Shown piece after piece: positions 1 to 64,000 of a stretch of 64,000 nt of DNA. The stretch is taken from assembly GCA_963728565.1 (NCBI GenBank), contig CAVSLC010000005.1, forward strand, positions 160,001 to 224,000, in the 5' to 3' direction. Position 1 is the stretch's first letter, and every line of letters starts with the position of its first letter. The position numbers and the translations under genes are program-made. The notes below the pieces were generated by a model that was given only the letters and a program-made list of their open reading frames with translations, made no database searches and was not told the origin of the DNA. Source of the stretch: an uncultured delta proteobacterium. Lineage in GTDB: Bacteria > Desulfobacterota > Binatia > UBA9968.

Positions 1-893
1 ACGGTATCCAGGCTAATGGCGATGAGCCCAAGGCCCAGGACGAGCAAAGTCTCCGCGCGCAGAAACTTATCCGCCTCCATTGTGGCGCCAATCGTAAGAC
101 CCAAAAGGAGGGTGATGATATTGGCGATCTCATTTTCGGAAGCGCTTTTAAGCCGCTCCACGACACCGCTTTCTTTCATGAGATTGCCTAACATGACGGT
201 ACCGATCAAAGGTGTGCCGATGGGCGCGAGGATTGAAGCGAAAACCGTTACAACGATCGGGAAAAGAATCTTTGTGGTCTTTGAAACCGGCTGCCGGCTC
301 ACACCCATGACGATTTTTCTTTCTCGATCGGTGGTCAGCAGGCGCATGATCGGCGGTTGGATCAGCGGAACCAAAGACATATAGGAATAAGCAGCGACTG
401 AAACCGCTCCCAATAAGTGCGGCGCATATTTGGAGCTGACATAAATCGCAGTGGGGCCGTCACAGGCGCCGATGATAGCAACGGCTACGGCGTCGAGCTT
501 GTCGAAGCCCACCGCCAGAGCAAGTAGCAGAGTCAAAAAAATCCCGAACTGTCCGGCGGCGCCAAGCAAAATGATTTTCGGATTTTCCAACAGCGGCGAA
601 AAATCCGTCATCGCGCCGATGCCCAGAAAAATGAGCACCGGAAATATCTCGGTCAGGATACCATTCTCGTAAAAGTAGCGGAGGATGCCGTGCTGATCCA
701 TCAAGCCGGCTAACGGAATATTCACTAAAATGGCGCCGAAGCCGATGGGGAGAAGGAGGAGAGGCTCATATCCTTTGCTGATTCCAAGATAAAGCAGCAG
801 CGAACCAATCAGGATCATGACCACATGACCTAAAGTCAGATTGGTGATCCCGAGTAAAAGACCTTGCAGGCCGGAAGCGATCGCCGATTCCAT
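1..893 (-). CDS. Sodium ion-translocating decarboxylase beta subunit (OadB/MmdB/GcdB family), 3' end beyond the window edge
   Basis: Manual translation from ATG at 893: MESAIASGLQGLLLGITNLTLGHVVMILIGSLLLYLGISKGYEPLLLLPIGFGAILVNIP, with downstream IIGACDGPT and AAYSYMSLVPLIQPP motifs typical of the beta subunit. Absent from the ORF track because it is truncated. Confidence 0.93.
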   Translation of the reverse strand, partial: MESAIASGLQGLLLGITNLTLGHVVMILIGSLLLYLGISKGYEPLLLLPIGFGAILVNIPLAGLMDQHGILRYFYENGILTEIFPVLIFLGIGAMTDFSPLLENPKIILLGAAGQFGIFLTLLLALAVGFDKLDAVAVAIIGACDGPTAIYVSSKYAPHLLGAVSVAAYSYMSLVPLIQPPIMRLLTTDRERKIVMGVSRQPVSKTTKILFPIVVTVFASILAPIGTPLIGTVMLGNLMKESGVVERLKSASENEIANIITLLLGLTIGATMEADKFLRAETLLVLGLGLIAISLDT

Positions 894-901
894 CAATCTG
901 T

Positions 902-1048
902 CTAGCCTTTCTTCGGTGCCGTTGCTTCGGGTTTATACGGAAAGATTTTCCTAAGGAGCAGGATAAGCAAGCTCAGGCACCACAACACCAGCATGGTTCC
1001 AGCCATGCCGATGACCGACAGCGTCCATCCGAAAGACCAGATGTCCAT
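902..1048 (-). CDS. Decarboxylase gamma/delta subunit (OadG-like), 48 aa
   Basis: Manual ORF MDIWSFGWTLSVIGMAGTMLVLWCLSLLILLLRKIFPYKPEATAPKKG with a single TM helix and GGAGG RBS, between the biotin carrier and beta subunit. Confidence 0.8.
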   Translation of the reverse strand: MDIWSFGWTLSVIGMAGTMLVLWCLSLLILLLRKIFPYKPEATAPKKG

Positions 1049-1093
1049 CAGTTGAATTCCTCCAAGATTGCCGGGCGTGTTGATCGGGACGGA

Positions 1094-1309
1094 TTATTCG
1101 ATTTCAGCGAGCAGTTGATCCACTTCAACGGCCTGCCCGGCTGATACCTTCATCTCTTTGAGCACTCCAGAAGCAGGCGCAACGACGGGGATTTCCATCT
1201 TCATCGCTTCCATCACAAGCACTACCTCGTCTTCATCGACGCGGTCTCCGACGTTTTTCTCCACCTTTAAGATTTTCCCCACCATCGGAGCGGTAATCGG
1301 TGTCGCCAA
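1094..1309 (-). CDS. Biotin carboxyl carrier protein (stand-alone biotinyl domain)
   Basis: EAMKME biotinylation motif and APMVGKI N-terminus. Confidence 0.92.
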   Translation of the reverse strand: MATPITAPMVGKILKVEKNVGDRVDEDEVVLVMEAMKMEIPVVAPASGVLKEMKVSAGQAVEVDQLLAEIE

Positions 1310-1571
1310 GTTGGTCTCCTTGATTGTTGAAGCAGCTTGAATATTGCCATTTAGTAGAGTTTTAGCGGGATATTGTCAATGCTCCTAATGGCGAAGTTGA
1401 CCATCCGCCAATCACAACGCCGCCCTAGTACCAACTTGTCGGGAAACCGCGACTTTGCTTCGGCCGCGCCAAGATCTCTTGACAAAATACCGCGGCAGAT
1501 CAGGTTTCTCCGCCTTGCTTTTGGCAATTCGATGCGATAGAAACCGAGCATAGTTTTCTGGGAGGGTCTAT

Positions 1572-2666
1572 ATGGCTAAACCGGCTGTTCAACAAGATGT
1601 TTCGATAGATAACATTCCATATTATGAAAAATGGCAGCTTGGGGAGGGAATCCCCGTTGTCAAAACTTTCTTCGTCCAGGACTTGAGAAAGGTTGAATTA
1701 AAACCGTGGGACCGAACCGGTGGCAACGGCGCGTTCATCAACATGGAAGGCGCGGAGGGAACCACCGGCGCCTATGTTTTGGAAATTCCCGCCGGAAAGA
1801 GCCTCAACCCGCAGAGGCATCTCTACGAAGATATGCTTTACGTTCTCAAGGGCCGCGGCGCAACTACCATTTGGAATGACAAAGGAGCGAAGCAAACTTT
1901 CGAATGGCAAGAGGGCAGTCTTTTCGCATTGCCGCTTAATTCCTGGTACCAGCACTTCAACGGCCAGGGCGACGAGCCAGCGCGGTTTTTCTCGGTCAAC
2001 AGCATGGCCATCACCTTTAACCTTTTTCATAATGAAGACTTTATCTTCAATACGCCTCGTGACTTCGTCGATCGTTTCGACGGCGATCCTGAATATTTCA
2101 GTGGCAAGGGCAAAGCCCATCCCGGACGTGTTTGGGATACCAACTTTATTGCTGATGCCCGCAACTTCAAACTTGAAGACTGGAAAGAGCGCGGCGCGGC
2201 TGGCAAGAACGTCATGCTCGAAATGGCCAATGGCTCGATGGCCGCGCATATTTCCGAGTTTCCCGTCGGCACCTATAAGAAAGCCCATCGGCACGGACCA
2301 GGTTTCAATGTTATGATCATCAAAGGTCATGGCTTCTCACTGTTCTGGAGAGAAGGAGAACAGCCGAAGCGCTACGATTGGCAGGACGGCAGTGTTTTTA
2401 CGCCGCCGGCAATGATGTTTCACCAACATTTCAACACCGGCGCCACAGGGGCGCGCTATCTGCCGCCGCGTTTAGGCGGGATCAAGTACAGCTTGGGCGA
2501 AAGCTTCGGCGACATCACCAAGGTCGATAAAGACGTCAAGGCCGGTGGCAACCAGATCGAGTACTATGACGAGGATCCTAAGATCCGAAAAATGTTCGAG
2601 GAGGAACTGGCTAAATCCGGGACAACCACGAAAATGAATCCGGATTTCTATAAGAAGCCGGCCTGA
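1572..2666 (+). CDS. Bicupin domain protein (putative dioxygenase)
   Basis: Two cupin motifs: QRHLYE...WYQHFN and AHRHGPG...FHQHFN. GGAGGG RBS. Confidence 0.8.
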   Translation: MAKPAVQQDVSIDNIPYYEKWQLGEGIPVVKTFFVQDLRKVELKPWDRTGGNGAFINMEGAEGTTGAYVLEIPAGKSLNPQRHLYEDMLYVLKGRGATTIWNDKGAKQTFEWQEGSLFALPLNSWYQHFNGQGDEPARFFSVNSMAITFNLFHNEDFIFNTPRDFVDRFDGDPEYFSGKGKAHPGRVWDTNFIADARNFKLEDWKERGAAGKNVMLEMANGSMAAHISEFPVGTYKKAHRHGPGFNVMIIKGHGFSLFWREGEQPKRYDWQDGSVFTPPAMMFHQHFNTGATGARYLPPRLGGIKYSLGESFGDITKVDKDVKAGGNQIEYYDEDPKIRKMFEEELAKSGTTTKMNPDFYKKPA

Positions 2667-2701
2667 TTGGTTGTTGCCCGCCAGAATTGGCATAAATATC
2701 C

Positions 2702-2740
2702 AAAAGCCCCGCACGGTTTTCACCGTGCGGGGCTTTTTTT
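2702..2740 (+). terminator. Rho-independent terminator
   Basis: AAAAGCCCCGCACGG-ttttca-CCGTGCGGGGCTTTT hairpin followed by a T run after the cupin gene. Confidence 0.88.
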
Positions 2741-2794
2741 TGGCGTCGCACTGTGGTTGGTCGCGAGAGTGGTTTTGAATTTAGGTAGCTTTAA

Positions 2795-3385
2795 GTGGAA
2801 ATACTTCTAATCTTGTTTGGTTACTTAATGGGATCGGTACCGGTGGGCTTCATTCTCGGAGCGAGGTCAGGGATTGATGTGAGAGCGGTCGGTAGCGGTA
2901 ATGTCGGCGCGACAAATGTCGCCAGGGTAGTAGGCAAGCGTCAAGGTATCGTGACCCTGATCGCGGACACGGCGAAAGGGTTCCTTCCGGTCATTCTGGC
3001 TATGCAACTCGGCGCGAGCCTGGCCGCAACAGTTTTGGTTGGGGCGGCAGCGTTTCTCGGACACCTCTATCCAATCTTTTTGAAATTCAAGGGAGGAAAA
3101 GGGGTGGCCACGGCGTTGGGTGTTTTCTTGGCTGTAGCTCCAATGGCCACGCTGGTGTCGGTTGCGCTGTTTGCCGTTGCGGTTCTAGCCAGCAGGATCG
3201 TTTCCCTAAGCTCGATTTTAACCGCAATAGCAGCGCCGATAATATTTTGGCTGTTTTCCTACCCGCCGTTAGTAGTCGGAATGGCTGCTTTCATTGCAGT
3301 GGCAATCACATGCCGCCATCGCAGTAACATTCGACGTATGATGAATGGAAGCGAACCTCGCTTCGGATCGGCTAATTCTCAATGA
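2795..3385 (+). CDS. plsY: Glycerol-3-phosphate 1-O-acyltransferase PlsY
   Basis: GSGNVGATNVAR, GHLYPIFLKFKGGKGVAT and HRSNI motifs. Confidence 0.95.
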   Translation: MEILLILFGYLMGSVPVGFILGARSGIDVRAVGSGNVGATNVARVVGKRQGIVTLIADTAKGFLPVILAMQLGASLAATVLVGAAAFLGHLYPIFLKFKGGKGVATALGVFLAVAPMATLVSVALFAVAVLASRIVSLSSILTAIAAPIIFWLFSYPPLVVGMAAFIAVAITCRHRSNIRRMMNGSEPRFGSANSQ

Positions 3386-4082
3386 TCACTTCCACCCGGC
3401 GATTCTGCCTTCGACCGTCCTCGGAATCATTACTGGCGATCGGTGCGCGAGTGCCTAACCCTTGCGATGAAATGCGCCCGCCGTTGACGCCATTGCGCTC
3501 CAGTGATTGAGCTACGGTGCTTGCCCGCCGCTCCGATAGCCGCTGGTTGTAAGATTCTTGCGCGGCGCTTTCGCGGCTTGCATGGCCTTCCACGGTGACC
3601 TTACGATTCGGCGCTTCTCGCTGAAGGATATTGGCGATTTGATTTACCCGATCTCGCCCATCCGGGGTTAAGTCAGCGCTATCGAATTGAAAGTTGACGT
3701 TGGGAAGATTGACGGTTACGCCTCGGCTGGTTTCTCGCGCCTCGATGTTACGCTTTTTCAATTCATCAATCAGCGCCTGGTTCTTAGCAATCTCGGCTCG
3801 CTGCTGATCGATCGCCTTTTGCTGCTCCGCTTGTTTGATGTCCTGTCCCTGGAGTTGGTCGCCAATCAGCGCTCCCGTACCCAAACCTAGCGCTCCGCCG
3901 ACCGCCGCGCCGACCCCGGGGCGACCGACCGCCGCGCCGACAATCCCACCGGCAGCCGCGCCGCCGAGCGCACCTATTCCGGCGCCTTTTTCACGGGTGC
4001 TTAATGATCCACCGGAACATCCGGCTGCGGTGATCGACAACGCGATCACCGCAGCCGTCATAAATTTAGGAGAATTATTCAT
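3372..4082 (-). CDS. OmpA-family lipoprotein with N-terminal glycine zipper
   Basis: Lipobox AAGC, glycine zipper, and OmpA C-domain (VNFQFDS, EGH, NQRLSERRA, NRRVEV). Start shortened to MNNSPK. Confidence 0.88.
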   Translation of the reverse strand: MNNSPKFMTAAVIALSITAAGCSGGSLSTREKGAGIGALGGAAAGGIVGAAVGRPGVGAAVGGALGLGTGALIGDQLQGQDIKQAEQQKAIDQQRAEIAKNQALIDELKKRNIEARETSRGVTVNLPNVNFQFDSADLTPDGRDRVNQIANILQREAPNRKVTVEGHASRESAAQESYNQRLSERRASTVAQSLERNGVNGGRISSQGLGTRAPIASNDSEDGRRQNRRVEVIIEN

Positions 4083-4107
4083 CGTAATCTTCTCGATCCA
4101 TGTCATG

Positions 4108-4446
4108 TTAGTATTCACCGGTTTTTTTGAGCTTTTCCAGGTCCTCTCTTTGCCGCTGCAACTCTGCTTGGTTGGCATCGATCTGGCGCTGCTGCTGCGA
4201 CTGTTTTTGCTCTTGGCCTTGTAGTTGATCTCCAACTAAAGCGCCCGAGCCAAGACCCAGCGCGCCACCGATTGCCGCGCCCGCGCCTGGCCGTCCGACA
4301 GCGGCGCCGATGATGCCGCCAACTGCAGCGCCGCCAAGCGCGCCAATCCCGGCGCCCTTTTCGCGCGTCGTCAAACCATTGCTCGAGCAGCCTACAACGG
4401 TCGAGAAAAGACAAAAACCAAAGATAAGCGTGAGTCTGCGTACCAT
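4108..4446 (-). CDS. Glycine-zipper lipoprotein
   Basis: Lipobox VVGC then TREKGAGIGALGGAA glycine zipper and a coiled coil. GGAGG RBS before ATG 4446. Confidence 0.82.
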   Translation of the reverse strand: MVRRLTLIFGFCLFSTVVGCSSNGLTTREKGAGIGALGGAAVGGIIGAAVGRPGAGAAIGGALGLGSGALVGDQLQGQEQKQSQQQRQIDANQAELQRQREDLEKLKKTGEY

Positions 4447-4599
4447 ATAACCTCCCAGTGGATCGGGGGATAAAAGACACTCCCGTGGAGTGGAACAAGT
4501 GTAGCAAAAGGCCTTCACCCCGGCAACGCAATCGCAGCACTGGTCAATTATGTGAATATTTAGACTCGTTTATCAGTTTTCTGTTAACACGCTAGTCTG

Positions 4600-4629
4600 T
4601 TGACATCATAGACCTTATAAGTCTAGAGT
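4600..4629 (+). promoter_or_regulatory. sigma70 promoter with overlapping palindromic operator (Rrf2/IscR-like)
   Basis: TTGACA-N18-TAGAGT, with TAGAC-cttataa-GTCTA at 4609-4625 overlapping the spacer and -10, upstream of Fe-S carrier genes. Confidence 0.5.
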
Positions 4630-4640
4630 TTATCAAAGGA

Positions 4641-5747
4641 GTGCCATTGGAAAGTTTATCTCAGGAAAGAATTCTAGGCGTACTAAAGAAGGTTCAGGAT
4701 CCTGAACTTCACCGGGATATTGTAACTCTTGGAATGGTGAAGGACCTCGTCCTCAATGACGGCAAGGTCAGTTTCACCGTTGAATTAACCACCCCGGCTT
4801 GTCCTTTGCGCGAGACCATCGAAACGGATTGTAAGAAGGCATTGGCGGAAGTTCCCGGAATCAAAGAGCTTGAAATAAGCTTCGGTGCGCAGGTGCGCGG
4901 TAGCAAGGCAGGCGAGGGCCAAACAGATCTGCTTCCGTCGGTTAAAAACGTGGTGCTGGTTGCCGCCGGCAAAGGTGGTGTCGGTAAATCCACCGTGGCG
5001 GCTAATTTGGCCGTGGCTCTGAAAAAGCATGGCGCCGCAACCGGATTACTTGACGCCGATATTTATGGCCCTTCTGTTCCGATTATCATGGGGGTCAAAG
5101 GTGAGCCGTCGAAAGTCGAGGTAAACGGCGCTTTCAAGATCGCTCCGACGATCGCTCATGGCGTACCGGTGATGTCCATTGGTTTTTTCCTCGATTCCGA
5201 ACAGGCGGTTATTTGGCGCGGTCCGATGCTCGGCAAGGCGCTGCACCAACTCATGGCCGACGTTCATTGGGGCGAGTTGGACTACCTCGTCGTTGACATG
5301 CCGCCGGGAACCGGCGATGTGCAAATTACCTTTTCGCAGCAGTTAAAAGTCAGCGGCGCGCTGTTGGTTGCAACGCCGCAAGATGTTGCTCTCGCCGACG
5401 TCATTCGGGCTAAGAGCATGTTCGACAAAGTGATGATCCCAATCGTCGGCATCGTGGAAAACATGAGTTATTTCATCTGCGATGGTTGTAACAAGAACCA
5501 CGAAATTTTTTCCCGTGGCGGCGCTCTCCGGGCGGCGGAGCGGTTTAACATTCCCTACCTCGGCGAAATCCCAATTACTCCCTCGCTCCGAGAAGGAGGC
5601 GATAAGGGCTTACCGATTCTCATTCAAGATCCAAACTCGGAGGTAAGCAAAATTTTTCTAGAGATTGCGGCCAAGTTGGCTGGGCAGCTCTCGATTGCTT
5701 CGGAACGCGCGAAGCAAACTCAAGGTTTGAAAATTGTATCGAGCTAG
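4641..5747 (+). CDS. mrp: Mrp/ApbC/NBP35 iron-sulfur cluster carrier ATPase
   Basis: N-terminal DUF59 domain (DPEL...LTTPACP), GKGGVGKS, DADIYGPS, DMPPGTGD and ENMS..CxxC motifs. Confidence 0.95.
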   Translation: MPLESLSQERILGVLKKVQDPELHRDIVTLGMVKDLVLNDGKVSFTVELTTPACPLRETIETDCKKALAEVPGIKELEISFGAQVRGSKAGEGQTDLLPSVKNVVLVAAGKGGVGKSTVAANLAVALKKHGAATGLLDADIYGPSVPIIMGVKGEPSKVEVNGAFKIAPTIAHGVPVMSIGFFLDSEQAVIWRGPMLGKALHQLMADVHWGELDYLVVDMPPGTGDVQITFSQQLKVSGALLVATPQDVALADVIRAKSMFDKVMIPIVGIVENMSYFICDGCNKNHEIFSRGGALRAAERFNIPYLGEIPITPSLREGGDKGLPILIQDPNSEVSKIFLEIAAKLAGQLSIASERAKQTQGLKIVSS

Positions 5748-5793
5748 TCTGATTCCGTATATATTTTGCCGGAAAATCCGGAGGAGTAAAATC

Positions 5794-6093
5794 ATGGTCA
5801 CTAAAGAACAAGTCTACGAAGCGCTTCACGAATGTTACGATCCCGAAATTCCGGTCAATATAGTCGATCTGGGCTTGGTTTATGAGGTCGAAGTGAACGA
5901 CGACAATGTCGCGGTGAAAATGACGCTGACCGCACCCGGATGCGGCATGGGGACGATGATCGCTGCCGATGCCAAAGAAAAGATTCTCGCTTTAGAGGGT
6001 GTTCGTGATGCCAGCGTTGATCTTGTATGGGATCCGCCATGGGATCCGAGCAGAATCAGTGACGAAGCAAAGCAGAGACTCGGAATCGGTTAA
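5794..6093 (+). CDS. DUF59/SufT-like Fe-S cluster assembly protein
   Basis: DPEIPVNIVDLGLVY, MTLTAPGC and VWDPPW motifs. GGAGG RBS before ATG 5794. Confidence 0.9.
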   Translation: MVTKEQVYEALHECYDPEIPVNIVDLGLVYEVEVNDDNVAVKMTLTAPGCGMGTMIAADAKEKILALEGVRDASVDLVWDPPWDPSRISDEAKQRLGIG

Positions 6094-6178
6094 CAACTGC
6101 TCGCGAGCTCGCTATCCGGCAGCGGTCCGGCTTCCCCCAGTTATCGAAGCTTGATCGCAGGCACTTTCGTTCGTAACG

Positions 6179-7431
6179 ATGAATAGTTTTCCCCGTTTGC
6201 GGGCCGTTGAGGCCTTTCCTGTCCAACAAAACGGCAACAACCTGATCTATCTGAAAGATCCCCTCAATCTAGCCACTCCATTGGGAGTTTCTCCGGTGGG
6301 CTATTTCCTCATGGCTCATTTCGACGGCCGTCATTCTTTTATCGACATCCAAGAAATCTACTCGAAGCAGTTCGGTACGGTCTTGCTCACCGATGAACTT
6401 AAAAATTTTCTCGACATGCTCGATGAGCACTATTACCTCCTCAATGAACGATTCGCCGAGTATCAGAAGAGTGTCATCGAAAGTTTCTGCCGCCGGCCGA
6501 CGCGCGCGCCGGCGCACATGGGTGGAGTATACCCAGATGATGCTGTTGGCCTGAGGGCTCAGCTCGACGGATATTTTACTTCAGCCGATGGTCCCGGACT
6601 GGATGTAACGAAATGGCAGGAGAACGGCCCCGCGGGCGATTGTCGCGCCGCATATCGATTTTCATCGTGGTGGCTCTTCATATGCGTGGGCCTACAAGCG
6701 GCTTCTGGAGAGCGATGGAGCTGACTTGTACATCCTGCTTGGAACTTCTCATTGCGGCGGCGACAATCCTTTTATCCTAACGCTCAAAGATTTTGAAACT
6801 CCGCTCGGCATCGTCGAAACCGACAAAGCGTTTGTTTCAGAGCTACAGAGCATTTGCGAGCAAGATCTGTTCGCGGACGAGTATCTCCATCGCGGTGAGC
6901 ATTCACTCGAGTTCCAGGTTGTCTTCTTGAAGTACCTAGCACAGCGGCGCGCCGAGTTGCTATGTCAACCCGAGAGACCCTTCAAGATTGTACCGATCCT
7001 CGTTTCTTCGTTTCATGCGATGGTGGCGAGCAAAACGCTGCCGGAAAGTACTCCGGCGGTCGGCAGATTTCTCGTCGCGCTCAAGAGCTTGGTTGAAAAC
7101 GAAAGACGAGAAGTGTGTCTGGTCGCTGGCGTGGATCTGGCGCACGTCGGACGCCAGTTCGGCGACGTTGAGCCAATCACGGAGAATTTTCTCAAATGGG
7201 TTGAAGCCGAAGATGATTCGTCTGGTGGAGCGTCTGGCGGCCCGTGACGCGCCGGGATTTTTTCATGAGATCGCAAAAGATCAAGATAAAAGACGAATCT
7301 GCGGGTTCTCACCGCTGTACTCGCTGATTCACCTGCTCAAGGACGGCAACGGACAACGATTAAAATATAGCCAAGCCTTTACTCCCGAAACAGCCTCAGC
7401 GGTTACTTTTACCGGTATGGTATTTGACTGA
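6179..7431 (+). CDS. AmmeMemoRadiSam protein B / MEMO1-family protein with two frameshifts (~6620, ~7216)
   Basis: Joined frames give RAIVAPHIDFHRGG, LLGTSH, EHSLEFQVVFL, GVDLAHVG and ICGFSP, all MEMO motifs. Confidence 0.85.
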
Positions 7432-7506
7432 GCCAAGAGGCTGGACACCGTGCCTGCCCCTTGCACCGCTCTCTGCAAGGGCCTCTCTGCCGTACATCTT
7501 TCCGGT

Positions 7507-8265
7507 TCAATGCATATTCATGCCGCCGTCGACGCTAATCGACTGGCCGGTCATGAAGTCGCTGTCATCTGATGCGAGAAAGATCACCGTGCCTACCAGA
7601 TCCTGAGGGTACTGATCGCGCTGGATCGAGCGACGCTTTCTTCGATCTGCCAATTGCTCGGCGGTCATGACGCCTTCCTGGTTTGCGCCGGAAATGGTCA
7701 GACCCGGCATTATTGAATTAACGCAGATGTTGTCGCCGCCGACCTCCCGCGCGAGCGCCCGAGTGAAGCCGATCACGCCAGCTTTGGATGACACATAATG
7801 GAGAAAGAATGGCGAGCCGTTCAAGGTTGTTCCGGAGGAGATATTGATTATCTTTCCTTTGCCCTGTTGTTTCATGGCGGGGTAAACCGCTTTGACGCAG
7901 TGAAACAAGCCTTTCACGTTCACTGCCATGACCCGGTCCCACTCGTCGCTGTCAATTTCCATGAAATTTTTCTTTTTCAGTGCTGAATACAATCCGGCGT
8001 TATTGACTAAGATGTCGATCCGGCCATAGGCCGTAAGCGCGGCTTGGGCCATCGCTTGAGCTTTGTCGAATGAAGTCACATCAACCGGCACTGCTCTCGC
8101 TTCGCCGCCGGACTGTCTGATGTCCGCGGCGACTTTTTCTGCCTCAACTTCTTGAATATCGGCAACCACGACCTTGGCGCCTTCTTTGGCCAAACCGTGG
8201 GCGTATGCTTTGCCGATGCCGACGCCGCCGCCGGTGACGATCGCAACTTTATCTTTTAAGCGCAT
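7507..8265 (-). CDS. Short-chain dehydrogenase/reductase
   Basis: TGGGVGIG, NNAG and YVSSK motifs. Confidence 0.93.
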   Translation of the reverse strand: MRLKDKVAIVTGGGVGIGKAYAHGLAKEGAKVVVADIQEVEAEKVAADIRQSGGEARAVPVDVTSFDKAQAMAQAALTAYGRIDILVNNAGLYSALKKKNFMEIDSDEWDRVMAVNVKGLFHCVKAVYPAMKQQGKGKIINISSGTTLNGSPFFLHYVSSKAGVIGFTRALAREVGGDNICVNSIMPGLTISGANQEGVMTAEQLADRRKRRSIQRDQYPQDLVGTVIFLASDDSDFMTGQSISVDGGMNMH

Positions 8266-8289
8266 GTGAGTTCCTCCATTTCAATCTCA

Positions 8290-9330
8290 TCAGATCTCCA
8301 GCCGGTAAAAGCGTGCCGGGTTGTCGTGCAGGATTGCCTTTTTGTTTTCCTCGCTGATATCCCTGCGTCCTAAGAACTCCGGTAGGTCGTGACTGAACAT
8401 GTCAGGGAGACGCTCATGGGGAAAATCCGACGGCCACATCAGGCAAGCAGGATTGAATTGCTTGATGACCTGCGGCAGCGCTTGCTCTTCGACTTCACAA
8501 GTAGTCCAAACCTGACCCGATCGAATGATCTCACTGGGCTTTTGCCGGAGCAAAGGCGCCTGGAAACGATACGGCTTCTCCATCTCTTCATCCATGCGGT
8601 CCATCATGTAGGGCAACCAGCCCGAACCGGCTTCGAGGAACGCGACTCTCAGCTTGGGAAAGCGATTGAACACACCTTCAAACACCATGTGCGTGAACTG
8701 GATCAAGATTGCAAAGGGATGTTCCAGCGTATGGACGTGGAGAAACTTGTTGAAAAAATCGAAGCCCATGCCGCGGCTCGGCGCGCCATGCACCGTGAGC
8801 GGCATGTCGAGCTTTTCAGCGGCCTGGTAGATCGGATCGAAATCGCTATGCCCGTAGCCTTTGTTCAGGACCGTCACCGCCGGCAGGAGCCCGGCCACGA
8901 GGCCGAGCCCTTTGGTGCGCTCCAGCTCTTTAGCGGCTTCGACCGGCTCATGCACCGGCAGGAGCGCGACCGCTTTCAGCCGCGAACTTTGTTTGGTGAA
9001 GCGCTCGGCGATCCACGAATTGTAAGCGCGCGCGATCACACAGGACCACTCAGAATTCTGAATCAATCCGAGCGAGAGGCCCCCTGTGGGGTAGAGCACC
9101 GTGGTATGGACGCCAAGTTCGTCGAGAAACTCGAGCCATTTGGGCGCGGGGGTCTCCGGAACCTTGCCGGGCACACCGAATCCGCGGTTCCAACCATCAA
9201 GGGAAGGAAAGTAACTATAAGTTTTGAAGTGCGGACCTTGTCGATAACGACCTTCAAGGAACTCGCGCAGCTCGGCGTCTGTCTCCATCACATGGCCATC
9301 GGCGTCGATGATCGGATAGTTCACGTTCAT
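8290..9330 (-). CDS. Amidohydrolase family 2 protein
   Basis: IIDADGHV, LTVH, FLEAGSGW and WPSDFPH motifs. Confidence 0.9.
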   Translation of the reverse strand: MNVNYPIIDADGHVMETDAELREFLEGRYRQGPHFKTYSYFPSLDGWNRGFGVPGKVPETPAPKWLEFLDELGVHTTVLYPTGGLSLGLIQNSEWSCVIARAYNSWIAERFTKQSSRLKAVALLPVHEPVEAAKELERTKGLGLVAGLLPAVTVLNKGYGHSDFDPIYQAAEKLDMPLTVHGAPSRGMGFDFFNKFLHVHTLEHPFAILIQFTHMVFEGVFNRFPKLRVAFLEAGSGWLPYMMDRMDEEMEKPYRFQAPLLRQKPSEIIRSGQVWTTCEVEEQALPQVIKQFNPACLMWPSDFPHERLPDMFSHDLPEFLGRRDISEENKKAILHDNPARFYRLEI

Positions 9331-9693
9331 TGCCTCATCTCCTACTAACTGATTAGCCCAACGCGGGCCGCGATTCTAACCGCCGCAAACCCCGGGTTGC
9401 CATCAAGGAGAACTGGAGTTTATCACGAGATCCGACGGCAGAGCCGCAGCCGAAGCCGGAATATGTCGCATACACGCAAAGGCGCAAGACAAGAAAACAA
9501 GAACTTAGCGTCTTAACGACCCGGCGCGAAGAAATCCTTATCCTCACGAGCTACGGCGATCAGAGAATTTGCGCAAGCTGCGAAAACTTCGACGATAGCA
9601 GCACGACGCGCGCGCATCCGGAGTGTGAAATCACAGAAATTGCCGATCCGGTCTTCGTGCGCTTCGCGATTCAAGTAAGCCCTTTCATTATAC

Positions 9694-10464
9694 TTACAAA
9701 AATGAAATGCCACCGTCGACATTCACCGTCTGGCCGGTGATGAAGTCGCTCAGCGGCGAGGCTAGAAACAACATGGCGCCGACCACATCCTGCGGCATCT
9801 GTATGCGCTTCAATGCGCGCAAGCCGGCAGAGGATTCGCGCAGACGAATGACCTCTTGGCTGGGGTTTTCTTCAGACAGCGTATTTCCCGGGGCTAGAAC
9901 ATTGACGTTGATATTGTCATCGCCGACCTCGCGAGCCAACGTCCTGGTAAAGCCGATGGTGGCCGTTTTAGATGTCACGTAGTGAATCCTTCCCGGGCTC
10001 CCCGCGAACACCGTTCCCGAAGCGATATTGATGATCTTGCCGGATTTCTGCGCCCGCATGCTCGGCAGCACGGCGCGGCAGCAGAAAAACAATCCTTTCA
10101 GATTCACCGCCATGAGTCGGTCCCACTCGGCGGGCTCGATGGTCTCTATGCGCCCGCGGTTCATAGGGATAGTTGCGAAGATCGCAGCGTTGTTAATCAA
10201 AACATCGATTCGGCCAAAATGTTGCACTACCGCGGCAGCCATTTCCTTGGTTGATCTCTCGTCGGCAACATCCGTGTGCAGCGCCAGCGCGTGGGCGCCT
10301 GTTTGTTGTACGATTTCCGCGCTGACTTTGTCTGCGGCCGGCCTATCTATGTCCGCCACCACCACGCGCGAGCCTGATTGGCCGAAGCCGAGGCAGTAGG
10401 CTTTGCCGATGCCGTGGCCGCCGCCGGTGACGATAACGACTTTATCCTTGAGTCCTTCGATCAT
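9694..10464 (-). CDS. Short-chain dehydrogenase/reductase
   Basis: TGGGHGIG, NNAA and YVTSK motifs. Confidence 0.93.
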   Translation of the reverse strand: MIEGLKDKVVIVTGGGHGIGKAYCLGFGQSGSRVVVADIDRPAADKVSAEIVQQTGAHALALHTDVADERSTKEMAAAVVQHFGRIDVLINNAAIFATIPMNRGRIETIEPAEWDRLMAVNLKGLFFCCRAVLPSMRAQKSGKIINIASGTVFAGSPGRIHYVTSKTATIGFTRTLAREVGDDNINVNVLAPGNTLSEENPSQEVIRLRESSAGLRALKRIQMPQDVVGAMLFLASPLSDFITGQTVNVDGGISFL

Positions 10465-10488
10465 TGCCGAATATGAGAGTCTTCTCGG

Positions 10489-11583
10489 TTATCCCAATGC
10501 AGGGTTGATCAGCGCTTTGGTCGGGAACATCTCGGGAATTTCACCGCCGACCGCGCGAATGCACTTTTCAATTTCTTTTAATGGAAATGTATGGCTGACC
10601 ATTTCTTGAACCGGGAACTTCGTCTCTTCAATCAGCCGCAGCGCTGCCTCGGTGGCGTCGTTGTCTGCGGTAAAGCAACCCTGCAGCTTGATCTCATTCC
10701 AAACCAGTTTATCCATCAGCATGGGTGTCACTGTGGTGTCACCCGTCAATCCGCCCAGAACCAGTGTCGATTGCCGATGGAGACAATCGACGGACTTTAA
10801 GATTGCGTTAGGATTGCCTGACACATCAACGACTACGTCGCACATCTCGCCATTGGTTTCCTTGCGAATGACCTCGACGACGTCTTCTTCTTCGACATTG
10901 ATGGTACGGGTGGCGCCGAACTTCCTGGCCAACTCGAGCCGCGGTTGGTCGCGGCCGATGCCGCTGATAAAGACTTTCGCGGCGCCGGCGTGGCGCGAGG
11001 CAAATGTGCAGGAGAGCCCTTGCTGTCCGGGACCTTGGATCAAAACATAGTCGCCCATTTTCACGCCGCCGCGGCGGATCGCCCATTGAAAGCCGTTGGC
11101 CATCACCGAGCCGATTAGCGCCGCCGCTTCGGCGGGCAACGCATCGCTTACCTTGGTGGCAAGAACGTCAGGGGCCAGGTAAATGTAATCCGCAAAGCCG
11201 CCAAATAGGTGTGGCGGCTGATCGCATTTGGTTCGGCCGCCGTAGTTGGTCCGCTGACGGCAAAAGCGCTGGTTGTTGCGCCGGCAATCCGAGCAGCGGC
11301 CGCAGCCCAGAGCGCCCTTTAGAATGATGCGGTCGCCTTCTTTGACGTGGTGAATCGCCGCGGCGTTCTTGCCGAGCTTCTCAACCCGACCGAGAATTTC
11401 GTGTCCAAGAATGATTGGATAATCGACCTTGAGCTTACCATGCAGATACTTCACATCGGTGCCGCAAACGCCGCCCATCTCCACTTTTACCAGCCCGCCC
11501 TCGGCAGGGATTTCGGGCATGGGATACTCGCGAAGCTCCAGCTTATCCGGACCGAGAAGCGTTGCGCCTCGAACTGTCGCCAT
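10489..11583 (-). CDS. Zinc-binding (medium-chain) dehydrogenase
   Basis: GVCGTD, GHE, structural CxxCxxCx7C and GPGQQG motifs. Confidence 0.92.
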   Translation of the reverse strand: MATVRGATLLGPDKLELREYPMPEIPAEGGLVKVEMGGVCGTDVKYLHGKLKVDYPIILGHEILGRVEKLGKNAAAIHHVKEGDRIILKGALGCGRCSDCRRNNQRFCRQRTNYGGRTKCDQPPHLFGGFADYIYLAPDVLATKVSDALPAEAAALIGSVMANGFQWAIRRGGVKMGDYVLIQGPGQQGLSCTFASRHAGAAKVFISGIGRDQPRLELARKFGATRTINVEEEDVVEVIRKETNGEMCDVVVDVSGNPNAILKSVDCLHRQSTLVLGGLTGDTTVTPMLMDKLVWNEIKLQGCFTADNDATEAALRLIEETKFPVQEMVSHTFPLKEIEKCIRAVGGEIPEMFPTKALINPALG

Positions 11584-11637
11584 AGGATCCTCCTCAGGTT
11601 TCCGCTGTGTGATACAATCGACTACTCTGTTGGCTCG

Positions 11638-12645
11638 TTATTTGACTTTATATTCCTTAGTTAACTTGTCGATAAAGCCGCTGGCATCGAGTTCTTTGAC
11701 CAGCGATTGGTCGGCGAACCGCTCAGGATCTTCCTTGAGGACCTTCGGATCCTTCTTCCCGACTTCCTGGATCGGCAAGTCATAGTATTCTTTGGCAGGG
11801 TAGGGTTTCAAAGGGAAATCATATTCGCGGAAGTTTTCTTCGATCACTTCCCGGTCTTGGACTTTCATGTATTTGCCGATGACTTTCATGCTGAATTCTT
11901 TGTTGGCTTTATAATAATGCACCCCTTCGATCATGGCTTTGGTGAAATTCACCAGATCGGCGCGATTCTTTGCAAGATAAGGCCGGCGTGACACGAAGAA
12001 GAGACTTGAATAAGGGATGCCGAGCTTGGATGCGTCGGCGATCAGGGAAAATCCGAGCTTGCGCGCTTGCAAGGTCATGGGTGGGGTGAGCATGGCGGCG
12101 TCGGCATTGGCGGTCTCGACGGCGGCAATTCGATTGGCCTGATTGCCGACCTGCAGTAACGCCACATCGGTATCGGGTCTGAGTCCTTCGCGCTGCAAGA
12201 GATAGCGCGCGGCAAAGTCGGCGTTGCTGCCGAAGCGGCTGATCGCGATGCGTTTGACTTCCTTGAGGCTCTTGATGCCTTTCCTGGCGTAAATACGATT
12301 GTCCATGGTGTTGCCAAGCCGGCCGAACATGACCAGTTCCAACGCCGGCGTTGAAATTACTACTTGTGGCGAGAACATGCCGACCTGAGCGTCGTCGGAA
12401 GACAACGCGGCAGCGGCAGATGCGGCGCCTTGGATAAAAATGAGCTGAACTTGATTGCCGTACTTTTCAAACAGTTTGGCTTCCTTGGTAATCCAGAGCG
12501 GTGCGAACTGGCCGACTTCGCTGGTCCAAACGACGTTGATGTTTGCCGCACCTGCAGCGGCGGATTGGCACAGCGCTCCGAGAGCAATTAGGCTCGCGGC
12601 TAAAAAGTGACGGCCATATGTCATTCGCAGCTCCTTTGTTTGCAT
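11638..12645 (-). CDS. ABC transporter substrate-binding protein (NMT1/SsuA-like)
   Basis: Signal peptide, LFEKYG and ISRFGS patterns of NMT1/THI5-type SBPs. Confidence 0.85.
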   Translation of the reverse strand: MQTKELRMTYGRHFLAASLIALGALCQSAAAGAANINVVWTSEVGQFAPLWITKEAKLFEKYGNQVQLIFIQGAASAAAALSSDDAQVGMFSPQVVISTPALELVMFGRLGNTMDNRIYARKGIKSLKEVKRIAISRFGSNADFAARYLLQREGLRPDTDVALLQVGNQANRIAAVETANADAAMLTPPMTLQARKLGFSLIADASKLGIPYSSLFFVSRRPYLAKNRADLVNFTKAMIEGVHYYKANKEFSMKVIGKYMKVQDREVIEENFREYDFPLKPYPAKEYYDLPIQEVGKKDPKVLKEDPERFADQSLVKELDASGFIDKLTKEYKVK

Positions 12646-12724
12646 GCCCGGGCAACAAGATTGACGCTGATGGGTTAATCCTATACTGCGATAGAGACCT
12701 GAGAATCAAGTAAGGGAGGGGAAA

Positions 12725-13700
12725 ATGAGCCGACTCTGGATAGCATTTTTGTTGCTGCTATCGACCAGCGATGTCACAGCGCAACCATTAACCCGGGTGA
12801 TGTCGGGATATGCTGCCACGTCAGGACCGCATGCAGTCCTTTGGCTGGCTCGTGAAGCTGGTCTGTTCGAGAAAAATGGTTTGCGCACTGAGGTCGCTTA
12901 CATACGCAGCGGGTCGACAATGGGCCAGGCGTTGGTCGCCGGAGAGATCCAGTTAGCGCAAATGGGCGGTCCGGCGGCTCTCGCGGCAGGTGTCGCCGGC
13001 TTTGACGTCACGATGGTCGCCGTTGCACTGAATACTACGCCCATCGTGATCATGGGCAAGGTTTCCAAAATGGAAGAGCTCAAGGGCAAAGCAATCGGGG
13101 TGACGCGCTACGGTTCCAACACCGATATATCTGCGCGTTTCGCGATCAGAAAAGCGGGGCTGCAACCGGAAAAAGATGTGGCTCTAGTCCAGTTGGAAGA
13201 CTATGCGGGGATTATGGGCGGCATTCAGTCCGGGCGGATTGCCGCCGGCGCGTTGGCTGATCCGTTTACCGATCATGCCAAGAAGTTGGGCTATAAGGAA
13301 ATCGCCGATATCGCGGCGCTCGGCCTGGAGTTCCCCTTTGTCGGGATTGTCACCAAAAAAACTTTCATCAAGGAACAGCCGGATATCGTCCAGAGATTCG
13401 TGCGCGCCTATACCGAGTCTATCAACTCTATATAAAAACAATCGTGAGCTGGCGAAGCAGGTAACCAGCAAATACACCGGCATCAAAGATCCTGAAATTC
13501 TGAACTCCACGGTGGATTTTTACGCGCCCAAGCTAGCCAGCGTGCCCTATCCGACAATCGGCGGAATACGATTTGTCTTGGACCAGGTCGCGACTCGCGA
13601 TCCCCGCGCCAAGAACTTCAATCCTGAGACTTTCATGGATCTGCGGTTTGTAAAGCAACTCGAGGACAGCGGATTCATCCAGGGATTGAACCGGAAGTAG
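12725..13700 (+). CDS. ABC transporter substrate-binding protein (NMT1/SsuA-like), frameshift ~13424
   Basis: GLFEKNGL and LKGKAIGVTRYGS. The C-terminus LYKNNRE...LEDSGFI continues in the overlapping ORF to 13700. Confidence 0.85.
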
Positions 13701-13887
13701 CGAACCGATTTGACGAAAGATATGACAGTTGAAGATATCAGCCGGAAGTAAATAGGACATGCCTTGCAGCACGGAGATCAGCAACAGCACGAAGCTTAAG
13801 AATATCCGGCACCCGTCAAAGCCTTCGTGACCTGCGGTCGTGGTGAGTTCGTATTTGTAGAGCGCCCGTTATTCTCCCAGATCGCGT

Positions 13888-14385
13888 CTACCGCCTGACG
13901 AGTGCCAGGCCCAGTAAGGTTGCGATTGGGCCGATCGTAGCGTTGATCTTTAGCAGCAGAAACCATTTTTGCCAGTCGGCGCGTAAAGCCTCCGGCCACG
14001 AGTCTGTGGTGATTGCTGCCTGATTGGTATTGGAAGCGATCTTGGGGCCATACTTGAACACTTGCAGCGCATGATGAACCAACATCGCGACAAAGAGCAG
14101 CAGCTTGACTGACAGAATCGTCAGATAATATTGTCCCAGGTGAGCGCCGGTCAATTGACTGCGCAGAACCAGGTTCAGTATTCCTGTAACGAATAACAGC
14201 CCGATCGCCGTCCAGGACAGCAATTCAAAAGTTATCCGCCCGCGATTCAGAAGTTTTAAACCGAGCCCTGCCTTTAAATCGTGCACCGCCGGTCCAAAAA
14301 CGATCAGAAAAAAAGCTATTCCGCCGAGCCACATCGCCAGCGCCAGGAGATGCAGCAGGAGATTCACAGAATGTAGTCGGGTCAT
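13888..14385 (-). CDS. CopD-like/DUF4149 membrane protein
   Basis: LHLLALAMWLGG, TG..N and KLLL..M..HH pattern, with four TM helices. Confidence 0.7.
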   Translation of the reverse strand: MTRLHSVNLLLHLLALAMWLGGIAFFLIVFGPAVHDLKAGLGLKLLNRGRITFELLSWTAIGLLFVTGILNLVLRSQLTGAHLGQYYLTILSVKLLLFVAMLVHHALQVFKYGPKIASNTNQAAITTDSWPEALRADWQKWFLLLKINATIGPIATLLGLALVRR

Positions 14386-14705
14386 GGATTGAAGTAGCGA
14401 GTCACAGCAGTCGCACTGTGATTAACATCGCTCCCTAGGCTTTGCAAACCTGACCCGCCGAGTGGTGGCGGCTGCAACCTGGCGAGTTGTATTCAAAAAG
14501 CTCGATGCAGCTTTCTACCGTATTGTGAGTTTCAAAATTCAGCTCGTCTCGGATGACGATCACAAAGGCTGATGTCCTGTTAACGATCGACCATCGGCCG
14601 TTCTTTATCTTGACAATTTGAAACACCCTCTGTTACGAAATCTCATTCTTTGGAATGGGGAGACGCCAATGCGGCTAATCGGCAAAGCAGCGGTACGGAA
14701 ATTAT

Positions 14706-15707
14706 GTGCAATGCATCATGCTTTCTGTGGCGACGGTGGCATTCTTGCGTCATTCGTCGCCGGGCGATGCCCAGAGTATCGAAGAGACTTATCAACGGGC
14801 GTTGAAGGAGGGCGGCGCGCTCAACGTCTACGGTACTTTAACCCCGGACACCGCGGCTAAAGTTCTGCCGCTATTCGAGAAACGTTTTCCCGGTCTCAAG
14901 ACGGTCAACACCGGAGCAAGTTCCGACAAGATCGTCGCCCGAGCGATTTCCGAGGCGCGCGGCGGCAGAACCATTGGCGATGTTTTTCACATGAATCTGG
15001 AAAACATCATGCAGCTGCATGAGCAAGGCTTGGTGCTGGAGAAGCTGCCGGCGGAAGCCGACGTGTTTCCAAATCATCTCAAGGGCTCCTATTGGATCGC
15101 CACCCGTTTCAACACCTTGGTGGCGGCCTGGAATACGCAACTGGTGAGTAAATCGGACGAGCCTAAGAATTTCGAAGAGTTTGCCGATGCGAAATGGAAA
15201 GGCAAGCTGTTGGCCGAACCTCGTGATGCCGAATTTTTGATCGCCTTTGCCGAACAGAGATATAAAAGCAGCGATAAAGCGATCGAGTTGTTTAAAAAAA
15301 TTGCCGCCAATAATGTCGAGTTTCATAGTGGCCACCCGCAGCTGGCGGAACTGCTGACGGCTGGGCAGGGCGCGGTTTGCTTAACCTGTTACACCCATCA
15401 TCTGCTGCCAAGGATGCACAAGGGAGCGCCGTTGAATTACATGCGTAGTTTCGGCGTCGGTCTAATCAGCGCCACCGCGGTCTTCAAAAACGCGCCTCAC
15501 CCAAACACCGCGTGGTTGTTTCATCGCTGGGCGGCCTCGGACGAAGGACAAAGGGCGTTCGGTATCGAGGGGCGGGTGCCGGCGAATCCGAAAGTCGAGC
15601 CCGCCGAGGCTATCGGGCTCAAAACCGTCTACGGCCTGGGCGAGAAAGAATACCGGGAGTTCTCCAGGTACGAACAGCTTTGGAAGCAGATCTTTAGCTT
15701 GCGCTAG
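14706..15707 (+). CDS. Extracellular solute-binding protein (Fe3+/polyamine/thiamine class)
   Basis: EGGALNVYG, AWNTQLV, KWKGK and APHPNTA motifs. Exact start uncertain. Confidence 0.85.
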   Translation: MQCIMLSVATVAFLRHSSPGDAQSIEETYQRALKEGGALNVYGTLTPDTAAKVLPLFEKRFPGLKTVNTGASSDKIVARAISEARGGRTIGDVFHMNLENIMQLHEQGLVLEKLPAEADVFPNHLKGSYWIATRFNTLVAAWNTQLVSKSDEPKNFEEFADAKWKGKLLAEPRDAEFLIAFAEQRYKSSDKAIELFKKIAANNVEFHSGHPQLAELLTAGQGAVCLTCYTHHLLPRMHKGAPLNYMRSFGVGLISATAVFKNAPHPNTAWLFHRWAASDEGQRAFGIEGRVPANPKVEPAEAIGLKTVYGLGEKEYREFSRYEQLWKQIFSLR

Positions 15708-15739
15708 GATTGCGCAATCCGAGATGTGATCCGCCCGGG

Positions 15740-17419
15740 CTATCTCCATGCGTCGATAGAGACGCTCTTGTCGTAGTTGCAACCCATCACTCGCCAGTAG
15801 CCGTTGGTTTCGCCGCCGACCACCACCACCTTTATCTCATCTAAGCGAAACATCGGTACGAGTTCATCGGCAGCCGCTTTGAGCTTGGTGGCGTAGGGCT
15901 CCTCGCCCTTGAGCGCCCGTGGGTGAATGTAGTTTTGAACAAGTTGATCGTCCCAGTAAATGCCGGCCGCCATGGTGGCATGCTCGTAGATCCATTGAAT
16001 CAACTTATCCTTGGTATCGAAGCCGCCCCTATCAATAAATTGCCGCGCCACGATCGGATCGAGTATGAGAGTGGGCGGTGTGTGTGGGTTTAGACCTTGA
16101 AGCAGATACTGAACATGATCGCGCCAATGTTTTTCTCGAAGTCCCATCTGGAACGACGTGGTGCGACAATGCCTAAATAGGCTGACAACGCTGTCGCTAG
16201 GATCAAAGCCATGCTCGACGTGGAGCGGCATCCAGGGACTTCTTTCCTCATTTTCCGCGTAGGTGATGCTGTTATAGGCGTAGTTATTTCCTTGGGAGCC
16301 CATGTAGGTTTCGCCCGGCACGGATCCGCCTTGCAAATTCTGCGACAGCAGTCCGAAAGCCCTGCCGATGGTGGCGTTGGCGTGGTTGTAAGGTCCCATC
16401 GCGCCAATTCCCCAGTTCATGCCGATCTGATGCCGGACCGGTCCATTCACCACCGCCATGGTGGCGCCGGAAGTGGTGGTGCTCGGTCGGGCCGTGACTT
16501 CTGAGGCCGCAAGGGCCAGGATGACTGGGAGGTATTCAGGTTTGGCGCCGGCCATGACCGCGTTCACCGCAACCTTCTCTACGGTGAACTGCCATGCCTC
16601 CCGGGTGCGTGTCGGGCGCATAGTGCCCACCACTTCATCCGCTTTGCGGCGGGTGCCAGACAGCATCGCTGCCACCCTCTCTTCGGTCGGGACGACGATT
16701 GGCAAATAGTCGGTCCAACCGTTATCCAAGAACAAACGCTGCAGATTACTCTCGTTGTCGGGATCAATCAGCCTCGGCGTTGACCGATCGATCTTGATCT
16801 TCTGCTTCTCCTGATCGCTTAGCGGCTTTGTCAGCGCCTCAACGATTTCTTCCATGAAGGGTTTGCCGGTTACCGGATCGCTGCCGTCGATGTAGGCTTT
16901 CAGTTCGGAAGAGGTCTTGCCCATCACAGGCATCGGTACAAAGGCGAACCTCTGATGCGGCATTCCTTTGGTATAAGCGACGGATCTTACGACCGAAGCG
17001 AAAGGTTTGGCGTGAACACCCACCGTGGGCACGCCATACTGGTTTTCCAGAGTAATACAATGCACGGCGACCGCCGGCGCGCACGTGCTTCAATGCCCGA
17101 CCGCCATAACGGCGGCAGCATCGTGCGCGCGGATTTCGCCAAAGAGCTTTGGATCATCTTCGGTGTAAACACCCGCTTTGCTCGCCAAGATCGTTTTTGC
17201 TTTGGGCAAGTGTTCGGCGAACCAAGCTTGCATCTGTTGCAGCAGTTTGTCGCCATCGACGAAATGAACATCGACCAAATAAATCGTTTTGCCGTTTAGA
17301 CTCTCAAACCGCGGCGCCATACCCAGCTGTTCGATGGTTGGCGGGTACCCCATCGGGTTCAAAGCGCTAACTTTTCCGTCGGCGGACGCAACGAACTCGA
17401 CTGTTTCACTTTGATTCAT
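15740..17419 (-). CDS. UGSC-family-like (seleno)protein, 559 aa, in-frame UGA (Sec) at 17090-17092
   Basis: ORFs 17090-17419 and 15740-17065 are in the same frame. The junction reads GGG CAT TGA AGC ACG TGC = G-H-U-S-T-C (UxxC), followed by a hairpin. Confidence 0.85.
17060..17089 (-). promoter_or_regulatory. Putative bacterial SECIS element
   Basis: After the UGA: AGCACGUGCGCGC-CGGC-GGUC-GCCG-UGCAU, a stem with a G-led apical loop starting 18 nt after the UGA. Confidence 0.6.
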
Positions 17420-17795
17420 GTTGAAGCTCTCCTGCGATTTGACGATTTATTTCGCGACCGGACAATGCCCCGGCGGTATCGACGCATTCATTGAACTCAA
17501 CTCACGCTTTATGCCAGCGTCGCTCCGATGGCAATAGCGAAACGCTGACAACTACCGATGAACGGTGATCCAATCCGATTGCGGCGCGAAAATTTTTTCT
17601 AGACAATCCATTGCCGTCTGGTCATCTTGATTTGCTTAGCCTCGGAGATCTGCGAGAGCTGACATGGATTGGAGTAAAAGCAAGCGCGGCAAAGTGGCAT
17701 TGGCGCCGCGATGCGGGCTTTTCCCCTTGAAATGGCCAGGTGCCTATGTTAGCTAAATTTAAGTTTTTCTGCCCATTCCCCAACACAAGGATGGA

Positions 17796-18470
17796 TTGCT
17801 AGAGATGATGCGCTGGTTGCCAGAAGATGTATCGACCTATGGTCACGAAATAGACTCGTTATTTTTTCTTATTTATTACATCACGGCCGCCACTTTCATA
17901 TTGGTCACGGTGTTGATGGTCCTGTTTTTAGTGATGTACCGCGAGAGACCTGGCCGGCGAGCGACCTATAGTCACGGCAACACCACGCTTGAGATCATTT
18001 GGACGATTATTCCCGCCGCTATACTGATCGTGCTCTCGTTCATGAGTGTGAATACCTGGGCAAAGTTGAAAAACACCGTGCCGCCCAGTGACTTCGCCAT
18101 CCAAGTTACCGCCAAGCAGTTTAACTGGGGCATTGCTTACCCGGGCGCCGACGGCAAACTCGGCACCGAGGATGACGTCAAATTCGACAACGATGTCCAT
18201 GTGCCGGTTAATAAGGTCGTCCACGTCCATCTCGGATCTGAAGATGTGATTCACAGCTTTTTCATTCCCAACCTTCGGTTCAAGCAGGATATGGTTCCAG
18301 GACGAACAGTGACGGGTTGGTTTGAAGCGACTAAACCCGGAAGGTATGAACTGCCCTGCGCGGAATTGTGCGGCTTCGGCCACTCCGGTATGAAGGGTTG
18401 GCTGCACGTCCACAGCGCCGAAGATTACGCCAAATGGGCGGCGGAAAATTTGGCCGCCAAGCAGCAGTAA
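17796..18470 (+). CDS. coxB: Cytochrome c oxidase subunit II
   Basis: DVIHSF and CAELCGFGHSGM CuA motif, LEIIWT. Confidence 0.95.
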   Translation: MLEMMRWLPEDVSTYGHEIDSLFFLIYYITAATFILVTVLMVLFLVMYRERPGRRATYSHGNTTLEIIWTIIPAAILIVLSFMSVNTWAKLKNTVPPSDFAIQVTAKQFNWGIAYPGADGKLGTEDDVKFDNDVHVPVNKVVHVHLGSEDVIHSFFIPNLRFKQDMVPGRTVTGWFEATKPGRYELPCAELCGFGHSGMKGWLHVHSAEDYAKWAAENLAAKQQ

Positions 18471-18527
18471 CTTTCCATTCTAGATCGGATTCATCCGAAG
18501 AGCAGATTCACGGAGGATTATATTACG

Positions 18528-20279
18528 ATGAGTCAGACAGTAGCGGCCGGCGCGGCGCACGTAGCCCACGCGCATCATGAAGAGCTTGGCTTTTGGCGCA
18601 CCTACATCTTTTCTACGGATCACAAGATGATCGGCCGGCAGTTCTTGTTTATGGGCCTGTTGATGTTGATCATCGGTGGATTGCTGGCGATGATGATGCG
18701 CTGGCAACTGGCATGGCCGGAAACCGCCGTTCCCGGATTGAGCGCCATTCCCGAGCCTTATATGTACGAAGGCATTATTCCGCCGCAGACCTATAATGCG
18801 CTCTTTACCATGCACGCAACCATCATGATCTTCTTCGTCGTCATGCCGATCATGGTCGGCTGCTACGGCAACTTTCTTATTCCCTTGATGATCGGCACGC
18901 GCGACATGGCTTTTCCACTCTTGAACATGCTTTCGTTCTGGGTCGGCGCCGTGGCCGGTGTCATCATGCTGGCGAGTTTCTTGGTGCCGGGTGGGCCGGC
19001 CGCAGCCGGATGGACCGGCTATGCAACCCTGTCAGCGAGGGCCGCATACACGGGCGTGGATCTAGGCCAGGATCTCTGGATCATTAGTTTGCTCGTGCTC
19101 GGCATATCTTCTCTGATGGGCTCGATCAATTACATCACCACCATTGTCAATATGCGGGCGCCCGGAATGACCTACTTTCGCATGCCGTTGACCGTTTGGT
19201 CGCTTTTCATTACCGCCATTCTGCTTTTGTTGGCTTTGCCGGTCTTGACCGCCGCATTGGCCATGCTGCTCTTCGATCGCACCCTGGGCACCAGTTTCTT
19301 TCTTCCTCAAGGCGGCGGGCAGCCGCTTCTCTGGCAGCATATGTTCTGGTTTTTCGGTCATCCGGAGGTCTACATTCTGGTTCTTCCAGCCATGGGAGTG
19401 ACTTCCGATCTGCTCTCGACTTTTTCGCGCAAACCAATTTTTGGCTACCACGCCATGGCCTTTTCCATGATTGCCATCGCTTTTCTCTCCTGGGTTGTCT
19501 GGGGGCATCATATGTTCATCAGCGGCATGAATCCGCTGCTCGGTACCGCCTTCATGATGACGACTATGGTGATCGCGGTTCCATCGGCGATCAAGGTATT
19601 TAACTGGCTGGGAACTCTTTGGGGCGGAAGCATTCGGCTTACTTCGCCGATGCTGTTTGCTCTTGGTTTTGTTTCTAACTTCCTGATCGGCGGTTTGAGC
19701 GGCATCTTCATGGCGTCGACGCCGGTCGATATTTTCATCCACGATACCTATTACATCGTTGCTCACTTTCACTATGTGGTCGCGGGAATCATTTTCGCGC
19801 TGTTTGCCGCTGTCTATTACTGGTTTCCCAAAATGTTCAGCCGGATGATGAGCGAGCCTTTGGGAAAAATTCATTTTGTTTTGACTTATATCTTCTTCAA
19901 TTTAACTTTCTTTCCGATGCATTTTCTCGGCGTCGGCGGGCATATGCGGCGAATCTATAACCCGACGCAATACGAATTCCTCCAGCCGCTACAGGACTGG
20001 AATGTTTTTATTACCGTGAGCGCCTTGTTGCTGGGGCTTTCTCAGGTGCCGTTCTTGATTAATTTTTGCTGGAGTCTTTTCGCTGGAAAGAAAGCGGAGC
20101 GCAACCCCTGGCAAGCCAACACCCTGGAATGGTCGGCGCCGACACCGCCGCCGCACGGCAATTTCGAAGCCCAGCCGACAGTTTACCGCGGGCCCTACGA
20201 GTATAGCTCGCCCGAGGTCAAAGAGGATTGGCTGCCGCAGGACAAGGCGCTAGCCAAAACGGTCGCTCGGGCGCACTGA
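18528..20279 (+). CDS. coxA: Cytochrome c oxidase subunit I (A1 type)
   Basis: DHKMIG, WFFGHPEVY, WGHHM and AHFHY motifs. Confidence 0.97.
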   Translation: MSQTVAAGAAHVAHAHHEELGFWRTYIFSTDHKMIGRQFLFMGLLMLIIGGLLAMMMRWQLAWPETAVPGLSAIPEPYMYEGIIPPQTYNALFTMHATIMIFFVVMPIMVGCYGNFLIPLMIGTRDMAFPLLNMLSFWVGAVAGVIMLASFLVPGGPAAAGWTGYATLSARAAYTGVDLGQDLWIISLLVLGISSLMGSINYITTIVNMRAPGMTYFRMPLTVWSLFITAILLLLALPVLTAALAMLLFDRTLGTSFFLPQGGGQPLLWQHMFWFFGHPEVYILVLPAMGVTSDLLSTFSRKPIFGYHAMAFSMIAIAFLSWVVWGHHMFISGMNPLLGTAFMMTTMVIAVPSAIKVFNWLGTLWGGSIRLTSPMLFALGFVSNFLIGGLSGIFMASTPVDIFIHDTYYIVAHFHYVVAGIIFALFAAVYYWFPKMFSRMMSEPLGKIHFVLTYIFFNLTFFPMHFLGVGGHMRRIYNPTQYEFLQPLQDWNVFITVSALLLGLSQVPFLINFCWSLFAGKKAERNPWQANTLEWSAPTPPPHGNFEAQPTVYRGPYEYSSPEVKEDWLPQDKALAKTVARAH

Positions 20280-20287
20280 GAACGGCA

Positions 20288-21232
20288 ATGAAAGCTGAAG
20301 GGACAAGGAGCGCATCATCCATCTCGGTGTGGCCCCATCGGCTGGCGGTGATCACGGCTTGCGCGACATTTCCGTTATTGTTTATCGGCGGTCTTGTTAC
20401 CAGCAAGGGCGCTGGGTTGGCGGTCCCTGATTGGCCCACCACCTTCGGCTACAACATGTTTCTTTATCCCTGGTCGAAGATGGTCGGCAACATCTTCTAC
20501 GAGCATAGCCACCGACTGGTTGCTTCAGCCGTAGGATTCTTGACCATTGCGTTAGCCGTGTCGCTATGGTTACAGGAGCGCCGCAAATGGTTGCGCTGGC
20601 TGGGAGTGATCGCGCTCGCGCTGGTCGTCGTACAAGGCGTGCTCGGCGGTTTACGGGTAACCTTGTTGGAACAGTCCCTGGCGATTGTTCATGCCTCGTT
20701 GGCTCAAGCTTTCTTTGCGCTTACGGTAAGCCTGGCTCTGTTTACTTCTCCAGAGTGGCGCGAGAAGATCGCCGAACCGCCGCTCGCCGCTTATGGACGT
20801 TTGCGCCGCCTTGCCAGCGTGACAACCGGACTCATCTACCTGCAAGTGTTGTTTGGCGCGCTCCTGCGGCATACCGGGGAGCGACTCGATGCCCATTTGT
20901 TGTTTGCCGCCCTGGTAACGTTGCACGTTATCCTTCTCACCGCCAGGATTATCAAAGACCACAGTGATCATCGTCGGCTTACCCGTCCGGCGCTGTTTCT
21001 CAGTGCAATGTTGTTGCTGCAGCTATTCTTGGGGACGGTCTCGTATCTCGCTAAATTTACCACCATACTAAGAGTACCCGTCGATGCGACGGTGTTTCTT
21101 ACCACGACGCATCTGGCGGCAGGCGCTCTGATGCTCGCGACAAGTCTGATACTGACATTGCGATCTTATCGTTACCCAACCGTCCGGTCTGCCGCGGGAC
21201 AAGAAGTTTTTACGGAGCAGTATTCCCTGTGA
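20288..21232 (+). CDS. ctaA: Heme A synthase (COX15/CtaA)
   Basis: GLAVPDWP, YEHSHRL and QGVLGG...VH motifs. Confidence 0.88.
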   Translation: MKAEGTRSASSISVWPHRLAVITACATFPLLFIGGLVTSKGAGLAVPDWPTTFGYNMFLYPWSKMVGNIFYEHSHRLVASAVGFLTIALAVSLWLQERRKWLRWLGVIALALVVVQGVLGGLRVTLLEQSLAIVHASLAQAFFALTVSLALFTSPEWREKIAEPPLAAYGRLRRLASVTTGLIYLQVLFGALLRHTGERLDAHLLFAALVTLHVILLTARIIKDHSDHRRLTRPALFLSAMLLLQLFLGTVSYLAKFTTILRVPVDATVFLTTTHLAAGALMLATSLILTLRSYRYPTVRSAAGQEVFTEQYSL

Positions 21233-22137
21233 TGAACTCGAACGCTCAAACCCTCGACTTGCCGACGGCGCGTGTGATTCGCCGGGTAGCGGATTTCTGC
21301 GAGCTTGCCAAGCCGAGGGTTGTGCTCATGGTGCTGATTACGGCATTTGTCGGTTTTTACGTCGGCTCTTCCGATGTGCCGGATTATTCTCGGCTACTTA
21401 AAATGCTCCTCGGCACTGCGCTGGCGGCTGGCGGTACATTGGCGCTGAACCAGTTTATCGAGCGTCGAAGCGATGCTCTGATGACCCGGACGCGCCACCG
21501 GCCGATTCCGGACGGGCGGGTCACGCCGGTAGAAGCTTTTTGGTTTGGCTTGGCGGTGACTATAGCCGGGCTTGCCTATCTCGCTGTAGCCGTGAATGCC
21601 ATCAGTGCCGCAATTACCGCGCTGATCACGGTGACTTACTTACTCTTCTATACGCCGATGAAGCGAAAGAGCCCGTTGTGCTTGATCGTCGGCGCGATCC
21701 CCGGCGCCCTGCCTCCGGTGATCGGCTGCGTAGCCGCCAGAGGCATCTTGGATGTCGATGCCTGGGTCTTGTTTGCAATTCTATTTCTCTGGCAGGTGCC
21801 GCATACATTAGCGATTGCCTGGTTGTACCGTGACGATTATGCGAAAGCAGGAATTCAATTTCTACCGGTCATTGAGCCTGGAAGCTCCAGCACCAATCGC
21901 CAAATCGTTTCTCACTGCGCTGCTTTGCTGGCCGTCAGTCTGTTGCCGACCCTTCTGGGCTTAGCGGGTGCAGTTTATTTCGTAGTCGCGTTCGTTCTTG
22001 GCGTTGGATTTCTCGTCAGTGGGCTCCGCTTGGCAATGGAATCGACCTTGATTGGCGCTCGCCGGCTATTATACGCTTCATTGATTTATCTGCCGGTGCT
22101 GTTGTTAATGATGGCCCTGGACCGGGTGCCGTCATGA
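21229..22137 (+). CDS. ctaB: Protoheme IX farnesyltransferase
   Basis: KPRV, D.LM.RT..RP, YTPMKR and WQVPH motifs. Confidence 0.95.
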   Translation: MMNSNAQTLDLPTARVIRRVADFCELAKPRVVLMVLITAFVGFYVGSSDVPDYSRLLKMLLGTALAAGGTLALNQFIERRSDALMTRTRHRPIPDGRVTPVEAFWFGLAVTIAGLAYLAVAVNAISAAITALITVTYLLFYTPMKRKSPLCLIVGAIPGALPPVIGCVAARGILDVDAWVLFAILFLWQVPHTLAIAWLYRDDYAKAGIQFLPVIEPGSSSTNRQIVSHCAALLAVSLLPTLLGLAGAVYFVVAFVLGVGFLVSGLRLAMESTLIGARRLLYASLIYLPVLLLMMALDRVPS

Positions 22138-22265
22138 GTAAGACGATGAACGGTATTTTTTCAGTAAGAGAAGATCGGGGAAAGAATCGGCGTCTTGGAT
22201 CTGTCTTGGCGTTAGCGCTGGTGCTCTATATCGGCGCGGTTATCGCCTTCATCATTGCATATTGA
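22134..22265 (+). CDS. Small single-TM protein in the cox cluster (43 aa)
   Basis: Manual ORF MSKTMNGIFSVREDRGKNRRLGSVLALALVLYIGAVIAFIIAY, with an ATGA overlap on the ctaB stop. Confidence 0.55.
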   Translation: MSKTMNGIFSVREDRGKNRRLGSVLALALVLYIGAVIAFIIAY

Positions 22266-22330
22266 GAAACCAGATCGGCGAGAGCTGATTGACGAGCGGG
22301 AGCATTTCGTAATCTTAATCCGCGACGATT

Positions 22331-22993
22331 ATGGCAAGAACTTCGACGGCACGACGACTCGACGAAGCGCCGATTGCTCCGGCGACTCGGCTCGAGTTTG
22401 GCGGCGGTGATCCGCCGGCGCCTCCGGTGCAACCCAATGCGCCGATTGCTAGTAATGCTTGGCTCGCAACCGTCATGTTTCTTGGCGCTGAGGCGATGTT
22501 CTTTGCCGGGCTCATCGGCGCGTTCATCGTCTTTCGAATCGGCAGTTCGATATGGCCGCCGCCGTTTCAACCCAGATTGCCGGTCGGTATCACCGGTGTG
22601 AATACAATTGTTTTGCTTGCCAGTGCGGTGACCATGCATATGGCACTCCGCTCGGTTCGTGCCGGAGCGATGCGCCGTCTAAAACGTATGTTGGCCATCA
22701 CCGCCGCGCTCGGCGGTGTGTTCCTGCTGATCCAAGGGTACGAATGGGCTCGGCTGATTCACTTCGGGCTGACGCTTTCGAGCAGTATTTACGGCGGGCT
22801 ATTTTATACTTTGATCGGATTTCACGCATTCCATGTGGCCGGCGCGCTGGCCTGGTTGATTTTGGTGTTTGTGCGAGCCGACCGGGGTTACTTCTCCCGA
22901 CAAAAATACACCGGCGTGCAAGTCTGCGCCATGTATTGGACGTTTGTTGTCGCCTTATGGCCGGTCCTTTACGGTCTGGTGTATTTGTACTGA
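22331..22993 (+). CDS. Cytochrome c oxidase subunit III (copy 1)
   Basis: FLGAEAMFFAGL, NT..L..S, GFHAFHV and YWTFV motifs. Confidence 0.9.
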   Translation: MARTSTARRLDEAPIAPATRLEFGGGDPPAPPVQPNAPIASNAWLATVMFLGAEAMFFAGLIGAFIVFRIGSSIWPPPFQPRLPVGITGVNTIVLLASAVTMHMALRSVRAGAMRRLKRMLAITAALGGVFLLIQGYEWARLIHFGLTLSSSIYGGLFYTLIGFHAFHVAGALAWLILVFVRADRGYFSRQKYTGVQVCAMYWTFVVALWPVLYGLVYLY

Positions 22994-23046
22994 TGGTTTG
23001 TTGACAGCGAAAAGATGATCCGTTAGCTTCGCCTCGTTATCTGACG

Positions 23047-23337
23047 ATGACTGCATCAATGAAAAAGATTCTGCCGCTTGCTTGCCTGGCGCTTTTGGCG
23101 CCGACGCTGGCGCATGCTTGCGCGGTTTGCCTGACCGGCGCAGGTGATGACTCGGTCGCGGAAGCGTTCAACATGAGCGTGTTGTTCTTGATGGCAACCC
23201 CCTATGCCGTTGTCGGCGGGATTGTCAGTTGCCTGATTTATGTCAAGCGTGGCAAGGCCGCGGACGTTAAAACGAAACCGGACGGCGAGCCGGCAATGCC
23301 TTTAGCAACGATTCAGAAGGAGAGTGCAACAAGATGA
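23047..23337 (+). CDS. Small membrane protein with CxxC (ACAVC) after a signal peptide
   Basis: Signal peptide ending AHA, then CAVC, then a TM helix. Overlaps the start of the next gene. Confidence 0.7.
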   Translation: MTASMKKILPLACLALLAPTLAHACAVCLTGAGDDSVAEAFNMSVLFLMATPYAVVGGIVSCLIYVKRGKAADVKTKPDGEPAMPLATIQKESATR

Positions 23338-23942
23338 GTGAAGCTGCTGCGGCGCATCCCGGAGTTGAACCGGCCGAGTCGCCTTTGACTCCCGACAGCT
23401 GGGGCAAACTGGGCATGTGGAATTTTCTCGCCGGTGATGCGATGTCTTTCGGTGGATTGATCGTCGGCTACGGGATCCTCCGTTATTCGAGTTCCAGTTG
23501 GCCGCCGCCCTCGGAAGTCCTGGGCATTAATTTGACCGCCCTGATGACTTTGTTGCTGATTATCAGCAGTGTGACGATGGTTTTGGCATTGGCCGCGGTC
23601 CAGTCAGGCGACAAGGCCAGGTTCAAGAAGTTTATGGCGTTTACGATCCTCGGCGGCGCGCTCTTTCTCGGCTGTCAAGCCTATGAGTGGACGCACTTGA
23701 TCCATGAGACACTGCCTCACCATAAGCTTTCGTTCTCGAGTCACCTATTTGCCACGACATTCTTCGTTCTGACCGGCTTCCACGGCCTGCATGTAACCGG
23801 TGGTGTCATCTACAACACAGTGGTGCTGACATTGGTCAGCAAGGGCCGATGGGGCGCCAATCACGTCGAGATTGCCGGTCTTTATTGGCATTTCGTCGAC
23901 CTGGTGTGGATTCTGATCTTCACGTTTGTCTACTTACTGTAG
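23334..23942 (+). CDS. Cytochrome c oxidase subunit III (copy 2)
   Basis: KLGMW.FL..D, TGFHGLHV and GLYWHFVDLVW motifs. Confidence 0.92.
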   Translation: MSEAAAAHPGVEPAESPLTPDSWGKLGMWNFLAGDAMSFGGLIVGYGILRYSSSSWPPPSEVLGINLTALMTLLLIISSVTMVLALAAVQSGDKARFKKFMAFTILGGALFLGCQAYEWTHLIHETLPHHKLSFSSHLFATTFFVLTGFHGLHVTGGVIYNTVVLTLVSKGRWGANHVEIAGLYWHFVDLVWILIFTFVYLL

Positions 23943-23959
23943 GTTCTTAGGGGAACGAC

Positions 23960-24238
23960 ATGGCTACGACAACTCATACGCATCCTAATTACATGGGGAT
24001 TTTTTGGGTGCTTCTGGTGCTCACGGTGGTGGAGGTAGGGATTACCTTTTTAGGACTGCCGAAAATGTTGCTGGGTTCTCTGCTCGTGATCCTGGCGGTA
24101 TGGAAAGCCGCACTGGTGGCGATGTATTTCATGCATCTGAAGTTTGAGCGAAAAACTCTGGCAATGATCGCGATTGTGCCGTTTATCCTCTGTCTGTTCT
24201 TGATTTTGATGCTGCTGCCCGATATCGGTCCCGCTTGA
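23960..24238 (+). CDS. Cytochrome c oxidase subunit IV family protein
   Basis: LLVLTVVE and KAALVAMYFMHLKFE motifs. Confidence 0.9.
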   Translation: MATTTHTHPNYMGIFWVLLVLTVVEVGITFLGLPKMLLGSLLVILAVWKAALVAMYFMHLKFERKTLAMIAIVPFILCLFLILMLLPDIGPA

Positions 24239-24663
24239 TTGAAATCACTTCCTTGCCGGCGCTTAACGCGGCGCTAAATTCACTCAGCGCCGTTCTGTTG
24301 TTAACCGGCTATCGGTTTATCAGAGCTGGCAATCAATCAGCGCACCGCGCCAGCATGCTCGCAGCATGCGCTTGCTCGACCCTGTTTTTGATTTCCTATC
24401 TGGTTTACCACTTTCATGTCGGTTCCGTGGCTTTCAAAGGTCAAGGCTTGATCCGGCCAATCTATTTTACGATTCTGATTTCGCATACCATCCTGGCGAC
24501 CGCGGTTGTGCCGCTGGCGATCATCACCTTACTTCGAGGTCTGCAGGAAAATTTCATCAAGCATCGTCGTATCGCCCGATGGACCTTTCCGATATGGATG
24601 TATGTTTCCGTCACCGGCGTAATCGTCTATTGGATGCTTTACTGGTTGGTTCCATCGCGTTGA
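24235..24663 (+). CDS. DUF420 membrane protein (CtaM-like)
   Basis: LNAALN, AHRASM, FLISYL.YH, ILISHTILA and HRRIARWTFPIWMYVSVTGV motifs. Confidence 0.9.
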   Translation: MIEITSLPALNAALNSLSAVLLLTGYRFIRAGNQSAHRASMLAACACSTLFLISYLVYHFHVGSVAFKGQGLIRPIYFTILISHTILATAVVPLAIITLLRGLQENFIKHRRIARWTFPIWMYVSVTGVIVYWMLYWLVPSR

Positions 24664-24785
24664 TTGCTGATCTGGCGGCGGTTGTGTTCCGCGCGGGATC
24701 CGCAGTACAGATGAGCGACATCACTGAGAATGCGCAGTCTGACTTCGCATCAATATCTTTGATCTCGAGATTGTGGAGGGTTTTC

Positions 24786-25586
24786 GTGAAAACTATTGGA
24801 ATCGTCGGTTGCGGCGCCATCGGTCGCGCGCTGGTTGCGGCCAGGGAAAGCGGCAGTTTGCCTGTGCGCATCGCGGGGATTACCAGTCGAAGCGAGCAGC
24901 ATGCGATTGAGTTTCTCTCTAGGTTCAAAAGCCCTCCACCGTACCTGTCGTTGCCCGAGCTGATCGACGCTGCCGATTTGCTCGTCGAAGCGGCCGGCGG
25001 CCCGGTCGTGCCTGGATTGGCAAAGGATGTCTTTGCAGCGGGCAAGGATCTTATGGTGATCAGCGTTGGCGCTCTGCTCGACCATCCGGAGATCATCGAA
25101 ACCTCCCGCCGCACCGGTTGCCGCTTATATATCCCATCTGGAGCCATCGTGGGTTTGGACGGCATCAAATCGGCTTGTGTGGGGCAGATCACGCATGTCA
25201 CGATGACCACGCGCAAGCCGCCTGGCGGACTGGAAGGCGCGCCGCATCTCGTGCAAAACCAGATCTCGCTAGACGGACTGGCTGAAGAAACGGAGGTCTT
25301 CTCCGGCACCGCCCGCGAGGCGTGCAAAGGATTTCCGGCCAACGTGAACGTTTCGGCCGCGGTGAGCCTGGCCGGCATTGGTCCTGATCGAACGCGAATT
25401 CGCATCCTGGCCGTTCCGGGGCTCAAGCGGAATTGCCATGACATCGAAATCGAAGGCGAGTTCGGCCGCATGCTGATGCACATCGAAAATGTTCCCAGCG
25501 AAAATCCGAAAACCGGAAAATTGACTGTGCTGTCGATCATTCGCGCGCTGCGCGACGTCGTAGATCCCGTGCGCATCGGCAACTAG
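24786..25586 (+). CDS. nadX: L-aspartate dehydrogenase
   Basis: GCGAIG, VEAA, SVGAL, PSGAIVGLD, FPANVNV and NPKT motifs. GTG start after GGAGG. Confidence 0.88.
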   Translation: MKTIGIVGCGAIGRALVAARESGSLPVRIAGITSRSEQHAIEFLSRFKSPPPYLSLPELIDAADLLVEAAGGPVVPGLAKDVFAAGKDLMVISVGALLDHPEIIETSRRTGCRLYIPSGAIVGLDGIKSACVGQITHVTMTTRKPPGGLEGAPHLVQNQISLDGLAEETEVFSGTAREACKGFPANVNVSAAVSLAGIGPDRTRIRILAVPGLKRNCHDIEIEGEFGRMLMHIENVPSENPKTGKLTVLSIIRALRDVVDPVRIGN

Positions 25587-25594
25587 AGTGGCTG

Positions 25595-27190
25595 ATGAAC
25601 AATAGCGATGTCATTGTCGGCATGCTGGAGAAAGCAGGCGTGCGCTGGGTTTTCGGTGTACCCAGCGGTCCGGTCCTTCCGCTGATCGAGTCGTTGCAGC
25701 GAAGTTCCATTGAATTCATTCTGACGGCGAGTGAAACGTCAGCAGGGTTTATGGCATCGGTGGTTGGATACTTGACCGGGCGCCCGGGTGTTTGTGTTTC
25801 TACGGTGGGGCCCGGAGCGACCAACCTTACCACTGGCGTGGGTTGCGCCTGGCTCGATCGGGCGCCGGTGCTGGCGCTGACGTGCAATGTTTCGAGCGCC
25901 TGGCTCGGCCGCCGCATTCAGATGCGCATTGATCATCAAGCCTTATTCAAGCCGATTACCAAGGGAACTTTTTCTTTTAGCGAAGGCCAGGTCAGTCAAT
26001 TATTGGCGCAGGCCTTGGCGATTGCCGGTGACGAACCGCCCGGACCGGTTCATCTGGATTTCCCTGAAGACGTGGCTCTAGCGAGTGGAGCCGAGGAGTG
26101 GAATCACGCGATTGAGGCGAAACTCCTTGCGGATTGTTCCGAATCGATCGCTCAAGCGCTTTCGCAAGCTCTCCATAAATCGCAGCGGCCGCTGGTGGTC
26201 ACCGGACTTACTTTCGCCCGCCATAACAATTCGGACAAGCTGCTGCAGTTTATCGAACGACAAAAGATACCTTTCGTGTCGACGCTCCATGGCAAAGGCT
26301 TTTTACCGGAGAGCCATTTGAATTGGGCGGGCGTCATCGGCCGCGCGCGCCGAACCGACATCAAACGTTTCACCGCTCAGGCCGACTTGATTATTGCGGT
26401 GGGTTACGATCCGATCGAGATGAATTATGAGGAATGGGTTGGCCAAACTCCGGTCATCCATATCAGCACCGAGCCGGCTGAGGATGATGGCAGTATCACA
26501 TTTATCTGGAATCAGTCTTGTAATTTCGATGCGGCGGTTACCGCGATGGCAAAGGCTCCGCCAGTTTCCAACATATGGTCTGTCGAGGATTGGCGCGAAC
26601 ATCGTATGTCATTCGATCGCGCGCTGCGTCCGGCCGGCAGCCGGTTTGCCGCGCATCACGTGTTGGATATTCTGCGTGAGAAGCTCGCATCCGATGGCAT
26701 CCTTGCCTACGATGTCGGCGCGCATACGCATCAAATCGCCAGTCAATGGCGCACCGATTGTCCGAAGTCCTTGCTTGCCACCAATGGCTGGTCCTCCATG
26801 GGCTATGGCATGCCGGCGGCATATGCGGCCAAGCTGGTGTTCCCTAACCGAGAAGTTGTTGCGGTGGTAGGCGACGGCGGCTTTCAGATGACCGCGGGCG
26901 AACTATCGCTTGCGCGCCGCTTGCGCTTGCAAGTGCCGGTGATCGTTCTGAACGACGGCTGGCTGGGTTTGATGAAAGTGAAGCAGGAGCGCAAGCACTA
27001 CCATCTCTCGGGAGTTCATCTCGGTCCGCCGCCCGAGTCGCCGCCACATTATTTCGGTGTGCCATGCCGGCCGGCTAAAACTCCTGATGAATTCAGTCAG
27101 GCGCTGCAATGGGCGTTGACACTGGACGGTCCCAGCATCATCGAAGCTTTCATCGATGTCGAGCCTTACTCCCAGACCGTCTTCGACTGA
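25595..27190 (+). CDS. Thiamine pyrophosphate-binding enzyme (acetolactate synthase-like)
   Basis: GPGATN, SMGYGMP and GDGGF...NDG ThDP motif. Confidence 0.9.
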   Translation: MNNSDVIVGMLEKAGVRWVFGVPSGPVLPLIESLQRSSIEFILTASETSAGFMASVVGYLTGRPGVCVSTVGPGATNLTTGVGCAWLDRAPVLALTCNVSSAWLGRRIQMRIDHQALFKPITKGTFSFSEGQVSQLLAQALAIAGDEPPGPVHLDFPEDVALASGAEEWNHAIEAKLLADCSESIAQALSQALHKSQRPLVVTGLTFARHNNSDKLLQFIERQKIPFVSTLHGKGFLPESHLNWAGVIGRARRTDIKRFTAQADLIIAVGYDPIEMNYEEWVGQTPVIHISTEPAEDDGSITFIWNQSCNFDAAVTAMAKAPPVSNIWSVEDWREHRMSFDRALRPAGSRFAAHHVLDILREKLASDGILAYDVGAHTHQIASQWRTDCPKSLLATNGWSSMGYGMPAAYAAKLVFPNREVVAVVGDGGFQMTAGELSLARRLRLQVPVIVLNDGWLGLMKVKQERKHYHLSGVHLGPPPESPPHYFGVPCRPAKTPDEFSQALQWALTLDGPSIIEAFIDVEPYSQTVFD

Positions 27191-27447
27191 ACTCAATCCT
27201 CGTATAAAAATCAGCAACTACTACCAAGCGACGGGTCCGGTGGCGCAAGGGCATAGAACCCATAGTATCCAATTCCAATTCCTTATGGTGCATGGTTCAG
27301 GGTTCATAATTTTCGCGTCACCTGCAGCATCGGCTGCGGTTTCTAACCGGGGATCGGCCACGGACGCATTGCTTTGGCGCCTCAGAGTTAGCGGGCTTCT
27401 CGCTGTCACTTCGACCGACGGAGCCTGGCCTGAAAGCAGATGCATCG

Positions 27448-28662
27448 ATGGATGAATCATTCGTCAGACGGGATCGCTTTCGCTGGGCGATTCTCGCGTT
27501 GATCAGCGCTTCTCACGTGATCGGCGCGGCGGCGCAATACGGCATCAATACTTTAGCGCCTTTCTACAAAGAAGAACTGAGTTTGTCGCGCGCGCAAGTC
27601 GGTCTATTTTTCTCGGCGTTTTACCTGGCGATGACCGGCGCTTCCTTCGGCACAGGATGGCTCGCCGACCGGCTCGGCGTGCGCAAGACGTCCTTGCAGG
27701 GACATCTGATTCTAGGCCTGTGCACCCTTGCGGCTGCGCTTGCGCCTTCCTTCACTTGGGCCTTCGCCAGCTTTTTTCTTGCCGGGTTTGGCTATAGTTT
27801 TCTTAATCCGGCATCGACCAAAGGCGTGATGTCGTGGTTTCATCGCGATCAACGGGCCACGGCAATGGGCATCAAGCAGACTGGAGTACCGGCGGGCGGT
27901 GTCGTGACCGCGATGCTCGCGCCTGCGCTGGTCTTGCTCATCGGCTGGCGCGGCGCGCTGGCTGCGCTGGGCATGATCAATTTTCTATTCGGCTTTTTGT
28001 TCTGGTTTTTCTGGCGCGACCCGGTAGGAAATTCGCTCAAACAAGATTTTCCGGAGCGTGCGGCGGATGATGCGACAGCGCCGCTCGACATCTGGAGTCT
28101 TCTTCCAGTCAGCTGCGGCACCGCCATTTACCTGGTCGGGCAAATGGCTTTGATCACCTATACACCGCTCTATTTGAAAGATGCGATGGGCTTTTCCCCG
28201 TACTGGGCGAGCCAGGCTTTGGCCCTAACACAGGCCGGCGGCATGGTAGGACGCATCGGTTGGGGCGTTGCCAGCGACCGGCTGTTTGACGGCCGGCGCA
28301 AAATCGTTTTGGTTGTCATCGGCGTATCGTCGGCACTTCTGATTCTGGCGTTGAGCCTGATGACGCCGGAATCGTCGACTTACCTGTTGCTACCTCTATT
28401 GTTTTTAGCGGGCGTCTGCCTGGTCGGGTACCAAGGCGTTTCCTACGCGCTTATCGGCGAGATCGCCGGCAAAGCCAGAACCGGGGCGGGTTTGGGCCTG
28501 ATGATCACGATCAACGCGGGATGCGCGACTCTCGGCACACCGATCTTCGGCTACATCGTCGATCGCACCGGATCGTATGCCATCGCATGGCAGGTGCTGG
28601 GGGCGTTTCTTACGGTGGGTATTATCGGATTGGTTACTTTGCTAAAGGATCCACGGGAGTGA
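27448..28662 (+). CDS. MFS transporter
   Basis: GWLADRLGVR motif A and about 12 TM segments. Confidence 0.92.
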   Translation: MDESFVRRDRFRWAILALISASHVIGAAAQYGINTLAPFYKEELSLSRAQVGLFFSAFYLAMTGASFGTGWLADRLGVRKTSLQGHLILGLCTLAAALAPSFTWAFASFFLAGFGYSFLNPASTKGVMSWFHRDQRATAMGIKQTGVPAGGVVTAMLAPALVLLIGWRGALAALGMINFLFGFLFWFFWRDPVGNSLKQDFPERAADDATAPLDIWSLLPVSCGTAIYLVGQMALITYTPLYLKDAMGFSPYWASQALALTQAGGMVGRIGWGVASDRLFDGRRKIVLVVIGVSSALLILALSLMTPESSTYLLLPLLFLAGVCLVGYQGVSYALIGEIAGKARTGAGLGLMITINAGCATLGTPIFGYIVDRTGSYAIAWQVLGAFLTVGIIGLVTLLKDPRE

Positions 28663-28805
28663 ATACTGTTGAAACGTCAGATCGTTCAACACGGACTCAG
28701 TAGGCTTACAGCACCCTGGGGTCTACCAGGTCTCTATATTTAGGCGAGCAGGCTATGTGTGTCACGGCCCGCGGTGGTAATGTTGTGTCCGGTGCTTTGT
28801 CGAAC

Positions 28806-29495
28806 TCATCTGATAAAGAGTGCGGCTCCCGCCGCCTTGGTTGCGGTGAAAACACCCAGCTTCGTCACTGTATAGTGGCCAGAAGCGTAGACAGGGCCTT
28901 CATTCAAGCGGTATCCGAAGCCCATCGTTAGGTGAAGCTGACTGCGATATTCCATATCCATGAGGTGATCGATCTCGACGTAATAGCCCTCGAAAAGACC
29001 GGCTGGAGTGTCAAATTGAGAAAACGATGGCGGCTTTAAAAGATGGGTGACACGGCCGCCACGCTTAAGTTTGCCGGTTTCAAGATTGTACATTTTGTAT
29101 CCTGTCTCGCTCCTCATGACGGATGAATTGATGTTGGCCGGCATGATTGGCAGCGCCGGTTCGTAGAGGATGTAACTGTCGTTCTTAACCAAATCGAGTC
29201 GCTCCATCATCAGCGCACCGTCTGATCCTCGCACCACGTGAATGGCCGCGTAATCTCCGAAGATAAGCTTCCATCTTTTTTCGTTTGAAAGATCAGGTTG
29301 GGATATCAGCGAGACCACTCGGCCACGGTCCTTGCCTTCGGTGATTTTGAATTGCTTCTGCCAACTAGCAAGCGGGATAAGCTCGCGGACAGTTGCCTCG
29401 TTCGACATCGGAAACGACCATGCGACCTTGGCGCTGGCGAACGTCACTAAGAAACAAACTACGAGATTTATAACCAAACAGGGAAAGCGTCGCAT
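28806..29495 (-). CDS. Hypothetical exported protein
   Basis: Long ORF with a signal-like N-terminus (MRRFPCLVINLVVCFLVTFASA). No family recognised. Confidence 0.6.
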   Translation of the reverse strand: MRRFPCLVINLVVCFLVTFASAKVAWSFPMSNEATVRELIPLASWQKQFKITEGKDRGRVVSLISQPDLSNEKRWKLIFGDYAAIHVVRGSDGALMMERLDLVKNDSYILYEPALPIMPANINSSVMRSETGYKMYNLETGKLKRGGRVTHLLKPPSFSQFDTPAGLFEGYYVEIDHLMDMEYRSQLHLTMGFGYRLNEGPVYASGHYTVTKLGVFTATKAAGAALFIR

Positions 29496-29668
29496 CTTTC
29501 GTTTTTCCTCTATAACGATCTTTATCCACCCTTCAGGAAGCAACTTTAGAGAATTGACTGGATTTCCAGGTTCCTAGTACAAAATGTTGGATTGACCCGC
29601 CAGAGGCTAGAAGCACATCGTGATGCAGCGCCACCTCTTGATAACGTCTTCAAAGCAGTACAAGAAGC

Positions 29669-29696
29669 CGAAAGGCCGGAGTTATCCGGCCTTTCG
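29669..29696 (-). terminator. Hairpin terminator after the PG-binding gene
   Basis: CGAAAGGCCGGA-gtta-TCCGGCCTTTCG 12-bp stem with a weak U-tract. Confidence 0.55.
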
Positions 29697-29724
29697 CATC
29701 GTTGATTCGGTCTACTTGGTTGAT

Positions 29725-30201
29725 CTATTTGGCGCTCGATTTGCCAGTGGATCCGGTCGATTTGTCGGTAGATCCGCTTGGCATGCCGCTCGAGCCGGTG
29801 GATTTATCGCCTGCCTTAGTTGATGAACTTAGATTTACTCCTAACGCTGCCGCCGTTTTTTCATCCACGGTACCGGTCAAGGTAAGATTATTGGCCTTTT
29901 GAAATGCTCGAATCGCATCGCGGGTTTGGTCGTCCATCTTTCCGCTCGTCCCCGGCTTATGACCCTTAGCTTTCAAAGCGTCTTGTACCTTTTTAATATC
30001 CTGAGCAGACATTGCAGCGCCTGTTTTACTCTCGGACGCCCTCGGCGGTAACGCTTGATCATCGTTCGGTTTTGTCGGGATTCGGTCCTGGGCCGCGGGT
30101 ACGCTCTTTTTTTCGACGGTTTGTGCCCACAGTGGATTTGCTGCCAAGCCGATTGTTCCTCCAAGGATTACTGCGGTCAGCATTGATCGTTTATTTTTCA
30201 T
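29725..30201 (-). CDS. Peptidoglycan-binding domain protein
   Basis: Signal peptide, IKKVQDAL...G..D..T..AIRAFQ....L..TG.VD..T..AL (PG_binding_1), and a Ser/Thr/Gly-rich tail. Confidence 0.85.
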   Translation of the reverse strand: MKNKRSMLTAVILGGTIGLAANPLWAQTVEKKSVPAAQDRIPTKPNDDQALPPRASESKTGAAMSAQDIKKVQDALKAKGHKPGTSGKMDDQTRDAIRAFQKANNLTLTGTVDEKTAAALGVNLSSSTKAGDKSTGSSGMPSGSTDKSTGSTGKSSAK

Positions 30202-30423
30202 CTTTATTCCTCATATGCCAGGTTGAAAACGTAGACAATCGGATAGGTGTGCGAAGTAAAACTCCTCCACTTCGCGGGGAATGAGTGAAAAATGGAGAAA
30301 TACAGGAGGTAGTAACGGTTGGCCTAATCCACTTCTGGTATCAAGCTAAGCATGAAAAGGGGCTTGTCAATCGCTCTCTCACGATTGACCGGCAGCTTCT
30401 TAAAACCTCATCCGAACTGAGTT

Positions 30424-30655
30424 GGAGTGTCCTATGCCATCATCGGCGAGATTGCCGGCAAAGCCAGAACCCGGCGCGGGTTTGGGACTGATGATCACGA
30501 TCAATGCCGGCTGTGTAACTCTCGGCACACCGATTTTCGGCTACATCGTCGATCGCACCGGATCGGATGCAATCGCCTGGCAGGTGCTGGGAGCATTTCT
30601 AACGGTGGGTAGTATTATTGGGCTGATAACGTTGCTCAAGGATCCACGGGATTGA
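30424..30655 (+). pseudogene. Diverged duplicate of the 3' end of the MFS gene (28435-28662)
   Basis: Visible nucleotide and protein match (IGEIAGKART, GLGLMITINAG, TPIFGYIVDRTGS, LLKDPR), with a frameshift and no 5' part. Confidence 0.85.
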
Positions 30656-30723
30656 TCAAGGTTCAGACGATCCAATGGCGCGAGCAGTTGAAGATTCCAG
30701 AGAGATATGACTCGAACGTGCAC

Positions 30724-30759
30724 AAAAAAAGGCGCCTCCCAATGGAGAGGCGCCTTTTT
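30724..30759. terminator. Bidirectional rho-independent terminator
   Basis: A7-GGCGCCTCCCAATGGAGAGGCGCC-T5. Confidence 0.85.
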
Positions 30760-31095
30760 GCGCTTTTGACGCTAACGTTCAAAACTTTTTTAACTGCCCG
30801 CTGTTCGCATCTTCGAGCATCCTCGGACACACACACTCGCTAATGAGCATTTTGCCGATGAGCGCTTATTTCAGTCGCGGGGCGACTATTTGCCTTCAGG
30901 CAATTTGTTGAAGCGATCGGACAATAGCTCTACCGCGAGAACTTCTTCGTCCGGTAGAATGCTTGGCCCGCAAGCAGCGGGCTTTGATGACCCGGTGGAG
31001 TTTCGTCTTGCATAGCGAAGACCTCCTTTTCCCGTGGGGGCCCTCTGATCTGCAATCCACCTGGCCCCCTGCGCCCGGCGGCGCTCAGTGGATCC
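30724..31095 (-). ncRNA. Candidate structured non-coding RNA (~370 nt), family unknown
   Basis: Own promoter (TTGACA-N17-CAGATT at 31130-31102) and terminator, many hairpins and a long-range helix, and no ORF of 60 aa or more on this strand. Confidence 0.45.
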
Positions 31096-31279
31096 ACTTA
31101 TAATCTGTTACTGGCCGGATGATTTGTCAAGCGAAAAATTTCGTGCGTCAAAATTTTTTTTGGGAATCTTGGACCGCTAAAAAGAATCGGCACTTGAATC
31201 TACTTGATGAGCCGGGGAGGTTTGACATCGAGCGCGTAGAAGCTCAGATTTAACTTCGTCGACTGCCCAAGGAGGGACC

Positions 31280-31855
31280 ATGAAGATATACGCAAGTTTA
31301 GGATTGCTGCTGACGTTAATTTTGATAGCTGAGCCCAATAACCTCCCGGCGGCCAATGAATCGATTTTTGGCTCAGAGGATCGAAGTTTAACGCCGGAGA
31401 GTATCGGCCGCAAATTGCGCGAACTACTGGACCGGTTGAAAGACAATTTCATCTTTGAAATTTCGGCGGAAGACCGGGCGCCTATTTCACTGATGCTGCG
31501 TAATCGCGAACGGCTGGGTTTAACCGCAGATCAGGTTAAACACTTGGAGCAGATTCGCAATGATTTTGCCAAAGAGTCGATTCGAAGCGAGGCAAATCTT
31601 CGCATCGCCGAATTGGATCTGACCAGTTTGCTCGAGGCGCAACCGGTCGACATGCCACGAGTCGAGGCCAAGATCCGCGACATCGAACGGATTCGCGCCG
31701 ATTTACGGATCGCGCGCATTCGTTCTATCGAAAAAGGAAAAGCGCAGTTGAGCGCTGAACAGCGCCGCAAACTACAGGAGTTAGAGGCAGATCAGAATTT
31801 CGCCGGCATTCGGTTCAAGAATGAACCGTCAACATGGTTCAAGGAGTCAAGATAG
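31280..31855 (+). CDS. Spy/CpxP-family periplasmic protein
   Basis: Signal peptide, LGLTADQ and LSAEQR (LTxxQ-like) motifs, helical. Confidence 0.78.
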   Translation: MKIYASLGLLLTLILIAEPNNLPAANESIFGSEDRSLTPESIGRKLRELLDRLKDNFIFEISAEDRAPISLMLRNRERLGLTADQVKHLEQIRNDFAKESIRSEANLRIAELDLTSLLEAQPVDMPRVEAKIRDIERIRADLRIARIRSIEKGKAQLSAEQRRKLQELEADQNFAGIRFKNEPSTWFKESR

Positions 31856-31902
31856 CTTCGGCGATGGGTCTCGCGCGCTGCGACGGCATTCGGGCAATCG
31901 AC

Positions 31903-32882
31903 TCACTTGACTCCCAGCTCTTTATTGATTTCTCGCTGCAAGGTGAAGTCGAAGACGCTCGCCGCCGGAACCGGCTGCGGCAGGCCGATGATTTGCGCGT
32001 CGAGAGCAAGATACTCTTTGATCTCATCATCGGTGGGAATGCCGGTGCCGGTGAACGCTGCTTTTGAGGCCCGGTAACTTTCGTTGGCGATTTTAAAATC
32101 GGAATTCCAGATGCTGGCGAGAAGCTCGCTGGCTTCCTTTTCTCGCTCCAAAAAATACTCTATTCGCCTGAGCGCGGGCGCGCAGAAAGCGCTTTAAAAA
32201 GTCCGGCCTCTCCTGGAGCATCTTCAGGTTCACGGCCGCGCCATTCTGGATGCTGGCAAATTTATCGGTGGACGTTTCGAGAATCTTCATGTTGAATTTG
32301 TCGCGGGCAATTTGCGCATAAGGCGGGCTGATGGCCGCCACCTGGATCGCATTGGTCGTCAAAGCCTGCAGCTGCATCGATTCTTCGCCAACCTGAATCG
32401 AAGTAAGCTCCTTGTCGGCATTAAGGCCGTGCAGCGCGATCAAGCGTTTGGCAGTCGTGTGCTGGCTGCCGCCGAAGGTGACGATGCCCAACGTCTTACC
32501 CTTGAGATCTTTGACCGTGCTGTACTCCGGGCGGGCGACGAGAAAGAACAGCGGTCGGCGCAAGGTTACCGAAATAACCCGTAAAGGCGCGCCTCGCTGA
32601 ATCGAACGGATCGCGCTGCCGATGGAACCGAGAACATCAACGTCTCCGGAAATGCCGGCGCTGATGGCGAGATTGGCCGACATTCGAATCAATTCGCCGT
32701 TTAGATTCTGCTGTTGGAAATACTTTCGATCTCGCGCGATGAAGAGATCGATGGAGGTCATCCCGCCGCTGGAATAACTAATTCGAATCCGCTCAGGCGC
32801 GCCTTGTGCTAGGACGGCAGGTTGAAACGAGGAAAACTGACAACAGCAGAACTGAAATAACCATGAAAGCTCGAATCTTCAT
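31903..32882 (-). CDS. ABC transporter substrate-binding protein (NMT1-like), frameshifts ~32830 and ~32152
   Basis: Joined frames read MKIRAFMVISVLL.../..AQGAPERIRISYSSGG...DLKGKTLG.../..REINKELGVK. Confidence 0.8.
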
Positions 32883-33004
32883 AACTGCATCCGCCCTTCG
32901 CAAAATAACATCTCCTGAGCTGTCAAAGCACCGGCTTAAACCGTTATCATCCAGGTATGCGTATTCATTAACCTGGTGTTTAGCCGGTGTCCGCAGCTTT
33001 TTAG

Positions 33005-34432
33005 TTAGCGGATTTTATCTTCGAGGAAGCCATTCCACTTCTTGCCTATCTCACTTTTCAACTCTCGGCTGGCGCCGCTCACCTTGGGAAATGTCTCGCG
33101 CCATTCATAGGGGCGGGTCGCATCGATGATGGCGCGCGAGCTGAAACCCTTCTCTTCGGCGGGAATTCGCGGGTCCAATGGTCCGCTCCAGCAGCGCCGC
33201 AAAATATCGATCGACTGAGCCGGATCCGAGCGCGAGCTGATCGCCCAGATGACTTCTTCCGAATTGGTGATATCGATGTCGTCGTCAACGACAATGACGT
33301 AGCGGCCGAGATACGCGCCGGAGCGGCACTGGCTGGCGATCATCGCAGCTTGTTTCGCGTGGCCGGGATACCGCTGGCGGATCGACAACACGGTCATGAA
33401 GCGGCCGCCCGACGGGTGCGCCCATACCGCTTGCACGTCCGGAACTCCGGCTTCGTCCAGCGCATTCCAGATGAGCGCCGAGCGCATCAGCGAAAAGTGC
33501 AGATTGTCGCCGCTGGAAGGCTTCAACAATGGGAAGCCGCAAAGAATCGGATCATTGCGGTGGTAGACCGCTTTGACACGGATCACCGGCACCGCCGGTT
33601 GATTGCTCGCGTAGTAACCGGTCCATTCGCCGAATGGGCCTTCCGGCATGAAATCGTTCGGCAGCACTTCGCCTTCGATTGCGATTTCGGCGTCCGCCGG
33701 CAGCGGCAGTCCGGTCAAAGGTCCTTCGACGATGTCGAGCGCTTTGCCGGTAATGCCTCCGGCGTAAGCGTATTCGTTGATCCGGTTCGGCACGTCGGTT
33801 GAGGCAACCAAAAAGTTGATCGGATGATGACCGAAGGAAACCGCAATCGGCAAGGGCTTGCCCGCTTGGTGGTATTTGTCGCGATGGACGCGCCCATGTT
33901 TTCCCGGCGACATGTGCAGACCCAGATGATCGCGTCCGTGGATCATAATCCGGTAGGTGCCGACATTGACCCAGTTCTCTTCAGGATCCCGTGTAACGAC
34001 AAGATCGTCCGTGCCGACGTAACGCCCGCCGTCAAGCTCATGCCAGCGCGGCACCGGAAACTTGAGAAGATCGATGTCGCCGGCTTTTTGAACATTTTCA
34101 AACAGCGGCGCATGCTTAAGTTTGCGCGGCTCAATCGGTTCGATCGATTTGACCTGGCGGCGCCATTGCTGAACGAAATCGAACTCGCTGATGCCCGGAT
34201 CCATGCCCATGGTAAGAGCGAGACGTTGAAGCGACGAGAGCAGGTTGACGGCGACGCGGTAGCCGTCGGGATATCCTTCGATCCTATTAAATACAATGGC
34301 CGGACGAATCTTGGATCGCTCGTTGATTATTTCCGTCAAAGTCGACAGCTCAAGATCCCAGTGGGCATCGTTCACGGTCATCAGTTGGTCCAGCTTGTCG
34401 ACTTCGTCAAGCCATGTTCTTAAATCTGCCAT
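33005..34432 (-). CDS. UbiD-family (prFMN-dependent) decarboxylase
   Basis: NVGTYR, EGPFGEWTGYY, VVDDDID and IIDATRP motifs. Confidence 0.93.
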   Translation of the reverse strand: MADLRTWLDEVDKLDQLMTVNDAHWDLELSTLTEIINERSKIRPAIVFNRIEGYPDGYRVAVNLLSSLQRLALTMGMDPGISEFDFVQQWRRQVKSIEPIEPRKLKHAPLFENVQKAGDIDLLKFPVPRWHELDGGRYVGTDDLVVTRDPEENWVNVGTYRIMIHGRDHLGLHMSPGKHGRVHRDKYHQAGKPLPIAVSFGHHPINFLVASTDVPNRINEYAYAGGITGKALDIVEGPLTGLPLPADAEIAIEGEVLPNDFMPEGPFGEWTGYYASNQPAVPVIRVKAVYHRNDPILCGFPLLKPSSGDNLHFSLMRSALIWNALDEAGVPDVQAVWAHPSGGRFMTVLSIRQRYPGHAKQAAMIASQCRSGAYLGRYVIVVDDDIDITNSEEVIWAISSRSDPAQSIDILRRCWSGPLDPRIPAEEKGFSSRAIIDATRPYEWRETFPKVSGASRELKSEIGKKWNGFLEDKIR

Positions 34433-34455
34433 GGGTATTCTTCTTCCACTTTAAA

Positions 34456-34531
34456 AGTTCAAATGGTTCAAGCCGCTCAACCGCTTCGCTCCGTTCAAAC
34501 TGTTTGGAACGTCTGGAGCAATTTGAACGGC
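34456..34531. repeat. Intergenic GTTCAA/TTGAAC periodic palindromic element
   Basis: GTTCAA-type units at ~9-nt period followed by inverted TTGAAC-type units. Shares CGCTTCGCTCC-GTTCAA with the 35650 copy. Confidence 0.7.
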
Positions 34532-34533
34532 TG

Positions 34534-35628
34534 TCATCTTTCTATCGCCGGGACCTGCGGCGGTGCCAATGTGTGCAAGGAATCTTCCGGTTCTTCACGG
34601 TACAAATGAAAGGCGCGGACAATCGGCGTGTCGTTAACAGAAAACAGAATCGCCTCTTCCGACTTCGAACGGTTCGCATGCTCATGCCATGCCCAGTTGG
34701 GCACCGCAAAGGAATCGTGCTTCGTCCAGTCCATCGCCTTTTCATTGACAATCGTCGTGCCATTGCCGCCGACTACGAAATAAACCGCGCTGGAAGTATG
34801 ACGATGTTTTTTTGTGCGCTCGCCAGGTCGCAGTAATTGAATCCAGCAACTGAGCGTCGCCAGGGTCGGACCGCCGGTCATCGGATTGACATATTCCAAT
34901 GCCACGCCATCGTAGAGACTTCCAGGGCTATCCGCCAATACGCGCAGCTGCGGCTCGATGTCTTTCCAGCGGTAGCGCAACGGGATGTTTCGTTGCTTGG
35001 TATTTTCCCAGGACGGCCTTACCCACCCCGTGCGATGCTGCAGATGATCGCTCGATTTTTCGCGAACGGCTTGTACTTTGTTGCCCGGGTAGGGTTCGTA
35101 AAAGGGTTGATTGAGGCCAAGCAGAAAGGGCACGTCGAGCACGTCGACCCATATGGCGCTTTCCCCGGTGGGATTCTGGTGATCATGCCAAGTCCACTGC
35201 GGCGTCAGAATCAAATCGTTTGGCTCCATGGGACACTTCTCGCCATCGACGACAGTAAAGACCTTGCCATCGCCTTTGACGACGAAGCGGATCGCCGCCA
35301 ACGTATGGCGGTGTGCCCATGCGATCTCGCCGGGCTTGATCATCTGAATACCCATGAGCAAGGTATGCGTCGTGCCGCCTGTTGGTAGAGCGGGGTTGTT
35401 GAATAACAGACTGCGCCGGGCCGTGAAGCTCTCCTCCAAGACGTCGCAGGCCTCGAGTAATTTCTCATGCACCGTTTTCCACGGCCAGATGAAGGCCTCG
35501 CCGCGCGGCTTGGGCCCGCCGATGCACGCGGTCAAAAGCCCTTCGTAAAGCCACTGACCGCTGATGTGCTGGCGCCTGAGTTCCTCGTCGAATTGCTGAA
35601 GGGTTTTGTTGGTTTCGGCTTTTGCCAT
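34534..35628 (-). CDS. Gentisate 1,2-dioxygenase-like bicupin
   Basis: AHRHT..AIRF, LTPQWTWHDH, YVNP.TG, HRHTSS and VPNWAWHEH motifs. Confidence 0.88.
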   Translation of the reverse strand: MAKAETNKTLQQFDEELRRQHISGQWLYEGLLTACIGGPKPRGEAFIWPWKTVHEKLLEACDVLEESFTARRSLLFNNPALPTGGTTHTLLMGIQMIKPGEIAWAHRHTLAAIRFVVKGDGKVFTVVDGEKCPMEPNDLILTPQWTWHDHQNPTGESAIWVDVLDVPFLLGLNQPFYEPYPGNKVQAVREKSSDHLQHRTGWVRPSWENTKQRNIPLRYRWKDIEPQLRVLADSPGSLYDGVALEYVNPMTGGPTLATLSCWIQLLRPGERTKKHRHTSSAVYFVVGGNGTTIVNEKAMDWTKHDSFAVPNWAWHEHANRSKSEEAILFSVNDTPIVRAFHLYREEPEDSLHTLAPPQVPAIER

Positions 35629-35649
35629 AGCTCACTCCCGAAAAATTAT

Positions 35650-35769
35650 CGCTTCGCTCCCGTTCAAGTCGTTCAAGCTGTTCAATACGTTCAAACTGTT
35701 TTTCGGAAAGTCTTTTGGGTTAACTCATAGCCGATTTGAACGGTTTGATCGCTTTGAACGATTTGAACC
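35650..35769. repeat. Intergenic GTTCAA/TTGAAC periodic palindromic element
   Basis: Four GTTCAAnnn units, a spacer, then four TTGAAC-type units in inverted orientation. Confidence 0.75.
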
Positions 35770-35776
35770 CGTTCCG

Positions 35777-36478
35777 TCATCGGCGCGCCGCCGACCTCTT
35801 GAGCCCTTCATAGTAGAAGCCGTCGAAGTAGACCGTCCAGGCCATCATCGATTCTTCAGCCGCGCGCAGCGCCGCCTGCTTCTGGTCATCCCGTGTCAAG
35901 TATTTTTCCAACAGTTTCAACGAGCCGTCGCCGTGAATCTGATCCACCGAATCGTGCATCCACCAAAACTCCGTGTCCGCTTTGGACAGGTTTAGCTGGC
36001 GGGTCCAGTAATCGGCCTGATGATGGGAAAAGTTGCCGCAGTTCGGATTGTTAGTTCGCTCGAGCACGGACTTGGCCGCAAGGCCCTCGTACCAGGAACG
36101 ATTTTTGGTCATCGCTTCCCACGCATTCATCGCCACTACCGTGGTCGGCAAGGGCTTGGCGAATTCAATATCGTGCCGCGTCAGCCCCACGGCCATTCCC
36201 ATGCGCACGAGAATTTCGAAATGCGAGTGGCCCTCCTGGGCCTCCTCCTCATAAAGGTTTTCTGTGACGATGAATTTACGCACCTCGATAATCGGACAGT
36301 TGCCAACGACATGCGCCCAGCACTGCCGGCTATGCCGCGTGAAATTTGACCATTGCTCGATCAATACTTGAGCCGCCTCACGGGTTAGATGATCTTTGGA
36401 AAATGACACCCACTTCAAGCGATCATTATAGTCGCCGACGATCTTGTCGACAGCCGCGGCAAATTCGGATTGGCTCAT
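35777..36478 (-). CDS. Heme-oxygenase-like diiron enzyme (TenA/PqqC/CADD superfamily)
   Basis: ENLYEEE...SH and WWMHDSVDQIH diiron ligand pattern. Confidence 0.8.
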   Translation of the reverse strand: MSQSEFAAAVDKIVGDYNDRLKWVSFSKDHLTREAAQVLIEQWSNFTRHSRQCWAHVVGNCPIIEVRKFIVTENLYEEEAQEGHSHFEILVRMGMAVGLTRHDIEFAKPLPTTVVAMNAWEAMTKNRSWYEGLAAKSVLERTNNPNCGNFSHHQADYWTRQLNLSKADTEFWWMHDSVDQIHGDGSLKLLEKYLTRDDQKQAALRAAEESMMAWTVYFDGFYYEGLKRSAARR

Positions 36479-36501
36479 GAACATCCCCCGGAACAAAAAA
36501 G

Positions 36502-36570
36502 CTGGAGTTGGAGGATTGGAGTATCGCGACTCCCAAACCCTTTACTCCACCACTCCATTACTCCATCACC
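36502..36570. repeat. GGAGT/ACTCC 8-nt periodic palindromic intergenic element
   Basis: TGGAGT-type units followed by inverted ACTCCA units. Confidence 0.6.
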
Positions 36571-36574
36571 GTGG

Positions 36575-37642
36575 TTACAATCCTCTGAGACTGACACCCA
36601 AGCCCTCGCCTTTAGGCACCTCTATGGCGCCTTTTTGGACCGCGAGGCCAAAGAATGGGTCTCCGGAAACAACCTCAAATTCTCCGAGCTCGCACAGCGG
36701 CGAGATCCCCGGCGTGCTCGCGGCTAGATGCACCGCCGCCGCATCGCCCACCATGCTACCGGCGGTATTGGAGAGCGCGCAGCTTATGCCGGCCTGTTCG
36801 CACAACTCGGCAATTTTCCTTACTTCCTGGATGCCGCCGATCTTTTGGATACCGGTGTTGATCGAATCCACCATGCGCTCTTTGATCAAGTAGGCGGCAT
36901 CGGCTAGTGTGCGCACCGACTGATCCGCCTCGATTTTTACCGGCGCATGCTTTTTAACTTCCCACAGCGCGCCGAGTTGATCGCGCGGCACGGGTTGCTC
37001 AAAGATTTCCACGCCATGATCGGCCAAGCCCTTGGCAAGACGGATCGCAGTCTTGGCGTCGTATGCTTCGTTGGCATCGACCTTGATGAATACATCATCG
37101 CCGACGGCCTGGCGCACTTTGGCGACCCGGGAGAGGTCCAGGCTTATCTTGCCGCTCATCTTGAGCTTTAGCGCGAGTCCTTCATCGGCCAGTTGTTTGG
37201 CTTCACTGGCCATCATCTCGGGCTGGCCGACGCTGATCATTTTGATCACTCTGATTTCATTTCGATAACGCCCGCCGAACAGCAGATTCAAGGGAATTTG
37301 GACGCTGCGCGCCAGCGCATCGTACAAAGCGCATTCTAATGCGGCTTTGGCTCTGGGGTTGCCGGTCAGCGTGTGATCCACGTCCGCCCGTATGCGAGCC
37401 AAATCTTCTAATTCACGCCCATTGATTTTCGGCTTGAGGACCGCGTCGATGACGTGGCGCGCGGTCTCCGGTGTCTCACCGGTGCGCGGGAAAAGATCCG
37501 AATAGCCATAGCCCTGGGCGCCTCCATCGGTAACGACTTTGACGAGCAGCCCGCGAGCGACGGTGAAATGGTTGGTCGCCGTAATCAACGGCTTGCTGTA
37601 CGGCATCTCGAGCACGGTGGTTTCAATGGTTTCGATCTTCAT
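36575..37642 (-). CDS. Enolase-superfamily enzyme (muconate lactonizing/epimerase-like)
   Basis: KLK, DANE, EQP and EADQS metal-ligand pattern. Confidence 0.88.
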   Translation of the reverse strand: MKIETIETTVLEMPYSKPLITATNHFTVARGLLVKVVTDGGAQGYGYSDLFPRTGETPETARHVIDAVLKPKINGRELEDLARIRADVDHTLTGNPRAKAALECALYDALARSVQIPLNLLFGGRYRNEIRVIKMISVGQPEMMASEAKQLADEGLALKLKMSGKISLDLSRVAKVRQAVGDDVFIKVDANEAYDAKTAIRLAKGLADHGVEIFEQPVPRDQLGALWEVKKHAPVKIEADQSVRTLADAAYLIKERMVDSINTGIQKIGGIQEVRKIAELCEQAGISCALSNTAGSMVGDAAAVHLAASTPGISPLCELGEFEVVSGDPFFGLAVQKGAIEVPKGEGLGVSLRGL

Positions 37643-37831
37643 CGACTAGTTGCCCCCGATTTCGCGCAGCTTAGAACAAAAGTCTCGTCTGACCGATATC
37701 ACAACCGCGTCAAGATCCGCCACTGATCGGACATATTCGCGGCTGAGAAGCTTATGTCGCGCGTAGGAACTCGCGTTAGCAATGGTGCCAATTGCGGCGA
37801 CGACGCTTGGCACGCAGCTCGTCGTGCCGAT

Positions 37832-38440
37832 CTAATGAGAGAAGGTAAATCGATCGCGGCAGTCAAGTTTTACCAGCCCGCAGAAAAAATCTCGCACCTC
37901 AGGAATGTTCATGAAGTGGTTGTATTCATAGTCCGGACCGTAACTCGACCAGATTTCCTCTCCGGGTTCGATATCTCTCACGGCAATATAGATAAAATAC
38001 GGATATTCGCAGATTTGTTTGATCGTAGCGTTTTGCAGATGCGTTGCTATTCCGTTGATCTCGCTTGGGGCGAAATTGATGCGGCTGACATGACCGCCAT
38101 GCTCTTTAGAGTCGATGTACTTGTAAGGGTGGGTTTTCTCCCAGGCGCATTCAGGGATCGATGCGATATAGTGATTGCCATGGGACTCATCGTCATCAGA
38201 AACCAGGCGGCCACCCAATTCACCGATAATTTCGTCCTTGTTGATTTTCACCGCCGCATATAACCCGTTGCCGGCACCGGGAATAGTCGATTTCTTTATT
38301 ACCGTCTTTTTTTCGTACTGTTGATTTATCTTGAGAAGTGCCGCCTCTTGGGCGAATCTTTGGGTGTAAATCAGCGCCGATATGCCTGAGATGAACACTA
38401 CAGTGAGCGGCACTATCAAGAGGTATTTTCGCCTTTTCAT
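37832..38440 (-). CDS. SET domain protein with N-terminal membrane anchor
   Basis: STIPGAGNGLYA, SRIN and AVRDIEPGEEIWSSYG motifs. Confidence 0.82.
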   Translation of the reverse strand: MKRRKYLLIVPLTVVFISGISALIYTQRFAQEAALLKINQQYEKKTVIKKSTIPGAGNGLYAAVKINKDEIIGELGGRLVSDDDESHGNHYIASIPECAWEKTHPYKYIDSKEHGGHVSRINFAPSEINGIATHLQNATIKQICEYPYFIYIAVRDIEPGEEIWSSYGPDYEYNHFMNIPEVRDFFCGLVKLDCRDRFTFSH

Positions 38441-38502
38441 AAGGTCCCAGCCTAAACTTTGGAATTTGTCCCCGGCCCATGAGCGGCATCAAGCCAGGCG
38501 CA

Positions 38503-38727
38503 TCAGAATACATAACCTCTTTTCTCCGCCTTTCCCACCCGACCGAGGCCCGTTGCAGCTTGAGCAGCTCCTGGGGCGTTTTCTATGCGAATTTTCGCGT
38601 CAAGATTGTTGAGAGGCTCGTCAACAAGCAGCACTCGCGGCTGGATCACCACTGTGCGCGCCGGAGCGACTCTGCTCTTAGATAAGACTGGCCCAATCGC
38701 ACCTGGCACATCGGGATAGCTACGCAC
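38503..38727 (-). pseudogene. ABC transporter ATPase remnant
   Basis: Only RVA.AR..VIQPRVLLVDEPLNNLDAKIR (Walker B/D-loop) survives. Confidence 0.65.
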
Positions 38728-39003
38728 GAATCATGAAAAGACTTCGTCTATTGGATCGAATCTTGCCGAGAGACATTGTAGAAAATCCCCTCAGCTCCTT
38801 TGCTGGTCCAAGTGGGCCAACTTACAACTTCACGGACAATTCACGGACAGCCGATCAATACTGTTTGCTACTGCAGTTATTTACCGCGACCACTTGAGCA
38901 GCAACCAAGCGTTCTCGTGGAAAAACCTCAACGATCACGTCGCCTCGCTATGTCCAGCTTGGGAATTTCTGTTACTCATCGTGAAGGTTTGCCTGATAGA
39001 ATG

Positions 39004-41394
39004 TTAGGGACGTCTAATTCCGAGTTTGTCCATCCGCGACCGCAACGTGCTGGGATTTATTCCGAGGATCTCGGCCGCGCCCTTCTTGCCATGGATCACC
39101 CAACCCGTCTCGTTCAAAGCCCGGACGATGTGATGGCGCTCGATGTTTTCAAGCGTGTCAATCGACTGTTGGACGGTACTATGAGACTGAAGCACGGAAT
39201 CATCGATATCCACGATCGAACCACTGGCGAGAACCACCGCCCGCTCGACGACGTTTTGCAGTTCCCGGACATTTCCCGGCCAGTTGTAGTTCGTCAGGCT
39301 CTCCATCGACTTTTGTGAAACACTGCGAACTTCTTTGCCGAGCTTCTTGGCATATTTTCCCAGAAAAAAGTGGACCAGGAGCAGCACGTCTCCCTTGCGC
39401 TCCCTTAGCGGCGGAGCCTCAAGAGGCAATACATTGAGCCGATAAAAAAGATCAGATCGGAACGTGCCGTTGGCCACAACCTCCTTGAGCTCACGATTGG
39501 TGGCAGCGATCACTCGCACATCGACCTTGATTGTTTCGCTGCTACCCACTCGTTCAAATTCCCCTTCCTGCAGCACGCGAAGCAATTTCACTTGGGTATC
39601 GAAGGGTAATTCCGTGACCTCATCAAGAAAGATGGTTCCGCCATTGGCCAGTTCGAATCTGCCGATGCGGCGCTGTGTTGCTCCCGTGAATGCGCCTTTC
39701 TCATGGCCAAAGAGCTCGCTCTCGACCAAGCCGGACGGTATGGATCCGCAGTTGACTTTGACCAGCGGCCGATCTTTGCGCAGGCTTCGATTATGAACCG
39801 CTCGGGCGAGGAGTTCTTTGCCGGTGCCCGTCTCACCTTGAATCAATACGGTTGCTTCGGTGGGCGCTACCTGTTCGATAGTGCGCAGCAACTGACGCAT
39901 GGGCGCGCTCTGTCCGATGATCTCTTCAAAGTTATGTTCGGTTTTGATTTCCTCCTGGAGGTAAACGGTTTCGGAGTGAAATCGCGCTTTCAGCGCGTCG
40001 ATCTCTTCATAGGATTTCATATTGTCGACGGCGATAGCGATTTGGTTGGCAACCTCCATGAGAAACTGAGCGTCCCCTGCGCTGTAACGGTTCTTTGTCA
40101 GACTTCCTACAGTGATAGCGCCGATACTCTTGCCGCGAACAATAAGCGGCAGAGCACAGACGGAGCGAAACCCGTGCCCATACGCGCGTTCCTCCGAGGA
40201 AGTCCGCCGCCGGGCTTCAAGGTCACTGCGCAGAATGGGTTTTTGACTTACGAATGCCATCCCGGCGGGGCTATCGTGCAACTCAAGCACCCGACCGATG
40301 GGGGTGTAATCGTCGCGCCGGTATGGACCGGCGTAAGTGACCAGTCGCAGGACAGCGGCCGCCGGGTCGTAGAGTGAAAGTGAGAGTCGATCGAACGGAA
40401 TCGCCCGGCCGAGGACCTCTGCGATGGCGCAGAAAAGCTCGTCTCGCGTTAATTTAGTGACAATAGCATTGTTGATGCCTAGTAGCGTGCGGAGATGCTC
40501 TTCGCTCTTTTTCAACGCCTCGTCGGCACGTTTTCGCTCCAGCTCGACTGCAGCCCGGGTGGCGAATACTTGCAGGATCGATAGCGCCTGTTCGCTGAAA
40601 ACTCTGGGTTGGGTGTCGATCACGACCAGATGCCCTAAGATACTTCCGGCTGAATTCATGAGTGGAACGCCCGCATAACTCTGCGCCCCCAGTGTGATGA
40701 GTCCTGGATCCGCCGGAAAGAGAACTTGTAATCGCTCCGGGTAGGAACAGATATTTCCTTGGATGACGCGTTCGCAAGGCGTGCCCGCGAGTGGAAAATC
40801 CATGTTTTCACCAAAGCCTTGCCCTGCCCAAAAGGCCAACATACGAACTCGTTTGTCGGTCTCATCTGCACATTCGGCGACAAAACAGTAGCGGACCTGA
40901 AGCGCTTGAGACACGTGTTTGACCAACGAACGAAAGAATTCATCCCCCGTGCTGCCGGCCGTTCCCTCGGTGATGTGCCGGAGAGTTTCTTCTATAGGCC
41001 GGCGCTCGCTGATGTCGCGAATTATGAAAGTGGCTTTTCCGATGCCGACATTGTCCTTATAAAAACCACTGCAAACTTCGCCAAGAAAAACCGAGCCATC
41101 TTTGCGCTTGAAGTTGAGCTCGCCTTTGAAGCGGCCTTTTTGCTCCTGCTCTGTTAGCAGCACCGACAACCGGCTATCAGTGGGATCCACCAGCGCGGTC
41201 AGGCCGATTTGGCGAATCGCCTCCTTGGGCCAGCCGAACAGCCGGCATGCCGCGGGATTGGCGGCTTCGATGATTCCCTCGGCGCCAGAAAGTAAAACCG
41301 CATCGTTGCTGTTCTCAAACAGCAGCCGGAACGGATCTTCGCTGTCGCGCAATTCGGCATCGCCCCTGGTCGGCTCAATCGTACCAACGATCAT
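39004..41394 (-). CDS. sigma54-dependent enhancer-binding protein, PAS-GAF-GAF-AAA+-HTH (FhlA-like)
   Basis: [28 protein letters not shown] and a C-terminal HTH ([16 protein letters not shown]). Confidence 0.95.
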
Positions 41395-41454
41395 AGTGGA
41401 TCATCCCTAACTGTAGTCTTTTGCATGACTCTTGTTCTGCGTATTACGACGGGC

Positions 41455-41487
41455 CGCGACATTTCGCAAGCATTGCGAAATGTCGCG
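41455..41487. promoter_or_regulatory. Upstream activator sequence (perfect 15-bp inverted repeat)
   Basis: CGCGACATTTCGCAA-gca-TTGCGAAATGTCGCG. The CATTTCG/CGAAATG half-sites resemble the E. coli FhlA site. Confidence 0.75.
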
Positions 41488-41534
41488 ATAGGTCGGCTCG
41501 CCGTAAGATCCGTTTCTAGAACGCTTCTCAACAG

Positions 41535-41547
41535 AATCAACCGCTTA
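41535..41547 (+). promoter_or_regulatory. IHF binding site
   Basis: AATCAA-CCGC-TTA matches WATCAANNNNTTR, between the UAS and the sigma54 promoter. Confidence 0.7.
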
Positions 41548-41553
41548 CATTGA

Positions 41554-41569
41554 TGGCATCACCTGTGCT
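41554..41569 (+). promoter_or_regulatory. sigma54 (-24/-12) promoter
   Basis: TGGCATCACCTGTGCT, with GG and GC at canonical spacing, 36 bp before the STAS gene. Confidence 0.8.
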
Positions 41570-41604
41570 CTAGGATCGCAATAGTTTTAGGAGTCACAAG
41601 CTCT

Positions 41605-41874
41605 ATGCTGCGAATCACTCAAAGCTCTCCGGATGAGGAAACGATCAGTTTACGTTTGGACGGCACCCTTACGGCGACGGCGTGCGGCGAGCTAGAAGCA
41701 CTCTGCTCCGAATATCGGGAGAGTGGCGGGAAGATAATCCACTTGGACATGACCGGCGTGCTTTTCATGAACGAAGAAGTTGCAAAAAGATTGATGGAAT
41801 TACGCAGCAGTCGGCTGAGCATCATTAATTGCTCCCCGTTTGTCGAAATGCTCTTAAAAACCGTAGCAACATAG
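41605..41874 (+). CDS. STAS domain protein
   Basis: MLRIT..LRLDGTL...LDMTGVLFM...INCSPFV STAS-like pattern. Confidence 0.8.
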   Translation: MLRITQSSPDEETISLRLDGTLTATACGELEALCSEYRESGGKIIHLDMTGVLFMNEEVAKRLMELRSSRLSIINCSPFVEMLLKTVAT

Positions 41875-41885
41875 GAGATCAACTC

Positions 41886-42647
41886 ATGCAAGGTTCATTT
41901 GTCGGAACCGAGATCGATAGAAGAAACTCTATGGCTTCTTGCGGTTCTATGATGGCGTTGGGTGACACCCGCGCCGCGAGAAAGACAGGGTCGGCGACCG
42001 GTAGGCTCGAATCGTCGAGCAGATCCAACGCATCCAGACGGAAACAGACCTCCGATAAAGACGATCCGTCGCTGATCGAGCGGCTCAAAGCCGGTGATCA
42101 CGAGGCGCTTGAGACCATCGTCGATCTCTATTCACCAAAGCTCTACAACGTAGCGCAACGAATTCTCGGCGACAGCGCGGATACCGAGGAAGTCATCCAA
42201 GACGTCTTCTGGACCGTCTTTCGCAAGGCCAAGACTTTCCAGGGGAACTCCCGGTTTTCAACCTGGCTTTATCGCTTGACCGTAAACCAGGCTTTGGGAA
42301 GAATCCGGCGCCGCAAAAATCATAAAAGAGAGATCGAGTACGAAGAATACCTGCCCAAGTTTACCGAGGATGGTCACCATCGGATCCGTCCCGTGGTCGA
42401 CTGGTCCGATACTCTCGATCGGAGTTATCTCGAACGAGAAATACAGCGGGTCGTTGAAGCTGCTTTGGAGGGATTGAAACCCCTCGACCGTAGCGTCGTC
42501 GTTCTCAGCGATTTGGAAGGCATGTCGGACAAAGAGATCGCGACTATCTCGCATCTGACTGTGTCTGCGGTGAAGACCCGGCTTCATCGCGCCCGGCTTT
42601 TTTTGCGCGGCCGATTAGCCACATATCTCGGCCACTCGGCCGAATAA
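41886..42647 (+). CDS. ECF RNA polymerase sigma factor
   Basis: EEVIQDVF and FSTWLYRL (sigma2), EIA..SAVKTRLHRAR (sigma4). GGAG RBS before ATG 41886. Confidence 0.93.
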   Translation: MQGSFVGTEIDRRNSMASCGSMMALGDTRAARKTGSATGRLESSSRSNASRRKQTSDKDDPSLIERLKAGDHEALETIVDLYSPKLYNVAQRILGDSADTEEVIQDVFWTVFRKAKTFQGNSRFSTWLYRLTVNQALGRIRRRKNHKREIEYEEYLPKFTEDGHHRIRPVVDWSDTLDRSYLEREIQRVVEAALEGLKPLDRSVVVLSDLEGMSDKEIATISHLTVSAVKTRLHRARLFLRGRLATYLGHSAE

Positions 42648-42673
42648 TGGAGACTGCTGAAATTTGAAACCTT

Positions 42674-42703
42674 TGCAACCTTTATCGACAAACGAGCATC
42701 TAA
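42674..42703 (+). promoter_or_regulatory. Putative ECF sigma promoter, copy 1
   Basis: TGCAACCTTT-N12-GCATCTAA. Confidence 0.75.
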
Positions 42704-42731
42704 AACCCAAGCCTGAGATTACATCGGAGGC

Positions 42732-42974
42732 ATGATCATGGAAAAAACCCGAACCCCGTACATACAGTTTCCGCCGAAAAAGAGTCCCATTCAGACTACT
42801 TTTATGGACCTGATCCAGGAACTCAGCCAACTCACCAACGACGACGGCATGGTCGTCGCGGCGGTTAAAAGAGTCTTCAATTCTCATACTGTACGGTTCG
42901 CTCACTCGCTGACGCCCGTGCGCCTGGTCGCCGGAGGGAGAACCTTGAAATCACGCATCCGTGCGCGCCGGTGA
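42732..42974 (+). CDS. Hypothetical protein (80 aa)
   Basis: ORF with GGAG RBS directly after ECF promoter copy 1. Confidence 0.7.
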   Translation: MIMEKTRTPYIQFPPKKSPIQTTFMDLIQELSQLTNDDGMVVAAVKRVFNSHTVRFAHSLTPVRLVAGGRTLKSRIRARR

Positions 42975-43048
42975 GCTGCCGATTGCCGGCCGGTCACAAT
43001 CGATTGGAGGATTTGCAAATTATTGCCGCTGTCGAGATAAATAGGAGG

Positions 43049-43369
43049 ATGAAACGCCATCGCTCCTCTCCGAGCAGAAAACGTGTCGGCTCGTCAAACA
43101 ACAACAAGACGGGCGAAAGCCGATTTCGGCCGCTGACCTGCGAAAAAGAAACCGCCCTGATCGCCGACTATCTCGCGTCGAATCTCGGCCCCGCAGACCT
43201 CGCGTCGTTCGAAAATCATCTCGAAGAGTGCCCCGATTGCAAGGCGTTTTTGCGGACCTACAAGAAGACTATCGAAATCACCCGCAGCTTCCTCGAGCTT
43301 GAATCTGCCAAAGCGCGCCAGCGCAAACCGGCGCGGCGCGCCGCGAACAGCCGGCAGCGCCGGAACTAA
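43049..43369 (+). CDS. zf-HC2 (ZAS) anti-sigma factor, soluble
   Basis: TC...L.DYL...L...FENHLEECPDC (HxxxCxxC). AGGAGG RBS. Confidence 0.88.
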   Translation: MKRHRSSPSRKRVGSSNNNKTGESRFRPLTCEKETALIADYLASNLGPADLASFENHLEECPDCKAFLRTYKKTIEITRSFLELESAKARQRKPARRAANSRQRRN

Positions 43370-43377
43370 ATAATCTG

Positions 43378-43407
43378 TGCATCCTTTTTCCATCGACCCT
43401 CATCCAA
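43378..43407 (+). promoter_or_regulatory. Putative ECF sigma promoter, copy 2
   Basis: TGCATCCTTT-N12-TCATCCAA. Confidence 0.7.
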
Positions 43408-43713
43408 ATGTGCACAGGATTCTACTGAACCCGGATTGCGCAGTTGAAGGAGAAGTCATGAGCGAGGAGCAAACCTTCCGCAGCGCAGACAATGCGTTTC
43501 TACCTTTGAGAGGCGACAACTGTCGGTGCCGTGCGTAACGACGTCACGCAAATAGAGGCGGCGAGCCAAGCATCAAAAAGGACTTTGAAACGGAACACTC
43601 CGGTGTCTTCGCTTCTCCAGGCTTGCCCCTCGCTCAATTTTTAACTGCGGAATCCGGGCTGACCCTTCCGGTTCGCTAACATCGACCATTCACCGTTTTC
43701 AAGGAGCTCGTGC

Positions 43714-44826
43714 ATGAAAGCTATAGCCGTTACGCCGAGAAAAAGAACCGTCGAAATTATCAATCAAGCCGAACCGCAGATTTTTTCCCCCACGGATGTC
43801 AAGCTGCGCATGCTGGAGGCCGGAGTCTGTGGCACGGACAGAGAAATCTGCGCCTTCGAATACGGGACCCCGCCTGCCGGTTCCGAGCAGCTGGTGATCG
43901 GCCACGAATCTATCGGCGAGGTGATAGAAACAGGTCCGAAAGTCACCCGCGTCAAAGCAGGAGACCTCGTCGTCCCAATGGTCCGCCGGCCGTGCCCGCA
44001 CGACCATTGCGCGGCCTGCCGCGCCGATCGTCAGGATTTTTGCTTCACCGGAGAATTTCAAGAACGGGGTATTAAAGAAAGGCACGGGTTCATGGCGCAG
44101 TTCGTTGTTGACGACGAAAAGTACATGAATCCCGTTCCGAGGGAAATGCGTGACGTTGCCGTTTTGGTAGAGCCGCTGACGATTGCTGAAAAGGGGCTGA
44201 CTCAAGTATGGCAAATGCAACAGCGCCTGCCTTGGGGCTGCCCGGTCACAACGGCAAAAGCAGCGGCTCATTGCCACCGGGCTGTTGTCCTGGGCGCGGG
44301 ACCGGTGGGATTGCTTGGGGCTATGGCCTTGATCAACTACGATTTTGAAACGTATGTTTATTCGCGAGAGCCCGCTCCGAATCCGAAGTCTCAACTACTC
44401 GAATCGATCGGCGCGCACTATATTTCGTCTGACAACATCGCTCCCGAAATGTTTCCCGAACAGATCGGCAACGTAGATTTAATCTACGAAGCGACGGGAG
44501 CTTCGAGCCTGGCCTTCGAAACGATGAAGTACCTCGGCACCAACGGCATCTTTATTTTTACAGGGGTGCCCGGCAGAAAACGCCCCATTCAAGTCGATAC
44601 CGACCTCATCATGCGCAATCTGGTTCTGAAAAACCAGGTCGTCTTCGGCACGGTCAATGCCGGGCGCGACTCCTTCGAAAACTCGATCCGCGATCTCGGC
44701 ACTTTCACCAAGCGTTGGCCCGAGGCGGTGCAGTCGCTGATCACCGGGCGCTTCCCAATGGAGGCTTACGGCGATCTTCTTCTCGGCCGCTCCGGAGGGA
44801 TCAAGAATGTCATCCGACTCAATTGA
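43714..44826 (+). CDS. Zn-dependent glucose 1-dehydrogenase (archaeal-type MDR)
   Basis: GVCGTDREI, GHE, VRRPC, ERGI, GAGPVG and VFGTVNA motifs. Confidence 0.88.
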   Translation: MKAIAVTPRKRTVEIINQAEPQIFSPTDVKLRMLEAGVCGTDREICAFEYGTPPAGSEQLVIGHESIGEVIETGPKVTRVKAGDLVVPMVRRPCPHDHCAACRADRQDFCFTGEFQERGIKERHGFMAQFVVDDEKYMNPVPREMRDVAVLVEPLTIAEKGLTQVWQMQQRLPWGCPVTTAKAAAHCHRAVVLGAGPVGLLGAMALINYDFETYVYSREPAPNPKSQLLESIGAHYISSDNIAPEMFPEQIGNVDLIYEATGASSLAFETMKYLGTNGIFIFTGVPGRKRPIQVDTDLIMRNLVLKNQVVFGTVNAGRDSFENSIRDLGTFTKRWPEAVQSLITGRFPMEAYGDLLLGRSGGIKNVIRLN

Positions 44827-44947
44827 TCCGACGGATGGTTGTTAGAAGCATGTAGCGGGAACTTCGAAGAGCAGAGTGAGTTCGATATGCACCGTTTCGG
44901 ATGATCCCGACCTGGAACGCTGTGACCTTGAAGTCTACTGAGAGCAC

Positions 44948-45733
44948 ATGACGGACGCCTTGAAACGCCATTGGCCCGAATATCTGATGGAGGCTGCTTG
45001 CCTCGGCCTGTTTATGATCTCGGCCTTCACCTTCGGCGCGATTTTGGAATATCCTGGGTCGGCCGTTCATCAGGCTATTCCCTCCTCACTGCTGCGGCGA
45101 TTCTTGATGGGCATCGCGATGGGATTGACTGCTATCCTCATCATATATTCACCGTGGGGCAAACAATCCGGCGCCCATATCAACCCGTCGACTACCCTGA
45201 CGTTTTTTCGACTCGGCAAGGTCGCCAAATGGGATGCGATCTTCTACATCGTCGCGCAGTTCGGAGGCGGCATAACCGGGGCTCTTCTGGCTTCGGCCGT
45301 TCTGGCTGCATGGGTCTCCCATCCCTCGGTGAATTACGTTGTGACAATGCCGGGGAGCGCCGGCATCGCCGCCGCATTCGTCGCCGAAGTAGCGATTACT
45401 TTCATCCTGATGAGCGTAATTCTCCGTGTTTCAAACAATACCCGACTGCATAAACTCACCGGCTTGTGCGCGGGAGCGTTGGTCGCCGCCTACATAACCC
45501 TCGAAGCGCCGATCTCGGGAATGAGCATGAACCCCGCGCGTACCTTCGCTTCCGCAGTGCCGGCGCAGTATTGGACGTCGCTATGGCTTTACTTCACTGC
45601 TCCTTTGATCGGTATGCTGGCCGCCGCCGAGGTCCACCTACGAAGCCGGAGTCCCCGTGTCGGTTGCGCCAAACTGCACCACGAAAATCCGAAGCGCTGT
45701 ATATTTTGCGGCAAACCCGCCTCTAAAGCATAG
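44948..45733 (+). CDS. Aquaporin (MIP family) with Cys/His-rich C-terminal tail
   Basis: SGAHINPS and SMNPART loops, tail CAKLHHENPKRCIFC. Confidence 0.93.
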   Translation: MTDALKRHWPEYLMEAACLGLFMISAFTFGAILEYPGSAVHQAIPSSLLRRFLMGIAMGLTAILIIYSPWGKQSGAHINPSTTLTFFRLGKVAKWDAIFYIVAQFGGGITGALLASAVLAAWVSHPSVNYVVTMPGSAGIAAAFVAEVAITFILMSVILRVSNNTRLHKLTGLCAGALVAAYITLEAPISGMSMNPARTFASAVPAQYWTSLWLYFTAPLIGMLAAAEVHLRSRSPRVGCAKLHHENPKRCIFCGKPASKA

Positions 45734-45865
45734 CGCTTGATAGCGCCGCGGCGCGGCATCGTTTTCGTTCACGCCGGGCATTCAAGATTAGCCGGGACGA
45801 ACGCTCGCCTGCCCGGAAAGACGGCGTGAAAGTTCAGTTGTGATTTAACCGCAGCGCCGCTCGGA

Positions 45866-45895
45866 TGCACCTTTTCTCGCGCGAAGCGCATCTAA
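45866..45895 (+). promoter_or_regulatory. Putative ECF sigma promoter, copy 3
   Basis: TGCACCTTTT-N12-GCATCTAA. Confidence 0.75.
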
Positions 45896-45934
45896 GCAGC
45901 ACGTAAAAAGATCCAGATAACCGGAGGGAAATCG

Positions 45935-46432
45935 ATGAAGCTCATTACGGCTGCCCTCGTAACAGTGACGCTACTGGCACTCTCTTCGGCCGGAGCGGAG
46001 CAGACCATTGAGAAAAAAGGGCTGACTCTGGACGGCGCGAAAAAAGTGATTGCGGCCGCGGTCGCCGCGGCTAAGAGCAAGAACGCGCCGGGCGGCGCCA
46101 TCGCCGTGGTCGACGAAGGAGGCAACCTCATCGCCGTCGAGCGGCTCGACAATACTTTTGCCGCCGGCGCCAACATCTCGATCGGCAAGGCGCGAACTGC
46201 AGTCCTGTTCAAGCGGCCGACGAAGTTCTTCGAAGATGTGATCAACAAAGGGCGCACCGCGATGACTAGTCTTAGTGATTTCACGCCGCTGCAGGGCGGC
46301 ATTCCGATCAGCGTCGATGGACAAATCATCGGCGCGGTAGGTGTTAGCGGCGCGGCCAGCGCCCAGCAAGACGAGGAACTCGCCATCGCTGGAGCCGACG
46401 CTTTGGCGACGAGCTCGGCGAAAATGCAATAG
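45935..46432 (+). CDS. GlcG/HbpS-family heme-binding protein (exported)
   Basis: IAVVDEGG, GKARTA, GGIPI...GAVGVSG and QDEELA motifs. Confidence 0.92.
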   Translation: MKLITAALVTVTLLALSSAGAEQTIEKKGLTLDGAKKVIAAAVAAAKSKNAPGGAIAVVDEGGNLIAVERLDNTFAAGANISIGKARTAVLFKRPTKFFEDVINKGRTAMTSLSDFTPLQGGIPISVDGQIIGAVGVSGAASAQQDEELAIAGADALATSSAKMQ

Positions 46433-46453
46433 ACCGCCAATTCAGGAGACGTC

Positions 46454-47314
46454 ATGAAATTCTTCAAGATTCTTATTGCACTGTCGTTTTTTTTCCTGCC
46501 GGCAACCGGAGCTCAGGCTCAACTGCAAGAGAAAAAAGTTCTAACTCTAGAGGCAGCCGAGAAAGTCGCCGCCGCCGCCGAGGCGGAAGCAAAAAAGAGA
46601 AATGCCACCGTCGTCATTGTCGTGGTGGACGACGGCGGGTATCCGATCGTCCTCAAGCGGCTCAATGACACTCAAGTCGCAAGTGTCGATGTAGGCATCG
46701 GCAAAGCGCGCACCGCGGCCATCTTCCGCCGGCCCAGTAAGGACTTTGAAGATCAGATCACGCAGGGTCGCACAGCGTCGCTCGTTCTTCCCGGGGCCAC
46801 CCCGCTGCAAGGAGGCCTTCCCCTCGTGTTTGATGGCAAGGTCGTTGGCGCGATTGGCGTCAGCGGCAACACGCCGCAGGAGGACGAAGACATAGCCAAC
46901 GCTGGCGCCGCCAGCTTCGAAGCGTCTAATAGAGCCGCCGCCGTATCGATAACCCACCTGCCGGCGAAGCAAGTAAGCCAGGCATTTGTTAAAGGAATGC
47001 CGCTGGTCAGGGGAAAGAATTACAAAGTTGACGCCAGCCACCGCAATGAACCGGGAATCGTGGAAGTTCACACGCGCGATACGGATATTATCTACATGCT
47101 CCAAGGCTCGGCGACTTTGGTAACCGGCGGAACTCTCGTTGATCCGAAAAATATCGAACCTGAAGAGATTCGCGGCCGGGAATCTAAAGAGGGAGAAACT
47201 CGTATGATTACCAAGGGCGACATCGTCGTCATCCCAAACGGCACACCGCACTGGTTCAAGGAAGTCAAAGACCCGATCGATTATTACGTCGTCAAGGTCA
47301 GAGCAGCTGACTAA
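46454..47314 (+). CDS. GlcG/HbpS heme-binding domain fused to a cupin domain
   Basis: GlcG motifs, then EVH...DIIY...G...GDIVVIPNGTPHWF cupin. Confidence 0.88.
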   Translation: MKFFKILIALSFFFLPATGAQAQLQEKKVLTLEAAEKVAAAAEAEAKKRNATVVIVVVDDGGYPIVLKRLNDTQVASVDVGIGKARTAAIFRRPSKDFEDQITQGRTASLVLPGATPLQGGLPLVFDGKVVGAIGVSGNTPQEDEDIANAGAASFEASNRAAAVSITHLPAKQVSQAFVKGMPLVRGKNYKVDASHRNEPGIVEVHTRDTDIIYMLQGSATLVTGGTLVDPKNIEPEEIRGRESKEGETRMITKGDIVVIPNGTPHWFKEVKDPIDYYVVKVRAAD

Positions 47315-47328
47315 TTGAGGATACAAAC

Positions 47329-48988
47329 ATGACAAGGATCTTTCTGATAACCAGTATCGCCGCCCTTTTAGCTCTGCCCACCAAATTTGCCGCCGGAGCG
47401 GCGCCGGACGAATCGCTCGTCGGACGGAAGCCGGAAGCGACGATCGACCTTGCCACTCGACAAGGCGTGGAAACGGTGAAAGCCCAATGGCGCTACAGCG
47501 ACACAGAGATTGTCGAAGTCGATTTCAGATCCGCGGGACCTGACGGACAACCGAGCGGGACGCCAAATAAAGCCTACGACTTCACGCCGCATGCGGGCGG
47601 GGCCGACTTCGACGACTCCAACTGGGAAGTCATAGATTCCACGACTTTGGATCAACGCCGATCCGCTGGCAGACTCGGCTTCAACTGGTACAGGATCAAG
47701 ATCACCGTCCCGCAGCGAATCGGCAGTTTCGATCCAGCCGGCTCGACACTGGTCTTCGCCACGTCCGTCGACGACTATGCCGAAGTCTGGGTGGATGGAG
47801 AGTTGCCGCGCGCTGCCGGTCAGAGCGGCGGGTCAGTCGTCAAAGGCTGGAACGCAGAGAACCGGTTGATCGTCGGCCGTGACGTGAAGGCCGGCCAAAA
47901 GATCCAGCTCGCGATCTTCGGCATCAACGGTCCAATCTCCAATTCACCGACCAACTATATCTATGTGCGCTATGCGAAGCTCGAATTTCACAAAATTCCG
48001 GGCGGGCCTGTTGCGGTGATGCCACAAGAGGTCAACGTGGAAATAACGCCGGCTCGATCCGGCAATCGACGCTATCGTTCCACCCAACCCCAAAATTTTT
48101 AAGCTCGCCGAAGGCTTTCAATTCACCGAAGGACCCGTTTGGTTGCAAAACGGCGATTTTCTCTTCAGCGATCCGAACGCTAATAAAATCTACAAGTATG
48201 CGGCCGACGGAACGCTCTCGGTGTTCAAAGAGAACAGCGGTTACTCCGGCAAAGACATCACTGAATATTTCCAACCGGGCTCCAATGGGCTGACGCTCGA
48301 CCCGGATGGGAGACTGACGATCAATGAGCATGGTAACAGGCGGATCGTGCGGGTGGAAAAAGATGGAAAGCTAACGGTCCTCGCCGATCGCTTCGAAGGC
48401 AAGCGACTCAACAGTCCCAATGATCTCGTCTATCGCTCGGACGGAACGCTCTTCTTTAGCGATCCGCCTTTCGGCTTGCCGAAATTTTACGACGACGCGG
48501 CCAAGGAACTTCCCTACAGCGGCGTGTTCGCCCTCTATAAAGGCCAACTCAAGCTGGTGACAAGCGATCTGAAAGGGCCCAATGGAATCGCCTTTTCACC
48601 GGATGAAAAGTATCTCTATGTCGGCAACTGGGATCCGGAAAAAAAGATCGTAATGCGTTACGAAGTCAATCCCGACGCAACGCTGTCCAATGGAAAAGTC
48701 TTCTTCGACATGACCAGCTCGCCGGGACAAGACGCGATCGACGGCATCAAGGTCGATCAGCAAGGGAACCTCTACGTCTCCGGGCCCGGCGGGTTGTGGA
48801 TTCTTTCGCCGGCGGGCAAACACCTCGGGACAATTAAGGCACCGAAGCATCCGCACAACCTTGCGTGGGGTGGGGAAGACGGAAAAACCCTGTACTTGAC
48901 GGCACAGAGCACGCTTTACCGGATGCCGCTCAATATTCCCGGCATCCGTCCGGCGGATGTAATGAACAAACTCGCCGCGCAGCGTTAG
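47329..48988 (+). CDS. SMP-30/gluconolactonase with N-terminal beta-sandwich domain, frameshift ~48049
   Basis: Removing one base joins the N-domain to RLDPAIDAIV...FTEGPVW, GSNGL, NSPND, PNGIAFSPD and DGIKVD. Confidence 0.85.
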
Positions 48989-49141
48989 GTGAAAGAAATA
49001 GAAACGCCCAAAGAAACGGGAAGAATGGCAATCGCGACCTTAAATTCACTGGGCTCAGAGCAGAATATGCACCGGATCAAATGCGACTCGTTGCGAGTCC
49101 GAAGACGGCAGAAAATACAATTAGGAGAAAAGGGACAATTT

Positions 49142-49715
49142 ATGAGAGAGAGCACACCCTTAAACATCCCCGTCATATTGGGAACCACGCGCAAGGGCCG
49201 CATGAGTGAGCACGCCGCCCGCTTCATGGCGGGGCAGATCGAAAAGCGCAACGGGGTCAGAACCGAACTGATCGATATTTCCAAGCTTCCAATGCCCATC
49301 GATGATGCCGGGGAGGACATCAAAGATCCGGCGTTTTCAGAAAAGATGACGATGGCTGATGCGCTGGTGATCGTGACTCCGGAATACAATCACAGCTTTC
49401 CCGGACTTGCTCAAGCATGTTCTGGACAGCTGCCTGAAAGAATACATCCACAAGGCTGCCGGGATCGTCGGCGTGTCGGCCGGTCCTTTTGGCGGCGTAC
49501 GGGCAATCCAAGACTTTCTGCCGGTGATTCGTGAGCTGGGCCTGGTGAATATTTTCTGGGACGTCAATTTCGGCAACGTAAGCAAGGTCTTCGACGAATC
49601 CGGCAAGCTGCTCGACGAAGCCTTTGTTGCGCGCGCCGACAAGTTTTTGAACGAATTGGTTTGGATGGCGAAAACCTTGCGCTACGGGCGCGACAATATT
49701 GCTCTGGATAGCTGA
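49142..49715 (+). CDS. NADPH-dependent FMN reductase, frameshift ~49407
   Basis: GTTRKGR, TPEYNHSFPG-LKHVLD and SAGPFGG motifs. Confidence 0.88.
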
Positions 49716-49727
49716 CGGGAGGACGAC

Positions 49728-49916
49728 ATGGCGAAACAAAAGAGTGTGATGATTTGTTCGAATTGTGGCAGCGAGATGAATCATCACGCGGATAAGTTAA
49801 TCGATCCGGTGAAGCCGGAAGATCTGCGGCAGGTAAATTCCCAGCTCGGCGGCGTCATCGAAGAAATACACTGCTGTCCCGGATGCGGCGCCGCGGCTTC
49901 GCTTAGGGCAGAATGA
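49728..49916 (+). CDS. Small zinc-ribbon-like protein (CxxC...CxxC)
   Basis: CSNCG.EMNHHA...HCCPGCG. GGAGG RBS. Confidence 0.7.
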   Translation: MAKQKSVMICSNCGSEMNHHADKLIDPVKPEDLRQVNSQLGGVIEEIHCCPGCGAAASLRAE

Positions 49917-49932
49917 GGGAGGGTGAGATTCC

Positions 49933-50616
49933 ATGAGCTTCGATACGACGAGCTTTGAAATCGGTAAAAACCGAATTGAGGCGCTCAGCGATGGCATATT
50001 TGCCATCGTCATGACCCTTCTTATCCTCGAGTTTCACGTCCCAAATCTGCCGTCCAACGCGCCCAATGTCGAGGTTGCGCCGGCGCTGGTTGCTTTGTTG
50101 CCCAAGTTCGCAAGCTACATCGTCACCTTTGTCAGCCTGGGATTCTTCTGGGTCGGTCATCATATCATGTACCATGCCATCCGGCGCGCCGACCGGACGC
50201 TTCTCTGGCTCAACATCTTCTTTTTCATGTTCGTTTCCATGCTCCCGTTCTCGACCAGCGTGCTGAATGCCTTTTCAGAAGCTTTCATCGCGCCGCTCTT
50301 CTTCGGAACCAACCTCGCGATTATCGGTTGGATGTTGTTCTTTCAATGGCGCTATGCAAGCTCGCAACCGGAGATGCTGGCTGCTTTTGTCAGTGCCGAA
50401 TACCGCAATTCGGTACGATCCCGCATGTTGATAGTCCCGGTGGCGACAACGCTGACCGTGTTCATCTGTTTTTGGAGCGTGGGGATTAGCCTGGCGATCT
50501 ATCTCTTGCTTCTTCCTCTGTACATGCTTCCCGGAAAATTAACGGGGCGGCTAAAACTGCTCAAGATTTCAGGCCCGCTTCGTAGAGCGGATTGTTCCTG
50601 CTCAGGAGGAAACTAG
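49933..50616 (+). CDS. TMEM175 (DUF1211) potassium channel family protein
   Basis: RIEALSDGIFAIVMTLL, WVGHH and LPFST motifs. Confidence 0.9.
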   Translation: MSFDTTSFEIGKNRIEALSDGIFAIVMTLLILEFHVPNLPSNAPNVEVAPALVALLPKFASYIVTFVSLGFFWVGHHIMYHAIRRADRTLLWLNIFFFMFVSMLPFSTSVLNAFSEAFIAPLFFGTNLAIIGWMLFFQWRYASSQPEMLAAFVSAEYRNSVRSRMLIVPVATTLTVFICFWSVGISLAIYLLLLPLYMLPGKLTGRLKLLKISGPLRRADCSCSGGN

Positions 50617-50665
50617 TTCCGGCGCTTTCGGGTGAGAGTTCAAAATCATTCTACGGAGGATAGCG

Positions 50666-51691
50666 ATGCGGAATCTTCGATTTTTCCTTGGAGTTTTAAC
50701 GATTGTTCTTTCGATCGCAGCATCCTCCGGGCATCTCTACAGTGAACAAGACAGTCTCCATATCATCGATGTCGTGCGCCTTGATTCTCGTTTCGACAAG
50801 CTCGTGCCGTCGAATCTGAAGATCGAGAAGATCGCCGGCGGCCACAAATGGGTGGAAGGACCGGTGTGGAACCGCCAAGAAGGCTACCTGCTCTTCTCGG
50901 ACATACCAAACAATTCGATCTATAGATGGCAGGAAGACAGAGGCGAAAGTCTGTTTCTAAAACCCAGCGGTTATACCGGCAAAGCTCCATTCGGAGGAGC
51001 CGAGCCGGGCTCGAACGGGCTGGCGTTCGATCCCGCGGGACGGTTGGCACTGGCGCAACACGGTAACCGCCGCATCGCCCGCCTCGAGAGAAGCGGCCGC
51101 ATGACCACGCTGGTGGATCGTTACGAGGGAAAGCGTATCAACAGCCCGAATGATCTGGTCTTCAAGTCAAACGGTGACCTTTATTTTACCGATCCGCCAT
51201 TTGGCTTACCGAAATCCTTCGACGATCCGCACAAAGAACTGCCGTTCCAGGGCGTCTACAGATTCTCCAAAGATGGCAAACTGACGCTCCTGACCAAAAA
51301 CATCAAAGCGCCGAACGGCATCGCGTTCTCGCCGGACGAGAAAAAGCTCTATGTCAGCAATGCCGACGCCAGTAATGCCATCTGGATGGTCTATGACGTG
51401 AAACCGGATGGCACCATCGCGAATGGAAAAACTTTGTTCAATGCTACGGCATGGACGAACAATAAACCTGGCGTGCCGGACGGCATCAAGATCGACAAAG
51501 ACGGCAACCTGTTTGCCGCCGGGCCAGGGGGTATTCATGTCATCGCGCCTGACGGCACTCATCTCGGCAGCATAGAGACAGGCGTACCGACGGGCAATCT
51601 GGCGTGGGGCGAGGATGGATCAACTCTTTTCATCACCTCGAACAAAACCGTTTATCGCTTGAAGCTCGGGACCAAAGGCGTTGGATTCTAG
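50666..51691 (+). CDS. SMP-30/gluconolactonase family protein (exported)
   Basis: EGPVW, FSDIP, GSNGL, NSPND and PDGIKID motifs. Confidence 0.93.
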   Translation: MRNLRFFLGVLTIVLSIAASSGHLYSEQDSLHIIDVVRLDSRFDKLVPSNLKIEKIAGGHKWVEGPVWNRQEGYLLFSDIPNNSIYRWQEDRGESLFLKPSGYTGKAPFGGAEPGSNGLAFDPAGRLALAQHGNRRIARLERSGRMTTLVDRYEGKRINSPNDLVFKSNGDLYFTDPPFGLPKSFDDPHKELPFQGVYRFSKDGKLTLLTKNIKAPNGIAFSPDEKKLYVSNADASNAIWMVYDVKPDGTIANGKTLFNATAWTNNKPGVPDGIKIDKDGNLFAAGPGGIHVIAPDGTHLGSIETGVPTGNLAWGEDGSTLFITSNKTVYRLKLGTKGVGF

Positions 51692-51730
51692 CCGGCATCC
51701 TTGGCGCCGCCAGATCTCGTGCAATCCAGA

Positions 51731-51760
51731 CGCATCCTTTGCCACAGTGCCGGCATCTAA
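51731..51760 (+). promoter_or_regulatory. Putative ECF sigma promoter, copy 4
   Basis: CGCATCCTTT-N12-GCATCTAA. Confidence 0.75.
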
Positions 51761-51828
51761 TCCTGTACGCACCATTTCGAATGATTCAGCGCGAGTATGC
51801 AAAACAAAAACTCACAAGGAGGAAAATC

Positions 51829-52567
51829 ATGGTTACGAAGTTAATAGGTATATCTGCGGGCTTGATGTTGAGTGTGGCCGGGGTTTCAGCGGCAGACGAC
51901 GGCATGGCAACAAAATTTACCGTACGGATCGAGAACATCACCAAGCCCGACGCATTTACGGCGTCGAACGGCGAAAAGTGGTCGCTTGCATTCTCGCCCG
52001 GCATGGCAGTGGTGCATACTGAGAAGGCGCCAATTTTTAGCGCCGGGAAAAAGGACCGCAGCCAAGGGCTCGAAGCGCAGTCCGAGGACGGCGACCCAAG
52101 TATGCTCGCCAAGTCGCTTCAGAGTGTCAAAGGAATAAAATCGATCGTGGTTTTTACCACGCCGATTGGCGCGGCCGGCCCAGGCCCGATCACTCCAGGG
52201 GCAGCTTACGAATTCACGTTTTCCGCAATCGCGGGCGATCGACTATCGCTGACGACGATGATGGGCCAGTCCAATGACTGGTTCTACGCTCCGGCGGAAT
52301 CCGGCATCGATCTGTTCGAGAACGGCAGGGGCATCAGCGGAGATATCACGTCGCAAATGGTTCTCTGGGATGCCGGCACGGAAGTCGATCAGGAACCCGG
52401 CATCGGCTCCGACCAAGGACCGCGGCAGAAAGCGCCCAACACCGGCGCCGCCGAGAATGGCGTCGTGCGCAATGCGAAGGATGTGAAATACGGCAGAGCT
52501 TATGCGAAGATGTCTCAGCGTCATGCGCGTCACCATCACGCCGGCGAAAGCGCCAGGCTCTAATTAA
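51829..52567 (+). CDS. Spondin_N domain protein (exported), probable frameshift ~52515
   Basis: FTVRIEN, FSPG...VH, EDGD, M.GQSNDWF and WDAGTE motifs. The shifted frame ends VMRVTITP. Confidence 0.85.
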
Positions 52568-52696
52568 GACGATCGATTATCATGCGAAATGTTTAATTCC
52601 GTCGGCGCGCCTCGGCGCGCCGGCGGATAAAAGCTTCATACGGTTTGCAAGTCGTGCTACGAACCACGGCACCACAGCGCCGATGGGACTCACGCT

Positions 52697-52777
52697 GTTT
52701 AACGCCAAGGCTGAGAAGCGACGGTCCGCGAGCTTTGCGAGCGGGGCCGTACGTCTTTCTCAAGCCGCTGGTTAGGG
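52697..52777 (-). repeat. attC site 3
   Basis: Minus strand CCCTAAC-cagc-GGCTTGAGAA...TTCTCAGCC-ttggc-GTTAAAC, an imperfect hairpin. Confidence 0.8.
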
Positions 52778-52790
52778 GCTGCAAGTCGGT

Positions 52791-52991
52791 TCACGTCAGC
52801 TCTTCGAGAAACTCGACGTCTTTTTTCAGCAATTGATTCACCATCTCGCCAACATCCTTGCCTTTCCTACGGGCAATGCGCTCTAGTTTACTCTGCAGTT
52901 TAGGTTCTAGATAAATCGGTAGCCGCAGTTCGGCGCCTTTCCGATAAAACTTCCCTCGGACGGCTTTCGAAAAATCATATTCTCGTCTCAT
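52791..52991 (-). CDS. BrnA/CopG-like antitoxin
   Basis: MRREYDFSKAVRGKFY N-terminus, directly downstream of BrnT. Confidence 0.8.
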   Translation of the reverse strand: MRREYDFSKAVRGKFYRKGAELRLPIYLEPKLQSKLERIARRKGKDVGEMVNQLLKKDVEFLEELT

Positions 52992-52994
52992 AGT

Positions 52995-53294
52995 TTATTT
53001 CCTCTGATATTGCTTCGTTTCGTTCTTTGTTGCTTTTCGCGCTGATATCAGGCGTACTCGCGCACTGTTTTCCGCTTCTTCACGATACGTATGGGAAATA
53101 ACCAACAACGCACCAGTCTGATCCAACCCCAAAGTTATCCACCTTTCCTCCTCTTCACTATGTTGCTCATCGAATAATGACAAAGCGTTTGGATCTAAGA
53201 ACACTGTGGCTCCGCGTTCAAATGTAACACGATGTTTTCTTGCATTTTGCCGGGCCTTAGAAGGGTCCCATTCAAAGTGGAATTGAAACGCCAC
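52995..53294 (-). CDS. BrnT-family ribonuclease toxin
   Basis: FEWDPSKARQN.RKH.VTFE, HSEEEER...LG and RLISARKAT motifs. Confidence 0.92.
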   Translation of the reverse strand: MAFQFHFEWDPSKARQNARKHRVTFERGATVFLDPNALSLFDEQHSEEEERWITLGLDQTGALLVISHTYREEAENSARVRLISARKATKNETKQYQRK

Positions 53295-53351
53295 GCGGGA
53301 ATTATCTCATAAAACGCGAGAGAAAAGCACGTTGGCAGCAGTCGCGATCAA

Positions 53352-53409
53352 TCCTAACGTGGCGCTCAGGCGGCGCTCTTAACGATCGGTCTGAAGCGCT
53401 TAGTTATGT
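53352..53409 (-). repeat. attC site 2
   Basis: Minus strand ACATAAC-taagcgc-TTCAGACCG...CCGCCTGAgcgccac-GTTAGGA. The DUF2442 stop codon lies inside the R'' box. Confidence 0.88.
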
Positions 53410-53721
53410 GGTGGATTCCGTCAGGCTGTGCTTCGCGGAGCCCCATTTCGTTGCTAAAGCCGTGAGCGCAGGTCCTGATTCGGGCCAGTTATGTAGAATC
53501 GCTGGGTCAAAATCTGCACCATTTGGCCAAACAAGCGTGTGAATCTCTGGATCAATACGAACCTGATCAAAAAGTGTGGGCTCTTGCAGAGGACCGTATA
53601 GTTCCCCCTTCAGGACAGGACGGAAATCAATAATTTGAGACGTGCCATCGTCAAACTGCACCCGCAGGGTGAACGGCGCTACTTTCTGGAACGAGGAAAC
53701 CCGATAAATCTCATGACCCAT
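53404..53721 (-). CDS. DUF2442 domain protein (putative antitoxin)
   Basis: LRVQFDDG, L...FDQV.ID and TLVWPNGADFDP motifs. Confidence 0.88.
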   Translation of the reverse strand: MGHEIYRVSSFQKVAPFTLRVQFDDGTSQIIDFRPVLKGELYGPLQEPTLFDQVRIDPEIHTLVWPNGADFDPAILHNWPESGPALTALATKWGSAKHSLTESTT

Positions 53722-53734
53722 ATGGTAGACCCTC

Positions 53735-54004
53735 TCACTTTAACGGTTCAATCTTAATGGGCGGACGACCCTGTTGCAACGTCTGCCAGTTCGACAATAA
53801 CTCTTCCTGATGAAGCTCTGCCCAGGCCAGAACGAGACGCTCCTGCCGTCTCGGAAGGGAACCAGCCAAACGCTCGATCTTGCCGATATCATAGATTCCC
53901 ACATGGTCCTGATAATACGCGTGGAAGTGAGGCATATGATGCTGTCCTCCTGCCTCGACGAACATGCGAATGATAATGCCGAAGAATCTAGAAACCTCTG
54001 GCAT
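53735..54004 (-). CDS. DUF4160 domain protein (putative toxin)
   Basis: MPEVSRFFGIIIRM, H..PHFHA.Y, WAELHQEELL.NW and IEPL motifs. Confidence 0.9.
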   Translation of the reverse strand: MPEVSRFFGIIIRMFVEAGGQHHMPHFHAYYQDHVGIYDIGKIERLAGSLPRRQERLVLAWAELHQEELLSNWQTLQQGRPPIKIEPLK

Positions 54005-54025
54005 TACTTATCCAGTTCATAGACC

Positions 54026-54084
54026 ACATAACGTGAGCGCTCAGCCGGCGCTTTTAGCGACCGGTCTGAAGCGACGGGTTAGGA
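54026..54084 (-). repeat. attC site 1
   Basis: Minus strand TCCTAAC-ccgtcgc-TTCAGACCGG...CCGGCTGAgcgctcac-GTTATGT, closely similar to attC2. Confidence 0.88.
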
Positions 54085-54105
54085 GGCTTTCAGAGCCAAC
54101 ATGAA

Positions 54106-54530
54106 TTACGATCCCGGAACTCGCGATGAGTGGTGATCAACGATTAACCATTTTCCGTTACGATTTCGGTAAACAAATGTGAAACGGGCAGGGTTCGCAA
54201 AAGTATAGTAGCCGGTGTTTATGGCCACATCACCATATACCCGAATATGCTGTTCGCCGAGAGTAACTCTCGCTTTTCGGTTTTTGCCGGCATCCTTCGA
54301 AATACTCAGCAACTGCAGCCGGATTTGCAGCGATAGTTTTCGCCGACGTTCCCCAAAACACTGCTTCGGGGTCATACAGCGAGGTGATACGCGCAGGATC
54401 ACGGCGATCATACGCCCAACCCACGCGGAAGTCGCCTCGGCCACTGTTGCGCAGTGTCAGTGCGATCCGCAGTTATAGTCCCACATGCCGCAACCAAAGC
54501 GACAAGAAAAAGCGTAATCAGATTTCGCAT
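54106..54530 (-). pseudogene. NTF2-like (DUF4440/SgcJ) lipoprotein cassette gene, frameshifted
   Basis: Pieces MRNLITLFLVALVAACG / LYDPEAVFWGT / AINTGYYTF..ARFTFVY..GKWLIVDHHSS lie across different frames. Confidence 0.75.
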
Positions 54531-54706
54531 ACTGTTAATAATCCTCTAACCATTGAGTATACTGACCAGTATATTACCGACTCCGAAAATCATAGCGCAG
54601 CAAAATTGAGCTTTTCAATCACGCCGTTATCAACTGTTTTCTAGTAACGGTCATTCAATATACCAGGTCAGTATATTACGAATATACCTGCATAGACCGC
54701 CCTTGC

Positions 54707-55082
54707 TCACAATGCGTCTGCAGGACTCCGAACTCCCTTCCACCTCGATTTAACACGTGCGTGTAAACCATAGGGTAGCACATCATTGTGGCCCAAAAGT
54801 TCCTGGAAGTCCGAATGTCGTATCCATTCTCTAGCAAGTGCGTAGCAAATGAATGGCGCAAACTGTGCGGACCGGCGGGCTTGAACACGCCGGCTTTAAG
54901 CCGAGCTTCTTTAAACGCCCGTTGCAAAACGGTCTCATGGAGATGATGCCGGCGGTTTTCTCCTGTCGATCTGTCAAGTAATGACTTGTGGCGGGGAACA
55001 CCCGCTGCCATCCCCATTCTTGGCCGGCGTTCGGAATTTGTGGTCGAGGGCCATTCGGTAAAGATACTCCGCCTGATCCTTT
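54707..55082 (-). pseudogene. intI: Integron integrase (IntI) C-terminal remnant
   Basis: IntI-specific insertion (VSLP...[15 protein letters not shown]), [35 protein letters not shown] and GVRSPAD. Several frameshifts and no N-terminus. Confidence 0.9.
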
Positions 55083-55178
55083 TGCATCACCGTTAAAGCG
55101 GTTGAACTCCAGCAGCCAAGCTGTTTCTCACCGCGAGAGAGTATCCCGCTCTAAACACGATTCAGGGTTTGCGAAGTC

Positions 55179-55208
55179 TGCATCGTTTCACTCCTTGGCG
55201 ACATCTAA
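55179..55208 (+). promoter_or_regulatory. Putative ECF sigma promoter, copy 5
   Basis: TGCATCGTTT-N12-ACATCTAA. Confidence 0.75.
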
Positions 55209-55260
55209 CCCACAGAATTTCCCCAGTCATAGTCACAAACAAAATTAACGGAGGATTATC

Positions 55261-55767
55261 ATGAGTAAACGTAATCTTATTATCGGGGTCGCTGGCGTCG
55301 CACTGGCAATCGCTTGGTACGCGTTCCGGCCCGAGTTGCTCTTCATCAACAAAACCGTCAACGAGGAGCTGCCGGTTGCTCAGGCAGGCTCAGTATCGAT
55401 GGCCAAAGAAACAGAGACCATGGTTTTGGCGAAGGGCGATTTTCGCGGGCTGGCGCACGAGACCAAAGGCGAAGCGACGGTTCATCGATTGGCGGACGGC
55501 AAGCGCATACTGCGGCTGAGCGATTTTGAGACTTCCAACGGTCCGGATGTCCATGTCTATCTGGTTGCCGCCGAAGTGGCCAAGGACAATGCGACTGTCA
55601 AGCAAGCCGGCTTCATCGATTTGGGTTCACTCAAAGGCAACAAGGGCGATCAGAACTATGATGTGCCGGCGGATGCCGATCTCAACAAGTACAAGTCGGT
55701 GAGCATCTGGTGCGCGCGTTTCGGGGTTAACTTTGGCGCCGCTACTCTTGGTTCACAGAGCAGCTAG
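55261..55767 (+). CDS. DM13 domain protein
   Basis: LFINKTVNE, H.T.G, NGPDVHVYL, LKGNKGDQNY and IWCARFGVNFG motifs. Confidence 0.92.
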   Translation: MSKRNLIIGVAGVALAIAWYAFRPELLFINKTVNEELPVAQAGSVSMAKETETMVLAKGDFRGLAHETKGEATVHRLADGKRILRLSDFETSNGPDVHVYLVAAEVAKDNATVKQAGFIDLGSLKGNKGDQNYDVPADADLNKYKSVSIWCARFGVNFGAATLGSQSS

Positions 55768-55842
55768 AGGACCGCTATTCCTTGTCGGCTGCTTTCCCTG
55801 CGGGGGAAGCAGCCGGTTTGAGAAAGTACGAAAGGATTCGAG

Positions 55843-57156
55843 ATGGCCAGGGGCAGAAAACAGATTGTGATCCTCGGCGGCGGCTTCGGCGGTCTCTACA
55901 CCGCCCGAGAACTGGAAAAAAAGCTCGGCGCGGATCCGGATGTCGAGATAACGCTGGTGAACCGCGACAATTTCTTTCTCTTTACTCCGATGTTGCATGA
56001 AGTAGCCGCCAGCGACCTCGACCCTGCCGACATCCTGAATCCGATCCGCAAGCTTTTGAAGCAATCTCGTTTCTTCGTCGGCAATGTCGAGGCGATCGAC
56101 CTCGACTCCAAGAAAGTCAAAGTCTCTCATGGAGAGGGCCAACATCCGCATGAGCTGGCGTACGATCAACTGGTGATCGCGCTGGGCTCGGTCAGCAATT
56201 TCTTCACTCTCCCTGGAGTTGAAGAGCGCGCGCTGCCCATGAAGTCACTCAATGATGCAGTGACCTTGCGCAGCCGGCTTATCGAGCAGTTGGACGAAGC
56301 CGATTTTGAATGTTGTCCGGCGATGCGAGCTTCGTTGATGACCATCGTTGTAGCCGGCGGCGGTTTTGCCGGCGTTGAGACGGTTGCGGCAGTAAATGAT
56401 TTTTTACGCGAAGCCTTGAAGTATTACCCGAACCTCAGCGAAGAAATGATTCGCGTCGTGCTGGTTGAACACGGGCCTGCGGTCTTGCCGGAGCTCGACG
56501 GCAGCTTGGGTGCATATGCGGCGGAGAAGCTTTCCCGGCGCGGAGTTGAGATACGGCTTCAAACCGCCGTGACTTCCATGTCGGAGCGCGCTGTAACCCT
56601 GAGCGACGGCACGTCTATCCACACCCGGACTCTCGTCTGGACGGCGGGCACTGCGCCGAATCCTTTGCTGGCGGCGCTTGCCTGCTCAAAGGAGAAGGGC
56701 AAGTTGATCGTCGACGAGAATCTTGAAATTCCCGGCCGGCCGGGCGTCTGGGCGCTGGGCGACTGCGCCGCGATTCGCGATCGCCAGTCCGGCAGGCTTT
56801 ATCCGCCGACAGCGCAGCACGCCTTGCGCCAGGGAAAAGTTGTCGCACACAATGTCATCGCCGCGATTCGTGGGACGGCAAAACAACCCTTCGTTTTCTC
56901 CACCATCGGCCAACTCGCTGCCATCGGCAGGCGAACCGGTGTCGCCAACATCTTGGGTGTCAACTTCTCCGGCTTCATCGCCTGGTGGATGTGGCGAACC
57001 ATTTACCTGAGCAAGCTGCCGCGCCTTGAGAAGAAAGTGCGAGTGGCGCTGGGCTGGTCACTCGATCTGTTTTTTTCGAAGGATCTCGTACAGCTCAAAA
57101 CCAACGACGCGACGGTTTGCCGCGGCGCTGCGGTTAAACAACAATCCGCTGCCTGA
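55843..57156 (+). CDS. Type II NADH dehydrogenase-like FAD-dependent oxidoreductase
   Basis: GGGFGG, FTPML.EVA, GGGFAGVE, WALGD and PPTAQHA motifs. Confidence 0.9.
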   Translation: MARGRKQIVILGGGFGGLYTARELEKKLGADPDVEITLVNRDNFFLFTPMLHEVAASDLDPADILNPIRKLLKQSRFFVGNVEAIDLDSKKVKVSHGEGQHPHELAYDQLVIALGSVSNFFTLPGVEERALPMKSLNDAVTLRSRLIEQLDEADFECCPAMRASLMTIVVAGGGFAGVETVAAVNDFLREALKYYPNLSEEMIRVVLVEHGPAVLPELDGSLGAYAAEKLSRRGVEIRLQTAVTSMSERAVTLSDGTSIHTRTLVWTAGTAPNPLLAALACSKEKGKLIVDENLEIPGRPGVWALGDCAAIRDRQSGRLYPPTAQHALRQGKVVAHNVIAAIRGTAKQPFVFSTIGQLAAIGRRTGVANILGVNFSGFIAWWMWRTIYLSKLPRLEKKVRVALGWSLDLFFSKDLVQLKTNDATVCRGAAVKQQSAA

Positions 57157-57171
57157 GAAAGGAATAAGAAT

Positions 57172-58743
57172 ATGCCCAGCCAAGACCATTACGATGTTGT
57201 CATTATCGGCACCGGCGCAGGCGGCGGCACGCTGGCGCATAAACTCGCGCCCAGCGGCAAGCGCATTCTGCTCCTGGAACGGGGCGGGTATGTGCCGCGC
57301 GAGAAAGACAACTGGAATCCGCGCGCCGTCAACCTCGAAGGAAAATATCAGACCAAAGAGATGTGGCATGACAAAGACGGCCACGAACTTCATCCGCACA
57401 CCAACTATTACGTCGGCGGCAACACCAAATTCTACGGCGCGGCGCTGTTCCGCCTGCGCAAAGAAGATTTTGGTGAAATCCGCCATCACGGCGGCCTCTC
57501 TCCGGCATGGCCCATTGTTTACGATGACATGGAGCCCTACTACACCGAGGCGGAACAGCTTTATCACGTACACGGCAACCGCGGCGAAGATCCGGCCGAG
57601 CCGCCTGCGAGTGCGCCTTATCCGCATCCGGCGGTCAGCCATGAATCGCGCATTCAACAATTATCCGATGATTTCGCGCAGCTCGGCCTGCGCCCGTTTC
57701 ACACGCCACTTGGCGTGATGCTCGACGAAAAGGATTCGCATGCGAGCCGCTGCATTCGCTGCAATAGCTGTGACGGATTTCCTTGCCTGGTTGGTGCCAA
57801 ATCCGACGCGCAGATTTGCGCCGTCGATCCGGCGCTCCAACATGCCAACGTGACTCTCAGAACCGACGCTTACGTCGAACGGCTCCAAACCAGCCCGTCG
57901 GGCCGCGAGATCAGCAAGGTAATGATCAAGAGCAACGGCGTTCGCGAGGAAATTTCGGCAGATATCGTGGTCTCGTCTTGCGGCGCGATCAACTCGGCGG
58001 CTTTGCTGCTCCGTTCCGCCAATGAGCGGCATCCGAACGGGCTAGCCAATGGTTCCGACGTCGTCGGCCGCCATTACATGGGGCACGTCAACTCGGTCCT
58101 GATGGCTCTATCGAAATGTCCCAACCCGACGATTTTTCAAAAATCGCTTTCGGTGAATGATTTCTATTTCGGCACGGCCGGCTGGAATTACCCGATGGGC
58201 CATATTTCGTTTGTCGGCAAGCTCGATGGCGAGACTCTGAAGGGGGGCGCGCCGGCGCTCACGCCCGGCTGGACTCTTGACATGATGGCGCGCCATTCGC
58301 TCGACTTTTGGCTCACGTCGGAGGATCTGCCCGATCCGGACAATCGGGTCACCGTCGATTCCTCCGGCGGTATTGTTCTCAGTTATAAACCTAACAACGA
58401 AGAAGGTCACAAGCGGCTCATCGTCAAGCTGAAGGAACTCATGCAACAGCAGACCGCGTGCAAGATCCATGGCCGCGAATGCCATCAGGGACTGTTCGGC
58501 CGCAACCTCTACGTCGGTCAGCGCATTCCCCTGGCAGGTGTGGCGCATCAGGTAGGAACGGTTCGCTTCGGCAACGATCCAAGAACCAGCGCGCTGGACG
58601 CCAATTGCAAAGCGCACGATGTCGATAATCTTTATGTCGTCGACGGCAGCTTTTTCTGCTCGAGCGGCGCGGTGAATCCGGCTCTCACCATCATGGCCAA
58701 TGCCCTGAGAGTGGGGGAGCATCTGATTGAAAGGATGAAGTAG
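57172..58743 (+). CDS. GMC family oxidoreductase
   Basis: GTGAGG, LLERG, VGGNTKFYGA, CxxCxxC, HQVGT and VDGSFF..SGAVNPALT motifs. Confidence 0.93.
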   Translation: MPSQDHYDVVIIGTGAGGGTLAHKLAPSGKRILLLERGGYVPREKDNWNPRAVNLEGKYQTKEMWHDKDGHELHPHTNYYVGGNTKFYGAALFRLRKEDFGEIRHHGGLSPAWPIVYDDMEPYYTEAEQLYHVHGNRGEDPAEPPASAPYPHPAVSHESRIQQLSDDFAQLGLRPFHTPLGVMLDEKDSHASRCIRCNSCDGFPCLVGAKSDAQICAVDPALQHANVTLRTDAYVERLQTSPSGREISKVMIKSNGVREEISADIVVSSCGAINSAALLLRSANERHPNGLANGSDVVGRHYMGHVNSVLMALSKCPNPTIFQKSLSVNDFYFGTAGWNYPMGHISFVGKLDGETLKGGAPALTPGWTLDMMARHSLDFWLTSEDLPDPDNRVTVDSSGGIVLSYKPNNEEGHKRLIVKLKELMQQQTACKIHGRECHQGLFGRNLYVGQRIPLAGVAHQVGTVRFGNDPRTSALDANCKAHDVDNLYVVDGSFFCSSGAVNPALTIMANALRVGEHLIERMK

Positions 58744-58754
58744 GACACAGCAAA

Positions 58755-59795
58755 ATGGAAAAACTGCTGCGGCGAAAGAAAACATGCGATCGAGCGCTCG
58801 TGTTCATGGCCTTCTTGGTGCTCGGGCTTTACGGATCTTTGGCGCCGGCATCGGCGCAGCTCGTCAAGTCGGTCGACGCGGCGGGAATCACCGTCTCCGA
58901 CATTGACCGGTCGGTAGAATTTTTTTCCAAAGTGCTCTCGTTTGAAAAAGTCTCGGACGTCGAAGTCGCAGGCAGCGAGTACGAGCGGCTTCAGGGAGTT
59001 TTCGGCGCACGGATGAGGATTGCGCGCATGAGGCTCGGCGAAGAATTCATCGATCTCACCGAATATCTCACACCCAGAGGCCGGCCGATCCCGGTGGACT
59101 CGCGCAGCAACGATCAATGGTTCCAGCACATCGCAATCGTCGTAAGCGACATGGACAAAGCCTATCAACAGTTGCGCGCGCATAAAGTGCGGCATACCTC
59201 TACCGGTCCGCAGCGGATTCCCGACTGGAACAAGGCCGCGGCCGGAATCAAGGCTTTTTACTTCAAGGATCCCGACGGTCACAATCTCGAGTTGATTTAC
59301 TTTCCATCCGGCAAAGGCAATCCAAAATGGCAGCAAGCAAACGGGCGTCTTTTTATGGGTATCGACCATACCGCAATTGCAGTCTCGGATACGGCCCGGA
59401 GCTTAGATTTTTACCGCGATGTTCTGGGTCTGAAGCTTGCCGGTGAAAGCGAAAACTACGGCACCGAGCAGGAGCATCTAAACCACGTCTTCGGATCACG
59501 GGTGCGTATCAGCGGACTCAAAGCGCCGTCCGGTTTCGGCATCGAGTTCCTCGACTACTTGACGCCGCGCGATGGCCGGCCGATGCCGCCCGACACGCGC
59601 GCCAATGACCTCTGGCATTGGCAGACAGCAATAAGGGTGGGCCGCGCCGACGCGGCCGCCGACAAGTTAAAAAGCGCGCGGGTGCGCTTTGTCTCCCCCG
59701 GCGTGACGACACTCCCGGACCGAGCCCTGGGCATCGCCAAAGGATTTATCGTGCGTGATCCTGATGGCCACGGGCTTCAGTTGATCGAGAGATAA
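58755..59795 (+). CDS. VOC/glyoxalase family protein (exported, tandem domains)
   Basis: HIAIVV, FKDPDGHNLE, IDHTAI.VSD and RDPDGH motifs. Confidence 0.9.
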   Translation: MEKLLRRKKTCDRALVFMAFLVLGLYGSLAPASAQLVKSVDAAGITVSDIDRSVEFFSKVLSFEKVSDVEVAGSEYERLQGVFGARMRIARMRLGEEFIDLTEYLTPRGRPIPVDSRSNDQWFQHIAIVVSDMDKAYQQLRAHKVRHTSTGPQRIPDWNKAAAGIKAFYFKDPDGHNLELIYFPSGKGNPKWQQANGRLFMGIDHTAIAVSDTARSLDFYRDVLGLKLAGESENYGTEQEHLNHVFGSRVRISGLKAPSGFGIEFLDYLTPRDGRPMPPDTRANDLWHWQTAIRVGRADAAADKLKSARVRFVSPGVTTLPDRALGIAKGFIVRDPDGHGLQLIER

Positions 59796-59810
59796 TCCGG
59801 CAGAGAGTTT

Positions 59811-61809
59811 ATGATGAACGATCTGGTCAAGATGAAAGACGACGAATGGCTCGAAACCGACGGGCTTGGCGGCTTCGCCTCCGGCACTGTGGCCGGCATC
59901 AGAACGCGGCGCTACCACGCGCTTCTCCTCACCGCAACCAACCCGCCCTCGGGCCGAGTCGTTCTCATCAACGGCTTCGATGCCTCGGTGGAAACGGCAG
60001 GCGGATGTTTTTCACTCTCCTCCCAGTTATATAACCCGGACGTGGTGCACCCGGACGGCGCCGCAAGAATAGAGCAATTCAAAGCCGATCCCTGGCCGCG
60101 GTGGATCTACCGGTTGGAAGACGGGAGCAAGATTCAGTTTGAGATTTTCGCCTGCAACGGCGCTTCCGTGACGGTGCTCGTGTGGCGTCTGCTTGCGGCA
60201 ACGAAGAAAGCCATTCTTTCATTGCGGCTTTTTTTCTCCGGACGGGACTATCATTCCATGCATCGCGAGAACGGCGCTTTTCACTTTGAGCCTCAGCTAC
60301 AGGGAAAACGCCTCATCTGGCATCCCTACTCGGGCCTGCCGGGAATCATCGCTCTTGCCAACGGCGAATATCACCACCAGCCCGCCTGGTACCGTAATTT
60401 TCTCTACGAACAGGAACGTGCACGCGGGCTCGATTTTATCGAGGATCTCGCCGCGCCTGGATTGTTCCGTTACGATCTCGCGCGCGCACAGGCGGTCTGC
60501 ATCCTTGCTGCCGAGGGATTTGAAAATGAGTTGCTGGTGCCGGACGATTCCGCGGAAGAACTGGCGGCGGATCTGCGTGGGTCAGAGCTTCGCCGCCGGC
60601 AAAAATTTTCTTTACCTCTGGAACGCTCCGCGGACGCTTACCTGGTCAAGCGCGGCGGCGGCAAAACAATTGTCGCGGGCTACCCTTGGTTCACCGATTG
60701 GGGCCGCGATACGTTCATAGCGCTTCGTGGCTTGTGCCTTGCCAACCAGCGATTCGATGAGGCCCGCGATATTCTTTTTGAATGGGCCGGCGTGGTCTCC
60801 GAAGGGATGCTGCCAAATCGATTCCCCGATCGGAGCGATCAACCTGAGTACAACTCAGTCGACGCCTCTCTCTGGTACATCATCGCAGTCCACGATTTTC
60901 TCGACGCGATGAAGACGCGCGGCGCCAACGTCTCCGATTCGGATAGAAACGCGCTGCGCCAAGCGGTCGAAGCTATCCTTGCCGGCTACTCGCAGGGCAC
61001 GCGCTTTGGAATTCACATGGATCAGGATGGTCTTCTCGCCGCCGGTGTCCCCGGTGTGCAGCTTACCTGGATGGACTCGAAGATCGGCGACTGGGTAGTC
61101 ACGCCACGAATTGGAAAACCCGTCGAGATCCAGGCGCTGTGGTTAAACGCCCTGTGGATCGGCAGCCAATTCTCGGAGAGCTGGAAGGAATTCTTTATCC
61201 GGGGTCAAAAAAGTTTCTCTACCCGCTTCTGGAACGAACGGGGCGGTTATCTCTACGACGTCATCGACGTCGATCATCAACCCGGCAAAGTCGATGCGCT
61301 GTTCCGGCCGAACCAGATTTTCGCCATCGGCGGGCTGCCGATTTCGCTCATCACAGGAGAACGCGCCGAAACAATTCTTGAGGCCGTGATTCAACGGCTA
61401 TGGACTCCGCTCGGTCTTCGATCTCTCGCCCCCGGAGAGCCCGGCTACGCGTCGCGGTACGAAGGCGGCGTGCGAGATGCGCGACAGCGTTTACCATCAA
61501 GGCACGGTATGGCCCTGGCTCCTCGGTCCGTTTGTCGAGGCCTGGGTGCGCGTTCATGGCGAGAGCGACGACGCTAAGCGCGAAGCTCGAACGCGCTTCC
61601 TGGTGCCGATAATGGAGCACCTAAACAGCGCGGGCCTCGATCATGTCTCCGAAATCACCGACGCCGATGCGCCGCACATACCGCGCGGGTGCCCATTTCA
61701 AGCTTGGTCTGTGGCGGAGCTGATTCGCCTGGACCGGCTGGTTCTGAGACTCGCTGAAAAACAAGAAATCTCCGCATCCTCTCGGGCTCGAGCGGCATCT
61801 AACAGGTAG
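59811..61809 (+). CDS. Amylo-alpha-1,6-glucosidase / glycogen debranching enzyme, frameshift ~61478
   Basis: [34 protein letters not shown] and QLTWMD, then [10 protein letters not shown] and [11 protein letters not shown] in the shifted frame. Confidence 0.9.
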
Positions 61810-61912
61810 GCATCGCTGCGGCAGGACGATCCGGTACTTCGATTCTTCATACAGAAGCGAGACGATCAACCGGTTTTCATCTACCGGTAATTACCGCGTT
61901 AGGAGAAGCATC

Positions 61913-64000
61913 GTGACCAAAGAAGAGCTTAGACTAGAGGAAGATCGAGAGCGCAAGGCGAACTGGAAGCGCTGGGGCCCTTATCTGTCGGAGCGTCAGT
62001 GGGGCACCGTGCGCGAGGATTACAGTCCGTACGGAACGGCATGGGATTCGTTCTCTCACGATCAGGCGCGTAGCCGCGCCTACCGCTGGGGCGAAGACGG
62101 CCTGGCAGGGATTTCAGATAAGCACCAGTTCATTTGCTTCGCCTTGGCTCTCTGGAACGGTCGCGACCCGATCCTCAAAGAACGCCTGTTCGGCCTGACC
62201 GGTAGCGAGGGCAACCATGGCGAGGATGTGAAAGAGTACTATTTTTACCTGGACTCGACACCGACGCACTCTTACATGAAATACCTGTACAAGTACCCGC
62301 AGAGCGAATTTCCCTATGCGCAGCTGGTGGAGGAAAATCGCCGGCGGGGGAAACGCGATCTCGAATTCGAGCTCATTCATACGGGAATTTTTGACCAGGA
62401 CCGGTACTTCGATATTTTCGTCGAATACGCAAAGGGGTCGCCGGACGACGTTCTAATTCGAATCGAAGCAATCAATCGCGGACCCGAAGCCGCCGAACTT
62501 CATCTGCTGCCGACGGTGTGGTTTCGCAATACCTGGTCTTGGAGCGCCGAGCCGCAGCGGCCCCGGCTAATGCGGGGTGAGCCGGCCGAAGGCGTCATTC
62601 CCATAGAGCTGCATCACTCCTATTACAATAAACGATGGTTTTACTGCGAAGGGAATCCGGAGACGCTCTTCACCGAGAACGAGACCAACCATCGCCGTCT
62701 GTTCGGCGCGGATAACGCTTCATCCTACTCCAAGGATGGCATCAACGATTACATCGTGAGTGGCGCAAAAGACGCGGTGAATGCGGCCGGCGTGGGAACG
62801 AAAGCGGCCGGCCACTATCGGCTCGATATCGGGCCGGGAAAAAGCGCCGTCGTCAAGCTCCGATTGACGGACAATGAAATGGTCTCCTCCGCGAGTCGGC
62901 CTTTCGACGCGCGCTTCGATCTCACTGTCGCGGAGCGAAGAAAAGAAGCCGATGAGTTCTATGCCAGCGTCTCCCCGCCGAGTCTTTCGGCGGATTCACG
63001 AAGGGTGATGCGTCAGGCTCTCGCCGGCATGCTCTGGTCGAAGCAGTTTTATCATTACGTGGTCAAGCAATGGTTGGACGGCGACCCCGGCAACCCTCCG
63101 CCGCCGTCAGAGCGGGTCAACGGCCGCAATCATGAATGGCCCCATCTGTACAATGCCGACGTGATTTCGATGCCCGACAAGTGGGAATACCCGTGGTATG
63201 CAGCCTGGGACCTGGCGTTTCATTGCATTCCTCTTGCATTGGTGGATGCAGACTTCGCCAAGGAGCAACTCTGTTTGATGCTGCGCGAGTGGTACATGCA
63301 CCCCAACGGGCAGATTCCCGCGTACGAGTGGGCCTTTGGCGACGTTAATCCGCCGGTTCACGCCTGGGCGGCATGGCGGGTCTACAAGGTCGAGAAGAAG
63401 CGCCGAGGCAAAGGCGACCGCGAGTTTCTCCAGCGCGTTTTTCACAAATTGCTGCTGAACTTTACCTGGTGGGTGAACCGCAAGGACGCAAACGGTATGA
63501 ACATCTTCCAGGGAGGATTTTTAGGCTTGGATAACATCGGCGTATTCGATCGCAGCGCGCCGCTGCCCACCGGCGGCTACATCGAACAGTCCGACGGCAC
63601 GAGTTGGATGGCGATGTACACTTTGAATCTTCTGGCCATTGCGCTCGAGCTATCCAAGGAAGACCGTGCCTACGAAGACGTGGCAAGCAAATTCTGGGAG
63701 CACTTCATTCACATTGCGCATGCGATGAGCCATCGCGGTCAGAACGGCACGGGACTATGGAACGACGAAGACGGCTTTTTCTATGACGTGCTCAGGCTGC
63801 CGGATGGCAGTCACTTTCCGATGAAGATTCGTTCCATGGTCGGGCTGATTCCGTTGTTCGCCGTGGAAACTTTGGAGCCGGAGCTGTTACAACGGTTGCC
63901 GGGCTTCAAGCGACGCCTGGAGTGGTTTATCGACAATCGGCCGGACCTCACCGGCAATGTCGCCTGCATGAGGACGCCGGGCATGGGTGAGCGACGCCTG
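61913..64000 (+). CDS. GH63/MGH1-like glucosidase, runs off the window end
   Basis: Manual translation from GTG 61913: [74 protein letters not shown] and [10 protein letters not shown]. Confidence 0.92.

Follow-up and report, generated by a model that had tools for sequence, protein, structure and literature searches.

What reads a two-part DNA motif that recurs on one strand downstream of an ECF sigma factor gene in an uncultured delta proteobacterium (Binatia; UBA9968)? We analyzed a window of 64,000 nt from this organism (GCA_963728565.1, contig CAVSLC010000005.1, positions 160,001–224,000 of the forward strand), in which an initial annotation had reported five motif copies and proposed that they are promoters of the neighbouring ECF. 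A pattern search of the window returned exactly those copies, with the coordinates and letters claimed, on the + strand, with a 12-nt spacer and all intergenic, while none of 100 shuffled windows gave any match. Genome-wide, the strict pattern has only these 5 matches in 4,529,011 nt on both strands, and variants with a spacer of 11 or 13 nt have none. Since the strict pattern was fitted to the five copies, the real tests of the motif are held-out ones.

Features of the window discussed in the text
Feature	Position	Strand	Remarks
FhlA-like sigma-54 enhancer-binding protein	39004..41394	-	PAS-GAF-GAF-AAA+-HTH (Pfam); divergent from ECF operon; proposed sensor
Enhancer (UAS)	41455..41487		two 12-bp pseudo-palindromes 19 nt apart; here a perfect 15-bp inverted repeat
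IHF-like site	41535..41547	+	between enhancer and sigma-54 promoter; 0 mismatches to consensus
Predicted sigma-54 -24/-12 promoter of STAS-ECF operon	41554..41568	+	TGGCRY-N6-TGC
STAS-like protein, 89 aa	41605..41874	+	Atlas 0.94 to STAS clusters; homologues carry PF01740/PF13466
ECF sigma factor (ECF270-like)	41886..42647	+	Sigma70_r2 and r4_2 (Pfam); TIGR02937
Predicted ECF promoter P1	42674..42703	+	-35 TGCAAC, -10 CATCTAA; predicted start ~42709; orthologous sites before orf80
orf80, conserved 78-80 aa protein	42732..42974	+	in 15/22 loci
ZAS2, soluble zinc-binding anti-sigma paralogue	43049..43369	+	zf-HC2; without helix-4 motif; proposed feedback brake
Predicted ECF promoter P2	43378..43407	+	for gdh, here probably aquaporin too; predicted start ~43414
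Miniature inverted-repeat element	43430..43658		229 nt; 19-nt terminal inverted repeats; in gdh leader; not part of system
Glucose dehydrogenase (gdh, 43714-44826); aquaporin-family channel (44948-45733)	43714..45733	+	Pfam
Predicted ECF promoter P3	45866..45895	+	pattern match, orthologous sites; predicted start ~45901
P3 operon	45935..51691	+	two HbpS/GlcG-like proteins, split gluconolactonase, frameshifted FMN reductase, 62-aa CxxC protein, TMEM175-like channel, second gluconolactonase
Predicted ECF promoter P4	51731..51760	+	pattern match, orthologous sites; predicted start ~51767
Spondin-domain secreted protein	51829..52563	+	Pfam/NCBIfam matches
Predicted ECF promoter P5	55179..55208	+	pattern match, orthologous sites; predicted start ~55214
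P5 operon	55261..61577	+	DM13, NDH-2-like flavoprotein, GMC oxidoreductase, VOC protein, amylo-alpha-1,6-glucosidase
Predicted ECF promoter P6	61773..61802	+	overlooked by initial annotation; matrix match; predicted start ~61808
MGH1-like glucosidase, 883 aa	61913..64000	+	Pfam; extends past window end

The spacing of about 30–70 bp to a start codon that had been described holds for P1 (28 or 34 nt, starts at 42732 or 42738), P3 (39 nt, 45935), P4 (68 nt, 51829) and P5 (52 nt, 55261). It fails for P2, whose real target is gdh, 306 nt away, and not the claimed short ORF at 43458, which lies inside a multi-copy inverted-repeat element. That element has five near-full-length copies elsewhere in the genome and is absent from loci L001 and L002, where the P2-type site stands 73 nt from gdh, and from relatives in RNA contigs. 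A supposed degenerate sixth copy at 44888 finds no support: it scores 2.0 bits with an orthologue-trained matrix versus 26–29 for the five, and it does not coincide with the orthologous aquaporin promoter; in most orthologues aquaporin has its own leaderless ECF promoter, which is degraded in the window. The true sixth copy, P6, scores 21.4 bits with the same matrix, and locus L027 has an orthologous site before the same glucosidase gene. A seventh lies on contig C11 (97066, - strand) before a DM13-like remnant. The region had also been called an island, a label without compositional support, as its G+C content (0.52–0.585) is similar to that of the remaining window and the genome.

To follow the motif beyond the window, we scanned 22 orthologous loci with close ECF relatives (298,728 nt) with a matrix built from the five window sites, using a cut-off of at least 14 bits. 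On the ECF strand with a 12-nt spacer there were 64 matches in 18 loci, compared to none on the opposite strand and 4, 6, 7 and 2 with spacers of 10, 11, 13 and 14 nt; the motif is conserved in a strand- and spacer-specific manner. In a 52-site matrix, seeded from the window's own sites, 51 of the 52 top sites fall outside ORFs mapped by tblastn, and the sites stand upstream of genes. The consensus reads TG[C/A/T]A[T/A]C-yTt, 17 nt, CATC[T/C]AA, with a predicted start 6–7 nt beyond. A pyrimidine-purine step, a start signature described for ECF promoters (PMC7776599), ends at nt 6 (50 sites) or nt 7 (34 sites) after the -10 box in 84 of 93 distinct non-leaderless sites, where chance would give about half, and does so in all six window sites. 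In 12 of 105 distinct sites a start codon falls exactly at nt 7, the gene being a leaderless aquaporin in the cases inspected.

We also turned to 29 distant ECF relatives (37–47% identity), each with an HxxxCxxC protein encoded next downstream. Unseeded Gibbs sampling of the DNA upstream of these ECF genes recovered GAA[A/C/T]C...ATC(T)AA at 34–64 nt in 26 of 29, with an information content of 11.5–14.8 over 6 runs versus 9.7–9.8 in 3 shuffles, and seven of the upstream regions hold an exact CATCTAA. This motif differs from that of the window: 20 of the 26 aligned cases are shorter by one base, and the -35 element has GAA instead of GCA. Strand and spacer conservation, the start signature, the leaderless aquaporin starts, the related motif before distant ECF genes and co-occurrence with the ECF make it very likely that the repeated motif is the promoter read by the neighbouring ECF sigma factor, as first proposed. 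We found no description of this motif or this circuit in the literature.

The ECF is patchily distributed, and all 31 of the 70 family genomes that carry it have at least one motif site (105 sites in all; 7 matches for a reversed-pattern control across the 70), counts in which kin are not independent and motif and ECF travel in one cluster. Sites also occur in 18 of the 39 genomes without an ECF match (32 sites), some of them nearly complete, which could mean that another, more widely conserved ECF reads the promoter, either alone or in addition, for example one of the CGTCTAA type. Three other ECF genes of this genome have -35/CGTCTAA boxes upstream, one base from CATCTAA, and CGTCTAA itself is present at a few sites of ECF-bearing loci. 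However, the base distinguishing CATC from CGTC is A in 51 of 52 sites, the sites cluster immediately downstream of this ECF and of its anti-sigma genes, the ECF's distant relatives have a CATCTAA-type box before their own gene, and genomes free of sites make up 21 of the 39 without the ECF versus none of the 31 with it. Moreover, three of six inspected exceptions are frameshifts or a deletion: the ECF is frameshifted in G331 (= L022) and G363, and G340 has a deletion scar, while a profile search found no ECF orthologue in G342, G333 and G367 (2, 2 and 3 sites). We consider a different reader unlikely.

With the neighbouring ECF as the preferred reader, the question becomes what controls the ECF, since in the window its own gene has no motif copy upstream. 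Sigma-54 promoters follow the consensus TGGCRY-N6-TGC, and all 20 regions examined have this pattern 45–56 nt upstream of the STAS start (chance expectation 0.0014 per 15-nt window) and the first enhancer 12-mer at -96 to -99 relative to the -24 element; the enhancer pair is unique in the window's genome. IHF sites follow WATCAA-N4-TTR, and a site with at most one mismatch occurs in 10 of 20 regions versus 0.8% of random windows. We thus find the -24 GG and -12 GC with a 10-nt gap, an upstream enhancer, and an activator with GAFTGA. The activator is present in 19 of 22 loci, its GAFTGA and Walker motifs are intact in 7 aligned copies, and its best NCBIfam match is FhlA (PRK15429) at 465.5 bits, under the equivalog cut-off of 830. 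The STAS-like gene is present in 20 of 22 loci; the protein itself has no Pfam match, and the phosphorylatable-serine motif that anti-anti-sigma STAS proteins carry is not evident in its alignment.

A metagenome scan with DNA only, using the enhancer and sigma-54 promoter as query, returned 47 loci, some of them near-duplicates. Where there was enough flank, STAS was found in 44 of 44, the ECF in 35 of 35 and the divergent activator in 27 of 28, along with 40 ECF motif sites on the same strand, none on the opposite strand and none between enhancer and ECF start. The rpoN gene was found in 30 of 30 relatives; a search of the genome to which the window belongs, 80.6% complete and with ~18 activators, did not find it. 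On this anatomy the ECF is not autoregulated, and its own gene stands behind a predicted sigma-54 enhancer promoter. The initial regulatory reading is supported in taking the motif as the ECF's promoter and incomplete in missing the sigma-54 tier above the ECF.

Alternatively, the ECF could read the motif while enhancer and sigma-54 promoter, as relics or as parts of the activator's own control, leave the ECF governed mainly post-translationally through its zinc anti-sigma. In G017 (L041) the ECF, sites and both anti-sigmas occur with no activator, STAS or sigma-54 promoter, and the ECF lies downstream of msrPQ-like genes behind an ECF site; L017 and L018 have ECF copies without the cluster. 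Of 19 cluster loci, 16 co-transcribe a full-length zinc anti-sigma (ZAS1) with the ECF, which makes it probable that post-translational control exists alongside. Against this reading, the -24/-12 element is oriented toward STAS-ECF with its distances fixed in every region, is kept (by eye) in divergent members with 51–55% ECF identity, and is retained in the window's lineage even though the co-transcribed anti-sigma was lost, and an ECF site precedes the ECF in 0 of 35 metagenome loci. We regard the relic reading as quite improbable. Very improbable, finally, is an operator for a DNA-binding regulator such as orf80, with the motif as a direct repeat GCATC...GCATC two helical turns apart: GCATC is common to both halves in many copies with a 21-nt period, and orf80 is small, conserved and without an assigned family (no family match; two predicted helices, no fold match), but the left half varies among TGAAAC, TGTAAC and TGCAAC, which are known ECF -35 types, while the right half is constant, the motif keeps a strict orientation, its distance to the start signature and to leaderless start codons is fixed, sigma-70 consensus promoters are not in excess in the region (8 found, 8.1 expected), and sites are present in L012 and L015, where orf80 was undetected.

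The neighbouring ECF had also been proposed to transcribe its own anti-sigma in a negative feedback, which gene order and a structure model support; a caveat is the missing helix 4 motif of ZAS2. ZAS2 has a C-x25-H-x3-C-x2-C motif in a three-helix core, with C31, H57, C61 and C64 identical across 18 aligned copies. Where ZAS1 and the distant relatives have an IP..VR..I..FL segment, ZAS2 has, by eye, a short basic tail of poor conservation; helix 4 of class I anti-sigmas binds sigma region 2 in the account of PMC7406223. The ECF-ZAS2 complex model scored 0.87 versus 0.05 for the best of three controls, above a mark that 116 of 157 solved pairs attain, against 2 of 215 mismatched ones, though it may pass through resemblance to solved ECF/anti-sigma pairs. 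Contact agreement was at least 92% and partner pLDDT at least 82, and the modelled interface involves mainly region 4 and the linker of the ECF.

As expected for a short ECF (group 4 sigma-70) protein, the sigma factor has Sigma70_r2 (79–144) and r4_2 (189–240) with no r3 match, and it scores 102 bits against TIGR02937 (cut-off 42.9). Its homologues' record titles name mostly Candidatus Binatia or delta proteobacteria and one Syntrophobacteraceae, and of the 19 cluster loci 16 encode a soluble zinc anti-sigma at +1, as do all 29 distant relatives; the sole ZAS of the window, L001, L002 and L019 is at +2, behind orf80. The group description of ECF270 (Casas-Pastor et al. 2021, PMC7826278) gives a soluble zinc anti-sigma at +1 and hosts including Deltaproteobacteria, and we use ECF270-like as a provisional label after this best-fitting group; ECF271 is also described there with a +1 soluble zinc anti-sigma. 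The ECF270 entry notes no conserved context except the anti-sigma and states that 'promoter motifs are not conserved', and the review PMC8999054 lists the group as experimentally uncharacterised. Unlike that description, the system here has a conserved motif, a likewise conserved module of activator, STAS and sigma-54 promoter, a shortened second anti-sigma and a regulon of several operons. Among published promoters in the supplement, those of ECF18 (TGCATCTT/CGTA), ECF245 SigW (TGAAAC/CGTAT), ECF255 (TATGGAT/GCATCT), ECF29 (GGGAACCT/CATCCAAT) and ECF279 (TTGCAA/CGTCTAA) each have one motif half in common with ours and none matches the -35/-10 pair; unlike this ECF, these groups are mostly listed with membrane anti-sigmas or C-terminal extensions. 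In region 4.2, this ECF and SigW agree in the residues KTRxHR.

Combining these results, we think there is a good probability that the motif is the promoter of this ECF, and the ECF the middle tier of a two-sigma cascade leading from the activator through sigma-54 to an ECF270-like sigma and a stress-type regulon with negative feedback. A small-molecule signal at the GAF/PAS domains would activate the divergent FhlA-like protein, which, bound to the tandem enhancer and aided by IHF bending, would open the sigma-54 promoter at 41554. The resulting transcript would yield the STAS-like protein and the ECF, plus the full-length zinc anti-sigma in most relatives. ECF holoenzyme would then fire six promoters here and a few elsewhere, giving channels, secreted proteins and enzymes for sugar mobilisation and redox reactions, while P1 would make the shortened zinc anti-sigma that, as modelled, would dampen the response by binding sigma region 4. 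Since the ECF lacks autoregulation, the output would be a signal-dependent pulse instead of a self-sustaining switch. A sensor protein thus probably switches on stress-protection genes in two steps in uncultured Binatia. Guessing from gene names, the regulon would most simply be a cell-protection programme (oxidative, osmotic or starvation) and the signal a small molecule sensed by GAF/PAS; the annotated targets include no secretion genes. More speculatively, and we rather doubt it, the system could be the master switch of a general-stress/dormancy programme unlike RpoS, SigB or PhyR-EcfG, in which activator and sigma-54 trigger an ECF270-type sigma, the full anti-sigma sets a threshold, and the induced half anti-sigma (perhaps completed by orf80) ends the pulse; the lineage would then have come from an autoregulated ECF-ZAS pair that was moved under sigma-54.

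This analysis would assign a promoter sequence and regulon to an ECF lineage whose best-fitting group lists no conserved promoter and no experimental data, and would provide a first entry point into the regulation of a stress-type gene cluster of uncultured Binatia, for which we found no description of co-regulation in the literature. Because classification pipelines look for a motif before the ECF gene, they would miss it here, as with HrpL. The circuit is small, testable in E. coli and could serve as an orthogonal two-layer switch.

Compared to known systems, the activator resembles FhlA in its best NCBIfam match and GAF-GAF-AAA+-HTH layout, and the half-sites CATTTCG and CGAAATG of the FhlA enhancer given in PMC4987338 (CATTTCGTACGAAATG) also occur in the window's enhancer, separated by 9 nt instead of 2. 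It differs in falling under the FhlA cut-off, in an extra PAS (or other) N-terminal domain, and in its proposed target, a sigma factor where that of FhlA is formate hydrogenlyase. The wiring logic resembles that of HrpRS–sigma-54–HrpL (ECF32) in Pseudomonas syringae, described in PMC5263251 and PMC8999054 as an enhancer-binding protein with IHF, sigma-54, a non-autoregulated ECF that acts on a series of promoter boxes, and negative feedback; here it is read from sequence, the ECF is not an ECF32 member, and the activator is a single, divergently encoded, GAF-bearing FhlA-like protein. HrpL reads a GGAAC/CCAC box and controls type III secretion, in contrast to the different motif and the metabolic and stress targets here, and HrpL is reviewed among ECFs without an anti-sigma (PMC8999054), whereas this ECF retains a STAS partner and either one or two zinc anti-sigmas. 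The proposed feedback would act through the induced anti-sigma, that of HrpL through promoter occlusion. The locus would add an unrelated second example of an enhancer-binding protein controlling an ECF via sigma-54, one in which anti-sigma control was both kept and duplicated.

The five 30-mers that the initial annotation put forward as copies of a bipartite promoter box are present as given, with no match in 100 shuffles, and the strict pattern finds only those five in the 4.53-Mb genome and none with a spacer of 11 or 13. A matrix built from the five sites adds copies at 61773 and on contig C11. A second matrix of 52 sites from 20 other loci, not fully independent since these were chosen with the five-site matrix, ranks seven copies top genome-wide at spacer 12 (21–29 bits). 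Only these seven were accepted; at spacer 14 the same matrix gives two matches above 22 bits, and low-threshold scans were uninformative (five-site matrix at 12–16 bits, similar counts for spacers 10–14). The consensus reads YG[C/T/A]A[T/A]C-yTTt, 12 nt, gCATC[T/C]AA, and a weaker candidate at C25:71477 lies ∼215 nt 5′ of this genome's msrP, as in the related locus L019. The degenerate sixth site proposed at 44888 scores 2.0 bits and was rejected. In most relatives the aquaporin gene has a clear leaderless ECF promoter of its own; in this sub-lineage, which includes L001 and L015, that promoter has decayed (window 44913–44947), and the window aquaporin is probably read from the promoter of the glucose dehydrogenase gene (gdh).

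Two features outside the columns that were fitted point to the repeated motif being a promoter. Of 93 distinct non-leaderless sites, 84 have a pyrimidine–purine step ending 6 or 7 nt past the −10 box, as do 6/6 window sites; the available part of PMC7776599 gives this start signature for 67.3% of predicted ECF promoters. A start codon falls exactly at nt 7, after six variable bases, in 12 of the 105 distinct sites, and the gene in the inspected cases is that of the aquaporin, predicting a leaderless transcript. Orthologous sites share descent, so both counts overstate independence. No upstream A/T-rich element is evident at the sites. The earlier reading as an ECF promoter is very probably right.

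The classical argument from autoregulation ties the ECF lineage to a CATCTAA-type −10 box; it was applied to 29 distant relatives at 37–47% identity (29 of the 35 non-self matches from a phylum sample). Each is followed by an HxxxCxxC protein, and neither STAS gene nor activator was seen within 1.5 kb of any. Unseeded two-block sampling of the 130 nt upstream, with block widths and spacer range preset by us, returned their own motif, GAA[A/C/T]C...ATC(T)AA at 34–64 nt, in 26/29, with exact CATCTAA in seven and a spacer equal to the window's in 6 and one shorter in 20. The other ECFs of the window's genome share 28–34% identity with this one, and three carry upstream boxes that are candidate autoregulatory promoters (see table).

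In GTDB genomes, 26 loci encode relatives of the ECF, mostly in Candidatus Binatia, 22 of them at 64–94% identity. The conserved order is activator, STAS-like gene, ECF, (full-length zinc anti-sigma, ZAS1), orf80 (a conserved 78–80 aa protein), shortened anti-sigma ZAS2, gdh, aquaporin and HbpS. Across the 22 loci, which include many short contigs, the activator is present in 19, STAS in 20, zf-HC2 in 19, gdh in 16, orf80 in 15 and the aquaporin in 13. The motif gives 64 matches in 18 loci, none on the opposite strand and 2–7 for other spacers; of the four loci without it, L010 and L020 end at or just past the ECF, and L017 and L018 are ECF copies off the cluster. Of 70 family genomes scanned, 31 have the ECF and every one of these carries at least one site (105 in total), a reversed-pattern control giving 7 sites over the 70. 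Sites also occur in 18 of the 39 genomes without an ECF match, and these 32 sites count against a clean picture: in six such genomes inspected, two hold frameshifted ECFs, one a gdh deletion scar, and three are unexplained. A plasmid search for ECF relatives returned distant ones only (best ∼36%), and in a 300-genome phylum sample no close orthologue topped the list outside the window's genome (best 47%). The ECF tree is a quick version whose root is disturbed by long branches, and therefore no order of events is claimed. Small shares of the region appear in 18 RNA runs; contigs from 4 runs, which belong to 3 soil studies, match the STAS gene, the ECF, orf80 and gdh at ∼90–97% identity, one spanning 41637–42888, but being blind to starts, strand and level they were not used as support.

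Above the ECF, TGGCRY-N6-TGC lies 45–56 nt 5′ of the STAS start in 20/20 aligned regions, with a 12-bp pseudo-palindrome, usually doubled at 19 nt, 96–99 nt above this −24/−12 element (20/20) and an IHF-like site with at most 1 mismatch in 10/20. By their consensus sequences we take these to be a sigma-54 promoter and an IHF site. A DNA-only metagenome scan for enhancer plus promoter found 47 loci, some near-duplicates: STAS is next in 44/44, the ECF in 35/35, and the activator precedes in 27/28 with enough flank, while ECF sites number 40 on the same strand, 0 on the opposite and 0 before the ECF. The divergent activator is PAS-GAF-GAF-AAA+-HTH with an intact GAFTGA, nearest to FhlA with a score under the FhlA cut-off. 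Its N-terminal input differs among relatives (L080 = G363:C46, L083, L084), the PAS of the window being absent in some and replaced in G363 by a different domain, which may be of MEDS type. No rpoN was found in the window's own assembly (80.6% complete); the gene is present in 30/30 relatives, and this genome holds ∼18 sigma-54 activators. Taken together, a cascade running from activator through sigma-54 and ECF to the regulon is likely. Autoregulation of the ECF through the motif was rejected, the stretch from activator to ECF having no site in either the named loci or 35 metagenome loci; a possible exception, by read-through, is L041, a locus without the sigma-54 tier whose ECF is preceded by msrPQ-like genes and by an ECF site.

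A full-length ZAS stands right behind the ECF in 16/19 cluster loci; the window, L001, L002 and L019 have none there. ZAS2, which follows P1 (the site at 42674) and orf80, keeps its zinc motif and by our alignment lacks the C-terminal segment matching helix 4, the helix that binds sigma region 2 according to the part of PMC7406223 available. A model of ECF, Zn and ZAS2 (residues 24–100) scored 0.87, while the highest of three controls reached 0.05; the mark is reached by 116/157 solved and 2/215 mismatched pairs. Runs share at least 92% of their contacts, the pLDDT of the partner is at least 82, and contacts are mostly with region 4 and the linker. This pass may reflect likeness, because ECF/anti-sigma complexes have already been solved. 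Searches for an orf80 family or fold gave no match, the best Z of 3.3 showing nothing either way.

In the window the predicted regulon comprises glucose dehydrogenase, two gluconolactonases, FMN reductase, NDH-2, a GMC oxidoreductase and two glucosidases, together with the aquaporin, two HbpS/GlcG proteins, a TMEM175-like channel, spondin and DM13 proteins and a VOC protein. In relatives, sites also lie 5′ of MsrP, an ATP-dependent DNA ligase, a sugar-nucleotidyltransferase, a diadenylate-cyclase domain and, in L029 and L033, an arsenosugar-type radical SAM ArsS and an ArsM-like methyltransferase; no ArsS was found in the window's genome. Such a regulon would form a protective programme in which stored sugar is mobilised, reducing power regenerated and damage repaired.

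The short ORF at 43458, assigned earlier to the 43378 site, is ruled out as a regulon gene, since it is part of a 229-nt repeat element bounded by inverted repeats at its termini. The element is missing from the two closest loci and skipped by relatives' RNA contigs; its at least 6 near-full copies are 83–100% identical, hence recently mobile. Part of the 52580–55170 insertion shares 77% identity with L022 DNA. The gluconolactonase and FMN reductase frameshifts are probably assembly errors; similar breaks affect the ECF in L002, L017, L022 and G363.

Coordinates of inserted, disrupted and other features in the window and its genome
Feature	Position	Strand	Details
Miniature inverted-repeat element, non-coding, ∼229 nt	window 43430–43658		19-nt terminal repeats, inner 33-nt inverted repeat
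Further copies of the element	C25:177088, C12:54847, C23:236675, C14:45807, C13:381635		
Insertion between spondin and DM13 genes	window 52580–55170	−	BrnT-type toxin–antitoxin pair, DUF2442 gene, SnoaL-like fragment, phage-integrase remnant
Frameshift-split gluconolactonase	window 47329–48988		In frame in L012
Frameshift-split FMN reductase	window 49142–49715		Relative's contig differs by 1 nt at 49405
Cytochrome c oxidase cluster, ordinary	window 18528–23942	+	COX1, CtaA, UbiA-family, two COX3
Other ECF gene, own (GG/TA)AAC...CGTCTAA box	C10:∼238330	−	
Other ECF gene, same box	C4:∼55200	−	
Other ECF gene, same box	C12:∼17420	+	

In the literature on ECF promoter motifs, ECF270, Binatota ECFs, the gene combination of the regulon and sigma-54/ECF cascades, the last dominated by hrpL, neither motif nor circuit was found, though supplements and subscription papers outside this set may hold the motif. 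Although the wiring resembles HrpRS–sigma-54–HrpL as described in the available part of PMC5263251, this ECF system matches neither the HrpL box nor the HrpL regulon. The window enhancer and the FhlA site have half-sites in common (PMC4987338, available part). The best-fitting described group, matched by its description, is ECF270, with a soluble ZAS at +1 and members in Deltaproteobacteria; its promoter motifs are described as not conserved (both PMC7826278), and it is listed as lacking experimental data (PMC8999054), each as far as the accessible text goes. Loci L043–L071 of the same phylum hold widespread pairs of ECF and soluble ZAS with an apparently autoregulatory GAA[A/C/T]C-N17/18-ATC(T)AA, a motif that may supply the promoter missing for ECF270. 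In several of the pairs the ZAS is extended at its C-terminus, L046 also matching a second zinc motif. The motif studied here is a real feature, and the proposed cascade is built of known parts.
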